A DNA stretch of 35,256 bases from a virus. Location of the stretch: UHGV virus genome UHGV-1783823; one strand, written 5' to 3'. A model generated the notes under the pieces. That model did no database searches and was not told the origin of the DNA. It saw nothing but the letters and a program-made list of their open reading frames with translations. The position numbers and the translations under genes were made by a program. This document shows, one piece after another, positions 1 to 35,256 of the stretch. The number at the start of each line of letters is the position of its first letter. Position 1 is the stretch's first letter.

Positions 1-17
1 CGACGCTCTTCCGATCT
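1..17. other. Illumina TruSeq adapter remnant (CGACGCTCTTCCGATCT) at contig edge; not biological sequence
   Basis: Exact match to the 3-prime end of the TruSeq universal adapter as I recall it; sits at the extreme 5-prime end of the window. Confidence 0.9.
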
Positions 18-6616
<6,599 letters not shown>

Positions 6617-6618
6617 TA

Positions 6619-7806
6619 ATGGCAGTAGGTGAAATTCAAATTAGTGCCTTGCCTCAAGCAGCCTTACCAATTGACCTTAGTGATATCTTCCATCTTAAGC
6701 AGGGTATTGAGGATAAGAGGTGCACTCTTGAGCAATTGCTTGCTCCACACTCAAGCCTAAGAAATAACCCTCATGGTGTTACTAAAACACAAATTGGTTT
6801 AGATAACGTTATCAATGCTCTTCAGTTAGTTGCTGCAAATAACTTATCAGATGTTACTAATGTAGTTCAGGCAAGAGCAAATCTACAGATTATGTCTTCA
6901 GAAGAGGTTAATAATCTTGTTCAACAGCATATTCAGGACAAGAGCAACCCACATAATACAACTAAGGCACAGGTAGGGTTGAGTAATGTTCAGAACTGGA
7001 CAACATCGAACCTTTATAACGAAGATGCAGACAAGTACGCTACAGCAAGAGCAGTAAATAACTTGTACAAGGCTGTTCAGGCTTCCTATCCAGTAGGTAC
7101 TATCCATCTTTCCATGAACTCTGCAAACCCTTCTACATATTTAATTTGTGGAGGAACTTGGGAGTTAGTTTCAAAAGGTAGGGCATTGGTTGGCTATGAC
7201 TCTGATACAAGACCAGCAGGCTCTGTATTTGGTGCTTCAACTGTCACTTTGTCAGTTAATAACATGCCTCAACACTCTCACTCTGTGTCTCTTAGTGGTG
7301 GTGGTCATACTCATAATGCAACGGTGTCAATTTCAGCTTTTGATTATGGAACTAAGACTACTAACTCTTTTGACTATGGAACTAAGACCACTAACACAAC
7401 TGGTAACCACAACCATGTTGGTAGTGGGTCAACAGGTTCTGCTGGTGCTCATAACCACAGATTGACCTATGAATCAGGCGGTGGTTTATCGGAAAGACCT
7501 GCAATGGTTTGGTCTTCAAGGAATGACCAATCATGGTACTCAGCAGATGCTGTCTGTGAAGTAGCTGGTGCACACACTCACTCTTTCAGTGTTACCACTA
7601 ACACAACTGGTAACCACAACCATACGGTTGGTATTGGTGCTCACAGCCACACAGTTGGTATTGGTTCACATACGCACAATGGTACTGTGACAGTTTCTTC
7701 TTCTGAGCATACACATAGCGGGAACACTAACAGTGTTGGTGGTGGACAAGCTTTCAATATTGAGCAGCCATCCTTCGTACTGTATGTATGGCAGAGAACG
7801 GCTTAA
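6619..7806 (+). CDS. Tail fibre protein (short) with His-x-His repeat C-terminal module
   Basis: C-terminal half has repeated HxH motifs (HSHSVS, GGHTHNAT, GNHNH, GAHSHTVGIGSHTHNG) and ends VLYVWQRTA; C-terminal module shared with the next gene; internal 30-bp tandem duplication. Confidence 0.7.
   Translation: MAVGEIQISALPQAALPIDLSDIFHLKQGIEDKRCTLEQLLAPHSSLRNNPHGVTKTQIGLDNVINALQLVAANNLSDVTNVVQARANLQIMSSEEVNNLVQQHIQDKSNPHNTTKAQVGLSNVQNWTTSNLYNEDADKYATARAVNNLYKAVQASYPVGTIHLSMNSANPSTYLICGGTWELVSKGRALVGYDSDTRPAGSVFGASTVTLSVNNMPQHSHSVSLSGGGHTHNATVSISAFDYGTKTTNSFDYGTKTTNTTGNHNHVGSGSTGSAGAHNHRLTYESGGGLSERPAMVWSSRNDQSWYSADAVCEVAGAHTHSFSVTTNTTGNHNHTVGIGAHSHTVGIGSHTHNGTVTVSSSEHTHSGNTNSVGGGQAFNIEQPSFVLYVWQRTA
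7338..7397 (+). repeat. 30-bp tandem duplication inside short fibre gene (encodes FDYGTKTTNS / FDYGTKTTNT)
   Basis: Two adjacent 30-nt units, 7338-7367 and 7368-7397, differing at about 3 positions. Confidence 0.8.
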
Positions 7807-7815
7807 TTTCTTTAC

Positions 7816-7836
7816 AGGGGCTTTATAGCCCCTTTT
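7816..7836 (+). terminator. Rho-independent terminator-like hairpin between the two fibre genes
   Basis: AGGGGCT-TTAT-AGCCCCT stem-loop followed by a T-run; downstream RBS AAGAGG and ATG at 7853. Confidence 0.6.
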
Positions 7837-7852
7837 AAGAGGAAAATTTATA

Positions 7853-10240
7853 ATGGCAGATTACAAGTTGAGTGAATTAAACTCAATCGATACAATCCGT
7901 TCAGATGACCTTCTTCATGTCAGGGTTAAAAAGAGACCTGAAATGCTTGGCGATGAAGACCGTCGAATGACCTATCAAGATTTCTTAGCATCTTTCAAGC
8001 TTGAAAGATTTGTCCAGATTGCTGGTAGTACTATGACGGGTGACTTAGGGATTGTTAAGCTACTTTATGGTGGTAAAGTAGTATTTAACCCAACAGGCTC
8101 TTCTGAGATTAATATTGGGGACGTTTTAAAGACTTTTAAAATTAACGCAAATGGTCTTAAGCTAACTGTTGCAGATGCTTCAAGGTCGGCAACTGTTTAT
8201 CATACTCTGAATAAGCCAAGCCCTAGTGAGCTTGGGATGAGAACTAATGAAGAGAATGACACGAGATACTCAAGATTAGCTGCAAATAACACCTTTAGAG
8301 GTACTCAAGCTATTCTCTCTGACAATGAAGCCCTTATTGTTAAGAATATCACACAAGGGATGCCACTCTATATTCGTGGTCAAGATGCAGATGGCACCAA
8401 CAGATGGTATCTAGGCAATGATAATAAAGGCACAGACAACCTTGTTTTAAAAAACGTTAAATCTGGTGCATACGTAGCGATTTTAGCTAACCTAATCTCT
8501 GTGAATAAATCAATTCAAATCACTGGTCAAGTTCAACCTTCTGATTGGACTAACTTAGATGCTAGGTATTTTACTCAGACAGCAGCTAATCAGAGGTTTG
8601 CACAGTTAGCTGGTGATAATACCTTTAGAGGCGTGAATACATTTAATCAAATCCTATCAATTGAGACGAATAGTGCAGCCTTAAGGTTAAAAAATACTGT
8701 AGCTAATGGTGCACTGTACATTAAAGGTGAAAGTAATGATGGCTCTGGTAAGTGGTATGTAGGTAATGGTGATAATACACCTGCCGTATTAATTCACAAC
8801 TATACATATGGGTCTAATCTTAGACTCGACAATGGTTATGTTGAGGTTAATAAGCAACTTAAAGTCGTTGGTCAAGTTCAACCTTCTGATTGGACTAACA
8901 TTGACTCTAGATATATTCCGGCAGGAACTTTGAGTAATCTTGCTAAGCTAAGTGGTGTAAACACTTTCAGGTCTGCACAGGTTATCAATCTGAATGGCTC
9001 ATTGTTACAGCTAAAGAACACTACACAAGACAGAGAGCTATACTTTGCTGGTCATAATGCTGATGGTGTTAGAAGGTGGTACATCGGTAATGGGGAACCA
9101 TCCAACCCAACAAGGTTTACTATCCGTAACGACAGAACTGCAACTACGCTTTATATGCAAGACGATTTCTTGTTGGATAAAAATGTCAGAATTACTGGTC
9201 AAGTTCAACCTTCAGATTTCTCTAACTTAGACGCTAGATATTTCTTAAAAACAAAAGTGTTATCCCAATCTTTAATGACAAGGACAGCTAATAGGCTGGA
9301 TGACCCATCATCATTCAATAAAGATTATTCGGGATTTGTAAGAAACAATGGTATTGAGCAGGGTCTGAAAGACTTAGCCATCCACGTAGCACACTCTGCT
9401 GGTATTGCTCATGCCAGAGGTATTGCTTTTACATATGGGTCTAAAGGTCTTGATGTCTTCACATATGCTTATGGAGCAGATGGAGCATATGTTGGGGAGG
9501 CACAGTTGTATTCAACGGTATTTAAACCAACCCCTTCAGATATTGGTGCATACACTAAAGCTGAAACTGACCAGAAGATTGCACAGGCAGTAAGTGACTC
9601 TACAGACCTGAATAAAATCTATCCAGTAGGTATTGTAACGTGGTTTAACAGTAATGTTGACCCTAACACAGCGTTGCCTGGGTTAACTTGGACGTACCTG
9701 AACAATGGTGTTGGTAGAACTATCAGAATTGCAGCAGCAAACGGTTCAGATGTTGCTACAACTGGTGGTTCAGATTCTGTAACGTTGGCTGTTGGTAATT
9801 TACCATCACACACTCACAGTTTCTCTGCTACCACTTCATCTTTTGATTATGGTACGAAGGGCACTAATAGTACTGGTGGTCATACTCACTCTGTAAGTGG
9901 TACAACAAGTGCTGCTGGTAACCACGCCCACCACTTAGGTCTGCTATTGGTTAATGGTGGTGATGCTCAGTATGGTTACACAACTGTTAGCAACAGCAAG
10001 ACAAGAACTCTTGACTGGCTTGACAGAAAAGACAATAAATTCCCTAACACTAACACAACTGGTAACCATACACATACATGGTCTGGTACTACAAGCGGTG
10101 CTGGTGACCATTCCCACTCTGTAGGTATTGGTGCTCACAGCCACACAGTTAGTGGTAATACTGGTAGTACAGGTTCTGGTTCAGCATTTAGTGTTACTAA
10201 CCAGTTCTACAAATTAATGGCTTGGGTGAGAACTGCTTAA
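7853..10240 (+). CDS. Long tail fibre protein with three tandem ~110-aa modules and His-rich C-terminal domain
   Basis: 795 aa; three repeats ending [18 protein letters not shown] / [18 protein letters not shown] / [18 protein letters not shown]; C-terminus has HxH motifs and ends LMAWVRTA, paralogous to 6619-7806. Confidence 0.75.
8270..9247 (+). repeat. Intragenic tandem module repeats (3 x ~330-345 bp) in long fibre gene
   Basis: Near-identical 30-mers GGTCAAGTTCAACCTTCTGATTGGACTAAC at 8525 and 8870, and a related copy at 9197; protein motifs LYI[RK]G..DG...WY[LV]GN repeat in register; outer boundaries approximate. Confidence 0.65.
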
Positions 10241-10247
10241 TCCTTTG

Positions 10248-10276
10248 TTGACTGATTGTTAAGATGGTGTTAATAT
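10248..10276 (+). promoter_or_regulatory. Sigma70-like promoter candidate (TTGACT-17 bp-TAATAT)
   Basis: -35 TTGACT at 10248-10253, 17-bp spacer, -10 TAATAT at 10271-10276; a 9-bp inverted repeat (10261-10269 / 10293-10301) overlaps the -10. Confidence 0.4.
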
Positions 10277-10319
10277 TCTTTATGGGTATTCTCACCATCT
10301 TGGCTGATGAGGTGATTAA

Positions 10320-10517
10320 ATGCCTACAATCCTAGCAATTCTTCTAAAAAATCTAGGTAGCTTCTTCTGGAAACTCATTTTATCCCTTCTAAGTGAATAC
10401 ATGATTGAGAAAGTGTTCTTTAGGCTTGCAAGATACCTTGCGAGTAAAACAGACACACCTATTGATGATGAGTTCGTAGATAACTTAGAAAAAGCTTTTA
10501 AGGGGGAGAATAAATGA
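10320..10517 (+). CDS. Small membrane protein (holin-like size; function unproven)
   Basis: 65 aa; hydrophobic N-terminus MPTILAILLKNLGSFFWKLILSLL; RBS GAGGTGA upstream. Confidence 0.45.
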   Translation: MPTILAILLKNLGSFFWKLILSLLSEYMIEKVFFRLARYLASKTDTPIDDEFVDNLEKAFKGENK

Positions 10518-10885
10518 AGTGGCTAGAGGAAGCTTTTAAAAATAATATTGGTGCAATTGTAGTTGGTATTTTTAGTGTTATTGGGATGTATACCACCATG
10601 CAAGTCTCGGATGGTAAACAAGAAGTGTCTATCACAACAAAGTTACAACAGTTAGATAATTATTCCAAAAGTAATTATTCAGCTATTCGTGATTTACAGT
10701 CTGATATGAGGCTGCTTCAGCTAGGGATGGAGAACCAGAAAGTCCAGTTAGAGAATGTTAAAGGTGAGAACGCAAAACTTACTAAAACCCTTGATAAATT
10801 CTCTGATAGTGTGAACAATCTGGCTCAATCAGTATCAGCCCTCCAAGCTATTACTGAAAAGAACACAAAGAGTACTGAAAAGTAA
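10514..10885 (+). CDS. Membrane-anchored coiled-coil protein
   Basis: 123 aa; N-terminal TM segment IGAIVVGIFSVIGMY followed by a heptad-like charged region; ATGA overlap with upstream gene. Confidence 0.5.
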   Translation: MKWLEEAFKNNIGAIVVGIFSVIGMYTTMQVSDGKQEVSITTKLQQLDNYSKSNYSAIRDLQSDMRLLQLGMENQKVQLENVKGENAKLTKTLDKFSDSVNNLAQSVSALQAITEKNTKSTEK

Positions 10886-10890
10886 AGTTT

Positions 10891-10920
10891 AAGGCTCCTT
10901 TTTACGGGAGCCTTTTTTGT
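10891..10920. terminator. Bidirectional rho-independent terminator between convergent operons
   Basis: AAGGCTCC / GGAGCCTT 8-bp stem with 8-nt loop, flanked by T-runs; lies between + gene end 10885 and - gene end 10922. Confidence 0.7.
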
Positions 10921-10921
10921 T

Positions 10922-11821
10922 TTATTTACCTACTGACAAAGGTGCTTCAATCTTTCCTGCATGTTGGTAGTTGTTAATGCCACCAATAAAATCACTTGCA
11001 GTGAGATGTTTTAGGTCACTTAAAGTGTTAAGTGGGATACCAATCTCAAAAGTTGGTGCATGGAACTCTTCATTGTTCATCAGTTCATAAACCTGCTTCA
11101 TATGGTTCTGGTAAATCTGAGTATCCCCAAAGACACCTATCAAGTATCGTGGAGTGTATCCAGTCATCTTACAAAGAACTTCCAGAATAAAACCATAAGA
11201 CGCAATATTAAATGGAAGTCCTAAAAAGGTGTCTACAGAACGTTGATACCATTGTAAGTCAACTTCACCTTCGTTGGTGATATAAATCTGAAACAGAACA
11301 TGACAAGGTGCTAAAGCCATCGAGTTTGCTGCAATATCTGCTGCATTCCAAGCATTAACAAGCATGTAACGGTCTGTGATATCACCTTTCATCTTCGTTA
11401 CTAAGGTTTCTAACTGGTCTACAACACAACCATTATGACCTTCAAAGTTTCTCCACTGAACCCCGTAGATTCTCCCACCTGCATCTTCTAACCAGTCTTG
11501 CTCAGAAGAATAGTTAGAGCTTAACCAACGTTTAAAATCATCTGACCAGATAGTCCAACGTTCTCCATCATTTTCACCCCAAGTGCGATAACGAAGTTCA
11601 CCAAGTTTATTCTCACCGTTCAGAAACCATAAAGCTTCCCCGATAACTTGCCGTGTAAACACCTGTTTAGATGTTAAGAGCGGGAAACCAGTTCTCATAT
11701 CAAAGCGAAACTTGGGTGGAGCAAATGCAGAGATAACATCTCCAGTTCGTGTAGTACGCAGTTCACCAACGGATAAAACATGGTTCAGGATATTTTTGTA
11801 ACTCAAATCAGCTTGTGACAT
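10922..11821 (-). CDS. thyA: Thymidylate synthase
   Basis: Classic ThyA motifs: RTGDVIS, FPLLTSKQV, ALWFLNG, active-site LAPCH, DTFLGLPFNIASY (Asn retained, dUMP-specific); adjacent DHFR. Confidence 0.9.
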   Translation of the reverse strand: MSQADLSYKNILNHVLSVGELRTTRTGDVISAFAPPKFRFDMRTGFPLLTSKQVFTRQVIGEALWFLNGENKLGELRYRTWGENDGERWTIWSDDFKRWLSSNYSSEQDWLEDAGGRIYGVQWRNFEGHNGCVVDQLETLVTKMKGDITDRYMLVNAWNAADIAANSMALAPCHVLFQIYITNEGEVDLQWYQRSVDTFLGLPFNIASYGFILEVLCKMTGYTPRYLIGVFGDTQIYQNHMKQVYELMNNEEFHAPTFEIGIPLNTLSDLKHLTASDFIGGINNYQHAGKIEAPLSVGK

Positions 11822-11822
11822 A

Positions 11823-12368
11823 TCAAAAGTGTCCTTTTACTTGTGGAACATAGATTTCAAAGGTTGCTTTACCATCATCTGAGGGTCTTGACTGCACCTT
11901 TGCAAATACACGGTTATCATACAGTTTATCGAAGAAGTTTTCAAAAGGTAAATATACAGTGGCCTCTTCAGTAACCTTATGGAAAACTGTATGGAAAACT
12001 ACACCAGCATACGGCAAAGCATTGACAAGAACACCTGCACCACCAATTACAAAGATATCTTCATCAATAGAGCTATCAAGGTACTTCAAAAATGCTCCAA
12101 AGGACTCTTTGCTGGCCTTAGCATACATTACATCTTCTTTACCAAAGTCTATACCAAAATATGGCACAGAGTTTGTTAAGATAAGGTTTTCACGTTCTGG
12201 TAAAGGCTTACTACCCAGAGTCTTAAAAGTCTCATTACCCATCACTACTAAGTTATTTTTAGTGAGTCTCTTAAACTCTTGCATGTCCTGTTTATGTCGA
12301 GGCCACGGCATACCAGTTGGAGTACCAAACTCACCATTTTCACCACTTGCAAAGATTAATTTAATCAT
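11823..12368 (-). CDS. folA: Dihydrofolate reductase
   Basis: N-terminal IFASGENGEFG..MPW...D...F, VVMGNETFKTLG, PLPERENLILT, VIGGAGV; 1-nt gap to thyA. Confidence 0.85.
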   Translation of the reverse strand: MIKLIFASGENGEFGTPTGMPWPRHKQDMQEFKRLTKNNLVVMGNETFKTLGSKPLPERENLILTNSVPYFGIDFGKEDVMYAKASKESFGAFLKYLDSSIDEDIFVIGGAGVLVNALPYAGVVFHTVFHKVTEEATVYLPFENFFDKLYDNRVFAKVQSRPSDDGKATFEIYVPQVKGHF

Positions 12369-12625
12369 TTTGTAAATCCTTTCTTAATGAACCAGTTGAT
12401 AACACTCTTCACAACTTTACTACGATGGTAGATAAAATGTGGAGAGGGTTGGTATGAACCATAAGCCCAGAAAGCGATAATTTCATTACACCCTGTGCAT
12501 CGGGTACTTTCTTCAGCAATATGACCGTTGACTATTTCACTTACCTCACCTTGTAAGTCTGTACACCCGCAATGTGGACAACGGATAGGTGTTCCATCAG
12601 ACTCATAGCAGTGTTCAATTTTCAT
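12365..12625 (-). CDS. Zinc-ribbon protein (CxxC...CxxC)
   Basis: CPHCGC...CTGCNE cysteine pairs; ATGA overlap with DHFR start. Confidence 0.55.
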   Translation of the reverse strand: MKIEHCYESDGTPIRCPHCGCTDLQGEVSEIVNGHIAEESTRCTGCNEIIAFWAYGSYQPSPHFIYHRSKVVKSVINWFIKKGFTK

Positions 12626-13141
12626 CTATTTAACCTCAAAAACTGGTTCAAGAACCAATATAAAGTCCACACAGTCATCTTCTTCATCCAGAATACCATC
12701 AAAGTTCTTAGGTACAAAGTCGAAGAGGCTCATAGAATATCGGTCAGAAGTAACCCTGATAGTGTTCCCTATATTCTCTACAGTTAATATTGTACGGCTT
12801 TCTGTTACCTCACTTAGAAGATTACTCACAAAGTCATCTAAGAAGTGTTTCATCAGTGACTTGAAGCCTTTAGGGTAATCTGTACCAGAGTATGTTTCAA
12901 TCTGAGGAACAAGCTTAACATTTATACTAGTCTTTGTTAAGAACGTTTTAGAGAACATGCTATCAGGTAGCTTACAAACAGTCTTTCCAGTACCTTCATG
13001 TTCAATCTCAACAAAACCAGCTTCGTCGCCACATGTAACTATTTTAAAAGATGCTTCATTCTCATACTGTGAAGCCATAAACTTTTTAAGCATTTCTTTA
13101 AGGAAATCTGCATGAGCATCTTGTAAGTAGATATCAATCAT
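12626..13141 (-). CDS. Hypothetical protein
   Basis: 171 aa ORF co-oriented in the early operon; no motif recognised. Confidence 0.55.
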   Translation of the reverse strand: MIDIYLQDAHADFLKEMLKKFMASQYENEASFKIVTCGDEAGFVEIEHEGTGKTVCKLPDSMFSKTFLTKTSINVKLVPQIETYSGTDYPKGFKSLMKHFLDDFVSNLLSEVTESRTILTVENIGNTIRVTSDRYSMSLFDFVPKNFDGILDEEDDCVDFILVLEPVFEVK

Positions 13142-13154
13142 AGTTAATCACCTA

Positions 13155-13514
13155 TTATGGGAACAAGCACTTAATGTCATCGTTTTTGAAAACAAAACTT
13201 GTGTAGTTGTGACCATCAACATCTAGCCAAACAGCCTGAACATCTACACCATCAAGATTCTGGTAAAGCTCTTTGATGAAGTGGTCTTTCACAATCTGGC
13301 TGCTAGTTGTTTCCAGCTTAATGTTCGAGATTGCTGAACCTACAGCCATATAACCCATGACACGTTTCTTCTCAGTATGCTTAATCTTACCATCTTTGTA
13401 AGCCATAATGAGATTGGAGAGAATCTTCACACCATAATACTTTTCAAGGTGAGTAGGTACGCCATAAAAGCCTAATGCGAAGTTTTCAGAGTGGATAATG
13501 TTTTCACGTTTCAT
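13155..13514 (-). CDS. Hypothetical protein
   Basis: 119 aa ORF co-oriented in the early operon; no motif recognised. Confidence 0.55.
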   Translation of the reverse strand: MKRENIIHSENFALGFYGVPTHLEKYYGVKILSNLIMAYKDGKIKHTEKKRVMGYMAVGSAISNIKLETTSSQIVKDHFIKELYQNLDGVDVQAVWLDVDGHNYTSFVFKNDDIKCLFP

Positions 13515-13515
13515 A

Positions 13516-13845
13516 TTAATCTGCCAACCTTAAATTGAAATTAACACCAAATTTTTCACATACTTCCAACATATACTCAAGGGAGACGTTACCAGTGAGA
13601 TGGATTATGTTGGATACACGAGCCTGAGAGATACCACAAATTTTAGCAACTTGCTCTTGAGAAAGACCTCTGGATTTAATCTCTCTCTTAAAACGATGTG
13701 CAACGAAATCCCTCATCTCGTCTACATCCATTGGACAAATATAACTCTCCATTTCAGCCTCTCTATCAGCCTCCCAATCATCTTGTGGAGCATAAGGGTC
13801 AAAAACCTCATTCATCTTTCTTCTTCCGTTTACGTGAAGTATCAA
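13516..13845 (-). CDS. Helix-turn-helix DNA-binding protein (XRE-like HTH at C-terminus)
   Basis: LSQEQVAKICGISQARVSNIIHL matches HTH_3-type helix-turn-helix pattern; true start may be the internal Met (MNEVFDPY). Confidence 0.6.
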   Translation of the reverse strand: MILHVNGRRKMNEVFDPYAPQDDWEADREAEMESYICPMDVDEMRDFVAHRFKREIKSRGLSQEQVAKICGISQARVSNIIHLTGNVSLEYMLEVCEKFGVNFNLRLAD

Positions 13846-14020
13846 TTAATGAGTCTATGTTTGTAGCTCTGACCTTTTCACGTTCATCATTAAGATAATC
13901 GTCAAGAGCCTTTTCAATCTGTGAATCATCCTGACAGATGACTGTAAAGACTGTAAAGCCGTCTGTATCGTCAATTATCTTACCATAACCGCTTCTGGGA
14001 TGTAACTTTTTAAGAGCCAT
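13808..14020 (-). CDS. Hypothetical small protein with basic C-terminus
   Basis: 70 aa ORF; overlaps upstream gene by ~38 nt; C-terminal RKRKKKDE. Confidence 0.4.
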   Translation of the reverse strand: MALKKLHPRSGYGKIIDDTDGFTVFTVICQDDSQIEKALDDYLNDEREKVRATNIDSLIDTSRKRKKKDE

Positions 14021-14021
14021 A

Positions 14022-14405
14022 TCAAATACCTGTGCAGCTTCTGTTTTCTAAGAAATACTCAACACCATACATAGCTTTTTGCATCAAATCTTCTTTAAAC
14101 TGGATACGATGATTGAGCATAGCCTGTACATCAATATCATCAGGGTGCTTCTCTTTAATATTTGCAGATTGCAGGAAATACTCTGCAAGAACACGATACT
14201 GATAGTCAGTTACCTTATCAGTCATCTCTGTTAAAGACTCTTCAGAGATTGGTTTAAGTAGTTCACCTTTAGATAGGGCAACACCTTTAACAATCTGGCA
14301 AGTGTCTTCTGGAACACCTGATAAGTCCACATTTGGAAGTTCTGTTGCATTGACTGGTAAATTCATTGCCATAACCATTGCAGCAGCTAATAAAATCTTT
14401 TTCAT
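14022..14405 (-). CDS. Secreted/periplasmic protein with N-terminal signal peptide
   Basis: MKKILLAAAMVMAMNLPVNATE has the n-h-c architecture of a Sec signal peptide with an AxA-like cleavage region. Confidence 0.6.
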   Translation of the reverse strand: MKKILLAAAMVMAMNLPVNATELPNVDLSGVPEDTCQIVKGVALSKGELLKPISEESLTEMTDKVTDYQYRVLAEYFLQSANIKEKHPDDIDVQAMLNHRIQFKEDLMQKAMYGVEYFLENRSCTGI

Positions 14406-14450
14406 AATGACCTCAAAGTTATATTAAATTTTGTATTACATTGAGTATAA

Positions 14451-14497
14451 AAATAAGCTATAACACCTGACTTGTCAACAGATTTTATAGCTTATTT
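14451..14497. promoter_or_regulatory. 13-bp perfect inverted repeat with 21-bp spacer containing a TTGACA hexamer (- strand)
   Basis: AAATAAGCTATAA (14451-14463) and its reverse complement TTATAGCTTATTT (14485-14497); spacer includes TGTCAA at 14473-14478. Confidence 0.5.
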
Positions 14498-14532
14498 GGC
14501 AGATTTTTTATAAGGCTACTGCCATCCTTCCA

Positions 14533-14582
14533 TACCTTACCTAACCAAACCGAACCTCACACAACCAGACCGAGCCGCACCC
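14533..14582. repeat. Pentanucleotide tandem array A, ~10 units, consensus NACCN; G-poor on + strand
   Basis: tacct tacct aacca aaccg aacct cacac aacca gaccg agccg caccc; ACC recurs with exact 5-bp period. Confidence 0.7.
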
Positions 14583-14588
14583 CGCCTT

Positions 14589-14612
14589 ATTAAAAGACCC
14601 TCTTCAAAGACC
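14589..14612. promoter_or_regulatory. Conserved box copy 1 (TTAAAAGACCCTCTTCAAAGACC) following array A
   Basis: ~20 of 24 positions identical to the box at 14749-14771; followed by a 7-bp stem hairpin (AGTCTCA 14626-14632 / TGAGACT 14645-14651). Confidence 0.5.
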
Positions 14613-14664
14613 TTTTAAAAAGGTAAGTCTCATTTTAATGTAGCTGAGACTAACTACCCATACT

Positions 14665-14748
14665 GTACCGCACCTGACCCGACCTGACCAGACCTAACAT
14701 TACCGTGCCACACCGTACCGAACAGAACACTGCCATACCTCACATCAC
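14665..14748. repeat. Pentanucleotide tandem array B, ~16 units, consensus NNACC; - strand reads GGTCT GGTCA GGTCG GGTCA GGTGC GGTAC
   Basis: gtacc gcacc tgacc cgacc tgacc agacc taaca ttacc gtgcc acacc gtacc gaaca gaaca ctgcc atacc tcaca; strict 5-bp register over ~80 bp. Confidence 0.7.
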
Positions 14749-14781
14749 TTAAAAACCCTCTTAGAAGACTCTTAAGTGATG
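14743..14781. promoter_or_regulatory. Conserved box copy 2 (TTAAAAACCCTCTTAGAAGACTC, 14749-14771) embedded in a 10-bp perfect inverted repeat
   Basis: CATCACTTAA (14743-14752) and TTAAGTGATG (14772-14781) are exact reverse complements; the 19-nt loop carries the box core. Confidence 0.5.
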
Positions 14782-14996
14782 CTGGTGAGTACCCGTTGGT
14801 TTATGCTGCTCAGTATACTCACCAAATTTTCTATGTCAACAACTTTTTATATAAAAGTCCTGATAGCTATATGTGTTACAAAACAGAAGATTGTGAACAA
14901 AACACCCATTGCAAAAGATGTGTCCAAAAGCTTACTTGCAATGTATGACAATACAAAGACAACCAGTATAAACAGAATGACTGTACTGAACATAGT

Positions 14997-16100
14997 TTAC
15001 TCATAATCCCTAATAACTAGCCCTACAGGAAACTGTAAAGAACCCTTACGAGTCATCTTCTGGAACTGAACAGTTAAAGGTTTCCCGATAAACTCTTCAG
15101 GATGTTCAGCAAGATACTGTTTCTTCTCATGTGTAGTTTTCCATGAAACATCTACAAAGACGTTAGGAAGAGTCTCTACAACGAACTTACCATGACCACG
15201 CTTATCGGTCTTTACACCAGTCACTTTAAACTCTTCAGTGTGCATCTTCTTGTGCTTAATCAAGAAGTATGAACGGTGACAACACTCATAGAAGGAGTCT
15301 TCAGAGATTGAACGGTACATTGCACCTTCAAACTTAGCTTCAACCCACTTATCATGAGCTTCATCGAACTCTTCCCAAGAGTTAACACGACGAGACTTAA
15401 CAGGAACAACTTTACAGCCATCTCTAAAGTCATTCAATGGTGAAGTCTCAATAATATCTCTACGCTCAGGCCACGTCTTAGTACTATCACAGATATCATA
15501 CCAGTAGAACTTAAGTAAGTGTCTGTCAGGATTGTCTTCATTTTTAATCATGGAGACAATATCTTCTAAGTCCCACCCATGAGCATAAATCTCTCCATCA
15601 AATTCATCAACATCTTTGTGGAGCCTTAACATTGCCATAATGTCGGGTATTAGTTCAGTAGGGATTTTATAAACAGTATTCTCACGAGAGTATGCTGTGA
15701 ATACACTACCAATGCTTAAGTGTCTTGAAATTCTACAACGGACACCATCAAGTTTTGGTTGAGCATCAGCAGGGAACTTCAAATACTTTGCATGGCTAAC
15801 CTTTGCAGCATCATGAGCAAGCTGTACACCCACCTTCTCAGTATTCTGTGCAGACTCTTTTGTGTAAGCATAACCTTTACGGTCAACTTGCTTTTTATAC
15901 TTAGCAGCAACTTCAAAGAGAGCTTGCTGTTCAGCGTCACGCTCATTCTTTTTACCGATGTTTTTAGGTTCTGCTGTATACTCTTCAAACATCATCTTGC
16001 CATTTTCTTTACCATAGGTTGTAATAACTTTGTCACCTACAGCAACACATGACCAGACGTTGAAGGAACCGTCTTTATTTTGTTTGTACAGAATTGTCAT
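14997..16100 (-). CDS. ATP-dependent DNA ligase
   Basis: Nucleotidyltransferase motif I KLDGVRC (KxDGxR, Arg favours ATP-dependent type), DEFDGEIYAHG (motif III-like), EGAMYRS and FLIKHKK (motifs IV/V-like); start set at internal ATG 16100 preceded by RBS AGAGG rather than ORF-track start 16136. Confidence 0.8.
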   Translation of the reverse strand: MTILYKQNKDGSFNVWSCVAVGDKVITTYGKENGKMMFEEYTAEPKNIGKKNERDAEQQALFEVAAKYKKQVDRKGYAYTKESAQNTEKVGVQLAHDAAKVSHAKYLKFPADAQPKLDGVRCRISRHLSIGSVFTAYSRENTVYKIPTELIPDIMAMLRLHKDVDEFDGEIYAHGWDLEDIVSMIKNEDNPDRHLLKFYWYDICDSTKTWPERRDIIETSPLNDFRDGCKVVPVKSRRVNSWEEFDEAHDKWVEAKFEGAMYRSISEDSFYECCHRSYFLIKHKKMHTEEFKVTGVKTDKRGHGKFVVETLPNVFVDVSWKTTHEKKQYLAEHPEEFIGKPLTVQFQKMTRKGSLQFPVGLVIRDYE

Positions 16101-16293
16101 TTTTAACCTCTGAGTGATACCAAGTATTGCAAGCATTACATGCGTAAAGCTCTAAGTCATTTTTATCTGGTTTATGGAAACAGTTTGACCCACAACGACA
16201 CCGGAATAGCTTACCATCAACACGAAGAATGAACGTTTCAAGCTTACCATCTTCTGTAAGAACTGCGTTCTTAAATTTATCTTCTACAGTCAT
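16075..16293 (-). CDS. Zinc-ribbon protein
   Basis: CRCGSNC ... CNACN cysteine clusters; 72 aa. Confidence 0.5.
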   Translation of the reverse strand: MTVEDKFKNAVLTEDGKLETFILRVDGKLFRCRCGSNCFHKPDKNDLELYACNACNTWYHSEVKNDNSVQTK

Positions 16294-16595
16294 TTTCTCT
16301 TACCACCAATTTCTACGTCGATAACTTGAACATCGCCAGCAACATCAAACTTATGAATGATGCTTTCCACAGTGTAAGTCCAACCCTCAATGCGAACCAA
16401 TTCACCTTCTCGTGGTACGATTGGGTTACGTTGAGCTACCGTTGTAGTGGAGTGAACAACGTCATAACGATAGATATAGTTTACTAGGACTTCCATCGTG
16501 AAAACCTCACTCAATAACCGTAGTATGTGATTGACCATTTTTGCCGTAGCTATAAGATGTTGTTGTTTGAGAGTTTGGACATCTGACAACAACAA
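16290..16595 (-). CDS. Hypothetical protein (start uncertain; possibly internal Met at 16496)
   Basis: ORF overlaps the upstream lipoprotein gene by ~89 nt unless an internal start is used. Confidence 0.4.
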   Translation of the reverse strand: MLLSDVQTLKQQHLIATAKMVNHILRLLSEVFTMEVLVNYIYRYDVVHSTTTVAQRNPIVPREGELVRIEGWTYTVESIIHKFDVAGDVQVIDVEIGGKRK

Positions 16596-16767
16596 TATCC
16601 CTACTTATAGCATCACCATGTAACTTGTATACTCTGCAATCTTGCATCTCTGGTGGGAGACTGTAAGAAGCATTTTTATCTTCATAAGAAGGGTTGCAGC
16701 CAGATAGAAAAATAACACCAAGTGCAATTACTGCTTTCCACATAATACTCACCCTATTACTGTTCAC
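16507..16767 (-). CDS. Putative lipoprotein (signal peptide with lipobox LSGC)
   Basis: MWKAVIALGVIFLSGCNPSY: hydrophobic h-region followed by L-S-G-C lipobox; three further Cys in the mature part. Confidence 0.55.
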   Translation of the reverse strand: MNSNRVSIMWKAVIALGVIFLSGCNPSYEDKNASYSLPPEMQDCRVYKLHGDAISRDIVVVRCPNSQTTTSYSYGKNGQSHTTVIE

Positions 16768-16912
16768 GATGTTCTACTTCTCTGTATGTGCGTCGGTAGT
16801 TTATGATAAGAGGTGCTAATTCATTGCTTTTAACATTTGAACGTAACAGTTGCCAGTCAAAACCTTTAGCGACTCTTCCATATAAATTAAATAACTTTAC
16901 TTTGCGTTTCAT
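16757..16912 (-). CDS. Small basic protein (51 aa), not in supplied ORF track (below length cutoff)
   Basis: ATG at 16912 preceded by GGAGA RBS; translation MKRKVKLFNLYGRVAKGFDWQLLRSNVKSNELAPLIINYRRTYREVEHREQ; fills the gap between flanking - strand genes. Confidence 0.4.
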   Translation of the reverse strand: MKRKVKLFNLYGRVAKGFDWQLLRSNVKSNELAPLIINYRRTYREVEHREQ

Positions 16913-16930
16913 TTTTGGTATCTCCAATAC

Positions 16931-17143
16931 TCAGATGTCAATATTAATACGCTCACCCTTAAGGACTCCTGTACGGTCTCTTGCAATCTTACCGTCAACA
17001 ATAAGAATGTGTGCAGACCTTAAAGAATCATGATTAAAACCTTTTACGAACTTACTAGGCATCACTACAATAAGCATCTCCTGAATTAACTCTGGAGTGT
17101 AGCAATTGTCATGAAGTTGCTGAATAACGTCTGCAAGTGTCAT
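16931..17143 (-). CDS. Hypothetical protein
   Basis: 70 aa ORF co-oriented downstream of DNA polymerase. Confidence 0.45.
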   Translation of the reverse strand: MTLADVIQQLHDNCYTPELIQEMLIVVMPSKFVKGFNHDSLRSAHILIVDGKIARDRTGVLKGERINIDI

Positions 17144-17204
17144 ATAACCTCCTATACAAGATACAGTATAAGGTACTCTTCCATGAGCACCTTGTCAACA
17201 CTAA

Positions 17205-19904
17205 TTAGTGAACCTCAAGCCAGCTTTTACCAACCTTACCAGTACCTGTAACAAGCGTTTCTTTCTTAAGACCTAAGTTCTTAGAAGCTTGTCCATAATA
17301 CCAGTCAGTAACTGCTTTCACTTCTGCCGTCATACTTTCTGGACATTCCCAACTTGTTTCATCGTGATATGCACAGAGTAAACGAGCACCAATAGCTGGT
17401 TGACGACCATTTAACTTCATTAAGCCTTCGTCAATCATACGACGGCAAGCAAGGTTAATTGCCTCATTTTGAATCTGAGCCTCTGAACCCATGAGCAAAT
17501 AATTCAACAGCTTATGCGGAGATTTACACCACAACCAAGCTCCAGCAACCTTTACAAAACCCCCTTTAGAGATTGCAGCAGTCTTACCAAACACCTCTTC
17601 AAGTGCCTTTTTAGTTGCTTTGTAGTCAGCTTCCAAGTCATCTAACAGCTTCTTAATTTTAGGCAAACGTATAAAGTAAGTCTGTTTAGTCAGCGCACCT
17701 TCCTGAGTAGTCGCAGCTTTAATCGTCTTAGCAAACTTCTCATCACCTGCACCGAACAGCAGTGCATAGATACCATTCTTAGCTTTCTTACGACCTTTGC
17801 TAATCTCATGAAGAAGATTCTCATCCTGAGTAGCTCGACAAGTCAAGATGTCCTGCTCATCATTCAAGCTAAAGTAAATACTGTTCAGTGTATGTGCATC
17901 AGTCCCTGAATAGACAACGTACAGGTCATTCTCAGAGTCATAGCGAAGGTACTTATCAATCTCTGGGTTGAGGTACTCATCAAAATGTTTGCAGTAATAG
18001 CGTCCATCTTCTTGACGAATGAACTCAATTTCTTCTTTACCTTGCGTTACCGCTTTGGTGAAGTCTTTATCACCCATAAAGTTACAAAGTAGAACTAGCT
18101 GGGCTGAGTTCATATCTACAGAGACAACGTTAGTACCTTCCTCACAAATCCACACTGCCCTCATTGGTTCCCCATAGACAGCAGCACCAGACGGTACGTT
18201 TACAATACCATATTGTGTCATACGTCCAGTTGAAGTACCAAACACCATTGCACCAGCACTAAGGCGACCATCAGGACGAATCTGGTTCAACCAACCTTTT
18301 TCATCATCCTTTGAGTTCTCAATAGTTCTGCGTCGGTGCATCAAAGTATAGTACTTAGCAATCTTCTGTCCAAGCTCACCTTCAATCGTATCATAAGATG
18401 ATTCAGTAAGTTTTGGTGAAGTACGGATTAAGCAAGGCTCAAGCAAATCTGTGTACTTCTTCACAGACCAGTTATGCTCAATGTACTGTACACCTTCATG
18501 TTCAACATAGCTCAAACCACACCGCTCAACCATTTCCTGCCACTTAGGATGTTTTGTAATCATCTTTTTATTGTCTTTGAAACGACAAACTTTGACAGGG
18601 CGACCGTCTGAGTCTTTCTTGTAGTTCCAGTCATCTGGAATCCAACCAACTGATTTCAAGTAGTCTTTTACAACTGCTACCTGAGTCATACGAGAAACTT
18701 CAAACTCAATTGGTGTATATGGTGCATCAATCAATCCTGTGTAGCGACTTGACTCAAGTTCAAAGTGGTTAACAACGTGGCTGTTATAGTACTTCACAGT
18801 TTTGACTGTTTTTACTGGCTTCCAGTCTTTGCATTTCTTACCAATCTTTGCATTCAACTCATTGCAAATTGCACGAGCATCCTTCATTGCTACAAAGCCT
18901 TCCTTGTACTCTTCACCAGTTACAGAGTTGGTTGGTGTATAGCAATTTCTCTTTTCAATGTTAAAAATCTTTGTAGTTGGCTTACCAAATGGTTTGATTT
19001 CATAAGTCTGCATCTCACCATTACGCACCTGCTGACGATACTTCGTCTTAGGGTACTTGGTAATTCTTTTCAGTCCATCTGCATGACCAAATGCTTCAAC
19101 ATACTCATTCCAAGCTTTTGCAAACTCTTCTCCAGTGACTTTACCTTTGGTCTTAATAGTTGGAGGTAGATGTGGTTCAACCTCTGAAGCAAGCTCATTA
19201 GTCAACTTGTCAAGTTCCTTTACATGGAACTCCATAAGCTCTTTATCAGCTTTCCAACCATTGATAGCTTGTTGACTCATCCAGAAAGATGTTTCTTTAG
19301 CTCGCATATAGGTTTCATAAGTGTCTATACCACACTTCTTAAGCTTCAGGTATTCATTATCCAGTGCACGTTTAGTTTTGGCGTTAATACGGATATCTTC
19401 TACAACACGAGTGAAGATTTCTGCATTCCACACACCCCAATGTTCAATCTCTGGTTTACGGACACCAACACGAGCACCCCATGCAGCCAAGCCATGAGCA
19501 CCTTTATAGCCTTTTGGAGTTGGTCTATCCATCCACTGAACACGAGACTGGATAAGAGAATCCTGAAAGAAATTACTCCACGGTTTACACTTTGGATTAT
19601 CAAAGTTCCACAAATCAGGTGCAATGTGATTGAAAACCCACCAGTCATATCCTAGACCATTGTGGATGCAAAGTCGTTTTGCCTTTAACGCAAACTCAAT
19701 ACCTTCACGTAAGCCGCCCTTAATGTACTTGGTATACTTGTGACCGAGGATAGGCTCATCTGTAAAGACCCATACAGGTGGCTCTTCATCGTCAGATTTA
19801 TAGTCTGCGAAAGCCATTACGTGCACTTTAGTGAACTCAAGGAGTAAACCATCAGTTTCTGTATCACCAACTAAATGTAAGTTTTTAAAATCTACGTTTT
19901 CCAT
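17205..19904 (-). CDS. DNA polymerase, family A (Pol I/T7-like) with 3-prime-5-prime exonuclease domain
   Basis: Exo I motif DTETDGL; motif A VDMNSAQL; motif B RKKAKNGIYALLFGAG; motif C AYHDE; start set at ATG 19904 preceded by RBS GAGGGAG (ORF-track start 19934 has no RBS). Confidence 0.9.
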   Translation of the reverse strand: MENVDFKNLHLVGDTETDGLLLEFTKVHVMAFADYKSDDEEPPVWVFTDEPILGHKYTKYIKGGLREGIEFALKAKRLCIHNGLGYDWWVFNHIAPDLWNFDNPKCKPWSNFFQDSLIQSRVQWMDRPTPKGYKGAHGLAAWGARVGVRKPEIEHWGVWNAEIFTRVVEDIRINAKTKRALDNEYLKLKKCGIDTYETYMRAKETSFWMSQQAINGWKADKELMEFHVKELDKLTNELASEVEPHLPPTIKTKGKVTGEEFAKAWNEYVEAFGHADGLKRITKYPKTKYRQQVRNGEMQTYEIKPFGKPTTKIFNIEKRNCYTPTNSVTGEEYKEGFVAMKDARAICNELNAKIGKKCKDWKPVKTVKTVKYYNSHVVNHFELESSRYTGLIDAPYTPIEFEVSRMTQVAVVKDYLKSVGWIPDDWNYKKDSDGRPVKVCRFKDNKKMITKHPKWQEMVERCGLSYVEHEGVQYIEHNWSVKKYTDLLEPCLIRTSPKLTESSYDTIEGELGQKIAKYYTLMHRRRTIENSKDDEKGWLNQIRPDGRLSAGAMVFGTSTGRMTQYGIVNVPSGAAVYGEPMRAVWICEEGTNVVSVDMNSAQLVLLCNFMGDKDFTKAVTQGKEEIEFIRQEDGRYYCKHFDEYLNPEIDKYLRYDSENDLYVVYSGTDAHTLNSIYFSLNDEQDILTCRATQDENLLHEISKGRKKAKNGIYALLFGAGDEKFAKTIKAATTQEGALTKQTYFIRLPKIKKLLDDLEADYKATKKALEEVFGKTAAISKGGFVKVAGAWLWCKSPHKLLNYLLMGSEAQIQNEAINLACRRMIDEGLMKLNGRQPAIGARLLCAYHDETSWECPESMTAEVKAVTDWYYGQASKNLGLKKETLVTGTGKVGKSWLEVH

Positions 19905-19934
19905 TTTTACTCCCTCTAAAATCATTAACCTCAT

Positions 19935-20161
19935 ACATTACTGCAAAAAATTATAAAAAGCAAGTTGACAATGTACTTGACAAGGTGTTAATCTTTGCGA
20001 AGTGGGTTTTTACTTAAAAGGTTACTTAACAGTTTAACTATACAGATACTTTAAAACTCTTAAAAGATTATTTAATAGCTTTTAAAAAGCTTTAAAGTAT
20101 AACGTATAGAATACGTTAAGATAAAAGATTAAAACTTAATAGTTACTTAAAAGAGGCTTAC
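19935..20161. promoter_or_regulatory. Divergent AT-rich control region between polymerase (-) and rightward operon (+)
   Basis: - strand TATAAT (+ coords 19950-19955); two + strand TTGACA hexamers (19965-19970, 19977-19982); near-palindrome AGCTTTTAAAAAGCT (20077-20091); perfect 8-bp inverted repeat TAACGTAT-AGA-ATACGTTA (20100-20118) overlapping a TAGAAT -10-like hexamer; repeated TTACTTAAAAG. Confidence 0.5.
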
Positions 20162-20584
20162 ATGCAGAAAATGTTTGTTCACCCAGACATAGCTGACTTT
20201 GTTAGAGCTTTGCAGAAGTTGGAAGAACTTGACATTGCTGCTCAACGGGAATATGCTCACCATCACAGGAGAATGATTGATATACAACATGAAATAGAGT
20301 TGTCTGAAAACTATGAAGATGATTTAAAATGCTCTGTATTTGAGCATATGAAAGATGTTGCTACAGCGAGACGTAAAGCTAAAGACACAGTTGCTTTACT
20401 AGATTCTCTTAAAAAGAGATTGCAAAGTGGTACAGGCCTGTGTAATCTAGCGTCACTGATTAATGATGTTGAAACTTCTTGGGATAGACATTACTATCCA
20501 CGTTCTGAAAAGACACTTGACTTTTCTTCATCCGAAAACTTAAAATGTTCTAGAAAGAAACTTAACCAACTGAGAGAGAAATAA
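20162..20584 (+). CDS. Hypothetical protein
   Basis: 140 aa; RBS AAAGAGG upstream; first gene of rightward operon. Confidence 0.55.
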   Translation: MQKMFVHPDIADFVRALQKLEELDIAAQREYAHHHRRMIDIQHEIELSENYEDDLKCSVFEHMKDVATARRKAKDTVALLDSLKKRLQSGTGLCNLASLINDVETSWDRHYYPRSEKTLDFSSSENLKCSRKKLNQLREK

Positions 20585-20585
20585 T

Positions 20586-21398
20586 ATGAATATCGATGTA
20601 GAAAAGATGCTTGAAGAGAAAGGTGTTGATGAAGCATTCTTAATCAATGCCGTAGAAAGCATGGCTATGATTCTTCGTGGTAACAACTACACAGAACAGT
20701 TTATGCCTGCAAGCTATAACTTGCCTAAAGACAAGTCTGATAACGGTGCTTTTGCAGAACAGGTTAATATGATGCTGTGTGACAAAACACTTGCTTTAGC
20801 ATCTATTGTTGTAGGTGTTGATGCTCTTGCAGAGTTCATTTTTTATGAGATGCAGAAAAATGACTATATTGCCATGACCTCTGAAGAAAAAGACTCGCTA
20901 CTGCTCTTAGATAATAATGAGCTAGTTGACCTGTTAATTTCGTCAACGAGTGCTGTTATGGCTGCTCTTGAGAAGCGAATGGAAGAGAAGCTGTCACGAT
21001 ATGAAAAGCTTGATTGGGGTGTAGAGGAATTAAACCCACGAATCAAAGAGATTATCCAGCAAACAAAAGATTCTTTAGAAGAAGCTGTGAAAGATGATTC
21101 TGTAGCTGATGTAGAACCACTTCAGGTGAAAGTTGCATTGATGATTCCAGCCATCTCTACGATGATGAATATAGTTGCACTAATACAGCTTTCACAGATG
21201 ATGGGCACAAGCATTGAGTTCATTGAGAGTATGACTGGTGGTGTGAGTATGCAAGCAATCAATGATGTTCTGGTGAGCATTGGTGCTTCAATCATTGAAG
21301 AGAAGCTGCGCATTAACTTTGGTGATGATTTTGTGAAGCAAATCTCAGCTATGGCTGAAAAAGAGTATTCACAGACTAATACTGACCAACTGCACTAA
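20586..21398 (+). CDS. Hypothetical protein
   Basis: 270 aa ORF 2 nt downstream of previous gene; no motif recognised. Confidence 0.55.
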   Translation: MNIDVEKMLEEKGVDEAFLINAVESMAMILRGNNYTEQFMPASYNLPKDKSDNGAFAEQVNMMLCDKTLALASIVVGVDALAEFIFYEMQKNDYIAMTSEEKDSLLLLDNNELVDLLISSTSAVMAALEKRMEEKLSRYEKLDWGVEELNPRIKEIIQQTKDSLEEAVKDDSVADVEPLQVKVALMIPAISTMMNIVALIQLSQMMGTSIEFIESMTGGVSMQAINDVLVSIGASIIEEKLRINFGDDFVKQISAMAEKEYSQTNTDQLH

Positions 21399-21416
21399 GT
21401 CTTTATAAAAACTTAC

Positions 21417-21441
21417 AAGCCTCCTTAGTTGGGGGCTTTTT
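21417..21441 (+). terminator. Rho-independent terminator-like hairpin
   Basis: AAGCCTCC / GGGGGCTT stem (one G-U pair) with 6-nt loop and T-run. Confidence 0.55.
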
Positions 21442-21460
21442 AGTAATTAAGGGAGATAGA

Positions 21461-22204
21461 ATGAGTAATATTATCGCATTTACTGGAAAGGCACGTTCTG
21501 GAAAAGACACCTCATGTTCTATTGTTAAGAATATTCTAGAAGATGAGTATGGCTACAATGTTGCAGTAATGGCCTATGCAGACAACCTTAAACTCTCTGC
21601 ATCAAGGATATTTGACTTGACTTGGAATGACCTGTACGGTGAAACTAAAGAGACTCCACAGGTTTTTGATTTATCATACTCTGAACTGATGTTCAAGGTC
21701 ACAGAAGCTATGGAGTTTACCTTCAGAGGTGAACGTTATCATACGGACTTCAAACTCATGTCAGAGTTAACCGGACGATTAATTATGGAACTGAAGAAGG
21801 TTGCTAAACCGACTCTATTAACACGTCTGGGATTTAGTAAAAAGTATAAATTTTCATCAAGACAGATTCAACAGATTTGGGGCACTGAAGTTATCCGTAA
21901 AGTTATGGGTGACAAATTCTGGGCTAAAGACCTCGAAAAACGAATGGCAAATTTCTTTGACGTTTGCTCACTTAAGAATCAAGATGGTGTTGTTTTAATC
22001 AGTGACTTAAGGTTTGACTCTGAAGCTGAGTGGTTGAGCAGATTTGCACACCAAATTATTGAAGTAAAAAGAGACAATGTGGATAAGGTTTCGTCACATG
22101 TTTCAGAAAATGGGATTTCTACCAAATATGCGCGTGACATTATTCATAATAATGGTACTCTTGCAGACCTTGAAAGCAAGCTAAGAGCTATCCTGAAAAT
22201 TTAA
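21461..22204 (+). CDS. Deoxynucleoside monophosphate kinase (T4 gp1-like)
   Basis: P-loop FTGKARSGKDT at N-terminus; alignable by eye to my recollection of the T4 gp1 family (N-terminal P-loop, internal QQIWGTEVIRK block, C-terminal NNGTLADLESKL). Confidence 0.7.
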   Translation: MSNIIAFTGKARSGKDTSCSIVKNILEDEYGYNVAVMAYADNLKLSASRIFDLTWNDLYGETKETPQVFDLSYSELMFKVTEAMEFTFRGERYHTDFKLMSELTGRLIMELKKVAKPTLLTRLGFSKKYKFSSRQIQQIWGTEVIRKVMGDKFWAKDLEKRMANFFDVCSLKNQDGVVLISDLRFDSEAEWLSRFAHQIIEVKRDNVDKVSSHVSENGISTKYARDIIHNNGTLADLESKLRAILKI

Positions 22205-22212
22205 AAGAGAGA

Positions 22213-22413
22213 ATGAAGATGAGAGTAAAAGATAATTTTAAAGTTATTGACCATCGTTTAGTGGAACTCTCATCTCTTTCCAATGAGGTAATGATTGAAC
22301 GTCTTAAAAGAGTTGAATCACGAAGGAAAGAGATTGCAGATGAGATTCATGAACTTGACAAGATTGAAAATGGATTGAAGGCAGAACTACAACGAAGAGG
22401 TGCTAATGTCTAA
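22213..22413 (+). CDS. Hypothetical coiled-coil protein
   Basis: 66 aa, charged heptad-like sequence; overlaps primase-helicase start. Confidence 0.45.
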   Translation: MKMRVKDNFKVIDHRLVELSSLSNEVMIERLKRVESRRKEIADEIHELDKIENGLKAELQRRGANV

Positions 22414-24391
22414 AGGTCGTAAATTGAAAGAGGCTGGTCAGTTTGTTGGTCATTGCGCATGTCCACGTTGTGGTTCATCAGATGCTGGTTCAATCTACCA
22501 CCATGACGATGATTCATATTCGATGACTTGCTTTAGTTGTAATAAAGGTTTTCCAGAGTGGGATTTTGATAAAGGACAAATTGTGAGCACTTATTCTACT
22601 GGTTCAGATAATAAAAACCGTACTTTCCGTGGAATGGATTTAGACGATGTAAAAGAAAACCTTGAAGCAATGGACTTGAAAGACAGGAAGATTCCTGCAA
22701 AAGTTCTTGAGCGTCTCGGTATCAAGGTTGACATTGACAGTGACGGTGAAATTGATGCACATTTCTATCCGACTTACAAACGTAATGAAGATGGCAAACT
22801 AGAACATGTCGGCTACCGTGTTCGTCACCGTTACCCAGAAGACCATCCAAAAGAACACCTACGTGGTAAGCTAAAAGACTTCTCAGGTGGTGTTGGAGAC
22901 ATTAAAGGTGAACTGGCAATGTTCGGTTCATGGATTGCTCCAGAAGGTGGTAACCGTCTATTCATCTGGGAAGGTGAGATGGAATGTGCGACAGCAATCT
23001 ATATGACTTCTCTTGCGATTAAGGACAAGTCTCGTCGTAAGAATTACTGTCACGTATCTGTTCCATCGGGTGCAAACATTAAGTCTATCAAAGACAACTA
23101 TCAGTACATCACATCATTTGATGAGATTTACTTGTGCTTTGATAACGATGAAGCAGGTGCTAAAGCTACCAAAGAGGCTGCTGGTATTCTACCTATTGAG
23201 AAGGTTCGTTTATTCCAGTATCCAGAGGGTGTAAAAGACCTTAATGAATGGTGGACAAAGTTCTATAAAGAGAAAGATACAGTTCTGGAAGGATTTAAGC
23301 AGCGTATCTACAATGCACCTCGTTACTGTCCTGCTGGTATCAAGAACTTTGCAGATGGTTTTGAGGCAATGAAGAATCGTGGTCAGATTCCATTGATTCC
23401 TTTCCCAGAATCTTTCGGGGATTTGAACAGACTGACTTACGGTGGTTATGGTTTGGGTGAGATTACAACTATTGCAGCACCATCTTCAGTAGGTAAGTCA
23501 GCTTACACTCGTGAGATGATTTATTCAGCTTGGAAAGAAACTGATTATAATATCGGTGTAATTCCTGTAGAAGATACTTACGAAGAGCTTATGGAAATGC
23601 TCTGTGCAATCCACCTGAGCAAGCAGATTTCTGAGATTCCTTATGACGAACGTGATTGGGATGAACTAAAAGGGGCACACGCCGAGCTTTCAAAAGGTCG
23701 TCGCATCCATATCGTTGACCATCAAGGGGCAATTGACCAAGATAACCTGCTGGAGTTTGTTGACTATCTTGTTAATAGTTTAGACTGTAAGATTATCATT
23801 CTTGACCCTATTACGTTGGCTCTGTCACGTTCTGATACGGATGAAGAGGAAGTCTTGTCTGAACTACTGCGTCGTTGCAAACGCTACCAGTATGCACAGG
23901 TGAACGTCTGTCACGTTCGTAAGAGTGCAGGTGGTCAGAAAGCTAACTCTGAAGGTGGAGATATCTCTGAAGAGGACATTAAAGGTTCTGGTGCGTATTT
24001 CCAGATTTCCATGAACAACATTCTGTTAATGCGTAACAAGGTTGACCCAGACCCTGTTAAGAAAAACTTGACAAAAATCAAGTTAACTAAGTGTCGTCGT
24101 CATGGTAAGTCAACAGGTATTGCTGGTCATACTTGGTACAATCCAGACACAGGACGTCTTATCAAAGCTTCTGGATGTGGTGTTGACATTGATGGTGCAG
24201 CAGAAAATATTCGTCAACAGTTTGGTATTGGTGAAGCTGAAGACCATTATGATGACTCTCTACCTCATTATGAAGATGAAGTGTTTGACCGTGAGACTGG
24301 TGAAGTCTATACTGAAGAACAGCTTCAAAGCTCAACGATTCCACCTGTATTAAGTGAGGATGCAGATGACTGCCCGTTTGAAACTGAGTGA
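22406..24391 (+). CDS. DNA primase-helicase (T7 gp4-like: zinc-ribbon, TOPRIM, DnaB-family helicase)
   Basis: Zn-ribbon CPRCGSSD...CFSCNKG; TOPRIM-like acidic motifs EGEMECA and FDNDEAG; Walker A APSSVGKSAYT; start at ATG 22406 with RBS GAAGAGG. Confidence 0.9.
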   Translation: MSKGRKLKEAGQFVGHCACPRCGSSDAGSIYHHDDDSYSMTCFSCNKGFPEWDFDKGQIVSTYSTGSDNKNRTFRGMDLDDVKENLEAMDLKDRKIPAKVLERLGIKVDIDSDGEIDAHFYPTYKRNEDGKLEHVGYRVRHRYPEDHPKEHLRGKLKDFSGGVGDIKGELAMFGSWIAPEGGNRLFIWEGEMECATAIYMTSLAIKDKSRRKNYCHVSVPSGANIKSIKDNYQYITSFDEIYLCFDNDEAGAKATKEAAGILPIEKVRLFQYPEGVKDLNEWWTKFYKEKDTVLEGFKQRIYNAPRYCPAGIKNFADGFEAMKNRGQIPLIPFPESFGDLNRLTYGGYGLGEITTIAAPSSVGKSAYTREMIYSAWKETDYNIGVIPVEDTYEELMEMLCAIHLSKQISEIPYDERDWDELKGAHAELSKGRRIHIVDHQGAIDQDNLLEFVDYLVNSLDCKIIILDPITLALSRSDTDEEEVLSELLRRCKRYQYAQVNVCHVRKSAGGQKANSEGGDISEEDIKGSGAYFQISMNNILLMRNKVDPDPVKKNLTKIKLTKCRRHGKSTGIAGHTWYNPDTGRLIKASGCGVDIDGAAENIRQQFGIGEAEDHYDDSLPHYEDEVFDRETGEVYTEEQLQSSTIPPVLSEDADDCPFETE

Positions 24392-24647
24392 TAGTTATAA
24401 AAGAGAGGGGTTCATACCCTTCTTTGAAGAAAAAAGTTTAAATGAATTTCAGGAAGAGTGTTTGACAAAGGTTGATAGGTTCTATAGAATGCTCTACATG
24501 AAATGTGATGGAGGCGTTGAGGCAGAAGAAAAGTTCCATCACAGCATAATCACAGTCACCATTACTATACCTAAACATAATATTGGTTGGCTCTTTATAA
24601 TTAAAGAAAATGTGTTTGAATATCAAGTATATCGGAGAATATCATGA
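24354..24647 (+). CDS. Hypothetical protein
   Basis: 97 aa ORF overlapping primase-helicase end; its stop overlaps the next small ORF start (ATGA). Confidence 0.4.
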   Translation: MRMQMTARLKLSDSYKREGFIPFFEEKSLNEFQEECLTKVDRFYRMLYMKCDGGVEAEEKFHHSIITVTITIPKHNIGWLFIIKENVFEYQVYRRIS

Positions 24648-24793
24648 AACACTCTAAAGCATTTGAAAAAGTTTTTGGGGATTCCTTAAAAGCCACTGCT
24701 GGTAAACCAGCAAAATACTATGAAGAGAAGCGTGTAAGAACTGGAAAAACTGCACGTAAAGCAGCTTCTAAAGATAAGCACAACTTCCAGTAA
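24644..24793 (+). CDS. Small basic protein (49 aa), not in supplied ORF track
   Basis: ATG at 24644 preceded by GGAGA RBS; translation MKHSKAFEKVFGDSLKATAGKPAKYYEEKRVRTGKTARKAASKDKHNFQ. Confidence 0.4.
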   Translation: MKHSKAFEKVFGDSLKATAGKPAKYYEEKRVRTGKTARKAASKDKHNFQ

Positions 24794-24800
24794 TTAATGT

Positions 24801-24829
24801 TTGACAATAGAGTATCAACAAATTAGAAT
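24801..24829 (+). promoter_or_regulatory. Sigma70-like promoter (TTGACA-17 bp-TAGAAT) upstream of SSB candidate
   Basis: Consensus -35 TTGACA at 24801-24806, 17-bp spacer, -10 TAGAAT at 24824-24829; RBS AGAGG before ATG 24866. Confidence 0.6.
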
Positions 24830-24865
24830 TGGTACTCTTCATAAATTGAGATAGAGGTTTAAATA

Positions 24866-25723
24866 ATGTCTAAAGTTGTTAAAATGAAAGCTCCGGTAGA
24901 GAAGTACAACGGTACTGAACGTCAAACTCTGCGTTACCTTCTGAAAGATGTCTGGTTTTATTACCTGAACACTTCACCACGTCCGGGAAAAGGCAAGTCC
25001 ATTGATAAGAAATTCCCAGGCAAAGACTGTAACTACAGCGTTTCAATTCTGGCAGAAGATGGTAACAAGCTGTTTAAAGAGTTTACTAAGTCTAAGAAAA
25101 ACCCAGAAGGTTGGGATAAAGTTACCACTGAAGCAGTTGATGCAGATGACTTCGAAGAGAAGTTTGGTTGCAAACCACCATTTGAAGCAGACACTTACTA
25201 CATCTTGAAAGTAAGTCGTGCAGCAGCTTATAAAGATGGTGCTGTATGGACAGCTAAACAGTCATTCCCTGTAATGCTGATTGAAGAAGTAAATGGTAAG
25301 CGTGTAGCTGTTAAGCAGCCGATGAAGAAAATCAAAGCTCAAGCATCTGATAAGCATGAAGATGATAAGAACTATGATGTAATTCATCCAGATATCGCAG
25401 TTGGTAACGGTTCTTTTGGTAGTGTGATTCTTTCTACTCACTTCTACACTTTTGAGAACAATGTTCTGACAAAACCTATTCAGGAACAGTTTATCATTGA
25501 TACCCTTGTACCTTACACTGGTGGTAACGGTGCTAACGGTGAACCTGAGCTAGATGAAGATGAACTGGCTATGCTTGGTCTTGATGGTGTCGAAGATAAC
25601 GGTGAAATCACTGAAGAAGACGCAACAGACCATAAATCTTCGAATGATTCTGATGATGGTGACGATGAAGACTTGCCAGACCCAGATGACGAAGAAGATG
25701 AAGACTTCGATACAGAAGACTAA
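24866..25723 (+). CDS. Putative single-stranded DNA-binding protein with acidic C-terminal tail
   Basis: Own strong promoter and terminator; extremely acidic C-terminus (DDGDDEDLPDPDDEEDEDFDTED) as in phage SSBs; lies between primase-helicase and flap endonuclease; no motif-level proof. Confidence 0.5.
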   Translation: MSKVVKMKAPVEKYNGTERQTLRYLLKDVWFYYLNTSPRPGKGKSIDKKFPGKDCNYSVSILAEDGNKLFKEFTKSKKNPEGWDKVTTEAVDADDFEEKFGCKPPFEADTYYILKVSRAAAYKDGAVWTAKQSFPVMLIEEVNGKRVAVKQPMKKIKAQASDKHEDDKNYDVIHPDIAVGNGSFGSVILSTHFYTFENNVLTKPIQEQFIIDTLVPYTGGNGANGEPELDEDELAMLGLDGVEDNGEITEEDATDHKSSNDSDDGDDEDLPDPDDEEDEDFDTED

Positions 25724-25740
25724 TATCTAAAAGTTACTTT

Positions 25741-25769
25741 AAAGCCCTGTACTTAGTATGGGGCTTTTT
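25741..25769 (+). terminator. Terminator-like hairpin after SSB candidate
   Basis: AAAGCCC / GGGCTTT 7-bp stem, 13-nt loop, then TTTTT. Confidence 0.45.
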
Positions 25770-25785
25770 CATATGGAGAGCCATA

Positions 25786-26832
25786 ATGGAGAAGTACACA
25801 TTAACAAAACTTCCCGATTCAGTTACACATGTTTTTATTGACTCTGACAGCATTGCCTATAAAGGTGCTTGTGTAGTTGAGAAAGCAAAATATAAATACG
25901 TCAATAAACTCACAGCAGAAGAATCTGAACCATTTGACAATGCGAAAGATGCTGCAAGATGGTTAGCAGACCAGAGAATCCTTGTGGAAGAACTTGGCCT
26001 GACATTTGATGAAGATGAATGGGAAAGACAGACTTGGAAAGAAGCTAAGAGTGAAAAAGAAGCTATCATGGCTACTCAACAGGTGCTTCAGGAATGGCTT
26101 AAGATTGTTGGTAAAGAAAGAACTTGGGTAGGTTATTTAACAGAGAAAGGTGTGCATAAACATAAAGACATTAAAGGTCTTGAGCACCAATATCAAGGTA
26201 ACCGTAAAGATGCTGTCACACCAACACACTTAGTCGCTTGTCGTGAATACCTTCTGTCAAGACCAGAGTTCAAACTAATTCTTGATGGATTTGAAGCCGA
26301 TTCTATCGTTATTGCTAAAGCTGAAAAGATGGGTAAAAAGGCTGCCTTGATGAGTATTGATAAAGACCTTCGCCAAGCTGAAGGGACTTACTGCATTGAT
26401 ATGACCTATGAAAAGTCGCCTTTGATTTTCATTGCTGACAACAACGTAGGTGAAATTTGGGATTGCCCAATAAAATCAACACCAAAAGCTAAGAAGACAG
26501 TTGGTGTAGGTTTTAAATTCCTTTGTTATCAAGCTGTGGCTGGTGACAATGCTGATAATTATTTTGGTTTAAAGGGTGTTGGTAAGGCTACTGTAATGAA
26601 AGCCCTTGAAGGTAAAAATACTTATAAAGAGTGTCTTGATGCTATCTATGAACTTTATGCTAAGAAAGACTCCTACACTTATGTATCATGGGATGGTCAA
26701 ACAATTACCAGAACACCTTTAGAATTAATGCAGCAACACTTTTTCTTAGCTTATCAGGAAAGAAATAAAAAAGACGATTTTACTTTTGATAAGTATGGGT
26801 GGACACCAAATGTTAACTCAACAAACTCTTAA
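25786..26832 (+). CDS. Flap endonuclease / 5-prime-3-prime exonuclease (FEN-like)
   Basis: N-terminal acidic motif VFIDSDSIAYKG; H3TH-like segment AGDNADNYFGLKGVGKATVMKAL. Confidence 0.7.
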   Translation: MEKYTLTKLPDSVTHVFIDSDSIAYKGACVVEKAKYKYVNKLTAEESEPFDNAKDAARWLADQRILVEELGLTFDEDEWERQTWKEAKSEKEAIMATQQVLQEWLKIVGKERTWVGYLTEKGVHKHKDIKGLEHQYQGNRKDAVTPTHLVACREYLLSRPEFKLILDGFEADSIVIAKAEKMGKKAALMSIDKDLRQAEGTYCIDMTYEKSPLIFIADNNVGEIWDCPIKSTPKAKKTVGVGFKFLCYQAVAGDNADNYFGLKGVGKATVMKALEGKNTYKECLDAIYELYAKKDSYTYVSWDGQTITRTPLELMQQHFFLAYQERNKKDDFTFDKYGWTPNVNSTNS

Positions 26833-27301
26833 AGAATACCTACATTATGACCCCGAAACAGGGGTCTTTACTTGGATTAAGAAATCTGCTAGACACACAA
26901 AAATTGGCTCTGTTGCAGGTACAAACTTAAGAGGGTACACCAGAATTTATTTGTTTGGTAAGGGCTATTATGCACATACCCTAGCCGTTCTGTATATGGA
27001 TGGATACCTACCTGAGTGTGTTGACCATAAAAATCATGTAACACTAGACAATCGCTGGGTAAATCTTAGGGCATGTACGTTATCAGAGAACCAATGTAAT
27101 AGGTTGCTCAATAAGAACAATAAATCAGGTGTTAAAGGTGTGTACTACAAAAAACAGTATGGTAAGTGGTCTACACAGATAACTTTTAAGAAGAGGGTCT
27201 ACTTCTTCGGCAACTATGACACTATTGATGAAGCAGCAGAGGTTGTAAATAGGGAACGTCAACGTTTACACAAAGAGTTTGCTAATAAAGGTGATGAATG
27301 A
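26810..27301 (+). CDS. HNH homing endonuclease with AP2-like DNA-binding domain
   Basis: N-terminal LKEYLHYDPETGVFTW; HNH core CVDHKNHVTLDNRWVNLRACTLSENQCN; AP2-like GVKGVYYKKQYGKWSTQITFKKRVYFFGNYDTIDEAAE; start chosen at ATG 26810 (ORF track begins at TTG 26786). Confidence 0.8.
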   Translation: MLTQQTLKEYLHYDPETGVFTWIKKSARHTKIGSVAGTNLRGYTRIYLFGKGYYAHTLAVLYMDGYLPECVDHKNHVTLDNRWVNLRACTLSENQCNRLLNKNNKSGVKGVYYKKQYGKWSTQITFKKRVYFFGNYDTIDEAAEVVNRERQRLHKEFANKGDE

Positions 27302-27798
27302 GAAAAATAAAAGGTTTTGGTAATTGCCCTGAATATGGACATTGGGTTTCACTATGTGGTGAAGTTGACCCAGCAAAGCACTTTGGTTTTGTCTACCTAG
27401 TGTACTGCAAAAAGACTGGACAGTACTATTTGGGTAAGAAACAGCTTAATAGTGTGACCAAAAGAAAAGTTGCTGGCAAGACTCGGAAGAAGGTAGTCAC
27501 TAAGGAAAGTGATTGGATGACTTATGAGACTTCTTCTGAGTATATTAAAAAAGATATTGAGAGTTTTGGAAAAGAATTTTTTGACTTTTACATTATTCAA
27601 ACCTACTACACAAAAGGTGGCCTAGTCTATGGTGAAGCAAACCTTCAACATAAATTCGATGTAATGACAAAAAGGATTGACTCGAAGCTCAGACTCTTCT
27701 ACAATGCCAATATTGCAGCAATTAAGTTTATTACTAAAGAAACTTATGAAGATGCTGAAAAAAGAATCCATAAGGTAATGAAAGCAAATTGTGCTTGA
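27298..27798 (+). CDS. Putative GIY-YIG family endonuclease
   Basis: N-terminal FGFVYLVYCKKTGQYYLGKK resembles the GIY...YIG motif pair with expected spacing; ATGA overlap with HNH gene. Confidence 0.5.
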   Translation: MRKIKGFGNCPEYGHWVSLCGEVDPAKHFGFVYLVYCKKTGQYYLGKKQLNSVTKRKVAGKTRKKVVTKESDWMTYETSSEYIKKDIESFGKEFFDFYIIQTYYTKGGLVYGEANLQHKFDVMTKRIDSKLRLFYNANIAAIKFITKETYEDAEKRIHKVMKANCA

Positions 27799-27804
27799 TA
27801 ACTA

Positions 27805-28068
27805 TTGAGAGAGAATAAAATGTTTAACAAAAGTAAAGCTGTGAGTCATGTAGCAAAGGTTGACAGCAAGATTGAAGAACTTGAGCGCATTCTTGCAAAT
27901 GCCAGAGAGTCAATAATTAAAGAAGTTGAAGCTGTTGAATCCCAAATGCAGCACCTAATGCTTAAACGTCAAGAGTTACGTGAGCATCTGGAATATATTG
28001 AAACACGAGAGCTAAAAGTTAACAGATATTTTAAGGAGTCCGAATGTTTAACTCAAGAGAATCAGTAA
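27805..28068 (+). CDS. Hypothetical coiled-coil protein
   Basis: 87 aa, charged helical sequence. Confidence 0.45.
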   Translation: MRENKMFNKSKAVSHVAKVDSKIEELERILANARESIIKEVEAVESQMQHLMLKRQELREHLEYIETRELKVNRYFKESECLTQENQ

Positions 28069-28799
28069 AAAACTGGAACCTTCGTTGTGGAAACACTCAA
28101 AAGCAACCTTACAGTAATGAGTATTGGGAATCTTTAAAATCTCAATCTCTGTGTATGCTTGAAGAAGCAAAAGAGCTTGTAAAAGCAATTGAAGAGAAAG
28201 ACCCCATTGAGACACTGGATGCTCAGGCAGATTTACAATATGTTCTTGACGGTTTGATTTACCTGTCACAACATGACCATAACGGTGCTATGGAAGCTGT
28301 TTGCCATAATAATGACCTGAAGTACACAGATGACTATGAAGAAGCTTTAAAACGTCTTGCAGACATTGAAAATCGTACTGGTCAAGAGTGTGTTATCAGA
28401 ATGTCAGTAGTTGATGGTAAAGAATGGTATGCGATTGTTCGTGCAGCCGATGGGAAGATTATGAAGCAATCAAATCTCCCTAAAGTACAGCTTGGTGAAT
28501 ACATTGTAGAACTTGAAAGCCAAGAACTTTTTGTGGTAGTATCTGAGACATGCGTTATCTGCAAAGGTATTGTAGATAGTTTAAAGAATTTGGGTGTAGA
28601 TGGTTTTGTAGAAGTTAATCCAATTACCTCTAAAGCAGATAAAGACTTCTGTAAAGAGAATGGACTATGGATTGCAGATATTATCTACTATGATGGTGAG
28701 CAGTTCCATGTAACCTCATACCCGAAACTGAATTATGATGCTAATAACCTGAAGTGTTGGTTAAAAGGGGTTGGTTATAATGGATTCACAGAACATTAA
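28044..28799 (+). CDS. MazG-like nucleotide pyrophosphohydrolase domain protein with C-terminal extension
   Basis: N-terminal LEEAKELVKAIEEKDPIETLDAQADLQYVLDGLIYL resembles the MazG EExxE...E..D helical motif; C-terminal ~150 aa unassigned. Confidence 0.4.
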   Translation: MFNSRESVKNWNLRCGNTQKQPYSNEYWESLKSQSLCMLEEAKELVKAIEEKDPIETLDAQADLQYVLDGLIYLSQHDHNGAMEAVCHNNDLKYTDDYEEALKRLADIENRTGQECVIRMSVVDGKEWYAIVRAADGKIMKQSNLPKVQLGEYIVELESQELFVVVSETCVICKGIVDSLKNLGVDGFVEVNPITSKADKDFCKENGLWIADIIYYDGEQFHVTSYPKLNYDANNLKCWLKGVGYNGFTEH

Positions 28800-29103
28800 T
28801 AAAGAGGGTGTGGCTCAGAAGAGCCACTTCTCAAACTACAATATTTCTATGACGGTGTTTATGAATGACCCGTTACTTGAAAAGTATGGTGAGACTCCAG
28901 ATACACTTCTGGATAATGAACAAGTTTTAAAAGCAGTCCTGTACAAATACGGGATTGACATTGAGAAAGAGTATTCTTTTGAAATCTGCCAACACAGGAA
29001 TACTTTCGGTAAAGTTGTGATGGCTCCGCTCTTTATGGGTGTAGAAAGGACTGACTATGGTTGGCTGTATCTGAAAAGAAACTTGGAGAAATACCGTGTT
29101 TAA
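28771..29103 (+). CDS. Hypothetical protein
   Basis: 110 aa ORF, co-oriented and overlapping neighbours. Confidence 0.45.
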   Translation: MVIMDSQNINKEGVAQKSHFSNYNISMTVFMNDPLLEKYGETPDTLLDNEQVLKAVLYKYGIDIEKEYSFEICQHRNTFGKVVMAPLFMGVERTDYGWLYLKRNLEKYRV

Positions 29104-29431
29104 AGCAAAAAAGCTATCTTATGATGATATCATTTCTGGCGCTAAATTAGGTGTTGACAGTCTCGGACAAGACGTTAAACACGGAGACACAGTGATGTAC
29201 TGTGATGACCGAAGAGGAAGAAGTGCAATCTTGTTTGGAAAAGTTGTATGTAAAATACGCGGTAATTATGTTGTTTCAGATATGGATGTCAACGTCGCAC
29301 AAAAGCTCAAAACAATCATGGATAGCAAGATTTCATCATGGCTCTTAAATTGTATGCACGCATCGTCAATCACAAAGGTAAGTGATAAGTTTTACGATAT
29401 GTGGCAGAATGAGCAAATTTTCAAGATTTAA
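29096..29431 (+). CDS. Hypothetical protein
   Basis: 111 aa ORF, co-oriented. Confidence 0.45.
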   Translation: MFKAKKLSYDDIISGAKLGVDSLGQDVKHGDTVMYCDDRRGRSAILFGKVVCKIRGNYVVSDMDVNVAQKLKTIMDSKISSWLLNCMHASSITKVSDKFYDMWQNEQIFKI

Positions 29432-29437
29432 ACTAGG

Positions 29438-29459
29438 GAGCCTCTTCGGAGGCTCTTTT
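29438..29459 (+). terminator. Rho-independent terminator with UUCG tetraloop
   Basis: GAGCCTC-TTCG-GAGGCTC perfect 7-bp stem followed by TTTT. Confidence 0.7.
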
Positions 29460-29477
29460 CATCTGTAGGATTTAAAA

Positions 29478-31712
29478 ATGATTAAGACAATTAAAAAATC
29501 AAACGGTACAGTAGTAAGCTTTGACCCAGAAAGACTGAATAAATGGGCATCATGGGCAGATAAGCGTGGAATTATCTGGTCAGAAGTCACTATGGAAGCT
29601 ATGAAACGTGTCTATGAAGGTTGCACCACAAAAGAGATGCACCAAGCCATGATTGATGTTTGTGTTGATAAACAAACTCAAGAGTACTCAGATATGGCTG
29701 GACGGCTACTTCTGGGTATTATCTACAAAGAAGCCTTTGGAGGCTTTACTAAGGTTCCTACGCTGATTACCTTCGTTAAAAATATGGAGAGAGCAGGACT
29801 TTGGGAGAAGATGGATTATTCACAGGAAGAGCTTGAATACCTGCAAGGTTACATCGTGCACTCAAAAGATATCTCTTACGGTTATGCAGTCTTGAAACAG
29901 TTCAGAGACAAGTATGGTATCCGTGATATTAAAACTGGAAGACTTTTTGAGTCACCTCAATTTATGTTTATGGGTATGGCTATGAAAGCCTTTGAGAAGC
30001 AACCAAAGCACCGTAGACTGCAAGATGTTATCAAGCTGTACACTTACCTATCTGACCTGAAGATTAACGCTCCTACGCCTTATTTAAACGGTTTAAGAGC
30101 AACTAAATCAGGCTATGCGTCATGCTGTTTGATTAAGGCAAATGATACTGCTGAATCACTTGGTATTGCTGCAAAGATTGCTTATGACATGACTACAAAG
30201 CAAGCTGGTATTGGTATGCTGATGGAGACTCGCACTATTGGTGATGGTATCCGTCAAAATACTATTGAGCACATGGGTAAGCTACCTTATTACAAGCTTG
30301 TACGTTCATCTGTAGAGGCAAACAAACAGAAGAGTCGTGGTGGTTCAGCTAATAACTTCTACACTGCTCTAGACCCGCAGATTGAAGATTTACTGCGTTT
30401 GAAGCACCCTACAACGGTTCCTTCTAAACGTATTAATGAGATGGACTACTCATTCGGCACAAACGATTACTTCTGGCAGTGTGTTCAGTATGATACAGAT
30501 TGGTTGCTATTCTCTTACAAAGATGCACCAAAACTCTATGACATGTTCTACACAGCATCTGCTGATGAGTTTGCTATGGCAGTTGGTCACGCAGTACATT
30601 CAGGAGTTAAGCACAGACGAGTCAAGGCTCGTGAAATTGCTAAGCTGTTTATTCAACAGCGTTATGCTACAGGTCGTGTGTATCCATTCTTCACTAACAA
30701 TGCAAACACACATACACCATTTAAAGAACCATTGAAGATGTCAAATCTTTGTATGGAAATTGTATTGCCAGTGTATGGTTTTGAGAAAGAGACAGACCTT
30801 TACAGAGACGATGCTGTGAAAGAGGATGGTGAGGTGGCTCTTTGCTTCCTAGCTAGTTTGGTTGCAGGGAGAATTTCAGAAGATGAATACGCTGACGTTG
30901 CTTATTATGCTCTTGCAATGGTTGACTCCGTTATTGACCTTATGGATTATCCGTATCCGTCGATGCGTAACCATGTTCAGAAGCGTCGTTCTGTTGGGAT
31001 TGGCCTTACAAATGTGGCTCATTACCTTGCGAAGAACTATGTGAACTACTCTTCACGAGCAGGTAAAACGAAACTTCATGAACTGGCAGAGATGCACTCT
31101 TACTATCTGCATGAAGCCTCTCTGAGACTTGCTAAAGAGCGTGGCGTTCCAGAGTACATGAAGTTCACTAAGTATCCTGAAGGCTGGGTTCCTCCAAAGA
31201 CAGCTAACAAGAAGATTGATGAAAAGCATGATGCAAAACTACGATATGATTGGGATGACTTAGCACAACGTATCAAAGAAAATGGTGGAATCCGAAACTC
31301 TGTATTAGAAGCTTACATGCCTAATGAGAGTTCTTCACTAGCAACTAACACGACAAATGGCTTGTACCCAATTCGTGACTTTATTTTAACTAAAAAGTCT
31401 GCAACTGGTAACGTACTGTTTATTGTTCCAGATTATGAAGAGTTGAAGTATGTTTATGAAATTGCTTGGGATATTGACACCTTTGACATGATTGATTGTT
31501 ATGCAATTGTTCAAAAGTTCACTGGTCAAGCTATTTCTTCAGACTTCTATGTTGACTATGCAAAGTCTAAGAAGGTATCATTGGCTCAAGCTCTGAAGTA
31601 CATGATTTATGCCAACTCGGTAGGTATGAAAACCATGTACTACCTTAATAGTCGCATTGGTGTAGGTAAATCTGCACTGCAAGATGCTTATTGCGAGGGT
31701 TGTGGTGTTTAG
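29478..31712 (+). CDS. nrdA: Ribonucleotide reductase class Ia large subunit
   Basis: N-terminal ATP-cone-like region (VVSFDPERL); active-site NLCMEI; C-terminal redox Cys pair (CEGCGV); 744 aa. Confidence 0.9.
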   Translation: MIKTIKKSNGTVVSFDPERLNKWASWADKRGIIWSEVTMEAMKRVYEGCTTKEMHQAMIDVCVDKQTQEYSDMAGRLLLGIIYKEAFGGFTKVPTLITFVKNMERAGLWEKMDYSQEELEYLQGYIVHSKDISYGYAVLKQFRDKYGIRDIKTGRLFESPQFMFMGMAMKAFEKQPKHRRLQDVIKLYTYLSDLKINAPTPYLNGLRATKSGYASCCLIKANDTAESLGIAAKIAYDMTTKQAGIGMLMETRTIGDGIRQNTIEHMGKLPYYKLVRSSVEANKQKSRGGSANNFYTALDPQIEDLLRLKHPTTVPSKRINEMDYSFGTNDYFWQCVQYDTDWLLFSYKDAPKLYDMFYTASADEFAMAVGHAVHSGVKHRRVKAREIAKLFIQQRYATGRVYPFFTNNANTHTPFKEPLKMSNLCMEIVLPVYGFEKETDLYRDDAVKEDGEVALCFLASLVAGRISEDEYADVAYYALAMVDSVIDLMDYPYPSMRNHVQKRRSVGIGLTNVAHYLAKNYVNYSSRAGKTKLHELAEMHSYYLHEASLRLAKERGVPEYMKFTKYPEGWVPPKTANKKIDEKHDAKLRYDWDDLAQRIKENGGIRNSVLEAYMPNESSSLATNTTNGLYPIRDFILTKKSATGNVLFIVPDYEELKYVYEIAWDIDTFDMIDCYAIVQKFTGQAISSDFYVDYAKSKKVSLAQALKYMIYANSVGMKTMYYLNSRIGVGKSALQDAYCEGCGV

Positions 31713-31767
31713 TTTTAACAACTATGGGGGTCGTAAAAGACCCTCTAAAAATAACTTTGGAGAGACC

Positions 31768-32025
31768 ATGAAAGATTTAATAGAAAAACATGAGCGACCT
31801 ATATACTTGCTCCATAAGCCTCGGAAAACGATGTACTATGTGAGTAGCACAGACATGATGATAAAACAAAATGATGACTCATGGGTTGCTGGTATCTCTT
31901 ACATCTCTACAGCAGATGGTAAAATCTACGCAAGACCTTATGAGATGTTTAACAAAGAAAATTGGGAAGTTTTAGACAGAAAACAAGCCTTAGAAATGAT
32001 AAAGAAAGGAGAAATCACGCTATGA
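31768..32025 (+). CDS. Small protein encoded between nrdA and nrdB (85 aa)
   Basis: ATG 31768 preceded by RBS GGAGAG; stop overlaps nrdB start (ATGA); ORF track shows a longer version from 31684. Confidence 0.5.
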   Translation: MKDLIEKHERPIYLLHKPRKTMYYVSSTDMMIKQNDDSWVAGISYISTADGKIYARPYEMFNKENWEVLDRKQALEMIKKGEITL

Positions 32026-33095
32026 TTAACCAGCACCCAATCTTTTTAGGTGGTGAGAGAAAAACTTTTGACTCACTCAATAAGCACTACCCAAAAATCT
32101 TTGAACTTTATAAACAACAAAAAGCACAAGACTGGTCAGAAGATGAGTTCCCTTTTGAACAATCACGTCTTGATTTTGAGAGTGTCCCAGCATCAATGTC
32201 AGGTGTAATGCTTGAGATTCTTAAGTGGCAATGGGAAGCAGATACTCAAGTTGCTAAGAGCTTGGCATTTGCCTTTGCACCCTTTATCTCTGATGACATC
32301 TATGCAACTGCAATTATGAAGCAGTCTGAGATTGAAAACCTACATGCTCTTACTTACTCAGAGATTGTAAGACAATGTATTAAAAACCCTGAAACAATCT
32401 TAGATGAGATTAACCAGAATGTTGCTGTGCAAGACCGATTAAAAACTGTGAATCGTGTTCTTGAAGAATTACTGGATGAAGGTATAAACTACCGTCTGAG
32501 TTATGTACGTGATTCACTTCTGGACAAAGACCCTTTGCACTTCCATAAAGTGATTCTGAAAGGGCTGTTTGCAGTGACTGCACTTGAAGGCATATCTTTT
32601 ATGGCATCCTTTGCATGTACTTTTGCACTTGATGCTCAAGATAAATTTCAGGGTATTGCTCAAGCTGTCCAGAAAATTATGCTTGACGAAATCCTTCACA
32701 CTAAAATTGATATTGAAGTTTTAAAAGAAACTTTAAGAGATGATGAATGGCAGAAAGCTTTTCAACAAATTCTTCCAGAGATTAAAGTAATCTTAGATGA
32801 AGTAGTTGAAAGTGAAGAGAAATGGTCGTATTATATCTTCTCCGAAGGACGTGCTGTAGTTGGCTTGAATACAAAGCTTCTTCATGAGTGGGTTTACTAT
32901 AATGCTGCCCCACTGTATGATATGTTTGGCATTCCCAGAGATTTTGTAGCTCCTAAAGAACCACCTTTGAAGTACATGATTAAGAAGATGGAAATTGATA
33001 AAGAGCAGAATGCTAATCAGGAGCAACAGAACGGTGCGTACCTGTTGAATACTGTTGTAGATGATTTGAATAGTGGATTTTTAGAGGTTCCTTAA
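32022..33095 (+). CDS. nrdB: Ribonucleotide reductase class Ia small subunit
   Basis: Di-iron/tyrosyl-radical region ENLHALTYSEI and LEGISFMASFACTFAL...DEILH; start at ATG 32022 with RBS AAGGAG (ORF track starts upstream at 31962). Confidence 0.9.
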   Translation: MINQHPIFLGGERKTFDSLNKHYPKIFELYKQQKAQDWSEDEFPFEQSRLDFESVPASMSGVMLEILKWQWEADTQVAKSLAFAFAPFISDDIYATAIMKQSEIENLHALTYSEIVRQCIKNPETILDEINQNVAVQDRLKTVNRVLEELLDEGINYRLSYVRDSLLDKDPLHFHKVILKGLFAVTALEGISFMASFACTFALDAQDKFQGIAQAVQKIMLDEILHTKIDIEVLKETLRDDEWQKAFQQILPEIKVILDEVVESEEKWSYYIFSEGRAVVGLNTKLLHEWVYYNAAPLYDMFGIPRDFVAPKEPPLKYMIKKMEIDKEQNANQEQQNGAYLLNTVVDDLNSGFLEVP

Positions 33096-33337
33096 TGACT
33101 TATGTAATTTACTCCAAAACTGGATGCCCTCAGTGTGAGACTGCAAAGAATTTTGCAAAAGCTCGTGGTATTGACCATGTTGTGAGAATGTTAGGGCAGG
33201 ACTATGAACTATCAGACCTGATGGATATTGCACAGATGCCAGTTCGTCAGATGCCATTCATCATGAAAACTGATGGACAAAACCTAAAACCTGTTGGAAC
33301 GCTACAGAATTTTATGGCAGAGGTGAATAATGCTTAA
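33095..33337 (+). CDS. Glutaredoxin-like protein (NrdH/NrdC-type redoxin)
   Basis: CPQC active-site motif near N-terminus (YSKTGCPQCETAK); 80 aa; directly follows nrdB. Confidence 0.75.
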   Translation: MTYVIYSKTGCPQCETAKNFAKARGIDHVVRMLGQDYELSDLMDIAQMPVRQMPFIMKTDGQNLKPVGTLQNFMAEVNNA

Positions 33338-33536
33338 ACGCCTTTGGGAAGGTCTGGTTGTTGATGCACCAGCCATTGTGATTGGTATGCTTGTTGTTAA
33401 CCTATTTACTGATTTTGAACAAGGTTCATTGTTTGGAGCCATGTTACTATGGGTTATCTTTGAAATATTAGAGATACAGTTAGGCATCACTGAAAAACTG
33501 AGAAAACTCGTTTCTAAGTTTTCTAAAAAGATTTAA
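33330..33536 (+). CDS. Small membrane protein
   Basis: 68 aa; hydrophobic segments IVIGMLVVNLF and GAMLLWVIFEIL. Confidence 0.4.
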   Translation: MLKRLWEGLVVDAPAIVIGMLVVNLFTDFEQGSLFGAMLLWVIFEILEIQLGITEKLRKLVSKFSKKI

Positions 33537-33544
33537 AATGAAAG

Positions 33545-33565
33545 GGTCTCTTCGGAGACCTTTTT
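33545..33565 (+). terminator. Rho-independent terminator with UUCG tetraloop
   Basis: GGTCTC-TTCG-GAGACC stem followed by TTTTT. Confidence 0.7.
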
Positions 33566-33584
33566 AGCATGTAAAGGGGCAATA

Positions 33585-35256
33585 ATGAACAAAGTACAGA
33601 TTATTAAAAAGAATGGCTCACTTGAAGAACCTGATATCAAAAAAGTTTTAGCAGCAGTCACAAAGTCAGCTAACAGAGTTGGTTATAAAGAGCTTCCACC
33701 AGATGTTACTCAAGCTCTTGAGTCAGCATTTATGAGGATTCTGGTAAAGTCCACTAAGCAGAATAATTTGCTAATTTCGGTAAATGATATTCACAGTATT
33801 GTTGAGGGTGCTTTGGCAGAAGTCAATCACGAGATTTATGAGTCTTACTCAACATATAGAAATTACCGTAAAGAGGTTGCTCAAAATTGGGATGAACTCT
33901 ACCAGAAGACTAAAGATACACTCTTCTTAGGTGACCGTGAAAATGCTAACTTTGACAGCAGTTTAATTTCTACGAAAGGTTCAATTATCCGTGGTTACCT
34001 GACTAAAGAAATCTTTAAACAGTATCATCTAACACCAGAGGAACTTGAAGCCATTGAGAAAGGCTTTATCTATATCCATGATTTAAGAGACCTGATTTTT
34101 GGTGGTATTAACTGTTGCCTGTTTGACATTGGTAAAGTACTAAAAGGTGGCTTTGAAATGTCCGGCATTGAGTACTGTGAACCTAAATCTGTACTGTCAG
34201 CGTTGCAGGTTATTGGTGACGTAGTACTTTCAGCAACTGCACAGCAATTTGGTGGTTTTACTTTAGCAGAGATTGATAAGGTACTTGTACCGTATGCTAA
34301 GAAGTCTCTACGCTATCATGCTGAGAAAGCATCATCTTATGGTATTCCTAAAGAGCATTACCACAATTATGTAATGGAGCAGTTACAAATTGAACTGGCT
34401 CAAGGTTTTCAGTCACTTGAGATGAAACTAAATACCGTGCCTTGTAGCCGTGGTGATTTTGCATTCACAACTTTGACATTCGGGTTACTTGACTCAGATA
34501 TGTCCAATGAAGATAACCGACTGCAATATATGATTGCAAGTACTCTCCTAGATGTTCGTATGAATGGTCAAGGTAAGAGCAAGAAACCTGTTGTATTCCC
34601 TAAACTGGTTTATATTTATGACCAGAAGAGACACAATGAGAATATCTGTCAAGGTCACCTGTACAGTAAAGCTATTGAGTGTTGCTCTAAAGCAATGTAT
34701 CCAGATTTCTTAAGTGTATCTGGTCATGGTGCTGTAGCAGAGGCTTTTGAGCGTTCTGGTAAGGTAATTTCACCGATGGGTTGCAGAGCCTTCTTATCTC
34801 CGTATCTTAACGAGAATGGGGAAGAGTTCTACGTTGGTCGTGCTAACATTGGTGCTGTATCTTTGAACTTACCAATGATTTACCAGTATTCTAAAGAGAA
34901 TGGTTTAGATTTCTGGAAAGAGCTTGATAAGTACCTAGAGATGATTCGCAACTTCCACAAGAAACGCTACGAAATGATTGCTAATATGCCAGCAAGTTCT
35001 AACCCTCTTGCGTTCACACAAGGTGGTCTGTACAAAGGAACTAAGAAACCTACTGACAAGGTTGGTTGGGATATTGTGAAGTCCTTCACAGCTTCTTTTG
35101 GTGTTACTGCGCTTGATGAGTTGTCTGTTCTTGCTGAAGGTAAACGACTTCATGAAGTTGGAAGCTATAGTTTTGCATATGATGTTCTGGCATACATTAA
35201 CATGAAAACTGAAGAGTTTAAAAATGAAGATGGTTTCTTATATGCCGTCTATGGTA
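33585..35256 (+). CDS. nrdD: Anaerobic ribonucleoside-triphosphate reductase (class III), 3-prime partial, runs off window end
   Basis: ATG 33585 with RBS AAAGGGG; N-terminal ATP-cone-like region; MGCRAFLSP resembling the NrdD active-site Cys region; frame open to window end; absent from ORF track because no stop is in the window. Confidence 0.85.
   Translation, partial: MNKVQIIKKNGSLEEPDIKKVLAAVTKSANRVGYKELPPDVTQALESAFMRILVKSTKQNNLLISVNDIHSIVEGALAEVNHEIYESYSTYRNYRKEVAQNWDELYQKTKDTLFLGDRENANFDSSLISTKGSIIRGYLTKEIFKQYHLTPEELEAIEKGFIYIHDLRDLIFGGINCCLFDIGKVLKGGFEMSGIEYCEPKSVLSALQVIGDVVLSATAQQFGGFTLAEIDKVLVPYAKKSLRYHAEKASSYGIPKEHYHNYVMEQLQIELAQGFQSLEMKLNTVPCSRGDFAFTTLTFGLLDSDMSNEDNRLQYMIASTLLDVRMNGQGKSKKPVVFPKLVYIYDQKRHNENICQGHLYSKAIECCSKAMYPDFLSVSGHGAVAEAFERSGKVISPMGCRAFLSPYLNENGEEFYVGRANIGAVSLNLPMIYQYSKENGLDFWKELDKYLEMIRNFHKKRYEMIANMPASSNPLAFTQGGLYKGTKKPTDKVGWDIVKSFTASFGVTALDELSVLAEGKRLHEVGSYSFAYDVLAYINMKTEEFKNEDGFLYAVYG

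What the first reader, a model, noticed from the sequence alone, without database searches (positions are those of the whole stretch)
19935..20161. Divergent control region with operator-like dyads between polymerase and the rightward operon
The 227-bp AT-rich spacer between divergent operons contains a - strand consensus TATAAT ~45 nt upstream of the polymerase start, two + strand TTGACA hexamers 12 bp apart, a near-palindrome AGCTTTTAAAAAGCT, and a perfect 8-bp inverted repeat TAACGTAT-AGA-ATACGTTA whose centre overlaps a TAGAAT -10-like hexamer ~50 bp upstream of the first rightward gene. This is the classic repressor-operator-over-promoter arrangement. An HTH protein is encoded at 13516-13845.
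Basis: partly seen in the sequence, partly recalled or inferred. Interest (0 to 1): 0.55.

Follow-up and report, generated by a model that had tools for sequence, protein, structure and literature searches.

The report
Felix O1-type phage early control region
This spacer is the strongly conserved early control region of a Felix O1-like phage: two back-to-back host-type promoters followed by a 160-base AT-rich leader.

Summary
The window is a Felixounavirus (about 98% identical to phage LMP33). Taken alone, only the pair of TTGACA hexamers beats chance: an 8-bp inverted repeat arises in 20% of shuffles and TATAAT in 39%.

Comparison across six Ounavirinae lineages changes the picture.
- The polymerase starts at 19904, so the spacer is 257 bp.
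- The rightward promoter is TTGACA(19965)-18-TGtTAATCT(19994), conserved in every lineage.
- The leftward promoter is most likely TTGCTT(19963-19958)-17-TAATGT(19940-19935).
- Bases 20001-20161 would be a transcribed leader. It evolves far more slowly than synonymous sites, is the AT-richest stretch of the genome, and carries a cluster of CTTAAnAG repeats.
- The dyad lies at about +100 to +118. Two compensatory base-pair changes show its symmetry is selected, but it is unique in the genome.
- The Cro/CI-type HTH protein is real and occurs only in the clade that has the dyad and the second TTGACA. Its recognition helix does not covary with the dyad.

Verdict: a real control region, with the operator-over-promoter reading only partly supported. 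Nothing here has been tested experimentally.

The parts
17205..19904 (-). DNA polymerase (family A) CDS, with the conserved start codon at 19904 rather than 19934
   Evidence: ORF list. Annotated as DNA polymerase in LMP33, SUSP2, Sf13 and Mordin, the last three starting at the position equivalent to 19904.
19910..19916 (-). Ribosome-binding site GAGGGAG of the polymerase gene
   Evidence: Read from the sequence. Invariant in the seven-sequence alignment.
19935..19963 (-). Proposed leftward promoter P_L: -35 TTGCTT (19963-19958), 17-bp spacer, -10 TAATGT (19940-19935)
   Evidence: The -35 has 0 of 6 variable columns, the spacer 12 of 17, and the -10 keeps T1, A2 and T6 in 25 distinct sequences. 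It is the only - strand candidate conserved in position in all nine representatives. It is strong in Arno18 (11.6) and P778 (8.9) but weak here (6.0-6.3). Inferred, no start-site data.
19950..19955 (-).
   Evidence: Present. Replaced by GAAACT, CAAAAA or GAAGAT in SUSP2, Sf13 and Mordin (my reading of the alignment). No -35 partner. TATAAT occurs in 39% of shuffles.
19965..19994 (+). Rightward early promoter P_R: -35 TTGACA (19965-19970), 18-bp spacer, extended -10 TGtTAATCT (19986-19994)
   Evidence: Matrix score 12.3, rank 15 of 352,250 positions in the window. It is the best or second-best + strand hit in all nine representatives of six lineages, 148-168 nt upstream of the ATG. The same -35 is annotated as a promoter in GenBank MZ726792.
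19965..19983 (+). Twin boxes TTGACAA-N5-TTGACAA. Each box is itself a near-palindrome (TTG-N-CAA).
   Evidence: Boxes have 0 of 7 and 1 of 7 variable columns; the five bases between them have 4 of 5. The same block occurs only twice in the 88-kb genome, here and at the other divergent promoter, LMP33 72096. Only a single box was read at this promoter in Arno18, P778 and Kolesnikvirus, and a single + strand box at P778's second locus; these genera lack the HTH gene.
20001..20161 (+). Conserved AT-rich leader, the predicted 5' untranslated region of the rightward operon
   Evidence: 81-83% identical to three other genera, against 54-61% at third codon positions of the adjacent gene. It is the AT-richest 150-bp stretch of the LMP33 genome (79%), and the global minimum of cumulative GC skew (LMP33 26232) lies in the same intergenic region, about 25 bp left of P_R. 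No Rfam match. Folding z-score only -1.87.
20013..20153 (+). Cluster of five exact CTTAAnAG repeats (starts 20013, 20025, 20059, 20135, 20146), all on the + strand, plus looser copies
   Evidence: Five copies against 0.09 expected, reached in 0 of 5000 dinucleotide shuffles of the leader. It is the densest cluster in the window and on the + strand of the genome. Related repeats fill the same position in Arno18, P778 and Kolesnikvirus. Spacing is irregular; periodicity ranks only in the top 2-6%.
20077..20091 (.). 7-1-7 palindrome AGCTTTT-A-AAAAGCT
   Evidence: Present. Pairs are broken without compensation in SUSP2, Sf13 and ESh22. An inverted repeat of 7 bp or more arises in 51% of shuffles. 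No evidence that the symmetry matters.
20100..20118 (+). Dyad or hairpin TAACGTAT-AGA-ATACGTTA
   Evidence: Perfect 8-3-8 repeat. Unique in the window and genome. Two pairs change on both sides and stay complementary: A-T to T-A, and C-G to T-A in Mordin, Moogle and SKent. Hairpin energies are -5.8, -4.9 and -3.5 kcal/mol. Absent from Arno18, P778 and Kolesnikvirus.
20107..20112 (+). -10-like TAGAAT, a possible secondary promoter P2
   Evidence: Kept as TAnnnT in the HTH-bearing clade (TAACAT in the Mordin group). TAGAAT is retained at about the same place in Arno18 and P778. In Arno18 it has a partner, TTAACA-18-TAGAAT, score 10.2. In the window no -35 partner exists.
20151..20164 (+). Ribosome-binding site AAGAGG and ATG of the first rightward gene
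   Evidence: Read from the sequence. AGAGG is invariant.
20162..21398 (+). First two rightward genes: a 140-aa protein of unknown function (PHROG 4039) and a 270-aa protein annotated 'minor tail protein' (PHROG 4251)
   Evidence: The SUSP1 'tail protein' agp048 is Fit in CRISPRi-ART (PMC11879866 supplement); matching it to the 270-aa gene is my inference from the SUSP2 gene order.
21421..21443 (+). Intrinsic terminator ending the first rightward transcription unit
   Evidence: Terminator scan. Annotated at the same place in wV8, Mordin and ASO1B.
13516..13845 (-). Cro/CI-type (XRE family) HTH protein. Homologues are annotated from the ATG at 13815, giving 99 aa.
   Evidence: Pfam HTH_3 E = 6e-10; PHROG 1373 'transcriptional regulator' E = 1.5e-26. 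The helix-turn-helix region is nearly invariant in six orthologues. tblastn finds it in 261 records, all Felixounavirus, Suspvirus or Mooglevirus apart from 2 Zymomonas records.

Best explanation
The spacer is the early control region of a Felix O1-type phage and has two halves.

The left 90 bp holds two back-to-back promoters for the host sigma-70 RNA polymerase. Their -35 elements are 1 bp apart.
- P_L is TTGCTT-17-TAATGT. It should start transcription about 24 nt before the polymerase ATG at 19904.
- P_R is TTGACA-18-TGtTAATCT. It should start near 20001.

The right 160 bp is then transcribed as a long, AT-rich leader under strong sequence constraint, ahead of the first rightward gene. It carries a one-strand cluster of CTTAAnAG words and a small stem-loop (20100-20118) whose base-pairing is maintained by selection. 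The transcription unit ends at the terminator at 21421-21443.

So the dyad is a leader element at about +100 to +118, not an operator on the main promoter. The better candidate for a site where a regulator would block P_R is the second TTGACAA box, which lies inside the P_R spacer.

Shown here: the motifs, their conservation pattern, the compensatory changes, the promoter scores and their positional conservation.
Inferred: that these promoters fire, where transcription starts, and what the leader does.
For: Identity: Felixounavirus, 97.9% to LMP33.

Early transcription: Felix O1 ORF 96 (the polymerase) is transcribed within 5 min. Divergent promoters between genes 96 and 97 were assumed by Whichard et al. 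2010, who found none there (PMC3185647).

P_R:
- Rank 15 of 352,250 positions in the window.
- Present at a constant 148-168 nt from the ATG in nine representatives of six lineages.

P_L:
- Fixed hexamers with a variable 17-bp spacer.
- The only - strand candidate conserved in position in all lineages.

Leader:
- 81-86% identity for the spacer against 54-66% at third codon positions.
- The AT-richest 150 bp of the genome.
- Repeat cluster reached in 0 of 5000 shuffles, all copies on the transcribed strand.

Dyad: RNAalifold keeps it, and both covarying pairs of the whole leader fall in it.

Paralogue: a second control region (LMP33 72096) has the same twin box, the same ACTTAAAAGGTT word 47-48 nt from box 1, and its own hairpin (-8.1 kcal/mol).
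Against: - No transcription start sites have been mapped for any member of this subfamily in the literature I could search.
- P_L scores poorly in the window itself (6.0-6.3). Two other - strand candidates score as well or better: TTATCT-17-TATACT at 20124-20096, and TTTAAG-16-TATAGT at 20064-20037. The second is the one annotated in GenBank MZ726792.
- The hairpin is weak (-3.5 to -5.8 kcal/mol).
- Apart from the hairpin the leader shows no covariation, and its fold is not significantly better than shuffles (z = -1.87).
- The two compensatory events are only two, on a small tree.
- Nucleotide-level constraint on the leader fits a DNA-level role (protein binding, replication origin) as well as an RNA-level one.
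Confidence: 0.55

Rival explanations
1. The TAACGTAT-AGA-ATACGTTA dyad is the operator of the phage's Cro/CI-type HTH protein. When bound, the protein blocks a promoter whose -10 is the TAGAAT at the centre of the dyad.
For: - The dyad is 19 bp with half-sites 11 bp apart, a normal geometry for an HTH dimer (sequence).
- Its symmetry is selected.
- The HTH protein is real and occurs only in the clade that has the dyad.
- TAGAAT is kept as TAnnnT in the HTH-bearing clade and retained in Arno18 and P778. In Arno18 it has a -35 partner, so a second promoter close to the gene may be ancestral.
Against: - In the window TAGAAT has no -35 and no TG extension.
- The dyad occurs only once in the genome.
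- The recognition helix QxRVSN is identical in clades with ACGTAT and ATGTAT half-sites. The paired changes therefore look more like maintained base-pairing than a change of protein specificity.
- The clade-level co-occurrence reflects a single evolutionary event.
- The regulator is not among the Fit or Semi-fit genes of SUSP1. That screen has false negatives.
Confidence: 0.2
2. The twin TTGACAA boxes (19965-19983), not the dyad, are the HTH protein's operator. Binding there would cover the -35 and spacer of P_R, and of the second twin-box promoter elsewhere in the genome. It would shut off both early divergent promoters together, in the manner of Cro.
For: - Box 2 has no promoter role but is nearly invariant (1 of 7 variable columns), while the five bases between the boxes vary.
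- The 19-bp block is dyad-symmetric, because TTGNCAA is its own near-complement (sequence).
- It occurs exactly twice in 88 kb, at the two divergent promoters, and is conserved at both in three genera.
- Only a single box was read in genera lacking the HTH gene: at this promoter in Arno18, P778 and Kolesnikvirus, and at P778's second locus, where the SPARTY region is arranged differently.
Against: - There is no binding evidence.
- The co-occurrence again rests on one clade.
- Box 2 could serve RNA polymerase itself, for example as an alternative sigma region 4 contact, or another factor.
- The regulator's knock-down gave no fitness call in SUSP1.
Confidence: 0.2
3. The promoter plus the AT-rich leader is a transcription-activated origin of replication, of the kind known in T7 (the primary origin: promoters followed by an AT-rich region) and T4 (oriF and oriG: a promoter plus a downstream unwinding element). 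The P_R transcript would open or prime the AT-rich stretch. This can coexist with the promoter function.
For: - The leader is the AT-richest 150 bp in the genome (79% AT).
- The global minimum of cumulative GC skew falls about 25 bp left of P_R, in the same intergenic region. The only other local minimum is at the second twin-box region.
- It lies directly downstream of a strong conserved promoter, between the polymerase and primase/helicase operons.
- Short repeats are clustered there.
- The comparison with T7 and T4 origins comes from my own knowledge, not from a tool.
Against: - The skew minimum coincides with the switch in gene orientation, which produces the same signal on its own.
- Unwinding elements are usually conserved in composition rather than base by base, but here the sequence itself is conserved.
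- The repeats are 8-bp words at irregular spacing, not iterons.
- No initiator protein is known for these phages, and no origin has been reported for them.
Confidence: 0.2
4. The dyad and the palindrome are by-products of AT-rich sequence with no function of their own. Only the promoters and the ribosome-binding site matter.
For: An 8-bp inverted repeat arises in 20% of shuffles and a 7-bp one in 51%. The 7-1-7 palindrome is not maintained. The dyad is absent from three more distant genera.
Against: In the seven-sequence alignment, all four substitutions in the seven core pairs of the dyad are compensated and none is uncompensated. The whole leader evolves much more slowly than synonymous sites.
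Confidence: 0.1

Closest known systems
Back-to-back divergent sigma-70 early promoters of virulent coliphages that rely on the host RNA polymerase
   Same: TTGACA-type -35, TAnnnT -10, 17-18 bp spacers, and two promoters with adjacent -35 elements that drive the genes needed first. The Felix O1 polymerase is transcribed within 5 min (PMC3185647).
   Different: P_R has a second, conserved TTGACAA box in its spacer and a 160-nt conserved leader. P_L is a weak match in this genus. No start site has been mapped.
Lambdoid Cro/CI repressor-operator systems (XRE-family HTH on palindromic operators overlapping promoters)
   Same: The phage encodes a Cro/CI-type HTH protein. The region holds 19-bp dyad-symmetric elements, and one of them (the twin boxes) overlaps the core of a promoter.
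   Different: The phage is virulent. There are no tandem operators. No covariation between protein and site. No binding data.
Promoter-plus-AT-rich-region origins of T7 (primary origin) and T4 (oriF, oriG). The comparison is from my own knowledge.
   Same: A strong promoter is immediately followed by the most AT-rich stretch of the genome, next to T7-like replication genes (family A polymerase, primase/helicase).
   Different: Host polymerase rather than a phage RNA polymerase (T7) or a MotA-dependent middle promoter (T4). The region is conserved base by base. No replication data exist.
Pattern-based promoter annotation of this same spacer in GenBank MZ726792 (phage ASO1B; PMC10612097)
   Same: It uses the same -35 (window 19965) for the rightward promoter and also predicts divergent promoters in this spacer.
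   Different: It pairs the -35 with GTTAAT at 16 bp. It places the leftward promoter at 20063-20037 (TATAGT), which would face P_R rather than sit back to back with it. Dyad, twin box, leader and repeats are not annotated.

Membership tests
Sigma-70 promoter (P_R, 19965-19994) | -35 and -10 hexamers close to consensus with a 16-18 bp spacer | tested here: met
   TTGACA-18-TAATCT with a TG extension. Score 12.3, rank 15 of 352,250. The simple consensus scan did not list it, because TAATCT matches only 3 of 6.
Sigma-70 promoter (P_R, 19965-19994) | Conserved in position and hexamer identity among relatives | tested here: met
   Best or second-best + strand hit in nine representatives of six lineages, 148-168 nt from the ATG. 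Box 1 has 0 of 7 variable columns.
Sigma-70 promoter (P_R and P_L) | A mapped transcription start 6-8 nt downstream of the -10 | not testable with these tools
   No start-site data found for Ounavirinae. Only RT-PCR timing exists (PMC3185647).
Sigma-70 promoter (P_L, 19963-19935) | -35 and -10 hexamers close to consensus | tested here: inconclusive
   TTGCTT-17-TAATGT scores only 6.0-6.3 here (top 0.16%). The positional equivalents score 11.6 in Arno18 and 8.9 in P778. Fixed hexamers and a variable spacer support it.
   No partner at 15-19 bp. The hexamer is lost in the other genera.
Repressor-operator over a promoter (Cro/CI type) | A dyad-symmetric site of about 14-20 bp | tested here: met
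   8-3-8 perfect dyad. Symmetry kept through two double changes.
Repressor-operator over a promoter (Cro/CI type) | The site overlaps the -35 to +1 region of an active promoter | tested here: not met
   The dyad lies at about +100 to +118 of P_R. The TAGAAT it covers has no -35 in this genus.
Repressor-operator over a promoter (Cro/CI type) | Further copies of the operator in the genome | tested here: not met
   No other site with 3 or fewer mismatches in the window or the 88-kb LMP33 genome.
Repressor-operator over a promoter (Cro/CI type) | A cognate DNA-binding protein is encoded | tested here: met
   HTH_3 E = 6e-10. Its distribution matches the dyad-bearing clade.
Repressor-operator over a promoter (Cro/CI type) | The protein binds the site | not testable with these tools
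   Needs a band-shift or footprinting experiment. As an indirect test, the recognition helix does not covary with half-site changes.
Structured cis-acting leader RNA (riboswitch, nut or put type) | Match to a described family, or a conserved fold supported by covariation | tested here: not met
   No Rfam hit at E of 1 or below. Folding z = -1.87. Of 46 predicted pairs only the two in the small hairpin covary.
Transcription-activated phage origin (T7 or T4 type) | A promoter followed by an AT-rich unwinding region near the replication genes | tested here: met
   AT-richest 150 bp of the genome, directly after P_R, between the polymerase and primase/helicase operons.
Transcription-activated phage origin (T7 or T4 type) | Replication shown to start there | not testable with these tools
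   The GC-skew minimum at the site is confounded by the switch in gene orientation.
Iteron array | Direct repeats of about 17-22 bp at regular spacing | tested here: not met
   The repeats are 8-bp words 7-15 bp apart. Periodicity ranks only in the top 2-6% of genome windows.

The most novel reading that the evidence does not exclude
Felixounavirus, Suspvirus and Mooglevirus may have a small early regulon. Two paralogous control regions would both be switched by the clade-specific Cro/CI-type protein: this one, and the one ahead of the tRNA and structural unit. Each has a twin TTGNCAA box over the promoter, an ACTTAAAAGGTT word at about +12, and a conserved AT-rich leader with a hairpin. In addition, the AT-richest leader (this one) may double as a transcription-activated origin of replication. 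That would answer the question Whichard et al. left open in 2010: how timing is controlled in a phage with no RNA polymerase or sigma modifier of its own.
Probability: 0.15. Interest if true: 0.55.

Novelty: new member of a known kind. Interest (0 to 1): 0.35.

Why it matters
Felix O1-type phages are widely used for Salmonella typing and biocontrol, and SUSP1 is a model "superspreader" phage. How they time gene expression is still unknown. The 2010 genome paper looked for promoters in this very spacer and reported none.

A comparative map of this spacer gives precise and cheap targets for start-site mapping, band shifts and reporter fusions. The map covers two back-to-back promoters, a twin-box element shared with one other promoter, a leader more conserved than the neighbouring genes, and a covarying hairpin.

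The kind of element is ordinary: an early divergent promoter region with a possible regulator site. The value lies in annotation and experimental design, not in a new principle.

Tried and rejected
- **Rfam search of 19800-20300** at E of 1 or below found nothing.
- **Whole-leader RNA structure.** The minimum-free-energy fold is a long imperfect hairpin centred near 20073, but z is only -1.87 and no pair outside the small dyad covaries. Rejected as a structured RNA.
- **Phased A-tracts or bent DNA.** Fourier analysis places the leader only in the top 2-6% of genome windows, so I dropped the claim that the repeats are phased.
- **A family of promoters built on TAGAAT.** No extended motif is shared among the TAGAAT or ATAGAAT sites of the genome.
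- **Covariation between the HTH and the dyad.** The recognition helix is invariant, so there is no signal.
- **Host-factor sites.** By eye I found no IHF, CRP, DnaA-box or Fis consensus in the spacer. This was not a formal scan.
- **T4 MotA-box resemblance.** AAGCTTTA lies 12 bp upstream of TAGAAT, but it is not conserved in Arno18 and no MotA or AsiA is known in these phages. Dropped.
- **Structure of the 140-aa first gene product.** Only 6 homologues were found. The AlphaFold2 model had pLDDT 61.5 and pTM 0.36 and was all-helical, too poor for a fold search.
- **PDB sequence search with the HTH protein.** It returned only a designed repeat protein and PezA, which is uninformative.
- **IMG/VR scans.** They added almost no diversity beyond GenBank.
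- **Two literature searches with loose term settings** returned nothing relevant.
- **One dyad search with the wrong spacing** should be ignored.
Full report
**What the window is.** A 2.5-kb piece around the finding is 97.9% identical to Escherichia phage vB_EcoM_LMP33, and 261 phage records match, nearly all Felixounavirus, Suspvirus or Mooglevirus of the subfamily Ounavirinae. The finding lies where two operons diverge. To the left are the family A DNA polymerase, ligase, a Cro/CI-type regulator, dihydrofolate reductase and thymidylate synthase. To the right are a 140-aa protein of unknown function, a so-called minor tail protein, dNMP kinase, primase/helicase, an exonuclease and ribonucleotide reductases. 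This is the gene 96/97 spacer of Felix O1. Whichard et al. (2010) assumed divergent early promoters there and reported finding no sigma-70-like sequence. They also noted that the phage has no RNA polymerase or sigma modifier of its own, and that its temporal control is unknown (PMC3185647).

**Checking the observation.** One correction is needed. The conserved polymerase start is 19904, preceded by GAGGGAG. SUSP2, Sf13 and Mordin are annotated there, so the spacer is 257 bp. In dinucleotide-preserving shuffles of those 257 bp:
- a perfect inverted repeat of 8 bp or more appears in 20% of trials;
- one of 7 bp or more appears in 51%;
- TATAAT appears in 39%;
- two TTGACA appear in 0.2%.

On sequence alone, only the TTGACA pair is unusual.

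**Conservation.** The spacer is 81-86% identical between the window and SUSP2, Sf13, Mordin and S.Kent 1-2-1. Third codon positions of the flanking polymerase and 140-aa genes are 54-66% identical, and the 140-aa protein is only 60-74% identical. The spacer is therefore under strong purifying selection. In 25 distinct sequences the variable columns fall in a clear pattern:

| Segment | Variable columns |
|---|---|
| TTGCTT (19958-19963) | 0 of 6 |
| 17 bp to its left | 12 of 17 |
| First TTGACAA | 0 of 7 |
| Second TTGACAA | 1 of 7 |
| Five bases between the boxes | 4 of 5 |
| Six bases between RBS and ATG | 5 of 6 |

**Promoters.** A position-weight scan ranks TTGACA(19965)-18-TGtTAATCT(19994) 15th of 352,250 positions in the window. 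The equivalent TTGACA-17/18-TAnnnT is the best or second-best + strand hit in nine representatives of six lineages. These include Pectobacterium phage Arno18, Yersinia phage P778 and two Kolesnikvirus species. It always lies 148-168 nt from the start codon. The second TTGACA has no -10 partner at any allowed spacing.

It lies in the variable spacer of TTGCTT(19963-19958)-17-TAATGT(19940-19935). That candidate is weak here (score 6.0-6.3). It is nevertheless the only - strand candidate conserved in position in all lineages, and its equivalents are strong in Arno18 (TTGACC-17-CATACT, 11.6) and P778 (8.9). The two -35 elements are 1 bp apart, a back-to-back arrangement.

Two other - strand candidates score similarly: 20124-20096 (-10 TATACT) and 20064-20037 (-10 TATAGT). 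GenBank record MZ726792 annotates the second of these, together with a + strand promoter that uses the same -35 as mine (method in PMC10612097). The leftward assignment therefore remains an inference.

**The leader.** If P_R fires, transcription starts near 20001 and bases 20001-20161 form a 5' leader.
- It is the AT-richest 150-bp stretch of the 88-kb LMP33 genome (79% AT). The global minimum of cumulative GC skew lies in the same intergenic region, about 25 bp left of P_R.
- It contains five exact CTTAAnAG words, all on the + strand, against 0.09 expected. None of 5000 shuffles reached that number (the motif was chosen after seeing the data).
- It is the densest such cluster in the window and on the + strand of the genome.
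- Looser versions (CTTAACAG, CTAAACAG, CTTTAAAG, CTTAATAG) fill the same place in all the distant genera.
- Spacing is irregular, and periodicity is not exceptional.
- There is no Rfam match, and the fold is not significantly better than shuffles (z = -1.87).

**The dyad.** It lies at about +100 to +118 of P_R. RNAalifold retains it, and the only two covarying pairs among 46 predicted fall in it. These are A-T to T-A between Felixounavirus and the other genera, and C-G to T-A in Mordin, Moogle and S.Kent. In that alignment no substitution in the seven core pairs is uncompensated. The hairpin is weak, at -5.8, -4.9 and -3.5 kcal/mol. The dyad is unique in the window and in the genome, and Arno18, P778 and Kolesnikvirus lack it.

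The TAGAAT at its centre is kept as TAnnnT in the HTH-bearing clade. TAGAAT is retained at about the same place in Arno18 and P778, and in Arno18 it has a -35 partner (TTAACA-18-TAGAAT, 10.2). Kolesnikvirus has a different strong promoter about 30 nt from the gene. A second promoter close to the gene may therefore be ancestral, but in the window it has no -35. The AGCTTTTAAAAAGCT palindrome is broken without compensation in three lineages.

**The HTH protein.** tblastn finds it in 261 records, all Felixounavirus, Suspvirus or Mooglevirus apart from 2 Zymomonas records. The neighbouring 140-aa gene is found in 300 records, which also include Erwinia, Pectobacterium, Hafnia and Yersinia phages. 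The regulator thus co-occurs with the dyad and with the second TTGACAA box, but this reflects a single clade. Its recognition helix (QxRVSN) is invariant across clades whose dyad half-sites differ. This fits maintained base-pairing better than a change of protein specificity. In the CRISPRi-ART screen of SUSP1 the polymerase and the gene annotated 'tail protein' (agp048) are Fit; from the SUSP2 gene order I take agp048 to be the second rightward gene. The regulator is not listed as Fit or Semi-fit. The authors note that the screen has false negatives (PMC11879866, Supplementary Discussion C).

**A paralogous control region.** The block GTTGACAAnGTACTTGACAAGGTG occurs exactly twice in the LMP33 genome: here, and at the other divergent spacer (LMP33 72096, the P41 of Felix O1). 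The second copy is followed by:
- a -10 (TAGGCT) at 17 bp;
- the same ACTTAAAAGGTT word at the same distance (47-48 nt from box 1);
- further CTTAAAAG-type words;
- its own hairpin, AGATATC-N6-GATATCT (-8.1 kcal/mol);
- a ribosome-binding site embedded in CTTATAAGAGG.

That leader is nearly invariant across three genera. In P778, which lacks the HTH gene, the equivalent promoter has a single + strand TTGACA, and the Hafnia phage SPARTY region is arranged differently. Each TTGNCAA box is its own near-complement, so the twin box is a 19-bp dyad-symmetric element lying over the -35 and spacer of the promoter.

**Conclusion.** The most likely reading (confidence about 0.55) has two parts. The first is a pair of back-to-back sigma-70 early promoters. 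The second is a long, sequence-constrained, AT-rich leader containing a selected stem-loop. Three further readings remain open at about 0.2 each, and they are not mutually exclusive: the dyad as the HTH operator, the twin box as the HTH operator, and the promoter plus AT-rich leader as a transcription-activated replication origin. The kind of element is known. Divergent promoters here were assumed in 2010 and have been annotated by pattern matching in GenBank. The twin-box paralogy, the leader's constraint, the repeat cluster and the covarying hairpin do not appear in the literature I could search.

Noticed in passing
window 19904-19934: The longest polymerase ORF starts at ATG 19934. The conserved start is ATG 19904, preceded by GAGGGAG. 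By my reading of the alignment, Sf13 has an in-frame TGA between the two, and three genera are annotated at the shorter start.
   Followed up: yes
outside the window: L031 27050-27260 (LMP33 72050-72260): A second control region with the same twin TTGACAA box, the same ACTTAAAAGGTT word, its own hairpin and an almost invariant leader. It lies ahead of a DUF5681 gene whose SUSP1 homologue (agp130) is among the top-scoring Fit genes in the SUSP1 CRISPRi-ART screen.
   Followed up: partly
outside the window: L031 about 17450-18900 (LMP33 62450-63900): About 1.4 kb of almost entirely non-coding DNA (only two short annotated hypothetical ORFs) between converging transcription units. It is packed with CTTAAAAG, CTTATAAAG, CTGTTAAG and CTTGTTAG words in both orientations. 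It shows the strongest 10.25-11.25 bp periodicity of AG and TTA in the genome. Its function is unknown.
   Followed up: partly
window 14405-14997 (- strand): A 593-bp non-coding stretch upstream of the operon that contains the HTH gene. It holds two strong sigma-70-like promoters (-35 at 14839 and 14478), a 10-bp-arm hairpin (CATCACTTAA...TTAAGTGATG), GGT-rich repeats, and CTTAAGAG / CTAAGAGGG words. LMP33 carries three extra ORFs at this place.
   Followed up: no
window 20229-20257: A near-consensus promoter, TTGACA-17-TATGCT (score 13.8, higher than P_R), lies inside the 140-aa gene, 67 nt after its ATG. Its conservation was not checked.
   Followed up: no
window 20586-21398: A gene annotated 'minor tail protein' (PHROG 4251) sits in the earliest replication operon. 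The SUSP1 'tail protein' agp048, which by SUSP2 gene order I take to be its homologue, is Fit. The annotation looks doubtful given where the gene lies.
   Followed up: no
window 17143-17205: The window lacks the HNH endonuclease gene that LMP33 and ASO1B carry just downstream of the polymerase. A promoter, TTGACA-17-TACCTT (-35 at 17198, - strand), sits at the junction.
   Followed up: no
L024 and L035, positions equivalent to window 19995-20023: In Sf13 and ESh22 a second + strand promoter candidate, TTGCGA/TTGCGG-17-TAGACT (scores 10.3-10.9), lies 30 nt downstream of P_R; Mordin scores only 6.8. The window has AAGGTT in place of the -10, so it lacks this candidate.
   Followed up: partly

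What the first reader, a model, noticed from the sequence alone, without database searches (positions are those of the whole stretch)
20162..21398. Two unknown genes at the head of the rightward operon, directly downstream of the operator-like region
The 140-aa and 270-aa proteins are the first genes transcribed rightward from the divergent control region and are followed by a terminator, so they form their own small transcription unit. This position is typical of immediate-early host-takeover genes. No motifs recognised.
Basis: inference. Interest (0 to 1): 0.4.

Follow-up and report, generated by a model that had tools for sequence, protein, structure and literature searches.

The report
Two conserved unknown Felix-O1 phage genes
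These are the orthologues of Felix O1 genes 97 and 98: two real, co-translated, non-structural genes of unknown function at the head of the phage's DNA-replication operon. The widespread database name "minor tail protein" for the second one has no support.

Summary
ORFs 20162-20584 (140 aa) and 20586-21398 (270 aa) are the first rightward genes after a 227-bp divergent intergenic region. A conserved intrinsic terminator follows them at 21417-21441.

The window is a Felixounavirus, about 97.5% identical to VpaE1/ULIM8. The genes are Felix O1 ORF97/ORF98 (Bas63 gp048/gp049; phrog_4039 and phrog_4251). Both are under purifying selection (dN/dS 0.05-0.17).

- **p140** is a core gene of all Ounavirinae. 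It is predicted as a helical hairpin with invariant D-H-E / RR-KD / R-Y-R residues.
- **p270** is an acidic all-alpha protein found only in Felixounavirus, Suspvirus and Mooglevirus. Non-homologous genes occupy its place in Erwinia and Pectobacterium phages.

Neither protein matches Pfam, NCBIfam, PADLOC, PDB or predicted viral structures beyond its own family. p270 is labelled "minor tail protein" in more than 100 records. It is absent from the Felix O1 virion proteome and from the Bas63 cryo-EM models, lies in the replication module, and is transcribed with the replication genes.

"Early" is plausible; "host takeover" is unsupported. My best reading is a co-translated pair that acts in regulating phage transcription or replication. 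The plan of promoter, repeat-rich leader, two genes, terminator, then replication genes is conserved across the subfamily. The biochemical function remains unknown.

The parts
19935..20161 (.). Divergent intergenic region between the DNA polymerase gene (-) and p140 (+). Highly conserved non-coding DNA (context, not part of the two genes).
   Evidence: 100% identical to Bas63, 96% to Felix O1, 72-76% to SUSP1 and Mordin. The leader part 19990-20164 has 89% mean column identity over 12 phages of 3 genera.
19965..19994 (+). Candidate sigma-70 promoter for the rightward unit: TTGACA (19965-19970), 18-nt spacer, extended -10 TGtTAATCT (19986-19994). A second TTGACA lies at 19977-19982.
   Evidence: Read directly from the sequence. 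Both TTGACA hexamers and TGnTA(A/G)TCT are invariant across genera. It was not found by the stricter consensus scan and has not been verified experimentally.
20013..20153 (+). Cluster of five CTTAANAG repeats plus two palindromes in the presumed 5' leader of p140. The palindromes are AGCTTTTAAAAAGCT and ACGTATAGAATACGT (20104-20118).
   Evidence: 5 of the window's 24 CTTAANAG matches fall within 141 bp, all on the + strand. The hairpin/palindrome at 20103-20119 has two compensatory pair changes. The same plan occurs in Erwinia and Pectobacterium relatives.
20162..20584 (+). p140: orthologue of Felix O1 ORF97 (Felix01p180), wV8 gene 104 and Bas63 gp048; phrog_4039. Predicted helical hairpin protein and a core gene of Ounavirinae.
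20586..21398 (+). p270: orthologue of Felix O1 ORF98 (Felix01p181), wV8 gene 105 and Bas63 gp049; phrog_4251. Acidic all-alpha protein, named 'minor tail protein' in many records without evidence.
21417..21441 (+). Intrinsic terminator or attenuator: 8-bp stem AAGCCTCC/GGGGGCTT, 6-nt loop, T-run.
   Evidence: Annotated in wV8 and Mordin. Equivalent hairpins occur in Erwinia and Pectobacterium phages.

Best explanation
The two ORFs are non-structural genes that head the DNA-replication and nucleotide-metabolism operon of a Felix O1-like myophage. Their start and stop codons nearly abut, so they are probably co-translated.

Host RNA polymerase starts at a conserved TTGACA-type promoter in the divergent intergenic region. 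It transcribes a roughly 160-nt repeat-rich leader, then p140 and p270, and then meets a conserved intrinsic terminator. Only transcripts that read through it reach dNMP kinase, primase-helicase, the exonuclease and ribonucleotide reductase.

p140 is a conserved helical-hairpin protein with invariant charged residues. p270 is a fast-evolving acidic all-alpha protein restricted to one lineage. I infer that they work together, p140 as the conserved core and p270 as the variable partner. I also infer that they act as a regulator of phage nucleic-acid transactions at the early-to-middle transition. The most likely target is transcription: polymerase behaviour at the numerous internal terminators, or promoter choice. 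The alternative target is initiation of replication at the adjacent conserved AT-rich repeat region.

**Shown:** the genes, their conservation, synteny, terminator, non-virion status, and the lack of any known domain.

**Inferred:** the complex, the regulatory role and the target.
For: - **Identity and reality of the genes:**
- **Fixed synteny.** The order DNA polymerase(-) | intergenic region | p140 | second gene(s) | terminator | dNMP kinase | small ORF | primase-helicase is kept in Felixounavirus, Suspvirus, Mooglevirus, Kolesnikvirus and Pectobacterium phage Arno162.
- **Coupled expression.** Near-abutting or overlapping stop and start codons occur in four lineages: the window, SUSP1, Mordin and the Erwinia phage. 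In Arno162 the two genes are 17 nt apart.
- **Timing.** In Felix O1 RT-PCR the genes peak with the replication genes, not with the late genes (PMC3185647).
- **Not in the virion.** Absent from the Felix O1 virion MS list. Named 'hypothetical' by the VpaE1 authors, who did virion MS. No PDB chain matches p140 or p270 even at E <= 10, whereas the window's baseplate gene hits Bas63 entry 9NDY at E = 0.
- **Terminator** conserved in sequence across three genera and in position across the subfamily. No promoter-like site lies between it and the end of the primase-helicase gene.
- **Leader region.** Conserved far above the flanking coding DNA and repeat-rich in every lineage.
- **p140 superfamily.** It shares invariant D40, H43, E46, R70, R71, K74, D75, R109, Y111 and R114. 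Two distant members sit among DNA/RNA-metabolism genes. One is directly followed by an ECF-type sigma factor gene.
Against: - No sequence or fold match to any transcription or replication factor.
- Both AlphaFold models have limited confidence: p140 pLDDT 61; p270 pLDDT 68 with poorly predicted ends.
- A p140-p270 complex was not tested.
- The link to a sigma factor rests on a single, very remote relative (hhalign probability only about 11% against the narrow family profile).
- The RT-PCR data are end-point gel data. They do not resolve an order of expression within the operon.
- The window already encodes a classical HTH regulator (13516-13845). That is the more obvious candidate to bind the palindromes.
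- The per-gene essentiality of Bas63 g48 and g49 was measured by others but could not be read here.
Confidence: 0.45

Rival explanations
1. Immediate-early host-takeover proteins. The pair is made first from a host-type promoter and shuts down or redirects a host function such as host transcription, replication or nucleoid structure.
For: - Promoter-proximal position behind TTGACA elements, with a terminator that could limit the first transcripts to these two genes.
- p270 is acidic (pI 4.3) and evolves faster than its neighbours (dN/dS 0.15-0.17; 37-41% identity between genera).
- p270 occurs only in phages of Escherichia, Salmonella, Shigella and Citrobacter. Unrelated proteins occupy its place in Erwinia and Pectobacterium phages. 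That pattern is expected for a host-contacting protein.
Against: - p140 is a core gene of the whole subfamily, about 98% identical within the genus with dN/dS 0.05. It is fixed inside the replication module, unlike typical small accessory takeover genes.
- Felix O1 RT-PCR puts both genes in the 25-min class with the replication genes, not in the 5-min class.
- There is no similarity to any known host-shutoff protein and no toxicity data.
Confidence: 0.2
2. Counter-defence. One or both proteins neutralise a bacterial anti-phage system, for example p270 acting as an acidic decoy or DNA mimic.
For: Early or middle expression. p270 has an acidic, rapidly diverging sequence and a host-group-restricted distribution. 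Felixounaviruses carry several validated counter-defence genes elsewhere (PMC11482910).
Against: - The main text of the PhageMaP preprint, which screened Bas63 against 33 defence systems, does not mention g48 or g49 at all, either as a counter or as a trigger.
- p270 is present in all 259 matching genomes and always in the same slot. That is unusual for anti-defence cargo.
- p270 is much larger than known DNA mimics and has a hydrophobic helical core.
- There are no PADLOC or fold matches.
Confidence: 0.1
3. p140 is a small all-alpha enzyme of nucleotide or nucleic-acid metabolism. Its invariant Asp, His and Glu plus Arg, Arg, Lys and Asp residues would form a metal or phosphate site. It would serve the neighbouring dNMP kinase and replisome genes.
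For: Ten invariant polar residues across a superfamily with otherwise about 25% column identity. The gene lies next to dNMP kinase here, and next to thymidylate synthase, RNA ligase or polynucleotide kinase in distant relatives.
Against: - No match to MazG/HisE-type or any other enzyme family.
- In the predicted hairpin the invariant groups lie far apart along the helices rather than clustered. This is my inference from the helix boundaries.
- The operon already has a MazG-like protein.
Confidence: 0.08
4. p270 is a minor tail (virion) protein, as named in RefSeq Felix O1, wV8 and more than 100 derived records and in PHROG 4251.
For: - The name itself.
- The Bas63 cryo-EM study leaves one helical density at the tip of the puncture apparatus unidentified, and p270 is all-helical (PMC12609058).
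Against: - The original Felix O1 paper gives ORF98 no function or homologue, and it is not in that paper's virion MS list.
- The VpaE1 authors, who ran virion MS, call it hypothetical.
- None of the deposited Bas63 virion chains matches it.
- It lies about 10 kb from the tail genes, inside the replication operon and on a different transcription unit.
- It peaks with the replication genes rather than the late genes.
- It has no fold or sequence similarity to any tail protein.
- The Bas63 authors attribute the unknown density to a baseplate-module gene. They also note that other Felixounavirus proteins were wrongly annotated as tail components.
Confidence: 0.03

Closest known systems
Felix O1 ORF97/ORF98 (Felix01p180/p181; NP_944959/NP_944960), wV8 genes 104/105, Bas63 gp048/gp049, VpaE1 ORF96/ORF97
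   Same: Direct orthologues: 97-99% (p140) and 86-92% (p270) amino-acid identity to Felix O1, wV8 and Bas63, with the same position, neighbours and terminator.
   Different: Nothing of substance. In this window p270 is 270 aa rather than 266 aa. No function has been shown for any of them.
Lambda N / tL1 arrangement (first gene of an early operon, followed by a terminator that gates the delayed-early genes)
   Same: The layout only: a host-type promoter, a structured conserved leader, one small cassette, an intrinsic terminator, then replication genes with no promoter of their own.
   Different: p140 and p270 have no similarity to N, no arginine-rich motif and no recognisable boxA/boxB. Antitermination has not been tested. 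This is an analogy of architecture, not membership.
Two-subunit phage transcription factors (T4 gp33+gp55; SPO1 gp33+gp34). From my own knowledge.
   Same: A small helical protein is encoded next to a larger acidic helical protein. The phage has no RNA polymerase of its own, and its temporal control is unexplained (PMC3185647; PMC4690856). One remote p140 relative is followed by a sigma factor gene.
PHROG families phrog_2717 and phrog_32601 (unknown function)
   Same: They share the p140 core motif D-x-x-H-x-[IV]-E-L ... R-R-x-x-K-D ... R-x-Y-x-P-R.
   Different: Only 23-36% identical. Some carry N-terminal extensions of 80-160 residues. They occur in unrelated large phages and have no fixed neighbour.

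Membership tests
PHROG 4039 (p140) and PHROG 4251 (p270): Ounavirinae orthologue groups | Full-length, significant match to the family profile | tested here: met
   3.1e-82 over 1-140/140 and 1.1e-142 over 2-266/266. Orthologues at the same locus in Felix O1, wV8 and Bas63.
Phage minor tail protein (database name of p270) | Physically present in purified virions | tested here: not met
   Not among the Felix O1 virion MS proteins. No PDB chain of the Bas63 virion models matches p270 at E <= 10, while a baseplate protein of this window matches 9NDY at E = 0. VpaE1 ORF97 is listed as hypothetical. One density in Bas63 remains unidentified.
Phage minor tail protein (database name of p270) | Encoded in the tail morphogenesis module and expressed late | tested here: not met
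   The gene lies between DNA polymerase and dNMP kinase, about 10 kb from the tail-fibre genes and on another transcription unit. RT-PCR maximum at 25 min with the replication genes, not in the 60-min class.
Phage minor tail protein (database name of p270) | Sequence or fold similarity to a characterised tail protein | tested here: not met
Immediate-early host-takeover genes | Transcribed by unmodified host polymerase in the first minutes, before the replication genes | tested here: inconclusive
   A conserved TTGACA / extended -10 candidate promoter lies directly upstream. Felix O1 end-point RT-PCR places ORF97 and ORF98 in the same 25-min class as ORF96, 99 and 101. No RNA-seq study of this genus was found.
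Immediate-early host-takeover genes | Inhibits or redirects a host function (toxicity, host binding partner) | not testable with these tools
   No experimental data found for these genes.
Lambda N-type antitermination cassette | Promoter-proximal gene followed by a terminator that precedes promoter-less delayed-early genes | tested here: met
Lambda N-type antitermination cassette | Small basic arginine-rich protein and a nut-type (boxA/boxB) RNA site | tested here: not met
   p140 has pI 7.1 and no arginine-rich N-terminus. Rfam finds nothing in 19800-21600. The leader does hold a short hairpin with two covarying pairs, but that is equally a DNA palindrome.
Sigma-70 family / phage sigma factor (tested for p270) | Regions 2 and 4 recognisable by profile or fold | tested here: not met
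All-alpha NTP pyrophosphatase (MazG/HisE-like; tested for p140) | Profile match | tested here: not met
   No Pfam or NCBIfam hit. From my own knowledge, the family's characteristic acidic metal-binding motif (EExxE ... ExxD) is not seen among the invariant p140 residues D40, H43, E46, R70, R71, K74 and D75.

The most novel reading that the evidence does not exclude
p140, with p270 as a lineage-specific partner, is the missing temporal-control factor of Felix O1-like phages. These phages encode no RNA polymerase and no recognised polymerase modifier. The protein would bind RNA polymerase and be made from the first rightward transcript. It would then let host polymerase read through the conserved terminator at 21417-21441, and through the many other internal terminators, into the replication genes. 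That would be a lambda-N-like gate built from an unrelated protein family. A variant of this reading has the pair bind the adjacent conserved CTTAANAG repeat region and start replication there.
Probability: 0.12. Interest if true: 0.7.

Novelty: already known. Interest (0 to 1): 0.3.

Why it matters
**For annotation.** The name "minor tail protein" for this family (phrog_4251, RefSeq Felix O1/wV8 and over a hundred derived records) should be dropped. It is contradicted by every line of evidence available.

**For biology.** Felix O1-like phages are used for Salmonella and E. coli typing, biocontrol and therapy. How they time their gene expression without a polymerase or sigma factor of their own is an openly stated gap (PMC3185647; PMC4690856). 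A cassette conserved across the subfamily (promoter, repeat-rich leader, p140, variable partner, terminator) stands in front of the replication genes. It is a concrete and cheaply testable place to look for that control. Bas63 is genetically tractable, and a knockout library already exists.

Tried and rejected
**Domain and sequence searches (all negative).**
- Pfam, NCBIfam, PADLOC and PDB-sequence searches with single sequences and with family profiles gave nothing.
- An exhaustive HMMER search of 1.8 billion representatives with a p140 profile found only 12 proteins, all unannotated.

**Structure.**
- AlphaFold2 gave p140 pLDDT 61 and p270 pLDDT 68, pTM 0.70.
- Foldseek against BFVD returned only own-family hits for both proteins.

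**Hypotheses rejected.**
- p270 as a membrane protein. Two segments exceed the Kyte-Doolittle threshold. In homologues the same helices carry His, Glu and Asn, and they form the confident core of the model.
- p270 as a divergent sigma factor.
- Homology between p270 and the genes in the same slot in Erwinia and Pectobacterium phages. BLASTP and hhalign both fail.
- p140 as a DksA/Gre-like secondary-channel factor. This was considered only because of the hairpin with acidic residues near the tip. It has no zinc finger, no profile match and no test was possible, so I do not claim it.

**Literature.**
- No RNA-seq study for the genus was found.
- No paper mentions these proteins beyond annotation tables.
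- PhageMaP measured Bas63 gene essentiality, but g48 and g49 are not named in the text and no supplement is held.
- Two other phage essentiality papers do not include this genus.
- tblastn of the remote p140 relatives P0075 and P0078 against GenBank phages gave almost nothing.
Full report
**What the window is.** A 4-kb stretch around the finding is 97-97.6% identical to Escherichia phages vB_EcoM_ULIM8, VpaE1_ev035 and many other Felixounavirus genomes. In total 306 phage records match. The window runs from the baseplate and tail-fibre genes (1-10240, +). It continues through a leftward block of thymidylate synthase, dihydrofolate reductase, an HTH regulator, DNA ligase and DNA polymerase (10922-19934, -). 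It ends in a rightward block that starts with the two ORFs of the finding and continues with dNMP kinase, a 66-aa ORF, primase-helicase, an exonuclease, a MazG-like protein and ribonucleotide reductase.

**The observation.**
- Both ORFs are exactly as described: 20162-20584 (140 aa, here p140) and 20586-21398 (270 aa, here p270), separated by one base.
- They follow a 227-bp intergenic region that separates them from the divergently oriented DNA polymerase gene.
- After p270 comes the hairpin AAGCCTCC/TTAGTT/GGGGGCTT plus a T-run at 21417-21441. Folded within 21399-21450 it gives -15.3 kcal/mol, and one of 200 shuffles folds as well.
- This 24-nt block is invariant in nine phages of three genera, while the spacer around it has diverged. 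It is annotated as a terminator in wV8 and Mordin.
- The Erwinia phage vEam_PM_27 has AGCCCCTTAATTGGGGCTTTTT at the same place. Pectobacterium phage Arno162 has a different 11-bp hairpin plus T5 there.
One qualification applies. No sigma-70-like site lies between the terminator and the end of the primase-helicase gene; the next good ones are at 24183-24829. The replication genes downstream must therefore be reached by read-through.

**The genes are real and already catalogued.**
- p140 is Felix O1 ORF97 (Felix01p180), wV8 gene 104, Bas63 gp048 and phrog_4039 (E = 3e-82).
- p270 is Felix O1 ORF98 (Felix01p181), wV8 gene 105, Bas63 gp049 and phrog_4251 (E = 1e-142).
- Against Felix O1, wV8 and Bas63, dN/dS is 0.05-0.07 for p140 and 0.15-0.17 for p270. 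The values for DNA polymerase and primase-helicase are 0.003-0.08.
- p140 is found in 300 phage records: 215 at 95-99% identity, SUSP1 at 74%, Mooglevirus at about 60%, and the Erwinia and Pectobacterium phages at 44-49%. It is a core gene of Ounavirinae.
- p270 is found in 259 records. Identity is 83-99% in Felixounavirus and 37-42% in Suspvirus and Mooglevirus.
- In Erwinia phages the slot holds two genes (204 and 284 aa). In Arno162 it holds one (273 aa). Neither BLASTP nor profile comparison relates these to p270.
- The gene order DNA polymerase | intergenic region | p140 | second gene(s) | terminator | dNMP kinase | small ORF | primase-helicase is kept throughout.

**The 'minor tail protein' label.** Many records, RefSeq Felix O1, wV8 and PHROGs give p270 this name. 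I found no basis for it.
- The Felix O1 genome paper lists ORF97 and ORF98 with no product and no homologue (PMC3185647, supplementary table 1). They are absent from its virion mass-spectrometry list (Table 4A).
- The VpaE1 authors did virion LC-MS/MS and identified 22 structural proteins. They list their ORF97 as hypothetical although its best hit carried the tail name (PMC4690856).
- The Bas63 virion has been modelled by cryo-EM, with 22 of at least 23 gene products built (PMC12609058). A baseplate protein of this window matches PDB 9NDY at E = 0. Neither p140 nor p270 matches any PDB chain, even at E <= 10 or with family profiles.
- The gene lies in the replication operon, and its transcript peaks with the replication genes.
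- The Bas63 authors also note that other Felixounavirus proteins had been wrongly annotated as tail components.
- The one residual opening is a single unidentified helical density at the tip of the puncture apparatus. Those authors attribute it to a baseplate-module gene.

**Timing.** The only expression data I could find are end-point RT-PCRs on gels from Felix O1-infected S. Typhi.
- ORF96 (polymerase), 97, 98, 99 (dNMP kinase) and 101 (primase-helicase) are all 'maximally expressed' at 25 min.
- Several morphogenesis genes (ORFs 72, 73, 76 and 77) are in the 60-min class.
- The text says the replication genes 96, 101 and 105 are already detectable at 5 min.
- So the pair is not late, but it cannot be separated from the replication genes.
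- No RNA-seq study of this genus was found.

**What the proteins look like.**
- *p140.* It is predicted, at low confidence (pLDDT 61), as a long helical hairpin (residues 8-47 and 53-88) followed by two shorter helices.
- *p140 relatives.* A profile search of 1.8 billion representative proteins found only 12. The distant ones are 119-294 aa, and some have N-terminal extensions. They belong to phrog_2717 and phrog_32601, both of unknown function. They keep ten residues invariant: D40, H43, E46, R70, R71, K74, D75, R109, Y111 and R114.
- *p270.* It is acidic (pI 4.3) and all-alpha. It has a confidently predicted core (residues 70-210, pLDDT 70-92; pTM 0.70) and poorly predicted ends.
- *Not a membrane protein.* Its two most hydrophobic segments carry His, Glu and Asn in homologues, so it is not a membrane protein.

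**Context of the distant p140 relatives.**
- In a 160-kb viral contig the relative lies among primase, RNA ligase, a nucleotidyltransferase and polynucleotide kinase genes.
- In a 204-kb contig it is two genes from thymidylate synthase.
- In a 120-kb contig (L048) it is followed directly, TAA then ATG, by an ECF-type sigma factor with Pfam Sigma70_r2 at 4e-12.
- That single adjacency is the only hint towards transcription. The relationship is remote: hhalign probability is about 11% against the narrow family profile. The link runs through P0078, which matches the p140 profile at E = 2.9e-4 over the whole library.
- p270 itself shows no sigma signal.

**The control region.**
- The intergenic region is 100% identical to Bas63 and 72-76% identical to SUSP1 and Mordin. 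p270 DNA is 54-57% identical at that distance.
- The leader part has 89% mean column identity over 12 phages.
- It holds two invariant TTGACA hexamers. The first lies 18 nt upstream of TGtTAATCT (19986-19994), giving a plausible extended -10 promoter.
- Downstream are five CTTAANAG repeats within 141 bp, all on the + strand, and two palindromes. One palindrome (20103-20119) shows two compensatory pair changes.
- Erwinia and Pectobacterium relatives have the same plan of TTGACA followed by CTTWAMAG-like repeats.
- This could be an operator set, a structured leader RNA or a T7-style origin (promoter plus AT-rich region). I could not distinguish between these.

**Interpretation.** What is firmly established:
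- The pair is non-structural.
- It is co-transcribed, and probably co-translated, at the head of the replication operon.
- It is conserved, and p140 is a core gene.
- A conserved terminator stands between it and the replication genes.

From this I infer a regulatory role in phage nucleic-acid transactions, most likely transcription. The alternative is replication initiation at the adjacent repeats. In this picture p140 is the conserved core and p270 a lineage-specific partner (confidence 0.45).

The rivals:
- **Host takeover (0.2).** It explains p270's evolution but not p140's.
- **Counter-defence (0.1).** It fits poorly with the fixed, universal position. The main text of the Bas63 defence-screen preprint does not mention g48 or g49.
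- **An enzymatic role for p140 (0.08).** It is suggested only by the invariant polar residues.
- **The tail-protein label (0.03).** It is effectively refuted.

**Novelty and interest.** The genes, their position and the terminator are already in public records, so the finding is 'already known' as a feature. Its function is not known. Three points have some value. The first is the correction of a widely propagated misannotation. The second is the cassette architecture, which is conserved across the subfamily. The third is a motif-defined p140 superfamily. If the cassette proves to be the temporal gate of Felix O1-like phages (my estimate 0.12), it would answer a question that both the Felix O1 and VpaE1 papers leave open.

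Noticed in passing
window 19935-20161: The non-coding region between the DNA polymerase gene and p140 is conserved far above the flanking coding DNA. Its leader part (19990-20164) has 89% mean column identity across three genera. It contains two TTGACA hexamers, five same-strand CTTAANAG repeats, the palindrome AGCTTTTAAAAAGCT, and a 7-bp-arm palindrome/hairpin at 20103-20119 with two compensatory changes. It is a candidate operator set, leader RNA or replication origin. The cumulative GC skew turns here, though this is confounded by the change in transcription direction.
   Followed up: partly
window 21399-24391: dNMP kinase, the 66-aa ORF and the primase-helicase gene have no sigma-70-like promoter of their own behind the conserved terminator. 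A cluster of near-consensus promoter-like sites (TTGACA-17-TAGAAT at 24462 and 24801, among others) appears only after the primase-helicase gene. Expression of the helicase therefore seems to depend on terminator read-through.
   Followed up: partly
window 13516-13845 (-): This 109-aa HTH transcriptional regulator (phrog_1373) is the orthologue of Bas63-035. A 2026 preprint reports that protein as the phage trigger of the DRT7 defence system. It is the more obvious candidate to bind the palindromes in the divergent control region.
   Followed up: no
L048:5917-6870 (IMG/VR contig 3300024999_000049): A remote member of the p140 superfamily (125 aa, with the motifs TDLYHEIELT, RRQYK and FTPR) is followed directly, TAA then ATG, by an ECF-type sigma factor gene (Pfam Sigma70_r2, 4e-12). 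This is a single case.
   Followed up: partly
EC6 (BFVD K4HYY2 and K4I3I5) and L011:1365-2295 (Silverhawkium gp34/gp33): In phage EC6 the p270 gene is annotated as two pieces (181 aa and 87 aa). In Silverhawkium a 47-aa ORF (gp34, 144 nt), annotated as similar to the SUSP1 gp48 N-terminus, overlaps the start of the p270 homologue gp33. These are either sequencing frameshifts or evidence that an intact p270 is dispensable.
   Followed up: no
window 24866-25723 (+): A 285-aa protein of unknown function (phrog_3877) lies just upstream of the exonuclease gene. No single-strand DNA-binding or annealing protein is recognised anywhere in this T7-like replication module, so this ORF is a candidate for that role.
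   Followed up: no
window 20162-20584 compared with Felix O1 (L003): p140 has an unusually low synonymous divergence from Felix O1 (dS 0.09, against 0.29-0.44 for the DNA polymerase, p270, dNMP kinase and primase-helicase genes). This suggests a recent recombination patch or extra nucleotide-level constraint over this gene and the adjacent intergenic region.
   Followed up: no
Phage records GU169904.1 (Staphylococcus phage SA1), MG065664.1 and MG065668.1 (Campylobacter phages A132 and A126): Records labelled as Staphylococcus and Campylobacter phages carry Felixounavirus-type matches. SA1 has p270 at 85% identity (its p270 cluster is flagged UNVERIFIED_ORG by NCBI), A132 has p140 at 98% identity and A126 has the neighbouring dNMP kinase at 96% identity. 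These look like contaminated or mislabelled assemblies.
   Followed up: no

What the first reader, a model, noticed from the sequence alone, without database searches (positions are those of the whole stretch)
26810..27798. Tandem free-standing homing endonucleases (HNH-AP2 and GIY-YIG-like) between replication genes
Two endonuclease genes of different families sit back to back with an ATGA overlap, right after the flap-endonuclease gene, which they overlap by 23 nt. Free-standing homing endonucleases in phages mark sites of mobile-element insertion and can bias marker inheritance in co-infections. The adjacent host genes (FEN, MazG-like) may contain the cleavage sites in endonuclease-free relatives.
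Basis: partly seen in the sequence, partly recalled or inferred. Interest (0 to 1): 0.55.

Follow-up and report, generated by a model that had tools for sequence, protein, structure and literature searches.

The report
One mobile nuclease, one resident nuclease
In this Felix O1-like phage, the first of two back-to-back nuclease genes is an ordinary, already annotated mobile homing-endonuclease gene present in only about 40% of relatives, while the second is found in essentially every relative and is more likely a long-fixed working gene than a mobile element.

Summary
ORF1 (26810-27301) and ORF2 (27298-27798) exist, share an ATGA overlap, and ORF1 overlaps the 5'-3' exonuclease (FEN) gene by 23 nt.

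The window is a Felixounavirus, 97% identical to deposited genomes.

ORF1 is an HNH_3+AP2 free-standing homing endonuclease gene.
- It sits in a polymorphic slot, occupied in roughly 35-40% of relatives.
- Three allele families, about 55% identical, use the same junctions.
- The insert is 26803-27293. It replaces 9 nt of the empty site and rewrites the last FEN codons.
- A sharply bounded divergent block travels with it: 26247-26802 in FEN and 27304-27463 in ORF2. Differentiation between occupied and empty genomes (Fst) is 0.3-0.7 inside and about 0 outside.

ORF2 belongs to the SegE GIY-YIG family (Pfam E 9e-27) and keeps all ten family-invariant residues.
- It lacks the C-terminal DNA-binding module.
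- It is single-copy in 297 of about 300 Ounavirinae records, always directly after FEN or after the HNH insert.
- Its dN/dS is 0.03-0.05, as constrained as FEN.

It is most likely an anciently fixed, probably domesticated nuclease of unknown role. Both genes are already annotated in public records, so interest is low to moderate.

The parts
25786..26832 (+). FEN-family 5'-3' exonuclease gene (348 aa). Its last 9 codons (TPNVNSTNS*) are supplied by the HNH insert.
   Evidence: phrog_107 'exonuclease' at E 1e-65, with weak Pfam 5_3_exonuc hits. In genomes with an empty slot the tail reads WEPCMNEN* instead.
26247..26802 (+). Upstream block of diverged sequence linked to HNH presence. It is a putative co-conversion tract and the region most likely to hold the cleavage site.
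   Evidence: Compared 16 HNH+ with 13 empty Felixounavirus loci. Between-class divergence is 8-34% and Fst 0.30-0.70 here. Further upstream divergence is 1-5% and Fst about 0. Recombinant flanks are seen in L029, L010 and L017.
26803..27293 (+). The inserted HNH cassette (491 nt). It replaces 9 nt (GAGCCATGT or a variant) of the empty site.
   Evidence: Alignments of occupied and empty loci. The size difference of 3201 versus 2716 nt agrees.
26810..27301 (+). ORF1: a free-standing HNH_3 + AP2 homing endonuclease gene (163 aa, allele family A).
   Evidence: Pfam and PHROG hits. There are three allele families, about 55% identical, at the same junctions, each found in at least two genera, with within-family dN/dS of 0.02-0.11.
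26843..26875 (+). 33-nt stretch inside ORF1 (HYDPETGVFTW), with no synonymous change except one at each end, containing the GC hairpin at 26849-26866.
   Evidence: Conserved in this way across allele families A, B and C and in a paralogue at another locus. Flagged as terminator-like. Found at 232 places in 179 phage records.
27298..27798 (+). ORF2: a SegE-family GIY-YIG nuclease-domain protein (166 aa) with no DNA-binding module. It is a fixed core gene of Ounavirinae.
   Evidence: PF19835 at E 9e-27. hhalign to T4 SegE gives probability 94.8%. All 10 family-invariant residues are kept. Found in 297 records, one copy each. dN/dS is 0.03-0.05.
27304..27463 (+). Downstream block of diverged sequence linked to HNH presence (the first ~165 nt of ORF2).
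   Evidence: Fst is 0.26-0.52 and between-class divergence 12-16% here. From 27464 onward Fst is about 0.
27820..28799 (+). Context: a conserved 82-aa ORF (27820-28068, phrog_4442) and the MazG-like pyrophosphatase gene (28044-28799).
   Evidence: There is no HNH-linked differentiation here.

Best explanation
**ORF1** is a genuine free-standing HNH-AP2 homing endonuclease gene.
- It was inserted once at the junction between the FEN-type exonuclease gene and ORF2.
- It brings its own start codon and a new 9-codon tail for FEN. Its 3' end carries a Shine-Dalgarno-like sequence (the ribosome-binding motif upstream of a start codon) and restores the ATGA coupling to ORF2, so the operon is not disrupted.
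- It persists as a presence/absence polymorphism with three diverged allele families. These spread by cutting HNH-less genomes and being copied in together with flanking DNA (inferred).
- The cut site is inferred to lie in or near the FEN 3' half.

**ORF2** is not part of that mobile element.
- It is a SegE-family GIY-YIG catalytic domain carrying a basic hairpin insert and no sequence-reading module.
- It was fixed before the Ounavirinae genera diverged, is inherited vertically, and is kept by strong purifying selection.
- Most likely it is a domesticated, low-specificity nuclease working in phage DNA metabolism: replication or recombination, or breakdown of host DNA together with the neighbouring exonuclease and nucleotide-salvage genes.

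**Status of each step.** Homology, distribution, boundaries and selection are shown. Cleavage activity, the target site and the cellular role of ORF2 are inferred.
For: **ORF1 and its slot**
- Domains.
- Occupancy estimates: about 21 records carry the same allele, about 65 carry other alleles and about 125 are empty, from an evenly spaced sample of 259 records. In IMG/VR loci 12 are occupied and 19 empty. In a FEN-tail sample 11 of 33 are occupied.
- The left and right junctions are identical in all three allele families and in three genera.
- Local differentiation is Fst 0.3-0.7 with sharp edges at 26247 and 27463, against about 0 outside.
- Mijalis versus Mordin: only the last ~120 nt upstream are diverged (0.70). 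In the last 60 nt, Mijalis is closer to a Felixounavirus HNH+ genome (0.88).
- HNH alleles are under purifying selection.

**ORF2**
- Found in 298 records with one place each by blastn. 297 records are at least 60% identical by tblastn, against 304 records with the FEN gene.
- Same position in Felixounavirus, Suspvirus, Mooglevirus and Kolesnikvirus.
- dN/dS is 0.03-0.05, against 0.03-0.07 for FEN and 0.10-0.25 for MazG. Identities track genome divergence.
- All invariant residues of 54 diverse family members are retained.
- Only 27 residues follow the domain. Long relatives such as P0010 and T4 SegE carry C-terminal parts of 110-115 aa.
- The same exonuclease-then-GIY pair occurs in Naomviridae phage DSS3_VP1.
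Against: - No activity data exist for either protein.
- The AP2 hit of ORF1 is below Pfam's cut-off (19.5 versus 33.3 bits).
- HNH alleles of one family found in different genera are nearly as diverged as the genomes themselves (dS 1.1-1.8). Spread between genera is therefore old, and recent homing is not demonstrated.
- The Fst comparison uses 29 partly related genomes with no formal phylogenetic correction. The far flanks serve as the only control.
- For ORF2, the structural model is poor over residues 111-147, which hold E113 and N136. No solved structure matches by sequence.
- Outside Ounavirinae the short GIY gene is sporadic. Only 7 of 72 loci with a related Cas4-type exonuclease carry it. 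The family as a whole therefore still behaves like mobile or accessory DNA. This weakens the idea of an obligate partnership with the exonuclease.
- A fixed endonuclease could also be maintained as a weapon against foreign phages rather than for DNA metabolism.
Confidence: 0.6

Rival explanations
1. Both genes are active selfish homing endonucleases. ORF2 is simply a very successful one that has swept to fixation in all Ounavirinae. It still serves only its own spread, or excludes markers of foreign phages.
For: - ORF2 belongs to the family of T4 SegE, a homing endonuclease (SegE's annotation).
- Its catalytic residues are intact.
- Its closest relatives outside Ounavirinae are sporadic next to conserved replication genes. 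Only 7 of 72 Cas4-exonuclease loci carry one.
- A long form with a NUMOD3-like tail sits beside a terminase gene.
Against: - No empty site was found in about 300 genomes of four or more genera.
- Divergence is congruent with the genome, and dN/dS is 0.03-0.05 over saturated dS. The standard homing-cycle model predicts decay after fixation unless the host benefits.
- There is no DNA-binding module.
- No differentiation block is centred on ORF2 itself. The only one is the HNH-linked block, which ends at 27463.
Confidence: 0.2
2. The HNH gene is ancestral and no longer mobile, and the empty sites are deletions. The polymorphism then reflects loss rather than homing.
For: Within each allele family, copies in different genera are about as diverged as the genomes themselves (dS 1.1-1.8), as vertical descent would give.
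Against: - The empty arrangement, with the FEN tail ...WEPCMNEN* overlapping the ORF2 start, is shared by Felixounavirus, Suspvirus and Mooglevirus. Kolesnikvirus is also empty at this slot, with FEN overlapping the ORF2 start, though its FEN tail sequence was not examined.
- Deletion would have to restore the same 9 nt and the same FEN tail repeatedly.
- Flank haplotypes co-segregate with HNH alleles and show recombinant tracts of varying length.
- All alleles are intact and constrained.
Confidence: 0.12
3. ORF2 has lost nuclease activity and serves a non-catalytic role. For example, it could be a DNA-binding accessory factor, or its reading frame could be kept only for translational coupling within the operon.
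For: - The canonical GIY-YIG arginine could not be mapped.
- The AF2 model is unreliable over 111-147.
- Fold-search scores are weak.
Against: - All ten invariant positions of the family, including Y33, Y44, E113 and N136, are kept.
- Constraint acts on the whole protein, not just the frame: dN/dS is 0.03-0.05.
Confidence: 0.08

Closest known systems
Free-standing HNH homing endonucleases of phages, including the HNH-AP2 genes of Felix O1 and the HNH enzyme mobE of T4
   Same: - An HNH nuclease domain with a small DNA-binding domain.
- Its own ORF wedged between conserved replication or nucleotide-metabolism genes.
- Sporadic occurrence at a fixed slot.
- Flanking sequence carried along with it.

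Felix O1 itself carries an allele (family B) in this very slot, annotated ORF106 'HNH endonuclease'. Six HNH copies are noted in PMC3185647.
   Different: Nothing essential differs. This copy is allele family A, about 55% identical to the Felix O1 allele. The cleavage site is unknown.
T4 SegE and other Seg-type GIY-YIG homing endonucleases
   Same: ORF2's domain is in Pfam SegE_GIY-YIG. The family profile aligns to SegE residues 2-90 with hhalign probability 94.8%.
   Different: - SegE has a further 115-aa C-terminal part that ORF2 lacks.
- ORF2's family has a 19-aa basic insert after the YIGKK motif (residues 49-67) that SegE lacks.
- ORF2 is fixed and syntenic rather than sporadic.
Stand-alone GIY-YIG nucleases with housekeeping or defence roles, such as T4 endonuclease II (DenA) and domesticated homing-type nucleases like ICP1 Odn (PMC8263062; listed, not read here)
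   Same: - Small size.
- No separate sequence-reading domain.
- Kept by the phage.
- Located among DNA-metabolism genes.
   Different: No detectable sequence relation to these proteins was tested or found here. No biochemical or genetic data exist for ORF2. The resemblance is functional analogy only and comes from general knowledge.

Membership tests
Free-standing HNH homing endonuclease gene | HNH nuclease domain with catalytic residues | tested here: met
   HNH_3 at 44.6 bits against a cut-off of 24.8. The DH(K/R)N...DN...NLR...(E/D/Q)N motifs are kept in all alleles.
Free-standing HNH homing endonuclease gene | Attached DNA-binding domain (AP2) | tested here: inconclusive
   AP2 scores 19.5 bits, below the cut-off of 33.3. 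However, the full-length match to phrog_99 is E 1e-67, and the paralogue bas63_0046 scores 51 bits for AP2.
Free-standing HNH homing endonuclease gene | Sporadic presence or absence at one site among close relatives | tested here: met
   The slot is occupied in about 35-40% of relatives and empty in the rest, with the same junctions throughout.
Free-standing HNH homing endonuclease gene | Flanking sequence co-inherited with the gene | tested here: met
   Fst is 0.3-0.7 in 26247-26802 and 27304-27463, and about 0 outside. Cross-genus flank similarity is shown.
Free-standing HNH homing endonuclease gene | Site-specific cleavage of the gene-less allele and biased inheritance | not testable with these tools
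   Needs enzyme assays and phage crosses.
Seg-type GIY-YIG homing endonuclease | GIY-YIG catalytic domain of the Seg type with conserved residues | tested here: met
Seg-type GIY-YIG homing endonuclease | C-terminal DNA-binding module (NUMOD, helix-turn-helix or zinc finger) | tested here: not met
   Only 27 residues follow the domain, with no Pfam hit. Long relatives (P0010) and SegE have 110-115 aa there.
Seg-type GIY-YIG homing endonuclease | Sporadic distribution among close relatives | tested here: not met
   297-298 records carry it, one copy each, always after FEN or after the HNH insert, in four or more genera.
Seg-type GIY-YIG homing endonuclease | Site-specific cleavage and biased inheritance | not testable with these tools
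   Needs experiments.
Stand-alone housekeeping GIY-YIG nuclease (T4 EndoII-like) | Small, domain-only protein conserved as a core gene under purifying selection | tested here: met
   The protein is 166 aa with dN/dS 0.03-0.05 and is essentially universal in Ounavirinae.
Stand-alone housekeeping GIY-YIG nuclease (T4 EndoII-like) | Sequence homology to EndoII, or a demonstrated role in host-DNA breakdown | not tested
   No comparison with DenA was made. No Pfam PF01541 hit was seen.

The most novel reading that the evidence does not exclude
ORF2 would represent an unrecognised class of short SegE-like GIY-YIG nucleases with a basic hairpin insert and no reading domain. These would have been recruited from homing endonucleases into phage replication modules and would work together with a 5'-3' exonuclease.

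In 9 of 14 independent sequence clusters the gene lies directly after an exonuclease gene, of either the FEN or the Cas4 fold. In hundreds of public genomes the gene is labelled 'NAD synthetase' or 'homing endonuclease'.
Probability: 0.3. Interest if true: 0.55.

Novelty: already known. Interest (0 to 1): 0.3.

Why it matters
- **Annotation.** The label 'GIY-YIG homing endonuclease', and the plainly wrong 'NAD synthetase' that goes with phrog_447, should not be read as evidence of mobility for ORF2. It is a core gene.
- **Phage phylogenetics and engineering.** The block 26247-27463 is a recombination mosaic tied to the HNH gene and should be excluded from trees. The HNH slot is a naturally tolerated insertion site.
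- **Biology.** The locus offers a clean natural contrast between a still-cycling endonuclease gene and a fixed, constrained relative of such genes. This is the kind of pair needed to study how selfish nucleases become host genes. None of this is surprising to specialists.

Tried and rejected
1. **PDB sequence and profile searches for ORF2.** They returned nothing usable.
3. **Link to a published anti-retron 'GIY-YIG' protein, Bas63 gp77 (PMC11482910).**
   - Rejected: the paper's numbering equals the locus tags (g79/g80, g84/g85).
   - bas63_0077 is unrelated to ORF2 and has no GIY-YIG Pfam hit.
   - The true orthologue is bas63_0057, which the text does not discuss. The supplements are not held.
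4. **Obligate exonuclease-partner hypothesis.** It was raised by the exonuclease adjacency in DSS3_VP1 and IMG/VR loci. It was then weakened when only 7 of 72 related Cas4-exonuclease loci carried the gene.
5. **Cyanophage homologues (27-36% identical).** They lie in regions of host-derived metabolic genes with no exonuclease nearby and are uninformative.
6. **NCBIfam.** No hits for either ORF.
7. **Own promoter for either gene.** None found. The promoter-like count is at background.
8. **The search for related loci with the broad alignment A3.** It failed for lack of conserved stretches.
Full report
**What is there.** The window is a Felix O1-like myovirus (Ounavirinae, Felixounavirus). The 3.2-kb stretch around the finding is 97.4% identical to Salmonella phage FSL SP-010 and Escherichia phage VpaE1, and it matches 259 phage records.
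- The overlaps are 23 nt (FEN/ORF1) and ATGA (ORF1/ORF2).
- ORF1 matches HNH_3 above Pfam's cut-off, AP2 below it, and phrog_99 'HNH endonuclease' at E 1e-67.
- ORF2 matches SegE_GIY-YIG at E 9e-27.
- The MazG-like gene is one gene further on, after an 82-aa ORF.

**ORF1 is a polymorphic, mobile-type gene.** An evenly spaced sample of the 259 matching records falls into three classes:
- full-length matches, meaning the same HNH allele;
- 87-88% coverage with unchanged span, meaning a different HNH allele in the same slot;
- 84% coverage with a span of 2716 instead of 3201 nt, meaning no HNH.

By row counts these are about 21, 65 and 125 records. Two other samples agree: 12 occupied against 19 empty in IMG/VR loci, and 11 of 33 in a sample scored by the FEN tail.

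Alignment of occupied and empty loci from three genera gives exact boundaries.
- Empty sites read ...AAATATAATTGG|GAGCCATGT|ATGAATGAAAATT...
- The window has 491 nt (26803-27293) in place of the middle 9 nt.
- The insert supplies the last nine FEN codons (TPNVNSTNS* instead of EPCMNEN*), the ORF1 start codon, and a Shine-Dalgarno-like sequence (ribosome-binding motif) plus the ATGA coupling for ORF2. The operon therefore stays intact.
- There is no promoter-like signal above background for either gene.

**Three allele families share one origin.** Families A (the window, pinkbiff, Sf14), B (Felix O1, EcSzw-2) and C (typing phage 11, garuso, Mijalis) are about 55% identical in protein. They share the same junctions and the first 22 residues. 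Each occurs in at least two genera, and all are intact with within-family dN/dS of 0.02-0.11. Copies of one family in different genera are nearly as diverged as the genomes (dS 1.1-1.8). The polymorphism is therefore old rather than a recent invasion.

**A flanking signature accompanies the HNH gene.** I compared 16 HNH+ with 13 empty Felixounavirus loci.
- Far flanks: between-class divergence is 1-5% and Fst about 0.
- At window position 26247 both jump, to 8-34% divergence and Fst 0.30-0.70, and stay high to the junction.
- Downstream they stay high (Fst 0.26-0.52) to 27463, then drop back to 0.

The block is thus about 555 nt of FEN, the HNH gene, and about 165 nt of ORF2. Flank haplotypes go with allele families, and recombinants with tracts of different length exist:
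- L029 is empty but has an HNH-type flank up to 15 nt from the junction.
- Sf14 has only about 20-25 nt of HNH-type flank.
- HY02 combines a type-2 flank with allele A.

In Mooglevirus, Mijalis (HNH+) and Mordin (empty) are at least 83% identical in every 60-nt window of the flanks, and at least 90% in most, except the last ~120 nt upstream, where they are 0.70-0.72. In the last 60 nt, Mijalis is 0.88 identical to a Felixounavirus genome carrying the same allele family. This is the pattern expected from repair-mediated copying of an endonuclease gene with its flanks. The asymmetry points to a target in the FEN 3' half, but the cut site itself is inferred, not shown.

**ORF2 is a nuclease homologue but not a mobile one here.**
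- *Distribution.* blastn finds it in 298 records, exactly one place each. tblastn finds 297 records at 60% identity or more, against 304 records with the FEN gene.
- *Position.* It sits directly after FEN, or after the HNH insert, in Felixounavirus, Suspvirus, Mooglevirus and Kolesnikvirus.
- *Divergence.* Its identity follows the genome: 85-86% to Suspvirus and Mooglevirus and 61% to Kolesnikvirus. FEN gives 89-90% and 54%, and MazG 75-78% and 40%.
- *Selection.* Its dN/dS is 0.03-0.05, equal to FEN and lower than MazG.
- *Family.* An exhaustive profile search finds about 2200 clusters. Among the 150 top hits listed, lengths are bimodal: domain-only proteins of 130-190 aa, and proteins of 230-360 aa with a C-terminal extension, such as P0010 with NUMOD3-like repeats.
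- *Residues.* ORF2 keeps all ten positions invariant in 54 diverse members: G30, Y33, Y44, G46, K48, W73, Y76, S79, E113 and N136.
- *Relation to T4 SegE.* The family profile aligns to residues 2-90 of SegE at probability 94.8%. SegE lacks ORF2's basic 19-residue insert and has 115 further residues that ORF2 lacks.

**What ORF2 might do.**
- The same exonuclease-then-GIY overlapping pair occurs in DSS3_VP1, which belongs to a different family, Naomviridae.
- I grouped the Ounavirinae, DSS3_VP1 and the 46 closest IMG/VR relatives into 14 clusters at 70% identity. In 9 of them the short gene lies directly after an exonuclease gene, of either the FEN or the Cas4 fold. In 3 more it lies in a module of nucleoside deoxyribosyltransferase, GIY, DNA polymerase A and FEN. 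Only the long form sits next to a terminase gene.
- This first suggested a working partnership with the exonuclease. The counter-test weakens it. Of 72 loci with a related Cas4-type exonuclease and enough downstream sequence, only 7 carry the gene. GIY-less relatives are 67-70% identical in the flanking genes.
- Outside Ounavirinae the short form is therefore sporadic, as mobile or accessory genes are.

The best reading is an endonuclease of homing-type ancestry that became fixed in the Ounavirinae ancestor and has since been kept by selection on the phage. A role in DNA metabolism is plausible from its context (FEN, MazG, ribonucleotide reductase) but is not shown.

**Comparison with what is known.**
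- Felix O1's HNH genes were reported with its genome, which notes six copies (PMC3185647). Felix O1 carries allele B in this slot.
- Several GenBank records already call the two genes 'HNH homing endonuclease' and 'GIY-YIG homing endonuclease'. Others label ORF2 'NAD synthetase', the name attached to phrog_447.
- The published Bas63 essentiality screen discusses a different 'GIY-YIG' gene, g77. ORF2's orthologue is bas63_0057 and is not discussed.

**Verdict.** The object is already in the databases and of a known kind. The useful additions are the exact insertion boundaries, the sharply bounded HNH-linked mosaic block, and the evidence that ORF2 is a fixed, constrained core gene rather than a second mobile element.

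Noticed in passing
window 26843-26875 (hairpin 26849-26866): A 33-nt stretch inside ORF1 shows no synonymous change, apart from one at each end. It is conserved in this way across three HNH allele families that are otherwise about 55% identical, and in a paralogous HNH-AP2 gene beside the DNA polymerase gene of Bas63. It contains a perfect 6-bp GC hairpin followed by TTT, which the terminator scan flags. The motif occurs at 232 places in 179 phage records, and wherever the match is annotated with a function it lies in an HNH or homing-endonuclease gene. These include phages outside the Ounavirinae, from Cronobacter and Klebsiella hosts. This suggests constraint at the nucleotide level, either as a regulatory RNA hairpin or as a recombination site between paralogues.
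   Followed up: partly
window 27298-27798 and orthologues in public records: ORF2 orthologues are labelled 'NAD synthetase' in many RefSeq and GenBank records, and so are distant cyanophage homologues. The name belongs to phrog_447. Nothing in the sequence supports it, since the only domain is SegE_GIY-YIG.
   Followed up: partly
L046 3001-3499 (Escherichia phage EC6): The ORF2 orthologue of EC6 is split into two ORFs by a 1-nt insertion directly after an A6 run, and is annotated as two 'NAD synthetase' genes. This is probably a sequencing error. It is the only disrupted copy seen.
   Followed up: partly
public records GU169904 (Staphylococcus phage SA1), MG065664 and MG065668 (Campylobacter phages A132 and A126): Records named for Staphylococcus and Campylobacter phages contain this Felixounavirus region at 93-95% identity. 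This suggests mixed or mislabelled assemblies.
   Followed up: no
L015 2576-3968 (phage DSS3_VP1, Naomviridae): A phage of a different family has the same arrangement: a 5'-3' exonuclease gene overlapping a short SegE-like GIY gene (43% identical to ORF2). The pair sits between the DNA polymerase and primase/helicase genes.
   Followed up: partly
L009 16631-19517 (Bas63): In the related phage Bas63 the nrdD gene is annotated as joined from two pieces around an HNH + NUMOD1 homing endonuclease gene, which suggests an intron. A further HNH-AP2 gene lies beside its DNA polymerase gene. The window has no HNH gene beside its polymerase gene at 17205-19934.
   Followed up: no

What the first reader, a model, noticed from the sequence alone, without database searches (positions are those of the whole stretch)
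28044..28799. MazG-like domain fused to an unassigned C-terminal domain
The N-terminal ~100 aa carry an EExxE...E..D helical signature reminiscent of MazG-type NTP pyrophosphohydrolases. The remaining ~150 aa (Cys-containing, VICKGIVDSLKNLGVDGF...) match nothing I recognise. Phage MazG proteins are linked to nucleotide-pool control and counteracting nucleotide-based stress or defence signalling, so a fusion may add a new specificity.
Basis: partly seen in the sequence, partly recalled or inferred. Interest (0 to 1): 0.45.

Follow-up and report, generated by a model that had tools for sequence, protein, structure and literature searches.

The report
Phage MazG-like enzyme with glutaredoxin-like tail
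This Felix O1-type phage gene encodes a nucleotide-cleaving (MazG/HisE-like) enzyme joined to a small glutaredoxin-like redox domain; the gene is already annotated in hundreds of phages, but the added domain is atypical and untested.

Summary
The ORF (28044..28799, +, 251 aa) is real, has a strong ribosome-binding site and is under purifying selection. The window is a Felixounavirus. The gene sits in about 300 Ounavirinae-type genomes, where it is labelled "MazG-like pyrophosphatase" or "phosphoribosyl-ATP pyrophosphohydrolase-like" (PHROG 2144, full length).

The MazG reading holds at the sequence-profile level. Pfam PRA-PH scores above its cut-off, and E40, E41, E44 and D63 are invariant. 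The MazG-like unit runs to about aa 155, not about 100: Grx-less relatives of 134-213 aa end there.

The domain is atypical. The cis-proline position holds Ala, Gly or Ser, and there are no glutathione or NrdH motifs. A canonical glutaredoxin lies separately after nrdB.

The order MazG-Grx, small ORF, nrdA, nrdB, grx is conserved in all 31 full-length loci examined.

My best reading is a dNTP-pool pyrophosphatase of the phage's deoxynucleotide module with a tethered redox-sensing or docking domain. Substrate and redox role are inferred, not shown. I rate it a new variant of a known kind, of modest interest.

The parts
28033..28038 (+). Shine-Dalgarno AAGGAG, 5 nt upstream of the ATG. It lies inside the 3' end of the upstream ORF 27805..28068, so the two genes overlap by 25 nt.
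   Evidence: Read directly.
28044..28799 (+). Whole gene: MazG/HisE-like NTP pyrophosphohydrolase fused to a glutaredoxin-like domain (251 aa plus stop).
   Evidence: ORF. PHROG 2144 matches full length at E 1.4e-100. Found in 305 phage records. Under purifying selection.
28044..28328 (+). All-alpha MazG/HisE-like core (aa 1-95). Acidic metal-binding residues E40, E41, E44 and D63 are invariant, D59 is nearly invariant, and E56 is variable. It also carries the conserved block H79, V86, C87, N89, N90, K93.
   Evidence: Pfam PRA-PH on aa 26-85, 26.7 bits against a 21.3-bit cut-off. Invariant columns. Helices 4-14, 25-50, 54-75 and 79-91 in the AF2 model. HisE 1yvw alignment.
28329..28439 (+). 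Insert within the MazG-like unit (aa 96-132): one helix (98-112) and a beta-hairpin (116-133). It is the least conserved segment (mean pairwise identity 0.35) and is absent from the ~134-aa bacterial relatives.
   Evidence: Also covered by phrog_671 and phrog_37824.
28440..28499 (+). Conserved basic tail of the MazG-like unit (aa 133-152), carrying R133, D136, K138, K141 and P146. It is shared with Grx-less relatives. A role in binding the triphosphate is inferred.
   Evidence: Invariant columns. Alignment with P0035-P0040 and P0074.
28500..28523 (+). Low-confidence linker (aa 153-160) between the two domains.
   Evidence: Mean pLDDT is 55 for residues 151-160 and the whole-model pTM is 0.46.
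28524..28778 (+). Glutaredoxin-like thioredoxin-fold domain (aa 161-245) with b-a-b-a-b-b-a topology.
28551..28562 (+). Invariant C170-V-I-C173 (CxxC) at the N-terminus of helix 171-182.
   Evidence: Codons TGC GTT ATC TGC read. Invariant in 22 of 22 family clusters, while the two middle residues vary (VI, II, AI, EI, SM, FI, TQ, SL, PI, TL, TK).
28674..28676 (+). Codon of A211, the position where thioredoxin-fold redox proteins carry the cis-proline just before strand 3. It is Ala, Gly or Ser in every family member.
   Evidence: The window's own free-standing glutaredoxin keeps the proline (QMPFI).
28780..29103 (+). Small downstream gene (107 aa, phrog_4007) that overlaps the 3' end of the MazG-Grx gene by 20 nt. 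It is always adjacent and has a homologue next to a Grx-less MazG-like gene and RNR in an unrelated phage contig.
29478..31712 (+). nrdA, class Ia ribonucleotide reductase large subunit (conserved neighbour).
31962..33095 (+). nrdB, ribonucleotide reductase small subunit (conserved neighbour).
33095..33337 (+). Free-standing canonical glutaredoxin (CPQC and the cis-Pro motif MPF), directly after nrdB.
   Evidence: Translation. Pfam Glutaredoxin 30.5 bits. phrog_22.

Best explanation
The gene encodes a two-module enzyme of the phage's deoxynucleotide-supply block. Module 1 (aa 1-~155) is a Mg2+-dependent all-alpha MazG/HisE-type nucleoside-triphosphate pyrophosphohydrolase. E40, E41, E44, D59 and D63 would hold the metal ions. 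K93, R133, K138 and K141 would hold the triphosphate. The reaction would be (d)NTP -> (d)NMP + PPi. The genome has thymidylate synthase, DHFR, dNMP kinase and two ribonucleotide reductases but no annotated dUTPase or dC deaminase. I therefore think the most likely job is pool cleaning and supply: dUTP and/or dCTP, or damaged dNTPs, converted to monophosphates. This would be analogous to gp56 in the T4 dNTP-synthesising complex. Module 2 (aa 161-245) is a glutaredoxin-like thioredoxin-fold domain on a flexible linker with an invariant CxxC. It lacks the cis-proline and the glutathione-binding motifs, and a canonical glutaredoxin is encoded separately beside nrdB. I therefore think it is more likely a thiol-based sensor or docking module than a general reductant. 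It would couple the pyrophosphatase to the redox state of the cell or to the reductase complex. Shown here: the ORF, its conservation, both domain identities, the invariant residues and the synteny. Inferred: catalytic activity, substrate, and any redox or docking role. My rough confidences are 0.9 for the domain identities, 0.6 for an NTP pyrophosphatase acting in dNTP metabolism, and 0.35 for a regulatory or docking role of the Grx-like domain.
For: Profile evidence for the MazG/HisE unit:
- Pfam PRA-PH is above its cut-off in the window protein and in 20 of 22 family members. Pfam MazG hits 7 of 22.
- The best PDB hit of the family profile is HisE 1yvw, with EExxE and D63 in register.
- E40, E41, E44, D63, N89, N90, K93, R133, K138 and K141 are invariant across members down to 34% identity.
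- Grx-less relatives (P0035-P0040, P0074) end at about aa 155, which defines the catalytic unit.

Evidence for the Grx-like domain:
- The C-terminal AF2 model has pLDDT 87.8.
- The Erwinia phage orthologue's domain passes the Pfam Glutaredoxin cut-off (25.3 against 22.9 bits) and hits phrog_22 'thioredoxin domain'.
- The CxxC is invariant in 22 of 22 clusters.
- The linker has low pLDDT.

Evidence from context and selection:
- The order exonuclease ... MazG-Grx, small ORF, nrdA, nrdB, grx is kept in 31 of 31 full-length loci, including 38%-identity Kolesnikvirus.
- A Grx-less relative sits next to ThyX and RNR in an unrelated phage contig.
- No dUTPase or deaminase is annotated in the reference genome.
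- Both halves are under purifying selection.
Against: - No enzymatic data exist for any member.
- Structure searches with the whole model returned only generic helical bundles for the N-terminal part and no MazG structure in the top 50-60 hits.
- The ExxD glutamate (E56) is not invariant, and the HisE alignment puts A60 at the canonical Glu position.
- 'No annotated dUTPase' is weak evidence in a genome where most genes are hypothetical.
- The window protein's own C-terminal domain gives no Pfam hit. Its family assignment rests on fold and on orthologues.
- The sensor or docking role is pure inference. The inter-domain geometry is not predicted with confidence (pTM 0.46).
Confidence: 0.55

Rival explanations
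1. The Grx-like domain is a working disulfide reductant dedicated to the phage class Ia ribonucleotide reductase. It would be delivered in cis on a neighbouring nucleotide-metabolism enzyme, in the way the glutaredoxin domain fused to NrdB of Facklamia ignava reduces its own RNR.
For: - The gene lies two small genes upstream of nrdA-nrdB in every locus.
- The CxxC is invariant and in the canonical position.
- A Grx-RNR fusion that acts as an RNR reductant has been demonstrated (PMC6187632).
Against: - A canonical glutaredoxin (CPQC, cis-Pro present) is already encoded directly after nrdB in all loci.
- The fused domain lacks the cis-proline, which is more conserved across thioredoxin-fold groups than the CxxC itself (PMC2757866).
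- It also lacks the glutathione-site and NrdH signature motifs.
- Grx-less relatives of the MazG-like unit also sit next to RNR, so the synteny is explained by the MazG part alone.
Confidence: 0.2
2. The CxxC is a metal or iron-sulfur ligand rather than a redox dithiol. With no cis-proline, two CxxC pairs brought together by the MazG-type dimer could bind a bridging [2Fe-2S] cluster or Zn. This would make the pyrophosphatase responsive to oxygen, iron or oxidative stress.
For: - Ala, Gly or Ser occupies the cis-Pro position in all members.
- The cis-proline has been proposed to preclude metal binding by the CxxC (Su et al. 2007, as cited in PMC2757866).
- P75S/T/A in human TRX1 is enough for [2Fe-2S] incorporation into homodimers (PMC6210436).
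- MazG/HisE-type enzymes are obligate dimers or higher oligomers (established knowledge).
Against: - No coordinates were available to test whether the two CxxC motifs can meet.
- No additional invariant Cys or His lies in the domain. C203 is lost in Kolesnikvirus and Yersinia-phage members, and C87 is Ser in P0034.
- This is an argument from absence only.
Confidence: 0.1
3. The enzyme is a counter-defence or host-takeover factor that destroys a signalling nucleotide rather than a DNA precursor. The target could be (p)ppGpp, as for the phage MazG-like Atd1 and the cyanophage MazG, or another alarmone or immune nucleotide.
For: - The phage MazG-like Atd1 hydrolyses ppGpp and protects against TIR-STING toxicity (bioRxiv 10.1101/2022.06.09.495361).
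- The orthologue in Felixounavirus P10 acquired mutations in a co-evolution experiment, and the authors discuss it as possible counter-defence (PMC13155118).
Against: - Atd1 comes from a Certrevirus (Vequintavirinae), and nothing here links it to PHROG 2144.
- This gene is a fixed, syntenic core gene embedded between the replication and RNR genes, not in a variable island.
- The P10 mutations (nt 725 and an 18-bp insertion at nt 734 of 756) fall in the overlap with, and the ribosome-binding region of, the downstream gene. They need not concern MazG function.
Confidence: 0.14
4. It is a true HisE (phosphoribosyl-ATP pyrophosphohydrolase of histidine biosynthesis), as many GenBank records name it.
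For: The best Pfam family is PRA-PH and the best PDB hit is HisE 1yvw.
Against: - No other histidine-biosynthesis gene is present in the phage genome.
- PF01503 also covers generic MazG-like NTP pyrophosphatases, and 7 of 22 members also hit Pfam MazG.
- The scores are marginal and typical of superfamily-level similarity.
Confidence: 0.01

Closest known systems
All-alpha NTP pyrophosphohydrolases of the MazG/HisE (Pfam PF01503 PRA-PH / PF03819 MazG) superfamily, e.g. Bacillus cereus HisE (PDB 1yvw) and the ~134-aa 'nucleoside triphosphate pyrophosphohydrolase family' proteins of Alphaproteobacteria (P0040, P0074)
   Same: Both have a helical core with EExxE and a downstream Asp, an NxxK block, and a C-terminal R..D.K..K tail.
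   Different: This protein has a 37-aa helix-plus-hairpin insert (aa 96-132) and a whole extra glutaredoxin-like domain. The canonical ExxD glutamate is not conserved. Sequence similarity to solved structures is marginal (E 0.0075).
PHROG 2144 / RefSeq 'MazG-like pyrophosphatase' of Ounavirinae (e.g. YP_009147377.1 of phage vB_EcoM-VpaE1)
   Same: It is the same protein: 98.8% identity, the same length and the same neighbours.
   Different: Nothing differs in sequence. The existing annotations name only the N-terminal domain. One record's note (Hafnia phage SPARTY) also mentions a disulfide-oxidoreductase hit.
Small dithiol glutaredoxins / NrdH-redoxins / phage T4 NrdC-type redoxins (PDB 7c10, 1h75; Pfam PF00462)
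   Same: Both have a four-stranded b-a-b-a-b-b-a thioredoxin fold of about 75-85 aa with a CxxC at the start of helix 1. The domain is encoded next to ribonucleotide reductase.
   Different: There is no cis-proline before strand 3 and no TVP/GG glutathione site or NrdH WSGFRP motif. The window copy is below the Pfam threshold. The domain is fused to another enzyme instead of standing alone.
Glutaredoxin domain fused to NrdB in Facklamia ignava (PMC6187632)
   Same: A glutaredoxin-type domain is fused to an enzyme of deoxynucleotide synthesis.
   Different: There the partner is the RNR radical subunit and the Grx is canonical and proven to reduce RNR. Here the partner is a pyrophosphatase, the domain is atypical, and a separate canonical Grx exists.
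Phage MazG-like Atd1 (Pectobacterium phage PcCB7V) and cyanophage MazG
   Same: They are phage-encoded MazG-superfamily pyrophosphatases.
   Different: They belong to a different phage lineage and a different family. They are single-domain proteins located in an anti-defence neighbourhood, with a demonstrated ppGpp substrate. No such evidence exists here.

Membership tests
All-alpha NTP pyrophosphohydrolase superfamily (MazG/HisE; Pfam PF01503, PF03819) | Significant match to the family profile at or above the curated cut-off | tested here: met
   PRA-PH scores 26.7 bits against a 21.3-bit cut-off, E 7.7e-6. 20 of 22 family members hit PRA-PH (best E 1.8e-9) and 7 of 22 hit MazG (best E 3.9e-6).
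All-alpha NTP pyrophosphohydrolase superfamily (MazG/HisE; Pfam PF01503, PF03819) | Acidic metal-binding motif EExxE ... ExxD on two adjacent helices | tested here: met
   E40, E41, E44 and D63 are invariant and D59 is nearly invariant. Caveat: E56 varies, and the HisE alignment places A60 at the canonical Glu position, so the second half is DxxxD rather than ExxD.
All-alpha NTP pyrophosphohydrolase superfamily (MazG/HisE; Pfam PF01503, PF03819) | Four-helix, all-alpha fold similar to solved MazG, HisE or dimeric dUTPase structures | tested here: inconclusive
All-alpha NTP pyrophosphohydrolase superfamily (MazG/HisE; Pfam PF01503, PF03819) | Mg2+-dependent hydrolysis of the alpha-beta bond of an NTP or dNTP | not testable with these tools
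   This needs an enzyme assay.
HisE proper (phosphoribosyl-ATP pyrophosphohydrolase of histidine biosynthesis) | Genomic or functional association with the his pathway | tested here: not met
   No his gene is annotated in the 88-kb reference genome. The neighbours are replication and RNR genes.
Glutaredoxin family (Pfam PF00462) within the thioredoxin fold | Thioredoxin/glutaredoxin fold (b-a-b-a-b-b-a) | tested here: met
Glutaredoxin family (Pfam PF00462) within the thioredoxin fold | CxxC (or CxxS) active site at the N-terminus of helix 1 | tested here: met
   C170 and C173 are invariant in 22 of 22 clusters. Helix 171-182 starts at the motif.
Glutaredoxin family (Pfam PF00462) within the thioredoxin fold | Profile match above the curated cut-off | tested here: inconclusive
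   The window domain alone gives no Pfam hit. The Erwinia phage orthologue's domain scores 25.3 bits against a 22.9-bit cut-off. 3 of 22 members hit at E <= 0.01. hhalign against the window's own Grx aligns CxxC with CPQC, but with probability only 11.7%.
Glutaredoxin family (Pfam PF00462) within the thioredoxin fold | cis-Proline immediately before strand 3 | tested here: not met
   Position 211 is Ala, Gly or Ser in all 22 members. The free-standing phage Grx in the same window keeps it (MPF).
Glutaredoxin family (Pfam PF00462) within the thioredoxin fold | Glutathione-binding residues (TVP, GG-x-dD) and glutathione-dependent activity | tested here: not met
   The motifs are absent on reading the alignment. 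The motif definitions come from my own knowledge of the family. Activity is not testable here.
NrdH-redoxin | C-V/M-Q-C active site plus the WSGFRP motif, encoded with class Ib nrdEF | tested here: not met
Atd1-type phage MazG ((p)ppGpp hydrolase, anti-TIR defence) | Homology to Atd1, location among anti-defence genes, and ppGpp hydrolysis | not tested
The context here is nucleotide metabolism. Activity is untestable here.

The most novel reading that the evidence does not exclude
The proline-less CxxC thioredoxin-fold domain is a metal or [2Fe-2S] sensor. The cluster or metal would be bridged between the two subunits of the MazG-type dimer. It would switch a phage dNTP pyrophosphatase on or off according to oxygen, iron or oxidative stress. 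This would let the phage tune dNTP-pool cleaning to whether its aerobic (NrdAB) or anaerobic (NrdDG) reductase is in use. It would be a redox-gated house-cleaning enzyme, a kind not described for MazG proteins.
Probability: 0.08. Interest if true: 0.65.

Novelty: new variant of a known kind. Interest (0 to 1): 0.33.

Why it matters
Felix O1-type phages are widely used for Salmonella and E. coli typing and biocontrol, yet this conserved core gene is labelled only by its first domain. Recognising a redox-type domain on a nucleotide pyrophosphatase, beside two ribonucleotide reductases and a separate glutaredoxin, gives a concrete and cheap hypothesis to test: that phage dNTP-pool sanitation is coupled to thiol or metal redox state, or to the reductase complex. 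If the proline-less CxxC binds a cluster or metal, it would be a natural example of what has so far been seen mainly in engineered thioredoxin mutants. If the domain is just a second reductant or a docking handle, the result is a modest refinement of annotation for about 300 genomes.

Tried and rejected
- Sequence searches of the full protein and of the family profile against PDB gave nothing significant for the whole protein. Only the N-terminal profile reached HisE, at E 0.0075.
- Foldseek with the two-domain model gave thioredoxin-fold hits at probability ~1 but E > 0.001, so I re-modelled the C-terminal domain alone.
- Pfam on the window's C-terminal and middle segments alone gave no hits. 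BLASTP against the window's own glutaredoxin gave no alignment.
- An exhaustive profile search with the C-terminal domain found only six clusters, all with the same ~250-aa architecture. The four other hits (P0024-P0027) are long repeat proteins that match through a repeated 'NQDFC..ADIQVNE..WYD' unit, and I rejected them as false positives.
- I looked for a Rosetta-stone case, meaning a Grx-less MazG-like gene next to a separate small redoxin. None was found in L006-L009. The adjacent small ORFs have no CxxC.
- Literature searches for MazG plus glutaredoxin or thioredoxin fusions, or for this gene in Felix O1-type phages, found no description.
- I considered that mutations in the phage P10 orthologue point to function. 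I rejected this as ambiguous, because they fall in the overlap with the downstream gene.
- I considered a role in the phage NAD-salvage genes (PRPP synthetase, Nampt). There is no adjacency and no evidence, so I did not pursue it.
Full report
**What the window is and whether the feature is there**

The window is a Felix O1-type myovirus (genus Felixounavirus). A 5-kb stretch around the feature is 95-97% identical at DNA level to many Felixounavirus genomes.

AAGGAG lies at 28033-28038, five bases upstream of the ATG. The upstream gene overlaps it by 25 nt. The downstream gene starts with an ATG at 28780 and overlaps it by 20 nt, which is a translationally coupled arrangement.

The protein is found by tblastn in 305 phage records, and 302 of them cover at least 80% of it. 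All are 80-90-kb myoviruses of Enterobacterales:
- Felixounavirus, Mooglevirus and Suspvirus types at 74-99% identity;
- Erwinia and Hafnia Kolesnikvirus at about 38%;
- a Yersinia phage at about 43%.

Against orthologues of 75-80% identity, dN/dS is 0.09-0.11 for aa 1-158 and 0.16-0.27 for aa 159-251. Both halves are therefore maintained by selection.

**The N-terminal part**

E56-x-x-D59 ... D63. The profile evidence is as follows.
- Pfam PRA-PH (PF01503) matches aa 26-85 with 26.7 bits, above the curated cut-off of 21.3 (E 7.7e-6).
- Across 22 family clusters, 20 hit PRA-PH (best E 1.8e-9) and 7 hit Pfam MazG PF03819 (best E 3.9e-6).
- A profile of the N-terminal 158 residues finds Bacillus HisE (1yvw) as its best PDB sequence, E 0.0075, with EExxE and D63 in register.

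The invariant residues down to 34% identity are E40, E41, E44, D63, H79, V86, N89, N90, K93, R133, K138, K141 and P146.

A second database search with the family profile found shorter relatives without the C-terminal domain. These are P0035-P0039 (154-213 aa) and many ~134-aa alphaproteobacterial 'nucleoside triphosphate pyrophosphohydrolase family' proteins. They align through the R133/D136/K138/K141 segment and end near residue 155.

So the catalytic unit is about 155 residues, not about 100. It contains a poorly conserved insert (aa 96-132: a helix plus a beta-hairpin) that the bacterial relatives lack.

The protein is not a true HisE, because the phage has no other histidine-pathway gene.

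**The 'unassigned' C-terminal part**

The full-length AlphaFold model (pLDDT 78.9) shows a low-confidence linker at residues ~151-160. After it comes strand-helix-strand-helix-strand-strand-helix (162-242), with C170-x-x-C173 at the start of the first helix.

The window copy alone gives no Pfam hit. The orthologous domain of Erwinia phage phiEa104 passes the Pfam Glutaredoxin cut-off (25.3 against 22.9 bits, E 1.8e-5). It also hits phrog_22 'thioredoxin domain', the same PHROG as the window's free-standing glutaredoxin.

The CxxC is invariant in all 22 clusters, while the two middle residues vary freely (VI, II, AI, EI, SM, FI, TQ, SL, PI, TL, TK).

An exhaustive profile search of 1.8 billion representatives with this domain found it only in proteins of this same ~250-aa architecture. 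The few other hits were repeat proteins, which I rejected.

The fusion is not new to the databases. PHROG 2144 covers the whole length. The GenBank note on the Hafnia phage SPARTY orthologue already cites a 'Protein Disulfide Oxidoreductases...' hit. I found no paper that describes it.

**How the redox-like domain departs from its family**

The position just before strand 3 holds a cis-proline in glutaredoxins, thioredoxins and NrdH. In every member of this family it is Ala, Gly or Ser (A211 in the window).

[quoted passage not shown] Replacing it with Ser, Thr or Ala in human TRX1 is enough for a [2Fe-2S] cluster to be built into homodimers (PMC6210436).

The glutathione-site motifs and the NrdH signature are also absent on reading the alignment. 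The motif definitions come from my own knowledge.

By contrast, the window encodes a canonical glutaredoxin directly after nrdB (33095..33337). It has CPQC, a retained proline (MPF) and a Pfam Glutaredoxin score of 30.5 bits.

**Context**

In the annotated reference VpaE1 the local gene order is:
- dNMP kinase;
- primase/helicase;
- exonuclease;
- homing endonuclease(s);
- a small ORF;
- MazG-Grx;
- two small ORFs;
- nrdA;
- a small ORF;
- nrdB;
- glutaredoxin;
- nrdD.

Thymidylate synthase, DHFR, nrdG, PRPP synthetase and Nampt lie elsewhere in the genome. No dUTPase or dC deaminase is annotated.

In 31 of 31 full-length loci from IMG/VR, including the 38%-identity Kolesnikvirus loci, the order MazG-Grx, small ORF, nrdA, nrdB, grx is kept. 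A Grx-less relative (P0039) in an unrelated metagenomic phage lies directly upstream of ThyX, a homologue of the same small ORF, and RNR.

The catalytic unit is therefore a stable member of the deoxynucleotide-synthesis neighbourhood, with or without the extra domain.

**Most likely mechanism**

Shown: the two domain identities, the invariant residues, the linker, the synteny and the selection.

Inferred: the N-terminal unit hydrolyses (d)NTPs to (d)NMP + PPi with Mg2+ held by E40, E41, E44, D59 and D63, and with the triphosphate held by K93, R133, K138 and K141.

- The company it keeps, and the lack of an annotated dUTPase, point to dUTP, dCTP or damaged dNTPs as the most likely substrates. 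Its role would be like that of the dCTPase-dUTPase in the T4 dNTP-synthesising complex (the analogy is from established knowledge and is not tested).
- The appended domain is tethered, keeps a CxxC, lacks the features of a general glutaredoxin, and coexists with a canonical one. I therefore favour a thiol-based regulatory or docking role, sensing redox state or binding the reductase complex.

**Rivals**

- A dedicated RNR reductant, as in the Facklamia Grx-NrdB fusion (PMC6187632). The extra canonical Grx and the missing proline weaken this.
- A metal or Fe-S site formed by two CxxC pairs in the dimer. The missing proline is suggestive, but I had no coordinates to test it.
- A hydrolase of a signalling nucleotide such as (p)ppGpp, as shown for the unrelated phage MazG-like Atd1. 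Against this, the gene has a fixed position in the nucleotide-metabolism block, and Atd1 comes from a different phage subfamily.
- True HisE, which I reject.

The mutations reported in the orthologue of phage P10 are G242V at nt 725 and an 18-bp insertion at nt 734 of 756. They lie in the ribosome-binding and start region of the overlapping downstream gene, so they say little about MazG function.

**Verdict**

The MazG-like call is supported by profiles. The link to defence signalling has no support here.

The gene is already annotated in hundreds of genomes, so it is not a discovery of a new protein. The architecture, a MazG-type pyrophosphatase carrying a proline-less CxxC thioredoxin-fold domain, is uncharacterised and restricted to Ounavirinae-type phages. 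It is best described as a new variant of a known kind. Interest is modest at 0.33. The most novel reading still allowed is a metal- or redox-gated dNTP pyrophosphatase, with probability about 0.08.

Noticed in passing
window 28780..29103 (+); L006:6129-6449: The 107-aa gene overlapping the 3' end of the MazG-Grx gene (phrog_4007) also hits phrog_3506, which is dubiously labelled 'thymidylate synthase'. It has a homologue (BLASTP E 3e-8, motif L.A.L...G.D..K......C.H) between ThyX and the RNR large subunit in an unrelated metagenomic phage, one gene downstream of a Grx-less MazG-like gene. It is thus a conserved, unnamed companion of MazG-like genes and RNR. It has no Pfam hit.
   Followed up: partly
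window 27298..27798 (+): Many records label this gene 'NAD synthetase' (phrog_447). It actually matches Pfam SegE_GIY-YIG (PF19835) at E 8.9e-27 and homing-endonuclease PHROGs. The label is a propagated mis-annotation of a GIY-YIG homing endonuclease.
   Followed up: yes
window 26786..27798 (+); loci L010-L038: The distance between the exonuclease gene and the MazG-Grx gene takes two values among otherwise ~97%-identical genomes. The exonuclease match ends about 1.2 kb or about 0.74 kb upstream. This fits a presence/absence polymorphism of one of the two homing-endonuclease genes (HNH at 26786..27301, GIY-YIG at 27298..27798).
   Followed up: no
window 28768..28780 (nt 725-737 of the gene): The mutations reported in the orthologue of Felixounavirus P10 during co-evolution (PMC13155118, supplement) are G242V at nt 725 and an 18-bp insertion at nt 734. 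The reverse complement of the insertion repeats ATAATGGATTCACAGAAC, the start of the downstream gene. They fall in the overlap and ribosome-binding region of that gene, so they may act on it rather than on MazG.
   Followed up: partly
window 28044..28799, N-terminal versus C-terminal part: Synonymous divergence from 75-80% orthologues is about twice as high in codons 1-158 (dS 1.5-1.75) as in codons 159-251 (dS 0.66-0.78). The 20-nt overlap with the next gene is too short to explain this. Possible causes are recombination within the gene or extra constraint on the 3' part. It remains unexplained.
   Followed up: no
window 31684..32025 (+): A 113-aa ORF (phrog_2652, unknown function) overlaps the end of nrdA and the start of nrdB. 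It is annotated as a gene in the reference genome.
   Followed up: no
reference genome NC_027337.1 (L004, L005): The Felixounavirus genome encodes PRPP synthetase and nicotinamide phosphoribosyltransferase (NAD salvage) plus ThyA, DHFR, dNMP kinase, NrdAB and NrdDG. It has no annotated dUTPase, dCMP/dCTP deaminase or NMN adenylyltransferase.
   Followed up: no
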